64,000 bases of DNA from Moniliella sp. 'wahieum' (GCA_003971905.1 RSEE01000112.1:1-64000), one strand, 5' to 3'; shown: positions 1 to 64,000, counted from the stretch's first letter. Notes: generated by a model from the letters alone, not told the origin. Program-made: numbers and translations.

Positions 1-190
1 AACCCTAGGGGAGGGCCCGAGGGTAGTAGCGAGCTACCCGAAGGGGAGAGAGTTATGCCGAGGCGATAGCTCGCTATAAAATCGTCCGCTCTATGCAGCA
101 TATGCCCTCCGTTTCTCGATTGGACACCCGTTGACAAGTTACACCCCCCATCCCTAACCCTACCCAAACCCGACCCACAACACCCACCCT
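1..190 (+). repeat. Terminal module A: telomere-like start (AACCCT), inverted repeats and degenerate CCCTAA tract
   Basis: Window starts AACCCT. TAGCGAGCTA (27-36) and TAGCTCGCTA (67-76) form an inverted pair. CCCTAACCCTACCCAAACCC lies at about 152-171. Positions 61-189 align to 14527-14650. Confidence 0.75.
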
Positions 191-404
191 CCGATGGATG
201 TGATCATCTATCCAAGTGCATGCATGAAGCGCTTGACAAAGTGGGACAGTCGTTGTTAGGTTCGCCTCAAAGACCCACGACGGTCGTCGTCATTGTACGC
301 TTCAACATCTATGGCAGGTGTCGGATGCTTCTGGGGTGCATGTACTAGAGTTTGAATGATGGTATGCATTGCTATGTTCCTATACATGCTGGATGTTCAA
401 GACG

Positions 405-810
405 GGGAGCAGAGGCGTGGAGATGGGGAGCAGAGGCTTGATGGGGAGGCGCAGGGTTGGTGGCGAGCACAGGCTTGGGGGTGGAGAGCGTGGGGGGGGG
501 GCGCATGCTTGGAGGTGATGAGCACAGGTTGGTGGCGAGCACAAGCTTGGGGATGACCAGCACAGGCTTGGTGCCGAGCACAGGCTTGAAGATGGGGAGC
601 ACAGGCTTGGGGATGAGAAGCACAGGCTTGGTGGCGAGCACAATTTTGGCGATGACGAGCACAGGCTTGGAGACGATGAGCACAGACTTGGAGATGATGA
701 GCACCGGCTTGGTGGCGAGCACACGCTTGGGGAGAGAGCGCAGGCTTGGACATGATGAGCACAAGGTTGATGGCGAGCGCAAGCTTGGACGCAACAGAAA
801 GAGCACGACG
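405..810 (+). repeat. Subtelomeric minisatellite, 18-21 bp units with core GAGCACAGGCTTGG
   Basis: Many tandem degenerate copies of gagcac(a)ggcttgg followed by ggatga or tggc. Confidence 0.9.
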
Positions 811-1041
811 TGAACTGGCCCATGGGCTACTCGAGTTTGAGCATGGCCCCGACGAGCGTTGGGATGGAGGCAATGACGAGGGAGAACGGAAGGATGAGAG
901 GAAGAACGCTGGTACAAGAGCGGGTCAGATTGAGGCAGGGTGACATGGGATGGAATGGAGTGGGATGGGATGGGATGCGTACCGATGCGCTGAACGACGT
1001 TGCACATGGCCCAGACGGCGGTTGGGATGAGCATCTCAAGC

Positions 1042-1995
1042 AGGGTGACAGCAGGGGCAGCCAAGCGAGTGCACATCGGCCGGCAAAGGTTCGGAAGGGG
1101 ACGGCATGGCAAGCTGCACGGTCTGCTGGGACGGGGGCGAGGCAAGTCGGTACATGGCCGAAACGAGCTTCCACATGGCCAAGCCAAGCGCCCAGACAGC
1201 CAACGCAAGCGCGGCAGCGGTGGCAGCAGGCGAGGCATGCACAACGCCATGCACCATCCCATGCTTCCGCTTGCCTGACCCGACGGTGGCGATGGGCGAA
1301 TGAATGGAGATGGTGGCCGAGTCAATGGCGGAGATGGCCTGGGCGGGTGGGAGGTAGGAGCGCGGCGCTGGGACGGGTCGGGAGGCAGGGGACGTGGGAA
1401 AGAGCGCCGGGGTGGCGGGCAGTACCTGCAGAGACCCAGAAGCTGGACAGAAGACACAGAGGCGAGAGGGTCAGTAGAGGGCCGGTGTGTGGCAGATGAG
1501 GCGCGGGAGGCACCGAATGGGGGAAAGGAGGCTCAAAACGAGGGGTGTGAAACGAGGCAACAGACCTTGGGGGGCGGGCAAAGCCAGCCGGGTTGGGGGG
1601 GGGGCGTGGTAAGAAACCAACCGCATCGGTCGCCAGGCCAGGTCATACACCCGCCCCTGCCTGAACCAGTTAAAATCTGAATTGCACCGATGCATGGGGG
1701 GCTGTGCGCCGTCACATTGGCTCGGCCGCCACCGATTAGACCTACGCGCTACCACCACCTACTCGTCCAGCGCCACACGCCCGTTCTCCATCATTGTGCG
1801 ATGCCTTCCCCTGCCCCTGTGCGCGGCTGAAAGAGGACGCCTGGGGCACGATACGCCACCATTCATTCTCATACCCACCCAGAATTGGTGGTGCACCGAC
1901 GCTGTTTGTTCGAACCGTGCGCCGTCCCGACCCAACCTGAGCCTTTTGTAAGTGGTCTGACCTCAATTCTGGACCCATCCAAAAGCGTATCGTCT
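1042..1995 (+). repeat. Module B, copy 1 (about 0.95 kb direct repeat left of the recombinase-helicase gene)
   Basis: Begins AGGGTGACAGCAGG and aligns to 11528-12510. The core is near-identical (e.g. gggtggcgggcagtacctgcagagacccagaagctggacagaagacacagaggcgagagggtcagtag). Confidence 0.9.
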
Positions 1996-2299
1996 GTCCT
2001 GCAACGCCTGGTTCCCGTTCATGAACAAAGTGTATCCAATTGCCCATCTGGCGACAATCGGGGCTGCTGCTGGCTCTGTCAACAGCGACAAGTAACGCTA
2101 TGACGGGCATCGCTCCCCGAAATCTCTTCTGTTCCATCTCCCTCCCGCGTACTCTATAGATAAAACCCTCGGTTGTGTGTTTGTGGGTAGCCTAGCGACC
2201 GGGATGATTTGCATTGTGAACAGACTCGATCCTCCGTTTTGGAACTCTGACCGGCTCATCCCGCCATGTGTGCTTTCTGTTCAAAGCACTGTGATCTTC

Positions 2300-5200
2300 T
2301 CAGTCCGACGAGATGGAGATCGTGTCGGGGGACTGGTGTCTGAAGTCGCTCCAATAATCGTCACTGTTGAAGCGGCTGTCGGGCGGACTGGTGATGCTGT
2401 AGGTGTCACTTGTTTCCAGAGAATCACACTTGTACTGGAATTGCTGCTCCATGAAGTACAGGAAGCCGGCAACGAAGAGCGAATGTTTGGCAACCCTCTG
2501 ATCCCCAAACACCAAGGGCACCACCAACTCATTCCAAGCCCACTGTGTACGGTCACAGCTCTGCCCGGTTTTCAGCTTGAGCTCACAGGGAAACGGTACC
2601 GATAGCGGCCTGAGGTGGTCACGCACCCGCGCCCAAATGATCAAGAAGTCTGGCCGCGACAAAGTGGACAGCGCCGCCAGCACGAGAGGAATCAATCGTA
2701 TGCACCTCGAGTCCGAGGCCATTGCTTGATCGCAGGCGGTTTTGGGGGCTGTGCCTTGCGGTGCCCCTGCCCCCCTGCAAACCTGAACCTTGCTCAATTC
2801 CCCCTGCAACATCGGAACGCGCAAAGGCCAAAAGCAGCCATAACAAGTTCCATGCTTCGGGGCACGGAGGTGGCGCCAAGCGATGCTGGCCTGTTCTTCC
2901 AATGAGGCAATCCGGGGGCAATTCCCAATCGTGTGGCGCAACCAATCCGTACCTCCCGAACCAAAGTCTCGCGCGAAACAGAGTGGGCAGCACGCAGAGT
3001 CGATCGTGTCTTCCGGGCGCACGACCATTTCATACTGGGTAACCAGACGACCAAGTTCGGGAGGGAGTGACCTTGCACATTTGCTTTTGACCCCCGGGGA
3101 TCGGCACACGTGTTGTTGACAGGGGCTCTTTGGTGCGCGAACTCTTTGTACCTCCTCAGCATCCCGAGTCATCCGTGTCTGCCGGCCAACGGCCTTTTGC
3201 CCATCACGAGGCAAAAGGGGCAGTTTCGACGGGCCTGAAATGTCTACCCCAGCGCGCCCGTTGCGAACCGGGGAAAGGGAAGCGCCTCCCGGCAAACGGG
3301 AACGGTTCTGTCGAACGGTTCTCGGTGGCTGCTTTTGCTGTTGCTGCTCGTGCGTTGTACGCCTGCGCTTCACTCCCTCGTCATGGCCCGAAGAAGTGGT
3401 GGATGGGCGAGCGCGTTTCAACCGCTCGTGCTCCTTGTGCTGCGGCCTTGGCTGCTCGGGAGAGGGAACAACCGGAAGCGCAGAGGCACTGATGAATGAT
3501 GTGCTTGCTGAACTGGGGCGTGTGGTTGCCGCCCTCGCCGAGGTACTGTCCAGAGGCCGTGGCAGTGGGGTAGTAAAACTCGCATCCCCAACAAAGCAGC
3601 ACGGGCGTTGCAGTCTGCATGCAGTACAAACCTTGCGCCCTCCACATTCTCACACCGAATCGCCTTGCCGTAGAGGCAGATGTGCACAGCCTCCATCAGG
3701 CAAGATGCGTTTTCAGCCAATGCGCCACAACCCCACGTACGTCCGACGCTCATCCGTGCTAGGCCGCTGAGCCTGGTACGCTACCTGGCTTTGGGAGGCA
3801 AGAATGATCATCTGACCTTGCTGCCTTGGGCCTCGCGCGGCCCGGCCGGCTGCTTGGATCAGATCCAGACCGGTAAAGGGAATGCCGACCCAGATCACCT
3901 TGTCACAGTCCGGCACATCCAAGGACACGGCCAGGGAACTGGTCCCTACCAGAACAACCTCGTCCCCGCGTACGAATTTGGCAAGGTCTTCTGCTCCCTC
4001 CTCTTCCTCGGCACCGTGGCTTTCGCCTTCGTCCAACGTGTCCGATGCAGGCCGGGGGGGGAGGTAGTGCTAAAAAGCAAAAAACAAAAGGCAAAGGGTG
4101 GGGGTTAGAAAACAACCTTAACGTCAAAAAGGGGGGTAACAGAAGACGTACGGGTACTCCCAAGCGCTTTGCAATGCTCCTCGTTTGCTGGCGCGAATTG
4201 GTGATCACGATCGCGCGGGGAGGGGCGGGTGGATGAGAAGGGCTGTTGAGCCATCCCTCCCGCGCCTTCAACCGCTGCGATAGGATCCTTACCAAAGTTT
4301 CCTCAACCCCGCCCTTGTCTGGCTTTTGGTACACATACTGCACCTCCGGGCGGGGGCAACATGGATTGTGATGCGAGAAGTGAAGCGTCCCTTCTGGCGA
4401 CAACATCCGCTCCAGCTCTTCGACGATCCCTCGCGGCGCAGTGGCAGACAGAGCCAGGAGGCGTGTATGAGGGAGAAGATTCGAAAGATAGCAAAGGTCC
4501 TCAAACTCGCGCCGAAAGTTGCGTTGCAAGGGAATGAGATGCGCCTCCTCCAGCACAATGCGCTCCAGACGACCGCGTTGGGCCAGCGCACGCAGCATGT
4601 CCACCAAGGGCTTGTGGGCGAGTTGACTGACTGTTGCGAGCACCACACGAGTGCCTGGCCGGAGCTGAGGAACCTGTGGGTAGCCACCCGCCAAAGTGCC
4701 CTGCCAGCACTCATACAGGATATTGTGCCGGGCCAAGCGTTGCTCAAAGTCGGCAATCATACTGTGCAACGGCACCACAATCAATTGTACCATCTCAGCC
4801 TCAGCAGTCATGGTCGGGATGAGCCACATGGCCGTCTTGCCTGCGCCCGTCGGCATACACACCATCGACGCCGCCCGAGGGGTTGGAATAAGATGTGGTG
4901 GAGACAAAGAAGTTGCGTATCGGTCAAACCGCAGGTGCCATACAGCCGCACGCCCAACTCGCGTACTTTGGCCAAACGCGTCCAGGGGGTTGCGGCAAGC
5001 AGGCGCGCAGGCGTTTCTGAGCGGAGGCTGGTTGGAAGCGCAGACAGGGAAAGTTGTAGCACATTTTCTTGCCAGTCCCGGCTTACGTGCTGCGCAATGG
5101 GAAGCATGGCCAATTCGAGGTACCCAATCTGGTGGGCGCTTCGACCGTAGGCCAAAGTAGTGGTGCTTGACGAATGGCCTGCCTGGGCGGCCTGACCATG

Positions 5201-8200
5201 CCATGTCACCGTGCGCTCCCAATCCATCGGTTGGTAGCCCGCGGGCCCACCCTGCTCACTGCCACCAGATCCACCCGAATTGGTTGTAGGGTCCGCGAAC
5301 CCCTGCGCCTGTTCCAGTAGGGCCCGCGTGCGTTGTCCTTTGGATAGGGCGGAACAATATTGGCGCCATGACCTCAAAGTCAAAACCGGAGCCACAAGCT
5401 CGTTGGGCCAGTTGGCACGCAGAGCACCGTTGAGGTGGTCCGTCGTCAGCTTGCCCGATTGCGCAGTGACAAAGAGCTGGGGTTGGCAAACTGGCACGGC
5501 ATCTGGGTTGCGTGCCAGCTTCCGACGCAGAATATCGGTAGCCGGACGAACGAGGAGCAGGTAGGCCTTGAGGACATGTGCGGTGGTAGGATCAGGAAAG
5601 CGGGCCGAGCGGAGGGCGGCTTCTGGGCTGCTGTACATGGACGTCTTGCTCCGCCGTAACACCACAAAGAGGTCGTTCCCGGCAATGTAGATGCTGCGCT
5701 CGCAGGATAGCTCATTGATGCAACGCACATCAAGCGTCTCTACGCCGCGTGCAGAGACCCCAGAGCAGACATGGATTGCCAAAGCCAGCTGAATGAGGAA
5801 CGCCTCTTCGAGGTGGAGGACAGACCGGCCCAGTACCAGCTGGTCGTCTTCGTCCATCCTTTCCGTTTCGACAATTTGCGCGAGAACAGAGAAAATGTCG
5901 TGACCTTGTACCAGCCGGCGGTTCTCAGGCTCGGTCGCAAAAGAGTAGTTCACGGCCTGGTTGTTGAGCGTGTCTTTCAGATGCTGATCGTGAAGGGAAT
6001 GCCTTCTGAAGACATGCCCATACTCTTGCTCGCGCCCAACGGTGAACAACTTGAGAAATGCACTCTCCAGTCGGGCAAGGACCGTACTTGCAAAAACATG
6101 CAGTTCGTGGTGCGGAACCACCATCCCATTCGGCCACGTGGTCTGGTGCGACTGGTAGAAAAACAAGCTGTCGCTCTTCAGCTCCGCGCGGGCCCGGCTG
6201 GCATACTGCAGCACGCGCGCAAATTGCCCAGCGATCCCAGCCGAGTCGGCCACAACATAGTTGCTCTGATAGTCGATCAGTTCCGCCCTGGCACGGATCG
6301 GGTCCCGCAAGGCGGGCTCGGTCAAGGAGCGCAAATGAAGCGAGGCAAAGGCCGACAACCGCAAGCACCACATTAACCCAGCCATGAACGGAGACACATG
6401 TCTAGGCGCCCTGAAAAGCAAGCAAGGCTGGCCATGGCGTGGCCCTTGGGCCGATAGGATTTCCACTCCTTCGTCTTTCCATTCCTCGTCCCCGTCGGCA
6501 TCCTCTTCTCCGTTCAGGCAGTCATCCAGGCCGGTATTCTCCTGCTCCTCCATAATAGTGCCAATACCTGGAAGGGATACAGGCATGTGTTGTTGATCTT
6601 GCCCCATCGCCAAAGGGTCTGTGGCAGGCCGATGCCAAATGCCAAGGCACTTGCTAAAGGCAAAGAGCCAGACCGGGCCAACATTCTCCAGCGCTGGCAT
6701 CCAGGGTTGCTTCACCACCACATCCAGCCAAATCCCAATCGCTTTAAAGGATGGTTCGTTCTCAAAGAATTGCGCAGCCCCTGCGGATCAGTAGGGAAAG
6801 TTTGGGAATCCCTACTTCTGAGAAGACCCCTAAGGAAATTCTTGAGCGGGTCCCGGACGGTTTCAAGCCCAGCCTCGCGCAATGCATTTGCAAATGCTTG
6901 CTCATGGCTTGCCAAAACCGTTGTGGCAAGAGCGGCAAGAGGGTGCTCTTCGGATGAACCAAGCGAGGAGCGAAAGGCGACCAGGACGCGGGTAAAAACA
7001 AGACAGTCTGCGAGATTGGATGTGTATTTCTTGAGTGTTGAAAAACGGACGTCCAACCCGTTCCTTAGTACCCTGGCATCTGGGCCAACGAGCCAGGGAG
7101 GGGCAGGAAATGCTGTACATTTTGGTACTTTCCAGCAATCCGATGGCCCACGATAGCAATATCGATGCAGCCTGTCGACGCTGCCTCCGCATGGGAGTAA
7201 GGTGGCTCACCTCAGCCAATTCCATCAAAGGAACACCTTCGAACAGCCGAGTAACGTGCCACATCCGGGGCCAAGAACCCATTATGTGCTCTTCATCCAC
7301 GACACGCGTCAAAGGATCAGCCCCTGGGATGTGCGGCTGCATAGTTGCCGGATCGGCTTCTTGGATCTCAAACAAACCCCTCAGAGGCCCTCGTCTGATC
7401 CGTCCAAGGTCGTTTGCCTGGCCAAGGCCCTGCTCACCCACATGGGCCGGACGGGGGGCAGCTGGAAGAGCCGGCCGAGTCTGGCCGGGACCCAGTGGAG
7501 CATCAACCTCATTCGGGGACACCTGAGCGGATTCCGATGCACCTACACCCGCACCACGACGCGCCCCGCGGCCGCTGCTTCCAGCCTCGACCGCGCGAAC
7601 GCGATTTTCAATGGGTTCGAGAGCATTCTGTTCCTCACCGTCCTCCGGCTGGTTGCTGATAACCGCATCGTTCCTAGGACTCGCAAAGTCAACCGTGGCG
7701 GGGGGGTTAGACAAACCCCGGATGCTACCATCGGCAGGCAAGATGGCACGCTTGATACCGTGTGCCAAATATTGCGTTGGCAATGGAAAGTTGACGTATC
7801 GATGGCCGAACGAACGTTGATGCTCTTCCTGCGTCTCGCGTGAACCCAAAAACCGCCCACACTTCCCGCACGCACTTTCGGGAGAGCGAACAGGCACCCT
7901 ATCCACAGGCTCCGTAAGAGGTAAAGGAAACATATCCTCCGAAGGTGTGCGTGGTTGCATGTTTGTGGGCATGGCACGCACGAGTTTGCGGGCCTCTTTG
8001 CCCCGCACCGAGGTAAGGATGGCGTGGCTTCCATTTTTTGCGGTCGTCGGGGCCCTGTGCAAATGGGATGGAGCAACATACGATTCACACGCTTTACAGA
8101 AGAGGAGGCGCAGGCGGTCACAATACACCAAGCCGACCTTTTCCAGGGCATGTTGCAGGTGGATCAAAGGGTTATTGTAATTGCTAGCAGCAAGGAACGA

Positions 8201-8967
8201 CTTGAGATCGAAGCAGTTTTGCGCATGGTTCCGAATCCTTTTGGGGTTACGGTGAGAGTAACTGCATCCAGGACACGGGTACCCTGGAAAAAGTGTCTGT
8301 AAGTTAGCACCGAGAGGAGGACGAAGAGGGAGGGGGGGGGGGGGGGGGCAGGCACGTACCACCGCGCTCCTTTAAATCGATGATAAGATCGATTGGGTCT
8401 AGCCGCTCAGACAGGATTATCGTCACCTGAATCTGATTTGAGCCATCCCGGGGAACTTTTGGCTTGGATCCCAAGAGAACTTCTTGGATCCACCAGGCGA
8501 GCTAGGGGGACCAAGTATGGGCATCCTGACCCGGGGCCGGAACGGGAGCTAAGCCAGGCGGGGGAGACAGCGGGCCCGAAAGTAGGAGGCTGAGCACGAG
8601 CAGCCTGAGCCGGGGAGGCATCAGGGACGGCCGGGGGGGGACCTACCGGACCAGGCGGAGCAGCCTCAGCAGGGGCAGGATGAGCGAGGCCCGGCGGGGG
8701 AGACTGCGAACCAGCCCGAGCAGCCTGAGAATTGGCGGCAGGAGCGAGGCCCGGCGGGGGAGACTGCGAACCAGCCCGAGCAGCCTGAGCGTAGGTGGCA
8801 GGAGCGAGGCTCGGCGGGGGAGACTGCGAACCAGCCCGAGCGGGCTGAGCAGACGGCGGAGTAGCGGCCGGACGGGCAGGAGGCGTCGAAGGCATCGGGG
8901 ACGGGGCGCGTGGTGAATGGGCAGGATTGCCGCGGGGATTGTGGGCGGGGATGGGAGAAGTGGACAT
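2300..8967 (-). CDS. Telomere-linked RecQ-like helicase fused to a tyrosine-recombinase domain, with Cys/His zinc-binding regions (frameshifted in this assembly)
   Basis: N-terminal C2H2-like and DUF3505-like segments (LFCKACESYVAPSHL; CGKC...H...H). YR motifs SGVSARGVE, RSKT, LTLRSWRQ, QAGHSSSTTTLAYG. SF2 motifs MPTGAGKT, LEEAH, LSAT, GTSSLAVSLD, QAAGRAAR. C-terminal CPLC...H...C and CYGC. GT-AG introns with CTAAC branch at 8297-8359 and 4070-4151. The start at 8967 is inferred. Confidence 0.85.
8680..8850 (-). repeat. 60-bp tandem repeat x3 (codes AARAGSQSPPP.LA in the putative first exon)
   Basis: gagcgagg(c/t)..ggcgggggagactgcgaaccagcccgagc recurs at 8682, 8742 and 8802. Confidence 0.9.
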
Positions 8968-10738
8968 GGTGGGATGCGGTTGGGCGTGAAGCACAGTGCG
9001 ATGGGGGGGGGGGCGGGGGAAGGGGGGGGGGGGGGAAGGGGGGGGGAAGGGGGGGGGGGGACAGGGCAAGGATGCGTGGGTTAAAGAGTGGGCTTGCTGG
9101 CTGGGGCAGACCCCCAGGCCAGCTGGCGCCCATGCCGGCTGGTGCGTCCCCCCTGCGGGAAGGTGCCGGGCAGCGGCGAGGCTCAGGTGCGGTCCCGGGC
9201 AGCCAGCGGCGAGGCTCAGGTGCGGCGCCCACGCCGCCAGCAGGCCGAGCGCATGCCAGGGACGATGGTGGTCAGGCAGACCAACAGGCACGAGCGGCAC
9301 CGCTGCGCACGGCCCCCGGCACATGGCACCCATCACCCATCACCAACCCACACGCTCACCGCTCGCCTCACCGCTCCCTCGGCGCGGTGGATGATTTCTT
9401 TCCGCCGGCCTGCCGCGGTGCGCTTGGCCTGTATCCTGGCGCCCCTTGTCTGCTGTTGACCACCACCGTCGTTACCCCCTGCACCCATCGCCCCGCCTGG
9501 CCCGCCCAGGAACGCACCCACCGTCGTTGCCGATCCCCAACTGAGCGCCTGGCCCAGGCACCACCCAGCCCAGACTCGGCACTGGCCACGGTGCCAGCAG
9601 CGTTCGAGGGCCCGCTATGTTTCCGCAACGAAAGCTCACCGCAGTGTGCCCTGCTCTGATGTGGAACATGGGTCGGATCCACACACTGCATCCCCCAACA
9701 CATCTTTCACGCCCGTGTGGTGGCAGCACACCTTCCTGGTCTGACACAGATCGTTATGCAGGTAAAACCTGGGACGGCTCGGCGCATCAGGGTTCCAGCT
9801 CCTGGCTCTGCCCTGCCAGCGACTGCAAACACAAACCAAGACCGCTGAGCGCCCTCGAGCAAATCCACACCTCAGTCGTGTTCACATCCTACCCCAGCTC
9901 GAGCCAGCCCGAGTCCGCTGGTCAGGCCCGGACCAGAATCAGACACGGTTCAGGCGCCAGTCTGATGATCCATGACCCCACCCAGGTCGAACCAACCCCC
10001 TGCCCCCCACCCGTAATCCTGCCCTCCCCTCTTCTGCCATCCACAATGGGGTCTCGTACGTAGATCCAATGACCATCTCCGTTGTTGCCCTGATCGCCGT
10101 GTCCACCCGAGCCACAACATAAACAAGTCGCATGTTCCAGCCTAGTGGCACGGCGCACACCCTGGCGACACCATCGAGCTGGGCCATAAATCAAACCCGG
10201 CAGCACCTGACCCAACGGCCAGCGCGACACCCAATGAGAGTCAGAAGGAGAGAATCACAGACGAAAGATTGGCGGATGCAGTGGCTGACGCCCTCGCCGC
10301 TCCAGGGGAAGAACCAGGCACGGGGGATAAACAGCACGCTGGCTCATCAGGTGGTGGAGAGAAACAAAGATGAGCGGCTTTCGCTACCCGTGGGACCCAA
10401 AGCACCCCCCCCCCGCAAACACAGGCCTAACGGCAAGGTGGAAGAGACAGACTAGCCTCTGCAAAGGCCATAGCAGATGGCGCATGTCGAACGCCTTGAC
10501 ACCGGAGGAGGACGAAAAAACAAGTGCTGGAGCAAAGACAAGTATCCGGGTGGAGGCGGTAAGAAACAGGATGCGACGCAAATTGACACAGAACGCAAGC
10601 ATAGTATCGAGACAGGGACCGTGGCTGCCGCCATGAGTTGCCACTATGACACTAGTGATTGCATTGGCCAGGAACGGGCCTACTGTCGTTGCCGATCCCC
10701 AACTGGGCGCTCGCCCAGGCACCACCCAGGCAAGAGTC

Positions 10739-11527
10739 GGGACTGGACACGGCGCAAGCAGCGTTGGAGGGCCGGCTATATTTGCTCAGGGCAAGCTCAG
10801 CGCACTGGTGTGCACTGTCCTGATCTGCAGCATGCATCGAAACACAGTTGGCATTTGCACCCCCAGGCCCACCCGGCAGTACAGCAGGGCCGCACTTTTG
10901 CAGTGAATCCCAACCGAGCTGGACGAAGGCCTCACCGGTAACGCACGTGGATGCGGTCGCCTGTCGGGCGTACCATCGTCACCAAACCGCGGCGTCCACA
11001 GCGCGTCGCATGTCACACACCCATTGTAACCCACCTCACACGTACATGCAATGCCCCATCCCGGTCATGCCACCGCGGTTGCACTCTGGCTCCCCCCCGC
11101 ACGGAACATTCCCGCCCGGACCCTGTCACATCCGTTGCCGCATGCGGCGTTAGCGTGTGTCATGTCACATGGCACAGCGGTGGCGAGCGGCACATGCGGG
11201 TACTTAGTAAGTAGCCCCCATGCCGATCCTTTCGAGCTGGCACCCCAGGACACTGGCCCCGCACCAAACTGTCAGAGGTCACCAACCGTCAGGCACCTCC
11301 TTCGCCCTCCGCACGTTTCAGACGGGCCAGCGTCGTAAACTGCATTCCAGCACACAGGCCCCGCGCCCAAACTGTCAGAGGTCACCATCTGTCAGGCGCC
11401 ACATTTTCGCACTTACACACTGTGGTGCCTGACATTTTGCAACTCTGCAATTCTGAGACGAAAAACGTCATTTTCATAGAGAAAATCGACGGAGTTATGC
11501 AGTCCTTCACGTGAATATCTGATGACT
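10739..11527 (+). repeat. Module C, copy 1 (palindrome-rich putative element terminus)
   Basis: Aligns to 13502-14526 and ends ...GGAGTTATGCAGTCCTTCACGTGAATATCTGATGACT. Confidence 0.9.
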
Positions 11528-12510
11528 AGGGTGACAGCAGGTTCGCCAAGCGAGTGCACATGGGCCGGCAGAGCGTCCAAACGGGACGGCATGGCACGCT
11601 GCACGGTATGCGTTGGCATGGCCGAGCCTGAAACGAAGATGGCCAAGACGAGGACCGGATGGCCAAGCCAAGCGTCCAGACAACCAATCAAGCGCTGCAT
11701 GGTGGGGGCAGGCGAGGCTGTGACCATGGACGGCAGCAGGCATGCACCATCCCCTGCACCATCCATGCTTCCGCTTGCCGACCCGACGGTGGCGATGGCC
11801 GAATGAAGATGGTGGTGGCCGAATGAATGGCGGCGGTGGCCGAAGTCAATGGCGGGGATGGCCTGGGGGGGGTGGGAGGCAGGAGCGCGGCGCTGGGACG
11901 GGTCGGGGGGCAGGGGGACGTGGGAAAGAGCCCCGGGGGTGGCGGGCAGTACCTGCAGAGACCCAGAAGCTGGACAGAAGACACAGAGGCGAGAGGGTCA
12001 GTAGGGGGGTGTGTGGCAGATGAGGCGCGGGAGGAGGCACCGAATGGGGGAAAGGAGGCTCAGAACGAGGGGCTAAACGAGGCAACAGACCTTGGGGGGC
12101 GGCAAAGCCAGCCGGGTTGGGGGGGGGCGTGGTAAGAAACCAACCAGATCCGTCGCCTGGCCCGTGCATTCAGCCGCGGGCTGAAAATATTAACATTTGC
12201 AATTGCACCGATGCACGCGCAGCCTGCGCGGTCAGATTGGCTCGGCCGCCACCAAATCGACCAAGCCGCCACCACCACCAACGCACCACGCCACACGCCC
12301 GTTCTCCATCGCGGTGCATCGTCTTGCGCCCCACGCGTGCGCGTCTGAAAGAGACTACCTGGGGCACGCTACGCCACAATCGTGCTCTGAGTCCCAAATT
12401 GGTGGGGCACCGACGTTGTTTGTTGGGACCGTGCGCCGTCTGGACCGCACCTGAGGTAATTGGATGTGGTGTAACCTCAATCCTGGACCAATCCAAAAAG
12501 CGCATCATCA
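11528..12510 (+). repeat. Module B, copy 2
   Basis: Direct repeat of 1042-1995. Confidence 0.9.
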
Positions 12511-34846: not shown

Positions 34847-36499
34847 AGGCGCCCAGAAATAGATGTGAAAGGAAGGTATAATTAACACTGTTGGTCGAGC
34901 CTTTTTTTCTACCCTCCCTCACGCTCAACGTTCAATAAACTCCGAAAACGGAAACTAGAAATGAAGCGGGAAGGTCATACATGAGCGCATGAGCCAACTC
35001 CAACTGCATTGCCTGAAACGCCAGAGGGAGAAGAAGCTGATGATTTCACGGTGGAAGCAAGTGGAATGCAACGACACACTGCACATCCCCGCTTGTCTTC
35101 CCCCGGATCGTCGGGACGAGATACGTGCGGTACTATCGATTCCACAACGAAGATGGTCATCAAGCTGATTGGGAACGGGACGATCCTTTCTGAAGTATAT
35201 TCTCCTTGAAGACGGTTAAATCTTGATCGAATCGATCGCCATGTCTACTACACTGTCTCCTTCGTAGCTATCGTGTGCTATCCTCCGCTGTGGACCCAAT
35301 GACGTGCACCAGAGGGTCCTCTGACCTATGCTATTACCGGCCCCCTGGTTTCCTACATACGCTATAGTACCAGTACATCGCATACACCGAAGAAGCCTGA
35401 GCAAGTACCTAATACCCAGCAGTGTACTTGCTGCGTGAATGAGCTGGCAGTGGGACCATCGGTGGAATCCATGCGTGGATGCGTTGGCAGTGGAACCATC
35501 CGTGGAGCCCTAGGCTTTGTGCGGACCTGGTTCCCGTGGGAACGGGAAAGGCGTACTATACAGAAGGGAAGCGCACTTCCCTTGTATGCTCTCTTGTAGA
35601 CATGCGGGCAGAGCCTGGGCTCTGAGGAGCTGGGAGAAGGGTGTTAGCTCCCCTCTCCGCCCCCTGTCCGACGCGACGGTCGAGGGGAGGGAGGAGGTCC
35701 AAGTTTCTCCGTGACACTTTGGCCTCCGGCCGGCATAGGGAAAAGAGGGATGGAGAGGGAGAGGGAGAGGAGGGAAACAGCTGCATTTTGGACCATGACC
35801 AATTGGCTCGCTCTACGTTCCTGATACCTGTGCTCAATCTGATCAGGGCTGGCACCGATGCTGAAACCGACACCGACACCGACGCCGACAGCCAAGAGGA
35901 TGCAGCCCACACCCACGCGAACGGGGGCGGGAGTGTTGGGCGCGTTCTGACAACAACGACCTGCACGCAACCAACAGAGGGAGTGCCGTACTACAACAGT
36001 AGTGCCAGTTACTAGCCAACGTGGCCGCTACAGAAGCTCTCTTTTAAGTTCTTCTTAGCTGGGTATCGCAACCCCCGCAGACCGGAATCGCCTTCACCAT
36101 CATTTGCATGTCTGCTCGGGTATCCCTACGGCACAACTACTTATAGACGCATGCCTCTGAATCGATCGATGCCTCTGTGGGAGACATGCTCAGTTCTCAA
36201 CAGACCGTGGTTTTATCAGCATGGGTTATCAATTGGTTATGGCATCATTCCCACCCCCATACACACGCACTTGACATCACCGTAATCGTCACCAGAAAGA
36301 AGCAGCATGGTCTACTCACCGACAAAACGCAACCCAACAGTGCTTGTGGACAAACCGCGCATCTAGACACCAACCTGATGGACCACAGAACAGAGAGGAG
36401 AGCAAAGCAGCCCGCAGTTGGGCGTGTCAGCGCACCAGGGAAAAAAGGGGGGGGGGGAGGGGGGGGGGGGGGGGGGGTAGACGGTAAACCGAATTTCTT

Positions 36500-38356
36500 T
36501 CATAGGTCGAGCACGATCTGTCCTACGCCCCTCGAAACGCACGAGAGCATGGAGGTTTTCTTTTCTTCGCCCCAGAGGGCCACGCCGCGATGCTCGACGC
36601 GGCCTCGGTACGGCACGACACAGGTCCCGCACGAGCCTGCCTCGCAGAACGACGGACATCGATCCCGGCTTCGCGCAACGTTTGGAGCAGCGAACAGCCG
36701 CTGGTACCTGCAGAGTCTGGTGCCGCTGGGCCAGGTAGGCAGTAAACGGATCGCCGCCCACGGGGTGGTAAAGACTCAAAGTGGACGTACTGGTCTGGGA
36801 TCTGCAGCTGCGCCGCCGTTTCCGATACGCCCTCCATCAAGCGAAGCGGGCCACATACGTACACGTGCGCTGCAGGTCAGGCAGTGGCAGTGGCAGTGGC
36901 AGTGTACTTGTACTCTGGTGCGCGGGGGAGGCGCGGCGCAGAATCTGCTTCAAATCCATCGGGCACCCTTGGGCTTTGGGGTAGAGGGTAAGATGCGGGT
37001 GAGCGGGCGGAAGCAAGTGGAGGAAGGGCACGTCGGACTCGGACCGAACGGCAAGGTGCAAATGAAACGGGAGCTGATTCTGCAAGCAATGTGGGCAGCC
37101 TGGATGAACGCCGTGATGCCAATCCCGCCCGCGACCATGATCCGCAGGGGGGCGGGGGCAGGAGAGGCGTCGGCGTCGGCGTCGGCGCTCGCACTGGTGG
37201 CCTCCAAGCCAAAGGGGAACGTGGTGGAAATCTCACCAACGGGCACAACGTCGCCTTGCTGCACTTGATGATGAAAGTAGCTGCTGCCGCCCCTCGACTG
37301 ATCATCCAGAGCCACACCCAGTTGGAATTCGTGCCGAGTACCCCGGACGATGGAGTAGACGCGCTCCAACTCACCGAGCTTGACCTTAACGCTGGATCCA
37401 GGGGGAAGTTGTTCCTGTTCCGGTTCCGGGCCCTGCTGCTCTGGCTGCTCGTTCCGCTGCTTATCTTGCTCTTGGGCTTGCGTTGACTGCTGCTGATTTG
37501 GCCCCTGCTCCCGCTCTTGCATCTCCCCCGGGGTGGAAGGGGCAGGTTCGTTGGCTCGAAGGACAAACGAAGTGATTCGGTCAGTTTCGACGTGCTTGCA
37601 CTGGACGCGGTAGGGGGTCCAGGAGGGCAAGGCCATATCTTGTCCGCCGTAGAGACGGCCTGCATATCTTCGGACGCGTGGCTGGCAAGACGGTTGGACA
37701 AGATGGTGCGTACCTCTTGTGCCAGGGGCGGGAGGTGGATCAAGGTGGTGAGCGCGTGGGTGTTGCGCAGGTCGGTGTACATGTAGTGCTGTACGGCAGC
37801 GATGGTCCATTGCGGGTAGGGGCGGTGAGGAGACGGATCGTGTCGCCTGGTTGGACGGGGCCCGGGCGGAGGACACGGTAGAACCAGCCGGTGCGGCGCT
37901 TGGTTTGTGCCTGGAGCGCCATGTCGCGCACGCCGAACCGGTGGTTCAGTTTGAAGCACGGTTGCCGCGGCTGGCTCACCTCCAGCTCGGCCTGGCCATG
38001 GCAAACCGATCGCCAATGCAACCGTGTGTTCGTCGTACTGCGCCGCACGAGGTTCTCTCCAAACCCGCGGGCACGAACAGCTGGTTCGCCGGCATCTCCT
38101 CTTTCCATGCCGCGTAGTGCGCGACGCAGTACTGCAGCACGGCCTTGTCCACCCCGCCGTGATCTTCGTACGCCTGCTCGTCGCCCTCCAAGCCGAGCGG
38201 GTGATCTGGACCGGGTCGGAGGGATGGCCTTGTGGATGGCCGAACGCAGCGGCAGACGGTTGAACTGCTGCACCTTGCCCGTCCGCACCTCCAGCACCTT
38301 GTCCTCCGGCGCATCGGTGCGGCCGCAGCAGGCGGAGAGGCAAGGGCAGCAGACAT
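36500..38356 (-). CDS. YiiM-type MOSC domain + FAD/NAD reductase + 2Fe-2S ferredoxin fusion (PDR/VanB-like)
   Basis: GLEGDEQAYEDHGGVDKAVLQY, FGENL, VSQPRQPCFKLNHRFG, RTGWFYRVL, RVYSI, SRGGS, VAGGIGITAF, YVCGP, VHFE; ferredoxin cysteines in CEAGSCGTC...MLSCVSR. Stop TGA at 36500-36502. Confidence 0.9.
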
Positions 38357-39151
38357 GGTGGTGGGAGGAGGAACGGGGGGGGATGACCGGGTGGTAGGTC
38401 CGAAGTTGGTGGTTTATACCAGTTGGTTTCTTCCGATTTCGTGCTGGTTCATTTTTTTTACCCAGCCAAGCCAGCTTCGGAGATTGCGACGTGCCAGCCC
38501 CCAAACGGATCCAAGTCCGAGGATTACGATTGTGCGCGAGTTGATCATTTCAAACGCAGGTATCTGGGGCCATCGGGGGGTTGCTCCCTTCGTCGAAACC
38601 GTCCAGAAGAGCAGGACTTTGGCGACCAACACTGGCCCTTGCGTCTGTGGCCCTTGCATTACACTTGAGTCGCACACGCGACCCAGCTGCCCACCGGCGG
38701 CAGGATCGTCGATCAATATTCAATCTCAATTGCCCAAGCTGATTCGGAAGAGGAAAAGGGTGCGCGAACAATAAACCCGACCGAATCAACACAAACACGT
38801 TGAGAATCGCTCGCGTCCTCCCCGTCAGGCCTCAGGCGCCAGGACTATATACGCGTAACCCCTACTACCGAGCGGGATGGGACGCCGCACGTTGAGCATA
38901 TGAAGATGAATATTGAACGGCAAGAACAGCATAGTAGTGATTCCATGATCCAAGCAAACTGAGCAACCCCGAGCAAAAAAACACGCAAAAGGCGGGAGCA
39001 CATGAAGAGACAAAACGTTACGGCACGACTGGATCCCATTGAGAGTGAACTGAACCTGAACCCAGTCAGGCCGTACGGCGGAGCCAGCCAAGCCAAGCCA
39101 AGCCAAGCCAAGCCAAGTCGAGCCGAGCCGAGCCGCATCGCGCCGATTTTT

Positions 39152-41670
39152 TTAGAGCTTGGACTTGCAGCAGTCGGGCTGCGTGCCGGCCGAAGCGTTG
39201 GCGGGGATGGACTTTTCGTCGCTGGTCGGGCGCACGTCGAGGAGCGGATTCCTAGTGAAGAAGCCAGTGGGCCGGAGATCAAACATGACCTTGTCCGTGG
39301 GCATCACGGGCGCTACACACACACACAGTCAGTCAGTCACAGCCCCACAACAGGGAAACAATGCAAAAAACGAGGTTGGGTGGGGGATGCGGTGGAGAGG
39401 GGAGGGGGACGTACCATCTTCTGGCCTGGGGATGTGAGTCAGGCCGACCTGGGCAAAGATGACAATGTCGGTATTGCGAACATTGTCATTGCCGTCGCCG
39501 ACCCAGGCGGTGATCGAGTCGGGGGGCGTGTCGGTGGTTTGGAACATGTTTGCCGGCGGGGGTAGAGCTGGTTTTCATGGTAGGGGAGGGTGAACCAACT
39601 GTGCTTGGCAAAGGGTGCGCGACGGGCAACAATCGAGTCGGGAGCGGCCCACAACTTGACTTGTGCGCCAGGCGCGACAAAGCGGTAGGCGACCGGGTAG
39701 CCCGACGCGTGGTGCTTGTGGTTCTCATTGACGATCGACCAGTACCGTTCCGAATCGTGGTCCGCGTCGCGCACCGCGTCGCCGGACGTGGCGAGCAAAC
39801 GCCGTTTAATGTCAAACGCGTTGCCAGCCCAGTTCATCCGGCTGCCCGTCGGGTGCGGCGAACGCTCAATGTGCGTCTCTACCACACTGTTCTGCGGACC
39901 GTCGAGGTGCGGGTCGATGCGCACACTGTCCAGGCGCAAACGAAGGCGGTTAGTCAAACGGACTTAAAGGGAACCCATACCGCGCGGGACACGCATAGGG
40001 GAGAAGAAGAACAAGGGTTCGCAAGGGCCACGTACCTGAAAATGTGCTGGTGCAGCTGCGCCTGGATCTGGGGCATGACCTCGATCGCATACGTTGGCTT
40101 TTCGCCCGGGGCGAGCAGGTTGAGGTTGAGGATCCCGTCAGGCCCACCTCGCAACCAAGGGTGCCGTCCATGTGGAGACGCCAGCCGACCTGAGGAACAA
40201 AAAATAAAAAACGTTAGCACACGTCCAAACTAGGGTAAGGAGGGGAAGAAGAGGAAAGGAAGATGCCCGTAGGTAACGTACCCGGTACTCGTAGTTGGCC
40301 ACGTGTACACAGACGAGATTTCAAGGATGCGTTGGCGCACGGCGGCGCCCTGGCCGTCGGGGCGGAAGTCGGTGTGTTTCCAGCCGAGGCCGCCGTCGAG
40401 CTCGTGGATGCAGATGGCATTCTTGATGACCTGCGGGGTTCCGTCGTGGGCGACAATGAGGCCGTCCATGTACTCGATGCTGCCGAGGCAGTCGCAGCCC
40501 AAGTCGAGCGAGTTGGAGACAGTGCCAGGCCATACTCGCCCACGTCAAAGGCAAACTTCTTGTAGTGGGGAAAGTCGGGGTGGGCATAGGGCACCACCAT
40601 CTCGGCCATGCTCACGCGCCAAAAGAGCGGGCGCTCAGTCGGGTTGGCCTTGGACGCCCCGGGCGCCTCATCGTCCTTGTACGAGATGGCCGAGAGCACA
40701 ATGCCCTCGCGCGGGTGGAAGGCGACGTGCAACTTCCACTTTTGCCATTCCAGCACGTTGCCCGTGCGGGTAAACGACACGCCTTCCGGCTGGACGACCG
40801 AGAGCGGCTTGAGGTCCTTGCGGAACTCGATCGGGGTCTTGCCGTCGGGCGCGGTGGCGCGGTCCGGGTGCCAGTCCGAGTGCAGACGCGGCGGGGCAAA
40901 GCGGGGCCGGTTCTGGGACTCGGAAATGTCCCATTCGGGGCCGTCGGGGGGCGGTGGTGCCACGGGAGGTGATGGTGGGCCCGTCGATGCGGAAGGAGGG
41001 TAGTCAATGGAGATGACCTTGGCGTCATTGACATCAATCACGGCGAAAAAGTCCATGGGGTGCGAGTAGTGGTTGTCGTGGTAGTTGTCAAAGCGGGCAA
41101 ACATCAGGCCCTCCATCAGGCGGCGGCCGGGCCAGCGAATGTCGTAGCCAATGCACCAGCCGTCGGCAAACATTTCCTCGGGCTTGATGCCGACCTTGGC
41201 GGCCTCGGCACAGCAGCGGGCGTCGTTGCGGACAATCTCCTCGGCGGAGATGATCTCCTCGGGGGTGAGGGCGGGCTGGACATGCTGCGGCAGGAGACCT
41301 CGCTGGCGACCTCGGGGGCCGGGGCCGAGGGCGGGAGGGTGACGACGACCTCCCAGGCGCGGGACTCGTAGCGGTCGAGGACGATGACCTCGACCTGGCG
41401 CTTGATGGGCTCGGTGGCGGGGGTGAGGGCGCCGCCGGGGAAGCGGATGGCCTCGATGACGGCGTTCTTGGGGGGCTCCTTGAGGTAGGCGTTGGTGACC
41501 TTGACGCCGCGCTTGCCCTGGCTGGCGATGTGCTGGGCGGCGGTCTTGGCTGCGAGCTCGATCTCGATGGGGCTGGGCGGGTCGAGCGGGTGGAGGTGGT
41601 CCCAGGAGCGGTGGAGGTGGCCGCTGGACGCGGGGGCGGTGACGTGCTGGGCGGGCGAGGGGGGCGCCAT
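39152..41670 (-). CDS. Copper amine oxidase, peroxisomal (C-terminal SKL)
   Basis: HPLDP, QPEGVSF, WQKWKLHVAFHPREG, EMVVPY, FDVGEYG, GCDCLG, TPQ motif NYEY (Tyr 40291-40293), HQH and HIPRPED. It has GTACGT introns and ends CCKSKL*. Confidence 0.95.
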
Positions 41671-42719
41671 GGTGGGGGTGGGGGTGGGGTAGAGGGAGGT
41701 GGGGGTGGCGGCCTAGAAGAAGCGGTGGGGGGGGGGGATATATACACGCCCAATGCTCCGTCGGAGCAGACTGGCCAGGCTTCGGAAGGACACTTCTGGG
41801 GCGCTGCAGGCGCTGGCGAGAAGTTCGGCAGATAATCGATAACCCTCCACCCGATAGACGCCGAGGCACTCTGCCTCGTCTGGGGCAAACCCTGCCGCAA
41901 CCGACAGCGTGCCTGGCCAGCACCCGTTCGGTGCAACGCCGGCGGATGCAGCAGCGCGGAGCGCGCGGCTATGGCGGTGATCCATCACCCACCGCGCCCG
42001 CGTCTCAGCCACGCAGCGCGCAGCGCATGCACACAGGCCCCCCGCCCTGCGGCTGCGCGCTAGCCGCTGGCTGACGTCAGCTGCGGCAGCGCCCCCGCGC
42101 GGCGCCGAGCACCCGCCGTCGTCGGCCGCACGGCGCGCGTGTCCAGGCGCCGTGCCATGCCGCCGTGCTGCTGCCCAGAGTAAGCAGCGCTCGCCGCGCC
42201 CAACCCTACCCGCACCGCCGCACGCGCCCACGCAACCCTACCCGCACCGCTGGGCACTGCGCCTGCATCCATCCCCCTCCATCCATCAGCAGTTGGTGCC
42301 CCCCTCGACCATCGACCAGCCCCCCCATCGCTCACAACCTGATCGCGCAGATAGCTGCGCTTCTCCTTGGCGCCAGCGGCCCGTCTTCGGGCCAACTCTC
42401 CGCCACATCTCCGTCACCACTGCCCCCGGACCACGCGGTAGTCCCGCTCGGCACCAGTCCGTACTTGGTGACTGCGCACATGCTGGCACTCGCACCTGCA
42501 TCACTTTGTGAAACACCTTGCCGCTCGCACCGCATCAGTCGACTGTCCTTCCGTACTCGCACCAGAGGACCAAATGAATACATTGAAGCGAGTCCTCCCC
42601 TCCTCGTCGTTCTTCAGCACCCAGTGTCCTACTACGCTAGCCCCTCTGAGAGTAGCAGTCAGCGCTCTCGACGGAGCCAGAAAAACGGACCACCATCCTT
42701 ATACAGCAACCATGGCATA

Positions 42720-42932
42720 ATGTGTGGTGACGTATGCCAATGCACCCAGTGCCATAGTACTAGTTTGGCTCATCTCGCTCCATTTCCAATTTCTTCGTCT
42801 CGAGCGTCTCGCTCCTGCCCTGTTCCTTCCACTTCGCACCATGATGTCCTCTGCTCGTGCTTCTTCCCCACGAACGATTGCTACGCCCATTTGGCCTACA
42901 CCCGATGTGAATGCCAGCACTGTGATGGATAG
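42720..42932 (+). CDS. Small Cys-rich metallothionein-like peptide (70 aa, 11 Cys)
   Basis: MCGDVCQCTQCH...SC...LCSC...DC...RCECQHCDG*. A possible in-frame 48-nt intron lies at 42757-42804. Confidence 0.4.
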   Translation: MCGDVCQCTQCHSTSLAHLAPFPISSSRASRSCPVPSTSHHDVLCSCFFPTNDCYAHLAYTRCECQHCDG

Positions 42933-43120
42933 GCGCCGGGACGGTACATGATGGGTCCCACGACTACTCATGCAGTGACGTTAAGCATTGGGCTGACGGG
43001 GCTCGCGGTAATCGGTTAACGGGGACCGTACGAGACGCAGTGGGTCTGGTTAGCGACACGACCACGACGCTGGGATCGCCTGATCGTTTTGCTCAGCAGC
43101 CCACAGCACTGCGATTTGGA

Positions 43121-43202
43121 TCCAATCCAATCCAATCCAATCCAATCCAATCCAATCCAATCCAATCCAATCCAATCCAATCCAATCCAATCCAATCCAA
43201 TC
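43121..43202 (+). repeat. (CCAAT)n microsatellite
   Basis: Visible directly in the sequence. Confidence 0.95.
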
Positions 43203-43620
43203 TCTCCAGCTCGAACCCGTGCCAAAGGTGTAGTGTATTGTGGTGGGGACGCAGCCATGCAGGCGCGGCAGTCAGACGCTTACTGTTGTCCATGTGTATG
43301 TCCATTTCGGCCCTCCCCCTCCTCATCCCCCTCCCTATTCTCCATTATATCCCGACCCTCAATGTCCATACCGGTTTCCTGTTCATTCCCCGCCCCGCCC
43401 CATTCCGATCCAATTCCCATTCTCATTCCCATTCCCACTCCCATTGCCCGCCCCGATCCTATTCCCATTCCCAACCCCTCTCGCTCACTACGTTGGTTCG
43501 CCTCTTCCCTGGACCCCATTTCGGTCGTGGTGCTTGGTCGTGAGTCAAGGCGCCCTGGCGCCCCGACGCGCGTCGTGTCGCAGGACGGGAAATTGGCACG
43601 GACGAACAGCGAGCACGGCG

Positions 43621-45064
43621 CTAGGAAGGGTGCGCCTGCGCCGTGCGGTCCAGCACGCACGCCAGCCGAGCCACTTGCCGCAGCGTGACCGATCCGCCTG
43701 CGCGAAGATGGGAAAGCAGCTGCGCAGCCTCCAGCTCCCGCTCTGGCTGTCGGGAAACGGACTGACGCACGTCCACGCCCGTTGGCGAGCCGACAGCAGC
43801 AGTGAAGTTGGCGGTGCGGCAGCGCCAGTTCATGCTCGTGCCCAAGCTCATGGGCAAGTGCAAGCGGCGTTGGATCCTAGCTTTGCGAGCGTGCGATCCG
43901 CGTGCTGCGTACCCGGCCGGGCGGAGTGCGATAGCTTGCACCGCGAGCGAGACGCCGTCGTGTGTGTGTTGCCCCAGGAGCGCGACCTAAGCCCTGCCCG
44001 CACGAGCCATGGTACGCCACCAGACGCGGTAGCACCCGGACCGTCACACTCAGGTCGGGCGGCAGTCCCGCCGCCCCTGCAGCTACCCACCGTCCCCACC
44101 GTCCGCTCACCGTCGAGCGTGGGGGTGAGGGAAGTGTGCCGTGCGCGTGCGGGCGGCAGGCAGGCCGGCAAGCCAGGAGGCGGCGGTGGAGGCCGGTCCA
44201 GCCCGAGTGGATGCACATGGCGAGCACGTCCGAGTCGTCGGTGTACACGTCGGTCCCCCAGATACGGCATTTCTCGATCCCAGCCAGCGCGAGCCCGCGC
44301 GCCGACGGGGCGAGGATGTGAAGGCCCTGGTCCTGGTCCTGGTCCTGGTCCTGGTGCTTATGCCAGTGGTTGTGCTGGTGGTTGGGGTTGGGGTTGGGGT
44401 TGTGGAGGTGCGAGAGGGGGGTCGGGCGCAGCAGGCCGCCCGGGACGCGCACCTCGATCGTTGCACCTACATGCTTACGCAGGACGTCGCCGGGCAAGAG
44501 CGGGGATCGGTTTGGGTCGTAGCGCACCCAGCCCAGGTGCGCCGTCTGGCGATCGCGCGGCAGACAACGCACGCTCGCCCACACCGCGTCCGAACGAGCC
44601 AGGGGAGAGAGCAGGGCGCGGTCTTGCGTCGGCTGGGGGGGAGGGGACAAGGCGGGGAGGCGGCGGGGGTATAAGGGGCGTGGGGGGAAGAGGGGGCCAG
44701 GGGGGAGGGTATGCCGCTGGGCGGTTGCGGTTCCGTGGGGGAATGGATGTGGGTATGTGTCGGTTGGTCTGCAGGCGCATGGTGGTGGTGGTGATGATGA
44801 TGATGTGGTGGTGATGGTGGTGATGGTGGGGGTGAAAATGCGGATGCGAATGAGGATGAGAATGCGAATGAGGATGAGAATGCGGATGAGGATGAGGATG
44901 GAGGTGCGGGTGCGGGTGGGGTGCGGGGGAGATGGACGAGGCGGAGGTGGTGGTGGGGTGGTGGGTGGTGGGGGTGGTGGTGACAGTGCTGGAGGTGGGG
45001 GTGGTGGTGGCGGTGCTGGAGGTGGCGGTGGCGGTGTTGGAGGCGGCGGGGAGGGGGCGGGCAT
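43621..45064 (-). CDS. RXT3: Rxt3-family histone deacetylase complex subunit
   Basis: HLGWVRYD, GATIEVRVP, IWGTDVYTDDSDVLAMCIHSGW, DLSVTVRVLPRLVAYHGS, RSRSWGNTH. Frameshifted. Confidence 0.8.
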
Positions 45065-45233
45065 GGTGGGCAGTTGGGCAACTCAGAAAGCAACCCATAG
45101 CCGCTCCACTTTAATTTCCCCGCAGCCGCCCGTCGCGGCGCCTGCTGACGTCAGCCCTGCCCCTTCTTCCCGCCACGTCGGCCGACCAATCCGGGCCCCC
45201 CCCCCACACCACCACCACACCGCCACTCCCACC

Positions 45234-47767
45234 ATGGACGTCGACTTCAGCACGCCGCCCGCGGCCGGCGTCGCGCTCGCCCCTCGGCGTGCTCGCCGTG
45301 CTGAGCGAGGCGCGCGCCGAGCACGGCCTCCGCGCCGCCGACTACACCCGCTACCGCCACTACTGCGCCAAGCGTGCGCACCGGCTACGGAGCTTGCGCA
45401 CCTGACCCATGCCGACGCTGCCCACCAGCCCAAGTCCAAGTCCAAGCCCGCCGCCGGCGTCGGCCTCGGCCTCGGCCGCCCGCGGGCGCAAGAAGCTGCC
45501 TGCGCGCCCGTCGCGCGCAGCAGTCTGTCGCCGCCTCCCACCTGGGCGGCAACACGTTTACGCGCGTGGCCCGTGTCGACGTCCGACCTGACCGACCACA
45601 CGCTGCTGCTGCTGTTCCTGTTTGAGGCGGAGCGGCACTGGGCGCATGCGCAGGCGCTCAAGGCGGAGCAGGCGCAGGGCCAACGGTCAGCGCCAAGCAG
45701 CTCGCTGCGCGCGCCAAGCGCGCAGTGCAGTGGGCCAAGTACCTGCAAGCTGCCGCCGCCGCGCTGGGCGAGACGGATGCGCTGGATGCGCGCTCGCAGC
45801 TCGAGGTGGGCGCGTACACCAACCTGATCCAGGCGTCGGCGTCGTTGGATGCGGAGCGGTACGCGGCGGCGTGGCCGAGTACGCGGTGGCGAGGAAGACG
45901 CTGAGCTTGCTCGCGGGCCATGCGCCGTCAGCCAAGGACGAAGCGTATGCGCATTCTTTCCTGGACCAAGCCGAGCCCGGCATGCGCTACGCCGCGTACC
46001 AGCTCGAGATCGACGAGGCGGACTTGGACGTGGTGGAAGCGGCGGTGGTGGATGACGCTACGCTGGACAAGCTCCTGCCGCACTACCACACCCTCGCCCA
46101 CCGCATCCAAGACGCCGGCGCCGACTCCCGTGGCCCGACCCAAGTCACCTTCCGCGCACACACCATCCCCATCCGCAACCCCGAGCTGGTCGTTGCGATC
46201 CAAACGTGGACCGGGAGCGCGAGGCGCTGGATGTGGCGCTGGCGCAGGAAAATGAGGACCAGCAAGCGGCCAAGTCCAAGGCCAAGTCCAAGGCCAAGTC
46301 TCAAACCGACGCCAACCGCCCTGCGCCGGTTGGCATCCAGCGCCACACGCACGCCGAACGCAATGCGCGTCGCAAGGCGGCGGGAGCGCACCGGTTCCGG
46401 GGCGGCGCGACGACGGCGCGTACGGCTGGATCCGTTTGACCGTGCGCTGGCCGCTGCCGGCGACGCAGAGACGCTCGCGTCGCAGTTGGTCCAGGACGAA
46501 AAGGCAGCGTTGGCGCGGTCGCAGTCGTCGCGCTATGCGGCGGCGACGGCGCCGCTGGCGCAGGCCCACGAGTACCTGGCGTTTGTGTTGGGCCTGCTGC
46601 GTGTGCAGCGCAACGCGCACCTGGCCGCGCGGGTGGAACACATGCGCATCTGCGCCAACGGCGTGCGGAAGCGCTGATGGGCCCCAAGCTGCGTCGCGCC
46701 CAGCTGGGCAAACGCATGAGGCCCGGAAAGAGCGGCAAGCGCAAGGCGCGTGCTGCGTCGGTGGTGCCGCACACGCGCCCGACCGCTCGTCGGACCAAGC
46801 GGGCCACCTCGAAGCGCGCCAAGAAACCCAAGCCCTTCCACCGCCGTCCGGCGCGGTCGGGCAACAAAAAGGTGCGGCAGACGCGCGGGGCGGAGCGCAT
46901 GGCGCGTCTGCGCGCCGTGGCGCAGGAGCGCGCCGTGCGTCGTCGGTCGCGTGCGCTGCCCGTGTGATCCGGTTGCAGGAGGGCATCGAGAGCTCCTTGG
47001 CGGCGCTCTCCAGTCTCGAGCTGGTCGAGGCCGACGCGGACCTGTCGTCGCTGCTGGACGCCAAGCTGTTCCTGTGCCGTGCCACGCTCACCGCCACTTG
47101 GCCGAGGCGTACGCCGCGTCCAGAGCCGAGCCCCAGGCGATCGTGCTGCTGGACTACTCGATGCGCTTTGTCAAGCAGGCCGGGGATGCCCTGGCGCTGG
47201 CCCAGGGCGTGGAGGAAGAAAATGCACTGCTGCCGCCCCGCGTCCACCCTTCCATTCTCGACGCGCGTCTCGCCCACTTGGAGCACACCAAACGCGCCTA
47301 CCAGCTCGCTTTGCTCCGGCACCGCACGGGAGAGGTGGAGCCGAGTTCGGTCACCGGCGCGCTCACCGACTCGCTTTCGGGCGAAGTGCTGCGCACGACA
47401 ACGGCGCGCTATGTGACGTTTGATCCCGTCCTCTCTCGCCGCTGCCAGTGAAGTTCCGGCTGATGTGCAAGCGCAAGCCGAGGCGGAAGCCGAGGCCGCA
47501 GCGGTGCAAGCGCAAGAGCAGAAGCAAACGTCCTCCGTGCCACTGCCTGGTGCCAAGCCCAAGACGAAGCCCGCCTTCCGGCCCCTCACGGTCTTCTGCG
47601 GTGGAGGAGGAGGAGCTGGAGGAAGAAGAGTTTGCCGAAGCGCCCGAGGCGGCCGATAGCAGCGATGAGTTTGCCGAAGCGCATGAGGGCCCCACGTCGC
47701 CGGTCGCGTCGCATGCTGCGGCCCAGCCGCAGAAGAAGGGCTGGTCAGCTCGCTCTGGGGGCGCTGA
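45234..47767 (+). CDS. SRP68: Signal recognition particle subunit SRP68
   Basis: ARAEHGLR..YTRYRHYCAKRAHRLR, LLFLFEAERHWAHA, EPGMRYAAYQL, VTFRAHTIPIRNPELV, and a C-terminal KPAF followed by KKGW near the stop. Frameshifted. Confidence 0.88.
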
Positions 47768-49599
47768 GGCGCGGTCAGGACAGGAATGCAATCTCGTTTC
47801 CCTTTGGGCCTGTTTTCTTCTAAGGGATGTACTTGTAGCGAAGAAAAGGAAAGAATGGGGAAAGCGTCGGGTTCTTGGACGGCTGCATGCCGTTTGTCCC
47901 AAACGTAGAAATGAGGCGAGACAAACACGAGTACTCAGTCCATCGGCGCGTGCTCGAATGAGGCACCCGATTGGTGGTGCACTGCCAGTAGTTCCAGTGG
48001 CCTCCCTCTGAAGCCCCGCGCCCTATTTGTTTCCAAATCGGACGTAGCGCAACTGTGGGAACGGACTGGTATAAACGTTGTGGACATACGAATGTGCATG
48101 GCAGCAGTGAGCTAATCTGTTCCACAGAAAGACGCGTCCGTACTGAGAACCGTAGGTTCTCAGGCAGTGTTTGGTTCACTCATTTTACAGTTGCGGCGGT
48201 GGTGGAGTAGGTCGGAGTGCCAGAGTACCCGCCCGCATAACATGACGGCCAGGGGGAAGAACAGCAGAGAACACCAGATCTTGTGGGCGGGTTCTTCTGG
48301 AGTGGCCTCCAGTTAGGCACGCCTTTTCGCAATGCCGGCAGTTGTGGCTGCAGTGTGCTTCAATCTTCTCGGCTGTGGGCGTTCCCCGACGTCGACGTGT
48401 TTGCCTGGAGTCTTGCGTTGCACGATGTTGTGGTGTGCGTCCTTATTGTCGGAGTCCTGGTCCCATCCCCTCTGAAAAGACGGGATTATAGGTCTGCCTG
48501 TATGATGAGCGCCGGCCGTCGATAGGACGAAACCAATGCTTTCTCCCCTCCATGCAGCATGACAGGTCGTCCTCTCTTCGCTGAATGTCCCCGAAGGCCA
48601 AATGAAGCAGTCGACAACCCCAACCTTTCATTTCTCACTTCTCACTTCTCATGGAATCCCCGAGTCGATCGCCAGCCTCAACGTTCAACATGCCGGATCA
48701 GGATCGGCCCAATCCTCCGCATCCGACGGTTTCTTCGGTGCCCATCCTCACCAACTGATCTCGATCTCTTCCTGCAGTGTGCGAGGTCTGAGTCCACACT
48801 CCGACTCGCCCTCCCTCTCTCCCCTGACTGTGTCACCGAATGACTAAGCTCACTCCAATGTCCATTCTGCATCCTGTGTCTCTCACTCTTCCACTGTAGT
48901 TTCCTTTTGCTTCTGCTCTCTGCCCGATGCCTTCTATTTCCTACTCCCACTCGAACGATCTTGCCATTTCCCCTGTTTCTGACAGGACCTTCAATGGTCT
49001 CCCTCGTTTAGCCCCGACTGTTACACTTCCTGCCCCTCCGAAATCTACCATCGCCCTCCTTCGAGCACCCCCATCCTAGCCCCGCGCGGGTAGATCCTCT
49101 GCGCCCGACCCCACGCCCTGCCAACTAAAACGAACGCCTGTTGCCAGGCAGTCAGCCTAGCACCAATGCGAGTACCACTGAACGCAAAATAGATAATCGT
49201 ACATATCCAGGAGCCAAGGACCAGTCGCCAAAGGTGCACTAGGAAAACACGGCAACACAAACCACAGGAAGGGTGGCAGTAGTAGCTGGAAGCGAGTAAG
49301 CTGTGACAAGAGGGGGGAAACGGAGGGGAAAACGGAGGGGAAAAGGGGGGGAAGGGAAGGGGGGGGGAGGGAAGGCGGGGGAGGACGGAAGGAACGGGAC
49401 AGATCAAAAACTCAAACACGGTCGGTCGTCGCGTCGCCATTCGCGCGGTATCTACTTGCGTGTCCCTTGTCCTTGCCACACGTACTAGTGGGCAGGACGA
49501 AAGGGGGGTAGGGTGAAGGTGCTGGGGGGGGGGGGGGGGCATTGGAAGAGACGCCCAGACGCAGAGGAGCCAAATCCAAATCACCATCACCATCACCAT

Positions 49600-52500
49600 C
49601 ACCATCACCATCACCATCGACATGGGAGATCAACATCTGCGGCCGCGACCCGAGCCGACGCGGAAAGATCAGGCCTCAGGGTAGGAGGGCCAAATGCTCG
49701 CCGTGGAGGACATGGTTCGTATCCCACCACGCGTCGCCGGGGGGTTTAGCGTGTCTGAGCGGGCCGGGCGGCGGGTCAAAGGGCGAGGCCTCACCTTCGT
49801 CTGACGAACTCAAGTCCAAGCCGGCAGCGAGAAAGTCGGTGGTGCTAGGGCGGGAGCCGGGGCGGGGCATGCCCGCCGCCGCTTCCAACGCCGTGTCGCA
49901 TGTACCGACACCGACTCGTCCCCGCCCGCCTCGGGCTCGAGATCAACCACATCCGCTTCAAACGTCAGGTAATTCATAATCTCAATCTCGCGCGCGGCCG
50001 CTGCGTCGGCAGCGGCGCGCGCGGCGGTCGGGTCGTCGGCCAAAGCGGGGGCCGAGGCGCTGCTGCCGCCACTGGGTCCGTTGGGGCCATTAGGACCGCT
50101 GGGACCGCTGGGACCGTTGGGGCCATGGGGGCCGTTGCCCCCCGCGTCCAGCTGGCCCACCAGCGTGCCGAGCGAAGTGGGCTCCCACGGCGCAGGCGGT
50201 TGGTCCTTGGTCTGGCCCAGGCTGGCCAGGGCAAAGGGGACCATGGCGGCTGGGTCCTTGGGGAGAGGATGAGGCGGCTGTCGCAGTGCCGCCTGTGCCG
50301 CCGCCACGTCCGGCACGCCCACGGACGCCTTGATGCCCGACAGGGTGGAGAGGAGGAAAAAGTGGGGGAGGGCGCGGCGGCGAGCGCCGGGCTGGGCATC
50401 GAGGAGACCGAGTGGGACGAAGCGTGGGCTCTGGCACCGCGTTTCCCGCTGCCGCGCCCACCGCGCATCCCGCCGCGCCCGCGCTTGCCACGCACCGGCA
50501 CTTCGTCCGGCGCCGACACTGGCGCGGCCGGAGGCAGCATCGACGGCCCCGGGGTCGAGGTCGAGGTCGAGGTGGATGGTGGCGTGGCGGCGGCCTGGTT
50601 GCGCCCGCGCTTCGACACGGGCTTGCCCGGCTCGGCCTCGAGCGAGGCGCGCTTGGCGGCCAGGGGGGCGTGCCCGTGCCATTGGCCGCCGCGCGGCTGT
50701 GCTGCCTGGGCGTGCGCCTTGGCCTGTGCCTGTGCCTGCTGTGCCTGTGCCTGCACTTGCGCTTGGGCCTGTGCTTGCGCTTGGGCGCGCGCCTGCGCCT
50801 GCGCACGGGCTTGCGCTTGGGCCTGCGCCTGCGCGGCCTGCGCCTGCGCGGCCGGCAGCTGCGCCGGAACAGCCGGTCCCGCGGGCGCGGGAGGCGCCGC
50901 GGCCGCGTTCGGCGGCTGCGACTGCGACGGCGGGAAGCCGAGCGCGGCGCCGACGCTGGCGGTGATGTGCTGGACGTGCTCGGGCGCCTTGGCGCGGACG
51001 ACCTGGATGATGCGGCGGAGCTGGAGCATGCGCGGCTCGAGGTCGGCGTAGCGGATGATAAAGATGCCCTGGGGCGCGAGGCGGATCTGTTCGCGCAAAA
51101 GCAGCAGGACCTGCGCCAGCTGCTTGCTCGCCTGCCCGCGCTGGTCCAGCGCCCACAGCAGCGGCTGCAGCGCGCGCGCTAGCATCGTCAGTGGCCGCAG
51201 CTGGCTCAGCGACGCCACCACCTGGATCTTTTCCGACTCGGGCATGTCCGAGATGGGCTGGAACGGACGCGCCTCCGCATCCCTGCGCCGCCTCTTCCAC
51301 CATCAGCGTTGCCCGACGTCCTTCCTCCACCATCTCGGGGTAATCGTCAGTGCCGACGGCGCACCCGGCGCCCCCGGCGCAGCCGTCCCGCCGGGTCCAG
51401 GCCTCGCTGCCCCTGGTGCCCCTGGTGCCCCCGGTGCCCCGGTGCTCCCGGCGCTCCGACGGTGCCAGGCGCGCCATTGAGCGCCAAACCGGGGGCGGGC
51501 ACAGGCTGGCGCATGGGCTGAGACGACTGGGACATGGACGGAGCAGGAGCAGGAGGCTGCGGCGCAAGTCCTTGCGCAAAGGGCAAAGACTGAGCCTGCG
51601 GGTGGGCCTGGCTGGGCGGCCGCTGCTGGTTTGGCGGGGGCTGGTGTTGCTGTTGCTGTTGCTGTTGCTGTTGCGGATGCTGTTGCGGTGGTGGCAGTTG
51701 TTGCTGCTGTTGTGGCGGTTGTGGTTGGTGTTGGTGTTGCCGTTGCTGCTGCTGCTGTTGTTGTTGTTGCTGTTGTTGTTGCGTTGTGTTGCTGTTGCTG
51801 TTGCTGTTGTTGCTGCTGCTGCTGCTGAGCCAAGGCAGTTTGCTGAGCGTTCCTCAGCAAGGCATTGAACTGCTCCGGCGTGATGCTCATCGAAGCCAGC
51901 TGCTGGGGCGTGATTTGCGACAAGTTGGCCAGCTGGGCAAACGGCTGCGAGGCCGGGGTTGGAGGCTGAGGCTGTGGCTGTGGTTGTGGCTGTACCTGAG
52001 CCGGAGCCGGAGCCTGGACAGACGGCGGAGCAGGAGCCGGCTCGGAGGCAGGCGGCGCGGCCGGGGAACTGATTCCGACCGTCGGCCCCACCTGGCCCAC
52101 CTGGCCGGCCTGGCTCGCGGCCTGCTGCTGCAGTCGCGCCGCCTGCAGCATCTGGTGCTTGCGCACGACCATCTTCCACGCCTCCTCGAACGGCTTGACG
52201 TACTGCGTGTAGAGCTGGAGCAGGCGGGTGCGACGTGGCGAGCGGCGGGCGGGACGGTAGGCGGGCCCGGCGGCGCGGGACGAGGTCCAAGGCCATCGCC
52301 ACGCTCGGCCACGCGTCCGCCGCACTCACCGCGTCCGAACCATTGTACCCGGCCACGGTCTGGTACAGACGGAACAAGTTGACTGGCACATTGTTCACGC
52401 GCGGATCCGCCGGCCACGCCGAGCCGCGCTTGGCCAGCAGCTCGGACGTGATGTGCTTGAGCGCTCCTCCGTCAGGCTTTGCCGGGTCGCCTGGAGCGCC

Positions 52501-53109
52501 GCGGCCATGATCTGCTGTTGCTGCGCCGCGGTGGCGCCGGCATGGAGGCGAGCATGCCCTGGGGCGGAGTTCCTGGCCCAGTGGGCCCTGCGTGGGCCCT
52601 GCGCTTGGGCCTTGCTTGCGCTTGCGCCTGAGCCTGAGCCTGCGCCTGGACCTGCGCTTGCGCTTGCGCCTGGCGAGCCAACGTGTGGTACTGCATCACC
52701 TGCGCACGCAACGTCGACAGTACATTCATCCGATCTGCGATCAGGCGCTCCATCTGGCCGCGCTCCTCATTGGTCTTGGCCTGGTTAAGCTGGTCGCGTT
52801 CGCGCGAGATTTGCTGGTTGAGCTCCATCATGCGCGCATACAGCATGTTGTACTGCTGCATCGCCACACGCCGCCGTATCCGTCATGGCCGGCGACCTGC
52901 CCGGTGCTTGCGACGGCGCAGGCTGCGGTTGCGCTTGCGGTGTCAGCTGCGCCGCGGCCGCGGCCGCCGCCGGCTGTGCCTGCGCCTGGGCGAACTGCGA
53001 GAGCATAGGAGAGGCCGTGGGTTGGGACGACTGGGCCTGAGCTTGCGCATGTGCCTGGGCTTGCGCCTGAGCTTGCGCTTGCGCTTGAGCGTGTTGGGCG
53101 GCTTGCGCT

Positions 53110-53141
<32 letters not shown>

Positions 53142-53720
53142 CGCTTGAGCCTGGGCTTGGGCTTGGGCTTGGGCCAGCGCCTGTGCCTGTGCCTGCGTTG
53201 CGCCTGCTGAGCATGCGGGCCAACGTCAGTGGGCGGCGGGAGAAAGACAAGCCAGAGACAGAAGGAGGAGACGTACCGCTCGCTGCAAGTTGGCGCTGTT
53301 GGAAAGCCAAGCGGCCAACGGCGTGCTGTTCTGGCCCAGAGGCAGCGCGGGCGTCGGCTGGCTCGGCGTGGCCTGCTGCTGGGTCGGGGTGCCGAGCTGG
53401 CTCGAGAGCGCAGCAAACGGATTGGAGCTCGGGTCGGACGGCGCGGCAGCCGCGGCGGTGGATTGTTGGGATTGGAATTGGCATTGGGATTCGCATTGGG
53501 ATTCGCATTGGCACTGGGATGGCCTGGGCCCGGGGCGGCGGCCGCGCCCGCGCGCTGCGCCAGGAAGGACATGTTGCTCGCGGCGAGGTTGGAGGCGAAC
53601 GACTGGCGCTGGCGCTGCGGCGTGGGCAGCTGGGCTGGGCCTGGGCCGGCGCGGGCTGCGGGGTGCGGTGCGCAGCGGGCGAGGGCGACTGGCCGGCGGT
53701 TACGGCCTGCGACGCGTGCA

Positions 53721-53752
<32 letters not shown>

Positions 53753-54342
53753 GCGGCAGCCGCCCAGGGCGAGCCCAGCATCTGCGCCGGATTGACCGTC
53801 GGCGTGGCATGCATCGCGCCTGCGCCCGGAGCAGAAGGCATGCTGGACGCCGTCGGCATCCGGGCATGCCCATCGTCGCAGCAGGCGTGCCGAGGCCAGG
53901 CGCAACGCAGCCTGCTGCTGCTGGCGCTGGCGCAGCTGCTGGAGAAGCAGCTGCTGCTGGTGGGGCGCAAGCTGGGTGCCGGGCGGGAGCCCCATCATGG
54001 CGGCAAACAGGGCGGGGTTGGGGAGTGTCTGCTGTTGCGGTTGCGGTTGTTGTTGTGGTTGTTGTTGCTGTTGCTGTTGTTGCTGTTGCAGTTGTTGTTG
54101 CGGTTGCTGCTGTTGCGCTTGCTGCGGCTGGAGCTGCGACGAAGGCATGCGGCCGAGAGACCCGACAGGACCGAGGCAAAGTCGGGCGGGACTGCGGCGG
54201 CCGAGGGCCACTGGCTCGAGGGCGGCTGGTACATGGGGTTGGGGGTGGGGGTGGCGTTGGGGGCGCCGGGGCCGGGGCCAGTGCCCGTGGCGGGGGCGGC
54301 AGGCGGGAAGAGGGAGAAGGGGTAGGCGGGCGGCTGGGCCAT
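49600..54342 (-). CDS. Gln/Ala-rich ARID-domain transcriptional regulator
   Basis: [38 protein letters not shown]...[16 protein letters not shown]. It has long polyQ and QA tracts. The 3' end is uncertain. Confidence 0.8.
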
Positions 54343-55128
54343 GGCGGCACAAGTGATCAGCGATCACACAGTCTACGGCAGCGCGCTCATGGGCTGGCGC
54401 AGGCGGGGGGCAGGAGGAGCAGCAGCCGGGCAGCCAGATGCGCGGTGGTGGTGGTGGTAGGAGTGGTGGGGTGGTGGGGGGGACGGCCGTGGCGGTGGTG
54501 GGAGCGCACTGGCGATGGCGACGGCAACACAGCTCAGCCGGTCGCAGGAAGAGACGGCGACGCGCCCAAAGGCCGACGAGATGGGAGCACTGACCGGTGA
54601 CCACCCCGTCACCCATCCCCCGTCCCCCGCCCCCCCGGCCCCTCACTCCGTGCCCACCCCCCCACAACGCCAGTGTCCCCCGCCGTGCACCTTACGTAAC
54701 AACGCCCTCAACCCTACCCGCCCGCCCGGCCACGCGCAGTGTGTGACGCGATGGCCTGCGCCCACACAGCACTGGGGTAGGGGAACTGCCCGCGCGAGGG
54801 CGCCTGGTGCTCCCGCGGGGGCGTGTGCCCAGTCACTTGAGCCTGAAGCTTGACGCGTGACGCGTGACCAGCGCGTCCCCCGCGCTACTCGAGCGGAACA
54901 GCGTGTCTGCGTTCCGCCCGGGTGGGCCTGTCGTTTAACGTTTAACGTTTAACGTTTGACGCTTACTCTCGCGCCCCACACAACGCTGTCTGCTGCCCCC
55001 CCCCACCTCCCCTCCACCTCCACCTCTCCGTCACTACGACGCACACCCCAACCACCAATGTACGAACATAAAAAAACAACAATACAGCCCCCTCTCTCGC
55101 CCGGCGGGACAGAGCCAGGCAAGCACCA

Positions 55129-56580
55129 CTACTCGCAAACCCAGGGCCAATCGCGCAGGGCTACAGCGCGCCCTCGCTCGCGCCCACGGGCCGTCCAGCT
55201 CTGGTAAGTGGGGGTCGAGCGGCGGGTCAGCACACGCATCCGCACACGCGTCCGCATCCCACGCAGGCAGCCACGGCACCGACGCGTCCCACCGAGCGGC
55301 AACGGTAACGGTAACGGCAACGGCAGCGGCACCGACGCGTCCCAACCCACCGGCGAGCCAGCCAAGCTCTCGAGCGGCATCAGCCACGTGTCGATCCACG
55401 GCTGCGCGTCCGGTCCTGCGCAAGTCCAAGTGTGCTGCGACGAGGGCAGGGAGCCTCCAGCGTCCGTCGTGTTGGCCGGGCGTGGTTCCTGCTCCGCGGC
55501 CTCCGCGTCCAGCATGAGCGCGGCCAACGTCTCGGGCGGGAGAAGCACGTCGGCGGTCTCGGATGAGGCCGGACGGGAGTTGGGGCCAGAGTCGGGGCTA
55601 GCACCGGGGAGAACAACGACTCGAGATCAAGCGGCGTGGGCAAAGTGGTGGCTGAGCAGGACGGCGTCGTGGGCCGCAGCGGCACGGGCGTCGAGGGCGA
55701 GGGAAGAGCGCTCGCAGCGGGGGATCGCCTTCACTGCAGGAAGGCGAGCGCTCAATTCCGACGCCTCGGGCCCGGCCGAAGCGGCGCAGCGCAGGTCGCG
55801 GACAACCGTATCCTGGTCCGATGCCGATGCTGGTGCTGGTGCCGATTCCGATTCTGGTGCCGATGCGTCTGCTGGCGTCGCAGGTGGCGCGGGGGCCGTG
55901 CTGGACGCGGCTGACGAGCCGGGGCTGGCCCCACCACGGGCAAGACGTGCGTGTGGTGGGATTGGCGAGGGTAGATGTGGAGGAAAGAGGGGAGGCTGTG
56001 GGGCTGGTGCTGGTGGGCCTGGTGGAGACGAGGTGCTCGCCCTCGGGGAGCGGGAGCGGAGCGGGAGCGGGAACGGGAACGGGAACGGTCGGATCGAGGG
56101 TAACGGACCTGGCTGGTCGACGGCAGCGACATAGGCCGCTACCTGACGCAACGTGTGTCGTGCGTCGTCCGTAGCGTTCGCGCCGAGCAGCACGCCAATG
56201 GTGTGGAAACGAGTCTCGTAGTCCTGCAGCTTGTGCCACAGCTCGGCCTGGTCCTGCGACAGCTGCGCGTGCTGCCGCTCCAGCTGCGACACGTAGTTCT
56301 TCTTCTTGTCGCGGCTGGCCTGGGCCGACAGGCGGTTGCGCGCCTGCCGCCTCCAAGCGCGCCTTCCGGTCCGGCGTCAGCACCTTGGGCCGTTTGCTCC
56401 CCGCGGCAGCGTGGTCTGGGCGGGATCGTTGGGGACCAGAGGCGGGGTGGGCCGCTTGCGTGCCCGGCCGGCTTCAGGAGAGGCCGAAGCAGAGGGTGAG
56501 GAAGAAGCCGAGGCCGAGGCCGAGGTCGAGGCCGAAGCCAGCGCAGCAAGCCCGTCTGTGTCGGTGGCCACCGCGGACAT
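55129..56580 (-). CDS. HAC1: UPR bZIP transcription factor (Hac1/Cib1/Hxl1 homolog)
   Basis: Basic region RKARLEA..ARNRLSAQASRDKKKNYVSQLE plus a leucine zipper, with a downstream Ire1-type hairpin. The 3' end is approximate. Confidence 0.8.
55726..55746 (-). promoter_or_regulatory. Ire1 cleavage hairpin (5' splice site of the unconventional intron)
   Basis: CGCCTTC-CTGCAGT-GAAGGCG: a perfect 7-bp stem with a 7-nt CNG|CNGN loop. Confidence 0.8.
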
Positions 56581-57909
56581 GGGGGTAGGAGTAGTGGCGG
56601 TGGCGGTGGCGGTGGCGGTGGCGAAAAAAAGAAAAGCGCGGGGAAAGAGAAAGGCGGTGACGTGGCACCTGTTTTCAGAGGGGGGCGGGGCGCAGCGCCA
56701 ACGTCCCCCCCCCAAGGCGCCACGGCCCACACAGCGCCCGTGCCTGGCTGCCGGGCCACGTGGCACCCAACCCTAGCCCCCTGCTTTCGAGGGGGGGAGC
56801 GACGGCGCCCGGGGCCTGACACTGCGCCTGTGCTGGGCGGCTGGCGCAGCGGGGGGGGGGGGGGGGGGGGGGGCACTGCGCCTGCCGTGGGGAAGTGCGA
56901 GCTGCCCATCCAGCCGGGGCCGTCAGTGCCGCCAGGATAACCCAGTGGGCGACGATGGCCAGCGGAGGCCACCACTCGACGCGCCCGTTGCATGGGACAG
57001 AAGCCTGCGCGAGACGCTACGCTACCCATTCTCGAGGGGAGAGGAGGCAGGAGGCGAGAGAATGCGGAGCGCTGTGCACACTACATACTGTGGTTTTGGA
57101 GTGCTGGCGTTGGCGTTTGTGGCGCAGCGGCAGAGAAAACACGAGCCTGGCTGCGCAGATGGCAACATGGCAACGCGCAGGCCAGAAAGGCCAAAGAAGG
57201 ATCTGTCTAGGACGGTGGGAGTGTGGCATGCGATTCCTGCCATTGTAGATTCGTCGGGGTGGCGCTTCGGGGGCTTGGCAGAACGGTGGACCAAGGTGTG
57301 TGGAACCAGCCGATGGGTGGAATAGGTTAGTCTGGTCCACGTGATGGACAAGCGGATGCTGCCGAGGATAGGCGCGGGAGTGGTGAGGGGCGTATGAATG
57401 GAGGAGGCCAAGTGCGCACAACACGTGTCTTCGCGTCCATGTGGCGGGGGAGGCGGCGGACATGGGGCGCGAGCAGGGCCCGAGGTGTGGACAAGCAACG
57501 CATGGCGGGCAGGAGATACGTAGCGTCGGCCTGGATAATCGATGATGATGATGATGATGATGATAATCCTGCGCCTGATAGCAGGCGCTATAACAAAACA
57601 CTGCCCGGCTGCCCCCTGCCTGGGTGCTCGCAGCCGAGGCCCAGTGTGGGGCAGCGGCGCTGGGCACCGCACACTGGCGCCGTGGCCGCAGCCCCTACCG
57701 CATGGGCCAGCGTCCCATCCATCTGCCAGCCCAACCACAGCACTCTGCGCGTTGGTTATTATCCGACCGTCGCCATGGCCATTGGGAGTGTCACTAACAT
57801 TGTCATTGTCATTGCCATCGCCATCGCCACCACCACCACCACCACCACCACCACCACCACCACCACCACCACCATCTCACTCACCCCACTACCCTCCTTC
57901 CCCCCCGCC

Positions 57910-59650
57910 ATGCCTGGCCACGCGCCCGCGTTCAGCCAAACCACCACCGCCTCCGCCCCGCCTTCACCCCCTCTGACGCCTTCTCCCTCCACAGCCTCAA
58001 GGCCGCCCGAAGAGCACAGCATGCGCATCCTCGAGCCCCATCTCGTCGTGCTCGACGCTGAGCCGCCCGCCTCGGGCACCGATCTCGAAAGCGACGATAA
58101 GACCCGCGCTCTGCCCTGCTCCAGCCATGCCGCCAGCCTGGCCGAGTCGGACCCGACGCGAACCGCCCAGTCTCAACTACGACTGGCGTGCCCGTCGTCT
58201 GTCCTTTGGCCTGAACAGTGCGTATGCCCCCCCCCCTCAGCCTCCTGCACCACCGTCCCGCTGCTGACACCCACCGTGCTGGCCCCCGCAGTCTTGGCCC
58301 TGGTCTTTTTCAATGCCATCTTGCCCAACATTATCTTCTACGTCCTTCTCTACCATGGGGATACGGACCACATTGCCCGTGGCGACAACAGCAGTACGCA
58401 TCCCTCTCCCCTCCTCGTTTCGATTTCTCTCTCTGGAACGGTTGGATAGACTGACTTGGGAGTTGCCTGTGCCTGACTTTCCTTCCTGCCACAGTTTTGT
58501 ATGGTGCAACGACCGCGACCCTCGGGACTTTGCAGTGCGTAACGTATCCGTCCCTTTCCGGGCCCGGTGGAATGGAACCCGAGCGACACGGTGTCGTCTA
58601 GTCTGCTGTGCTGTGCTGTGCTGTGCTTTGCTTTGCTTTGCTGTGCTGTGCTGTGCTTTGCTTTGCTTTGCTTTGCTTGCTTTGCTTTGCTTTGCTTTGC
58701 TTTGCTTTGCTTTGCTTTGCTTTGCTTGCTTTGCTGCTTGCTTTGCTTTGCTTTGCTTTGCTTTGCTTTGCTTTGCTTTGCTTTGCTTTGCTTTGCTTTG
58801 CTTTGCTTTGCTTTGCTTTGCTTGCTTTGCTTTGCTTTGCTTTGCTTTGCTTTTCCTTGTTTCGCTTTGCTTTGTTGGGTGTGCTGACCCCGCGCGTGTG
58901 CACGCAGGATCCCGCAATGGTTTTGGCGTTGGTGGGAGTGCTACCGGAAAAAACAGCGCGTTTCTCACCACGCGGCACGAAGCCAACGCGGGGTGGTGGA
59001 CGCGCTTGCGCCGGCGCGTACGACGCTCGTTTGAGTGCTGGGATATCTTCCAATGGGCCTTTCTCGGGGGCATCCTGGCCGGCGCAACGACCTTGCTCCT
59101 GGGCACTTGTTTGGATGGCAACTATGGCAACTGGCCTCTGATGGCATTGAGTCCACCGATCATTTTTGCCTTTATCGGGCTGGCGTTTGGCTTGTTCAAC
59201 TTCGCGTCCACTCTGGGCTGGCGATCGCCCGTGGCCATCTCGGGCCATGCGCGTCACGCTCCGCTCCTCCCTGGTTTGGCCTACATCTGGCCCGACTTGA
59301 CCGCAGTCGATGGTGGTGGTGGTATGCTGTTTCGCGAATCGTTCGCGCGTCGGTGGCACGCCAGCCCGCCGTTTCGCCATATGGTCACCGTGCTGTCCTG
59401 GGGCATTTCCGTGCCGCTGGTCCTGCTGCTCGGGCCCGAGGTCGCGTTGGTGGTGGTGATCAAGAACCAGGGGAAACACTTTGTTTCCATCCTGGCGCAT
59501 TCCTGGGCACCCGTATGGGCCTTGTTGCTCTTTGTCATACTGGCCCAGACCGGCTGGGCCTACGTCTATGTCCAAACCTCCTTCCGCCACGAACGCGCCT
59601 GGTGGCAGCGCCACCATGCGCACACCAGTGCCAGTGCCGAGATGCAGTAA
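57910..59650 (+). CDS. Conserved fungal multi-pass membrane protein of unknown function
   Basis: Several hydrophobic segments and the motif DLTAVDGGGGMLFRESFARRWHASPPFR. Intron(s) are likely, one containing the GCTTT repeat. The start is uncertain. Confidence 0.65.
58605..58875 (+). repeat. (GCTTT)n/(GCTGT)n microsatellite, probably intronic
   Basis: Visible directly. It is followed by a GCTGAC branch and a CAG acceptor at 58905-58907. Confidence 0.9.
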
Positions 59651-62600
59651 GCTCGACGATAGAGCACCGGGCTGAGGCCTGAGGCCTGAGGCCAGGACCC
59701 CGCGCCGGACCGGGCGTTGCTTGGCCGGCCCCCGATTCCCTTCCTTCTTCCGTACTTGTTTGGCGTGGTTGGGGGAGCTCTGTGATGCAGGTTTTTACTA
59801 GGCCTATAGGTGGGACTCGAGCTGCCGGCGGTATATAGCGGTAGGAGCACACCTAGCACCGTCTGGCACCAGTCGGGTAGTCGTCTCCTGCATCCTCCTG
59901 CCCCTCGCACCTCGCACCTCGCACCTCGCACCTTGCACGCTTTCCTGTTCTCATCTGCTCCTTGCTCTGCATTCTATGAGCCGGATCACGCGGCTCTTGG
60001 CCCCAACGCTCGATCAGAGCCAAGTGAGAAGCCCATCGCACATTTTTCCTTCCCCTTTATGATTGCCTTCAAGTTGCCCTTGTGTTTTGTTGCCTTCCCC
60101 CCCGCGCTCTCGGCTCGCGCGTTCCAATCCGCCTGCCGCGGGTGCGAGCGGACGCGAGGAATGACACGCGCCTGTGGGTAGGGTATAGGATCCCCAAGGT
60201 GCGTGTGTGGCCAGGAGGACTCAATGAGTTTATATGGCAGGTTACAGATCGGACGAGCCCGTGGGACCCAGCGCGGTCGAAGTCGGTATAGCGCCAGTAG
60301 GTTGGGCAGGTTGGGCAGGTTGGACAGGAGGTCTGTCATACAGTGGGTTAGAGGGATGAAAACGTAGTGCGACAAGCACAGCGGGAGACCACCACCCCGG
60401 GCAAAAAAGACAGAGAGGAGAGGGGAGAGCGGGGGGAAGGAGTTTGAGTGGGTACTTAGTATATATATAGCACCGTGAGTGCGATGTGGGGATGGGTTTG
60501 GGCCAAAAGGCAGAGCGGGTGGGGGGGGGCGGTCAAAGTCCACCTCAACAAGTGAAGTTCTTTTACGGATCCGTGCAATCGGCCGCTAAGAATTGCTCTG
60601 TTCGCCCCAGGGTACTACTTAGTGGAGGTGGTTGTCAAGAACGGCAAGGCTGGGTTGGGTTGAACGCATCGCATTGCGCAGTGGAGTGGGGCGCACGTAC
60701 CTCATCAGGACTCAGTACGCGGTACTCAGGAGGAAGTGTGGTCACAAGGCATAGCGACCTGCCCATACTAACCAGGCCAGGAAAACCCCAGGTCTCTCTA
60801 CCGGCCCCCTGGTGGAGCCTCTTGTATCGTACTAGTAGCTACCGGTTAAAGGCAAGCTCGAAACCGACGGAAAAGAATGTTTCCCATCCGAACCTTCAGA
60901 TCACAGCACGACTCGCAGAGCCTCTCTTTTGCAATACATATCCCATTGACTCACCAAGCCGTAGATACGAGGCACGGTTCCCAAAGCCTGATTCCCTCCA
61001 TTGACTTGCAAATCGACGGACCACGTAAGATTTTGTGTCTCACTGAATCTCAGTCCCGATCCCAGTACTTGCGCGCTGCTGTCCGACTCGATGGTGATGC
61101 CGCTCGCGCCCGCCTCAGGCCTCAGTACTCCGACTGGGGTTCAGTACTAATGAAGCACCGATGTGTTTCGCCGTCTGTTTTGGCATCTTTCGCCGTGCTC
61201 CCCAAATGAGGGTGGCCGGTGGGAGGGCGCACCGTACCTGACCCCAACCGCAACGATGGAACCGATCTGATCTGCTAGCGTTTCCATCAGGGGCTCGTAA
61301 GCTTGAAGAGTTGGCATCCCATCGCATTGAGATCAACGTATCGCTGATTACTACTACAATTAGTTGCTCTGGTGTTCATCCCCGCGCCCCTCGCAATACT
61401 GTGGACGGAGAAAAAAGCAGTAGAGGGACTCTATATGCGTAGTTGCTAGTGACGGTGCACGGATGGGTTGGTTCTCTCTCCTCCCCCGTAGGAGGCATTG
61501 TAATTTTGACTTGCTTGATCCGACAGAACGAGTCCGACAGAACGAGCAAGTTGAGAATGGATAGTAGCAATGGGTTAAGGTTAAAGAAGAGAAGCGGTCC
61601 GAGGTACGGTACGAATTATAGAAGATCGTGTGTATGAATGAATGCAGATCTTCTAGTTTGGAAGTCTGATGGAGGGCTCACGGCTGGTGCGGGAGGTAGT
61701 AAGTAGAGCAGGAAGAGCAAATGTGACAACAACTCCTCTTTCCAGATCGGATGTGGGGTCGACAAGGGACGGAGAAGGTAAGAGATGTTCTGGGAGGGCG
61801 AGTCGCCTGTGCCTCTTAAGTTCGTCTACGCGACGGTTGGAGAGTCCACTTGGTTGCCCATTGAATCTTGAGTGAGTGGAGACGTAGTGGGCCAGTCACT
61901 GGTAATGAGGTCGATGAGGCTCGTAGTATTCTGTTGCGTTGGGCATCGGGTGAGCAGCTCTTCTCTGGCACGTTGAACGCCACCACCATGCTCCGCCCAG
62001 CCAATCTCTCCGGCAAAAGGCGTCCAACGACCACACAAAACTTAGTACACGGCAGCCGGTTGTTGGAGAAACGTATATACCCGAGCACCCATCCATCGCC
62101 GACAACTACGCACATTCCATACAGCATTACAGGACCCAACGTGGCGTTCTGCGAACGGCCCCCCTTGCGGGGTCTTCAGTGCGCATCAGCCGTCCTAGGC
62201 TGCACCCCCCCGGCTGAGTTGCCCAATTGATATTGATATTGATATTGATATTTGATGGTCGATGGTGCAATAATGAGGCCTGAGGACTCGGAGCAACAGG
62301 TGCACCGCATCCTCTCCCGGCTCGGTGTGCCTACCGCCCAAAGCCGGGGCACGTTGCTGATTCACTAGCCATGCCACGCGCCATGCCCCACTGTACCACG
62401 CGCCACCAGCCCCTTGGCACACTGGCCCCACGCACACTCTGGGGTGGATCGAAGGGGACTGGCCCTGGGCAGCTGGATGGAGGAAAGCGAAGACAGGAGG
62501 TGGCAAAAGGCCACAATCATTGGGGAGAGGGCAGTCGTAGGCATTTGGGCTGCCCACGCGCCAGCCGAGAGCCAAGCAAGCCAAGCCAGCAAGCCAAGGC

Positions 62601-63237
62601 CCGCGAGGATGGAGGAGCGCAGGAGGGAAGTGCAGAAGGCTCCATAGCAAGTGTTTGCAAAGGGGCACGGAGCAAGCATCTCCCGCGTCTGCCGACGACG
62701 GGTACAGGTTGTACGCACTTGGTGTGTGACTGCGCCGCCGACGTCTAATGTTGCGTTACAGGGACGGTGGGCATCCTTGGCTTGACGCTGGTCGGCCCTG
62801 CTGAGCCCTGCTCCGCCGCCCCTGCCGCTGCGAGCACGCCACGCACAGGGGCAGTGTGCCGGCTGCACACTGGCCGGGTGCGGCTGCGGACCTGGTGCGT
62901 GTTTGGCCGTGGCGTGCGCTGGACTGCCCAGATGCTGGGCTGCCTGGCGTGCGTGTCTCGCATGGGGCAAGCCGGCGCAGGACACTGCTGGGCTGCCGGC
63001 GGCTGCTCGCACGCCGCGGGCCGCAAGGGGCGCGGCTGTACTGCCCCCGTGCGGTGTGTCTTATCTGCGCACTCGCCGCTGGTTTCAGCAGAGTCAGAGC
63101 ATTTTGGCCCGTGGCCAGGCGAGCGGACGTGTGCGTGTCTCCGTCTCCAGCACCCCCAGCACACGCCGCCTTAAACGTTAAACCCCCCCCCCCCCGCCCT
63201 CCCTTCTTCCGCCTCCATCCAATATCCACCCCCCGCC

Positions 63238-64000
63238 ATGGCCAGCGATCGCCTCAATGCCATCACCAACCACATCCGCCCCCCCGCGCCCGCCGAGCCC
63301 GTGGCGAGCTTCGATGCGTGGACCGACGTGCCCCAGGCGCCGCCCGATGCCATCTTCAAGCTGAGCGCCGGGTACGCGGCGGACAAGGCGCCGACCAAGG
63401 TCAACCTCGGTGTCGGTGCGTACCGCGACGACCAGGGCCGGCCCTATGTCTTGCCCAGTGTGCAGGCCGCGACACGCGCGTGGCTCGAGGACCCAGCGCT
63501 GAACCACGAGTATCTGCCGATCACGGGCTTGCCCGCGTTCACTGCCGCCGCGGCGCAGCTGGTGTTGGTCCGGCCAGTCCTGCCCTGGCCCAAGGCCGGG
63601 TGGCGACGGTGCAGACCATCTCGGGCACGGGCGCGAACCATCTGGGGGCGCTGTTCTTGTCCAAGTTCTACGCCTTCCCCAACGGCATCAAGCAGGTCTA
63701 CCTCTCCAACCCCACCTGGGCCAACCACAGGCCATCCTGGCCCAGGCCGGCATCCGGCCGATTGACTATGTCTATTACGACGCCAAGACGATTGGGTTGG
63801 ACGAGGTGGGTCTGCTGGCCACGCTGGAAGCTGCGCCGGACGGCAGCGTGTTTCTGTTGCATGCGTGTGCGCACAACCCGACCGGCGTTGACCCGACGCG
63901 AGCGCAGTGGACGACGATTGCCGATGTGTTTGCGCGCAAGCGCCACTTTGCATTTTTCGACAGTGCGTACCAAGGCTTTGCGTCGGGCGACCTGGATGCC
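63238..64000 (+). CDS. AAT2: Aspartate aminotransferase (AAT2/GOT1-like), 5' part, with a PTS2-like N-terminus
   Basis: VPQAPPDAIFKL...KVNLGVGAYRDD.G.PYVLPSV, HEYLPITG, QTISGTGANHLG, SNPTWANH, LLHACAHNPTGVDPT..QW, FFDSAYQGFASGDLD. Confidence 0.95.

What the first reader, a model, noticed from the sequence alone, without database searches (positions are those of the whole stretch)
2300..8967. Telomere-linked RecQ helicase carries an apparent tyrosine-recombinase catalytic domain: candidate self-mobilising subtelomeric element
Seen: upstream of the helicase Walker A (GKT at 4833-4841), the 637-aa ORF has residues in tyrosine-recombinase order. These are Arg in SGVSARGVE (codon 5747-5749), Lys in RSKT (5645-5647), Arg in LTLRSWRQ (5363-5365, the HxxR position without the His), His in QAGH (5174-5176) and Tyr nine residues later (5147-5149). 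Zn-finger-like regions flank both domains. Known: fungal telomere-linked helicases (S. pombe tlh, U. maydis USHER, M. oryzae TLH1) are usually described only as RecQ helicases. R-K-(H)xxR-H-Y is the catalytic set of tyrosine recombinases, including Crypton and Starship enzymes and protelomerases. Inference: this protein may be the transposase or resolvase of a telomere-targeted element, not a housekeeping helicase.
Basis: partly seen in the sequence, partly recalled or inferred. Interest (0 to 1): 0.9.

Follow-up and report, generated by a model that had tools for sequence, protein, structure and literature searches.

The report
Helicase gene with recombinase-like catalytic domain
A fungal-type subtelomeric helicase gene carries, just upstream of its helicase, a conserved domain that looks like the DNA-cutting core of tyrosine recombinases, which would give these enigmatic chromosome-end genes a testable enzymatic role.

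Summary
The 637-aa minus-strand ORF (4808-6721) has R325, K359, R453, H516 and Y525 at exactly the stated codons. They are not cherry-picked. Across the query plus 77 homologues, only 9 of 308 aligned columns are at least 95% conserved, and all five are among them, together with G321, E328, R342 and P393. His-to-Tyr spacing is 9 in 67 of 67, as in XerD, Cre and lambda Int.

AlphaFold models (pLDDT 78-79) retrieve tyrosine recombinases, topoisomerase IB and telomere resolvases as top Foldseek matches in PDB and BFVD. Scores are weak: best E 0.02, no hit at E<=0.001, TM 0.2-0.5. No sequence or profile method links the domain to a known recombinase family.

By position, the domain matches the function-unknown "TLH domain" of telomere-linked helicases. 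No paper found calls it a recombinase.

Mobility is untested. The window has one copy, no telomere array and at least four frame changes, possibly assembly indels. The recombinase-like domain is supported; the self-mobilising element is plausible but unshown.

The parts
6902..8362 (-). N-terminal ORF A (486 aa). Its OrsD/C2H2-like zinc-finger region covers residues 78-183, about window 7814-8131.
   Evidence: Pfam PF12013 OrsD, E 1.6e-7, above the curated cut-off. C-x2-C...H/C patterns start at residues 30 and 165. Colinear with P0001 residues 16-419.
6712..7065 (-). Linker segment read in frame -2, bounded by two frame changes (about 7065-7112 and about 6724-6832).
   Evidence: tblastn of P0001 gives a frame -2 segment at 7065-6832. 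Frame -1 has five stops between 6904 and 6790.
5855..6439 (-). Helical N-terminal part of the conserved module (ORF B residues about 95-289). It holds the conserved D250, G-Y-S-F and N267 and is a possible core-binding-like domain.
   Evidence: 30 of 66 hits align from query residue 94-111. The AF2 model is helical, with block pLDDT mostly 76-95 and dips to 60-65.
5027..5854 (-). Tyrosine-recombinase/topoisomerase-IB-like catalytic domain (ORF B residues 290-565). By position it equals the 'TLH domain'. Key codons: R325 5747-5749, E328 5738-5740, K359 5645-5647, R453 5363-5365, H516 5174-5176, Y525 5147-5149.
   Evidence: Residue positions. Conservation. AF2 pLDDT 79.1, pTM 0.77. Foldseek top matches are XerH, XerA, Cre, integrases, topoisomerase IB and TelK.
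4428..4892 (-). RecQ-like helicase ATP-binding lobe, read in frame -3 (ORF 3903-5222). Walker A GKT is at 4833-4841. A frame change from ORF B lies at about 4874-4892.
   Evidence: Pfam DEAD, E 6e-12. NCBIfam recQ_fam 2.5e-14 and DpdF 3.9e-18. tblastn overlap of the P0001 segments.
3713..4036 (-). Helicase C-terminal lobe, back in frame -1.
   Evidence: Pfam Helicase_C, E 2.5e-9. P0041, P0042 and P0007 align here.
2300..3421 (-). C-terminal ORF E (373 aa) with a Cys/His-rich motif at residues 144-168 (about 2918-2992). It has no known family.
   Evidence: No Pfam or NCBIfam match. Regex hit. P0007 residues 1142-1322 align to 3955-3461. Frame -1 stops at 3713-3715 and 3650-3652 lie after a GTACGT at 3735-3740, which may mark an intron.
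61..1994 (.). Flanking repeat blocks downstream of the gene. Y (61-189, holding CCCTAACCCTA at 152-162) and Z (1042-1994) both recur on the other side of the gene.
   Evidence: Self-blastn: 61-189 matches 14527-14652 at 89%, and 1042-1994 matches 11528-12509 at 79%. Telomere-like motif.
10727..14652 (.). Repeat blocks upstream of the gene: X (10727-11522), Z' (11528-12509), X' (13492-14524) and Y' (14527-14652, with CCCTAACCCTA at 14617-14627). This is a subtelomere-like patchwork with a period of about 10.5 kb.
   Evidence: Self-blastn. Sequence read. Motif search.

Best explanation
The locus 2300-8362 (minus strand) is one copy of a fungal-type telomere-linked-helicase (TLH)-like gene.

Architecture, from N to C terminus:
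- an OrsD/C2H2-like zinc finger;
- a helical N-terminal region;
- a conserved domain of about 280 aa;
- a RecQ-like SF2 helicase;
- a Cys-rich C-terminal region.

The conserved domain corresponds by position to the published 'TLH domain'. It is a highly divergent member of the tyrosine-recombinase/topoisomerase-IB ('DNA breaking-rejoining') superfamily.

Proposed chemistry (inferred): Tyr525 attacks a DNA phosphodiester and forms a 3'-phosphotyrosyl link. Arg325, Lys359, Arg453 and His516 stabilise the transition state and protonate the leaving group. Glu328 supports Arg325, as in XerD, Cre and lambda Int.

Proposed division of labour in the full protein (inferred): the zinc fingers target DNA, the recombinase-like domain cuts and rejoins strands, and the 3'-5' helicase unwinds or branch-migrates the joint.

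Most likely biological outcome (inferred): recombination between chromosome ends that copies or moves the TLH-containing block. That would make the protein the block's own recombinase. This fits the multicopy, presence/absence, unit-like behaviour of TLH regions in other fungi.

Shown here: the architecture, the residue conservation and spacing, and the fold resemblance. Inferred: catalysis, substrate and mobility.

As assembled, this copy cannot make one polypeptide because it has at least four frame changes. These may be assembly indels.
For: Residues and conservation:
- The five residues sit at the stated codons.
- phmmer against 1.84 billion representatives found 66 homologues at E<=1e-3. 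The best is P0001 (E 1.2e-70), which is colinear with the window gene.
- In the HMM alignment of the query plus 77 homologues: R325 77/78, E328 78/78, K359 78/78, R453 70/71, H516 65/67, Y525 67/67.
- Only 9 of 308 columns are at least 95% conserved, and these six are among them.
- Median spacing is R-to-K 34, K-to-R 90 and R-to-H 40. H-to-Y is exactly 9 in 67/67.
- XerD, Cre and lambda Int also have 9, plus E or D three residues after the first Arg.
- All 20 helicase-fused homologues keep R-E-K-R-Y. His516 is kept in 19 of them, and one has Arg there.

Structure:
- The AF2 models have pLDDT 77.6 and 79.1, both pTM 0.77.
- The topology fits a tyrosine recombinase. Arg325 sits before a short helix, Lys359 lies between two strands, and Arg453 is in a helix.
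- Foldseek against PDB, whole module: ranks 1-17 are all tyrosine recombinases, topoisomerase IB or telomere resolvase. XerH scores prob 0.99, E 0.022.
- Foldseek against PDB, catalytic domain: all listed rows from rank 1 to 25 are of these kinds. XerH scores prob 0.97-0.98, and 3nkh_B has TM 0.50.
- Foldseek against BFVD: 19 of the top 50 are named integrase, topoisomerase, tyrosine recombinase or VLF-1, including 4 of the top 5.

Other lines:
- Every named ESM Atlas neighbour is of the tyrosine-recombinase type: NDC10_II, Phage_integrase twice, Integrase_2 and DUF3435. Scores are 0.82-0.85, so these are leads only.
- hhalign against a 78-sequence XerD profile puts R325 on R148, R453 on R247, H516 on H270 and Y525 on Y279.
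- The architecture OrsD, then this domain, then DEAD and Helicase_C recurs in P0007, P0009, P0041, P0042, P0060 and others.

Literature:
- TLH regions occur as full and truncated units with interstitial telomere repeats (PMC12857005, passages).
- One Botrytis strain has 14 copies while two others have none (10.1101/2022.03.07.483234, passages).
Against: No statistically significant link to any known recombinase family:
- Pfam, NCBIfam and PHROGs scans of the query and of 32-44 family members found no integrase or topoisomerase model.
- phmmer and a family profile against all PDB sequences found nothing relevant at E<=10. The single-sequence search gave only a weak off-domain match to human CAD protein, and the profile search gave no match at all.
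- hhalign of the family profile against single XerD or Cre gave probability below 1%.
- hhalign against the 78-sequence XerD profile gave probability 0.24% and P 0.25. The catalytic register appears only in a non-significant alignment.

The structural evidence is weak:
- No Foldseek hit reaches E<=0.001 in either library.
- TM-scores are 0.2-0.5 and rmsd is 8-25 A.
- Tyr525 lies in a low-confidence loop of the model.

Other points against:
- The His of the canonical H-x-x-R is not conserved. Position 450 reads R24, Q13, S13, A10 and others.
- The R-to-H spacing (median 40) is longer than in XerD, Cre and lambda Int (22-23).
- Alignment A2 was built from members chosen because they carry G-H-x8-Y. 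The unbiased counts are those.
- There is no evidence of mobility in the window, which has one copy and no termini.
- There is no telomere array.
- Identity with the published TLH domain rests on position and architecture. No reference TLH sequence was available for direct alignment.
Confidence: 0.6

Rival explanations
1. Host end-maintenance enzyme rather than a transposase. The domain would act as a topoisomerase-IB-like swivel or a Holliday-junction/t-loop resolvase coupled to the RecQ-like helicase. This single-chain pairing would resemble RecQ-topoisomerase 'dissolvasome' or reverse-gyrase logic. It would serve recombination-based telomere maintenance when telomerase fails.
For: - The same conserved R-K-R-H-Y set serves topoisomerase IB. 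The variable residue at the His position of H-x-x-R is compatible with that, because that position is Lys in poxvirus topoisomerase (recalled).
- Foldseek lists bacterial topoisomerase IB 3m4a, human topoisomerase I, a giant-virus topoisomerase (H2ED76, prob 0.92) and the telomere resolvases ResT, TelK and TelA.
- S. pombe tlh genes are reported to be induced in telomerase-negative cells and to speed their recovery (10.1101/2024.02.27.582403, section 3, citing Mandell 2005).
- ResT combines tyrosine-recombinase-like chemistry with ATP-dependent unwinding (PMC5388405; title and abstract seen in the search listing).
Against: - The highest-ranked structural matches are site-specific recombinases (XerH, XerA, Cre), not topoisomerases.
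- The same domain occurs without any helicase in many short proteins, some with only an OrsD zinc finger, such as P0010 and P0017. That pattern resembles transposon-encoded recombinases.
- TLH genes are absent from some strains of a species (10.1101/2022.03.07.483234, passages), so they are dispensable.
Confidence: 0.22
2. The domain has the recombinase fold or motif but is not a catalyst. It would be a DNA-binding or regulatory module of the helicase, as the centromere protein Ndc10 uses a recombinase-like fold for binding only. Alternatively, the resemblance is convergent.
For: - No significant sequence or profile similarity to any tyrosine-recombinase family.
- Foldseek E-values are all above 0.01 and TM-scores are at most 0.5.
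- The nearest named ESM cluster is NDC10_II.
- The first His of H-x-x-R is missing.
Against: - The near-invariant columns are exactly the catalytic ones, including Tyr in 67/67 and the fixed 9-residue His-Tyr spacing. A binding-only module would not be expected to hold them.
- Domesticated recombinase folds such as Ndc10 are described as having lost the catalytic residues (recalled, not checked here).
Confidence: 0.13
3. This particular copy is a dead relic. Whatever the family does, the window's gene is a decaying subtelomeric pseudogene and does nothing.
For: - There are at least four frame changes without intron-sized gaps, relative to the colinear homologue P0001.
- Frame -1 has stops at 3713-3715 and 3650-3652.
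- The locus sits in a patchwork of diverged repeats.
Against: - The 637-codon ORF B is uninterrupted.
- The query carries the consensus residue at all 9 near-invariant columns.
- An unrelated copper amine oxidase gene 32 kb away also changes frame without an intron, at about 40522 and about 39545. This points to assembly indels.
- G or C runs of 4-8 bases lie in each TLH frameshift interval.
- The two stops may lie in an intron after GTACGT at 3735-3740.
Confidence: 0.4

Closest known systems
Telomere-linked RecQ helicases (TLH) of fungi and Monosiga: S. pombe tlh1/2, Magnaporthe TLH1, Ustilago UTASa, F. oxysporum TLH
   Same: - The same order of parts: an N-terminal C2H2-type zinc-finger region (OrsD here), a conserved domain of about 250-300 aa directly upstream of the helicase, and a RecQ-like helicase (10.1101/2024.02.27.582403, sections 3 and 12).
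- The gene sits in a repeated block with single telomere-like motifs. F. oxysporum TLH regions are described in a similar way (PMC12857005, passages).
   Different: - No telomere array is present in the window.
- The best homologue is only 38% identical.
- No named TLH protein was available for direct alignment.
- In the papers I read, the TLH domain has no assigned function, and TLHs are called host helicases.
Prokaryotic and phage tyrosine recombinases (XerD/XerH/XerA, Cre, lambda Int; Pfam PF00589)
   Same: - The catalytic residues come in the same order.
- Glu follows the first Arg by three residues.
- Lys lies in a beta hairpin.
- His-to-Tyr spacing is 9.
- These proteins are the best Foldseek matches.
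   Different: - No significant sequence or profile similarity.
- The His of H-x-x-R is not conserved.
- The linker before the His-Tyr box is longer and variable.
- The domain is fused to a helicase and zinc fingers.
Eukaryotic tyrosine-recombinase transposons: Cryptons and Starship 'captains' (DUF3435)
   Same: - They are fungal, multicopy and recombinase-encoding.
- Standalone family members pair the domain with a zinc-finger DNA-binding domain, much as Cryptons pair a recombinase with a DNA-binding domain (Crypton architecture from PMC9977147, passages).
- ESM neighbours include NDC10_II and DUF3435 clusters.
   Different: - No match to PF11917, PF16787 or GCR1_C in 37 scanned hits, in the 44 rows of A1 or in the window ORFs.
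- No element termini or target sites were identified.
- A helicase fusion was not found described for Cryptons or Starships.
Topoisomerase IB and hairpin-telomere resolvases (TelK, TelA, ResT)
   Same: They share the R-K-R-H-Y chemistry and fold class, have a telomere connection, and appear in the Foldseek lists.
   Different: - They rank lower than the Xer and Cre recombinases.
- There are no hairpin telomeres in this context.
- No sequence similarity was detected.

Membership tests
Tyrosine recombinase / topoisomerase IB superfamily | Catalytic residues R...K...(H)xxR...H/W...Y in this order, with a nucleophilic Tyr about 9 residues after the His/Trp | tested here: met
   - R325 77/78, K359 78/78, R453 70/71, H516 65/67, Y525 67/67.
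- His-to-Tyr spacing is 9 in 67/67, the same as XerD, Cre and lambda Int.
- Exception: the first His of H-x-x-R is variable.
Tyrosine recombinase / topoisomerase IB superfamily | The catalytic-domain fold | tested here: inconclusive
   - AF2 models have pLDDT 78-79.
- Foldseek top matches are almost only tyrosine recombinases or topoisomerase IB, with probability up to 0.99.
- However, the best E is 0.022, no hit reaches E<=0.001, and TM-scores are 0.2-0.5.
- Active-site geometry is not measurable, because model coordinates are not exposed.
Tyrosine recombinase / topoisomerase IB superfamily | Significant sequence or profile similarity to a known family model (PF00589, PF11917, PF16787, NCBIfam or PHROGs integrases) | tested here: not met
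   - No hit.
- PDB sequence searches gave no recombinase match.
- hhalign probability was below 1%.
Tyrosine recombinase / topoisomerase IB superfamily | A covalent 3'-phosphotyrosyl-DNA intermediate | not testable with these tools
   This needs biochemistry.
Telomere-linked helicase (TLH) family | N-terminal C2H2-type zinc motifs plus a RecQ-like helicase | tested here: met
   - OrsD, E 1.6e-7; DEAD, 6e-12; Helicase_C, 2.5e-9.
- recQ_fam, 2.5e-14.
- Zinc-finger motifs found by regex.
Telomere-linked helicase (TLH) family | [quoted passage not shown] | tested here: inconclusive
   A conserved domain sits in that position, and homologues share the same architecture. No published TLH sequence was available for direct alignment, and Rehmeyer 2009 is not held.
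Telomere-linked helicase (TLH) family | [quoted passage not shown] | tested here: not met
   - No telomere array.
- Only CCCTAACCCTA at 152-162 and 14617-14627.
- One copy in the window.
- The rest of the genome was not available.
Crypton / Starship (DUF3435) transposons | The family's own recombinase model, accessory domains, and defined termini or target sites | tested here: not met
   No PF11917, PF16787 or GCR1_C hit. Termini cannot be tested with one copy.

The most novel reading that the evidence does not exclude
TLH genes would be the recombinase-helicase genes of a previously unrecognised superfamily of eukaryotic DNA elements. This would include the classic subtelomeric helicases of fission yeast, the rice-blast fungus, smuts, Fusarium and a choanoflagellate. 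The elements would colonise chromosome ends by tyrosine-recombinase chemistry, as a 'Crypton-plus-RecQ' counterpart of the Helitron Rep-helicase. The short standalone domain-plus-OrsD proteins would be their non-telomeric relatives.
Probability: 0.3. Interest if true: 0.9.

Novelty: new variant of a known kind. Interest (0 to 1): 0.72.

Why it matters
Telomere-linked helicase genes have been known since the late 1990s. [quoted passage not shown]

Recognising the TLH domain as a probable DNA cutting-and-rejoining centre turns this open question into direct experiments:
- a single Tyr-to-Phe change;
- covalent-complex trapping;
- relaxation or strand-exchange assays.

It would also bear on three wider points:
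- how identical subtelomeric blocks spread between core and accessory chromosomes;
- how cells survive telomerase loss;
- the repertoire of eukaryotic tyrosine-recombinase elements, to which it would add a helicase-fused form.

In the searched library, no paper holds both 'tyrosine recombinase' and 'telomere-linked helicase', and no relevant paper pairs 'tyrosine recombinase' with the other subtelomeric-helicase terms searched. A 2025 paper on TLH-associated retrotransposons uses the word 'recombinase' 0 times.

Tried and rejected
Searches and comparisons that gave nothing or were not significant:
- Word-indexed homologue searches with ORF B, for both longer and near-length proteins, found nothing. 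The exhaustive phmmer search was needed.
The organisms and names of P0001-P0066 therefore stay unknown. The only name seen is Arthrobotrys flagrans DFL_001416 for P0067.
- phmmer and a family profile against PDB sequences found nothing relevant.
- Pfam, NCBIfam and PHROGs scans of family members found no integrase family.
- hhalign of the family profile against single XerD or Cre gave probability below 1%.
- hhalign against a XerD profile built from 78 sequences (E. coli XerD plus 77 of the 80 loci fetched; 3 loci with no ORF of at least 250 aa were dropped) gave probability 0.24% and P 0.25. The global mode failed.

Readings considered and rejected:
- Chlamydomonas Crypton and RecQ papers looked promising in the listing, but they concern unrelated genes.
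- A telomere at the window start was considered. The first bases read AACCCTAGGGG but no array follows.
- The idea that ORF A and ORF B are split by a single in-frame stop was rejected. Frame -1 has five stops between 6904 and 6790, and the homologue follows frame -2 there.
- Homopolymer context could not settle whether the frameshifts are errors. Runs are present at the TLH sites but absent at the two amine-oxidase sites.

Not checked or not available:
- Rehmeyer 2009 (Curr Genet) is not held.
- No eukaryotic genome collection was available. Copy number, element borders and the source organism therefore stayed unchecked.
- Supplements of the bioRxiv preprints (the TLH domain alignments) could not be seen.


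Full report
**What is at the locus**

On the minus strand between 8362 and 2300 lie five ORFs that belong to one gene.
- ORF A (6902-8362, 486 aa) has an OrsD/PF12013 zinc-finger domain, E 1.6e-7.
- ORF B (4808-6721, 637 aa) matches no Pfam family.
- ORF C (3903-5222) has a DEAD helicase domain (6e-12).
- ORF D (3713-4036) has Helicase_C (2.5e-9).
- ORF E (2300-3421) has no family.

NCBIfam calls the helicase RecQ-like (recQ_fam 2.5e-14, DpdF 3.9e-18).

The closest homologue, P0001, is colinear with the window from 8284 to 4149. It changes frame in the order -1, -2, -1, -3, with no intron-sized gaps. ORF D returns to frame -1, so the gene as assembled has at least four frame changes.

A copper amine oxidase gene at 39329-41968 also changes frame without an intron, at about 40522 and about 39545. 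Indel errors in the assembly are therefore a live alternative to decay. Homopolymer context did not settle it.

**Check of the observation**

- R325 is at 5747-5749.
- K359 is at 5645-5647.
- R453 is at 5363-5365.
- H516 is at 5174-5176.
- Y525 is at 5147-5149.
- GKT is at 4833-4841, in ORF C's frame.

With 52 Arg, 12 Lys, 24 His and 14 Tyr in the ORF, such a pattern could have been picked by eye. I therefore tested conservation.

**Homologues and conservation**

Two word-indexed searches found nothing. An exhaustive phmmer search of 1.84 billion representatives found 66 proteins at E<=1e-3. A later search around P0041 added 11 more.

Pfam scans show a recurring architecture: OrsD, then this domain, then DEAD and Helicase_C. 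Examples are P0007, P0009, P0041, P0042 and P0060.
- 10 of the 37 hits scanned carry a helicase domain, and 11 of 37 carry OrsD.
- Many short proteins hold the domain alone.
- Others hold the domain with OrsD only, such as P0010 and P0017.

A first MAFFT alignment used pieces whose ends I had cut with a G-H-x8-Y pattern. That biases the last two columns. I therefore built an HMM and aligned the full-length proteins. Of 78 proteins:

| Residue | Conserved / covered |
|---|---|
| R325 | 77/78 |
| E328 | 78/78 |
| K359 | 78/78 |
| R453 | 70/71 |
| H516 | 65/67 |
| Y525 | 67/67 |

The 11 proteins without the Tyr column all stop at or within 31 residues of the end of the alignment.

Only 9 of 308 query columns are at least 95% conserved: G321, R325, E328, R342, K359, P393, R453, H516 and Y525. 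The His-Tyr distance is 9 in 67 of 67.

In XerD, Cre and lambda Int, fetched from annotated records, the recalled catalytic positions carry the expected residues. The His/Trp-Tyr distance is also 9, and an acidic residue follows the first Arg by three. All 20 helicase-fused homologues keep the set; one has Arg at the His position.

The His of the canonical H-x-x-R is not conserved. Position 450 reads R24, Q13, S13, A10 and others.

**Fold**

AlphaFold2 was run with family alignments.
- Residues 95-590 gave pLDDT 77.6 and pTM 0.77.
- Residues 290-565 gave pLDDT 79.1 and pTM 0.77. Alignment A2 contains only members chosen for having the His-Tyr box.

The secondary-structure order fits a recombinase catalytic domain. 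Arg325 sits before a short helix, Lys359 lies between two strands, and Arg453 is in a long helix. The His-Tyr box follows a helix, although Tyr525 sits in a low-confidence loop.

Foldseek results:
- PDB, whole module: ranks 1-17 are XerH, XerA, an integrase, Cre, bacterial and human topoisomerase I and ResT.
- PDB, catalytic domain: all listed rows from rank 1 to 25 are of these kinds, with TelK added.
- BFVD: the list is led by phage integrases and includes a giant-virus topoisomerase and VLF-1. Of the top 50, 19 are named integrase, topoisomerase, tyrosine recombinase or VLF-1, and the rest are unnamed or unrelated.
- The numbers are weak: best E 0.022, probability up to 0.99, no hit at E<=0.001, TM 0.2-0.5, and large rmsd.

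ESM Atlas named neighbours are NDC10_II, Phage_integrase, Integrase_2 and DUF3435, at 0.82-0.85. At these scores they are leads only.

**Tests that failed**

- No integrase or topoisomerase model in Pfam, NCBIfam or PHROGs matches the query or any of 32-44 members.
- PDB sequence and profile searches found no recombinase match.
- hhalign of the family profile against single XerD or Cre gave probability below 1%.
- I built a 78-sequence XerD profile from one scan of genome contigs. hhalign gave probability 0.24% and P 0.25.
- The alignment it found does pair the first Arg boxes and R453 with XerD R247. With greedy extension it also pairs H516 with H270 and Y525 with Y279. It is not significant, and I count it only as consistent.

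**Context**

The window has no telomere array. CCCTAACCCTA occurs at 152-162 and 14617-14627, inside a repeat block (61-189 matches 14527-14652).

Further blocks repeat around the gene: 1042-1994 matches 11528-12509, and 10727-11522 matches 13492-14524. This is a subtelomere-like patchwork with a period of about 10.5 kb. Ordinary genes follow further in, including a copper amine oxidase, an ARID protein and a YiiM-like protein.

**Literature**

[quoted passage not shown] - A Botrytis preprint reports 14 subtelomeric copies in one strain and none in two others (10.1101/2022.03.07.483234, passages).
- Fusarium subtelomere helicase genes carry DUF3505/OrsD (10.1101/2023.02.05.527183, passages).
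- PMC12857005 (passages) calls TLHs host genes and shows TLH regions as full and truncated units with interstitial telomere repeats. It uses 'recombinase' 0 times.
- Searches found no paper that links TLH or subtelomeric helicases with tyrosine recombinases. The library lacks most subscription journals, and Rehmeyer 2009 is not held.

**Interpretation**

The residue set, its spacing, its near-invariance and the fold matches together make a divergent tyrosine-recombinase/topoisomerase-IB-type catalytic domain the best reading. I put this at about 0.75 for the domain itself.

What the whole protein does is inference.
- I favour recombination between chromosome ends that spreads the TLH block.
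- A topoisomerase-like or junction-resolving role in telomerase-independent end maintenance is the main rival.
- A non-catalytic recombinase-like fold is less likely, given the invariant Tyr.

The claim of a self-mobilising element is not shown by anything in this window.

Noticed in passing
window 39329-41968 (minus strand): The Pfam enzyme domain of a copper amine oxidase gene is split over several frames. Two junctions (about 40522 and about 39545) have no room for an intron. The window may therefore carry assembly indels in general.
   Followed up: partly
window 152-162 and 14617-14627: A single telomere-like motif, CCCTAACCCTA, sits inside a repeated block on both sides of the helicase gene, 14.5 kb apart. 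This resembles the single interstitial telomere repeats drawn between TLH regions in F. oxysporum.
   Followed up: partly
window 8593-8852: A 60-bp tandem repeat (4.3 copies, 79% matches) lies just upstream of the gene's 5' end. It falls inside a proline-rich ORF (8407-9336, minus strand) that has no family match.
   Followed up: no
window 25161-28270 and 30081-33155: A diverged tandem duplication with a period of about 4.9 kb (67-90% identity). An ORF inside it (24919-26034, minus strand) has no Pfam match.
   Followed up: no
window 372-1457 and 11688-11984 (minus strand): ORFs in the two copies of repeat block Z start with the same peptide (MSSVQLLGLCRYCPPP...). Block Z may carry a small repeated gene, or these may be chance ORFs in GC-rich DNA.
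   Followed up: no
window 3630-3750 (minus strand): GTACGT at 3735-3740 precedes the two frame -1 stops (3713-3715 and 3650-3652) that separate the Helicase_C ORF from the C-terminal ORF. A short intron may lie here.
   Followed up: partly
window 16460-16963, 34752-34847, 43120-43202, 58604-58874; GC 0.65-0.71 over 44-58 kb: A 181-bp satellite is present, along with long pentanucleotide microsatellites: (GGATG)n, (ATCCA)n and (TGCTT)n, the last with 54 copies. The window also has a very GC-rich stretch with codon-like triplet repeats.
   Followed up: no
homologues P0010, P0017, P0011, P0037, P0058: The recombinase-like domain also occurs without a helicase. In these proteins OrsD is placed either C-terminal (P0010, P0017) or N-terminal (P0011, P0037, P0058). 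This points to a wider family of recombinase-plus-zinc-finger proteins in fungi.
   Followed up: partly
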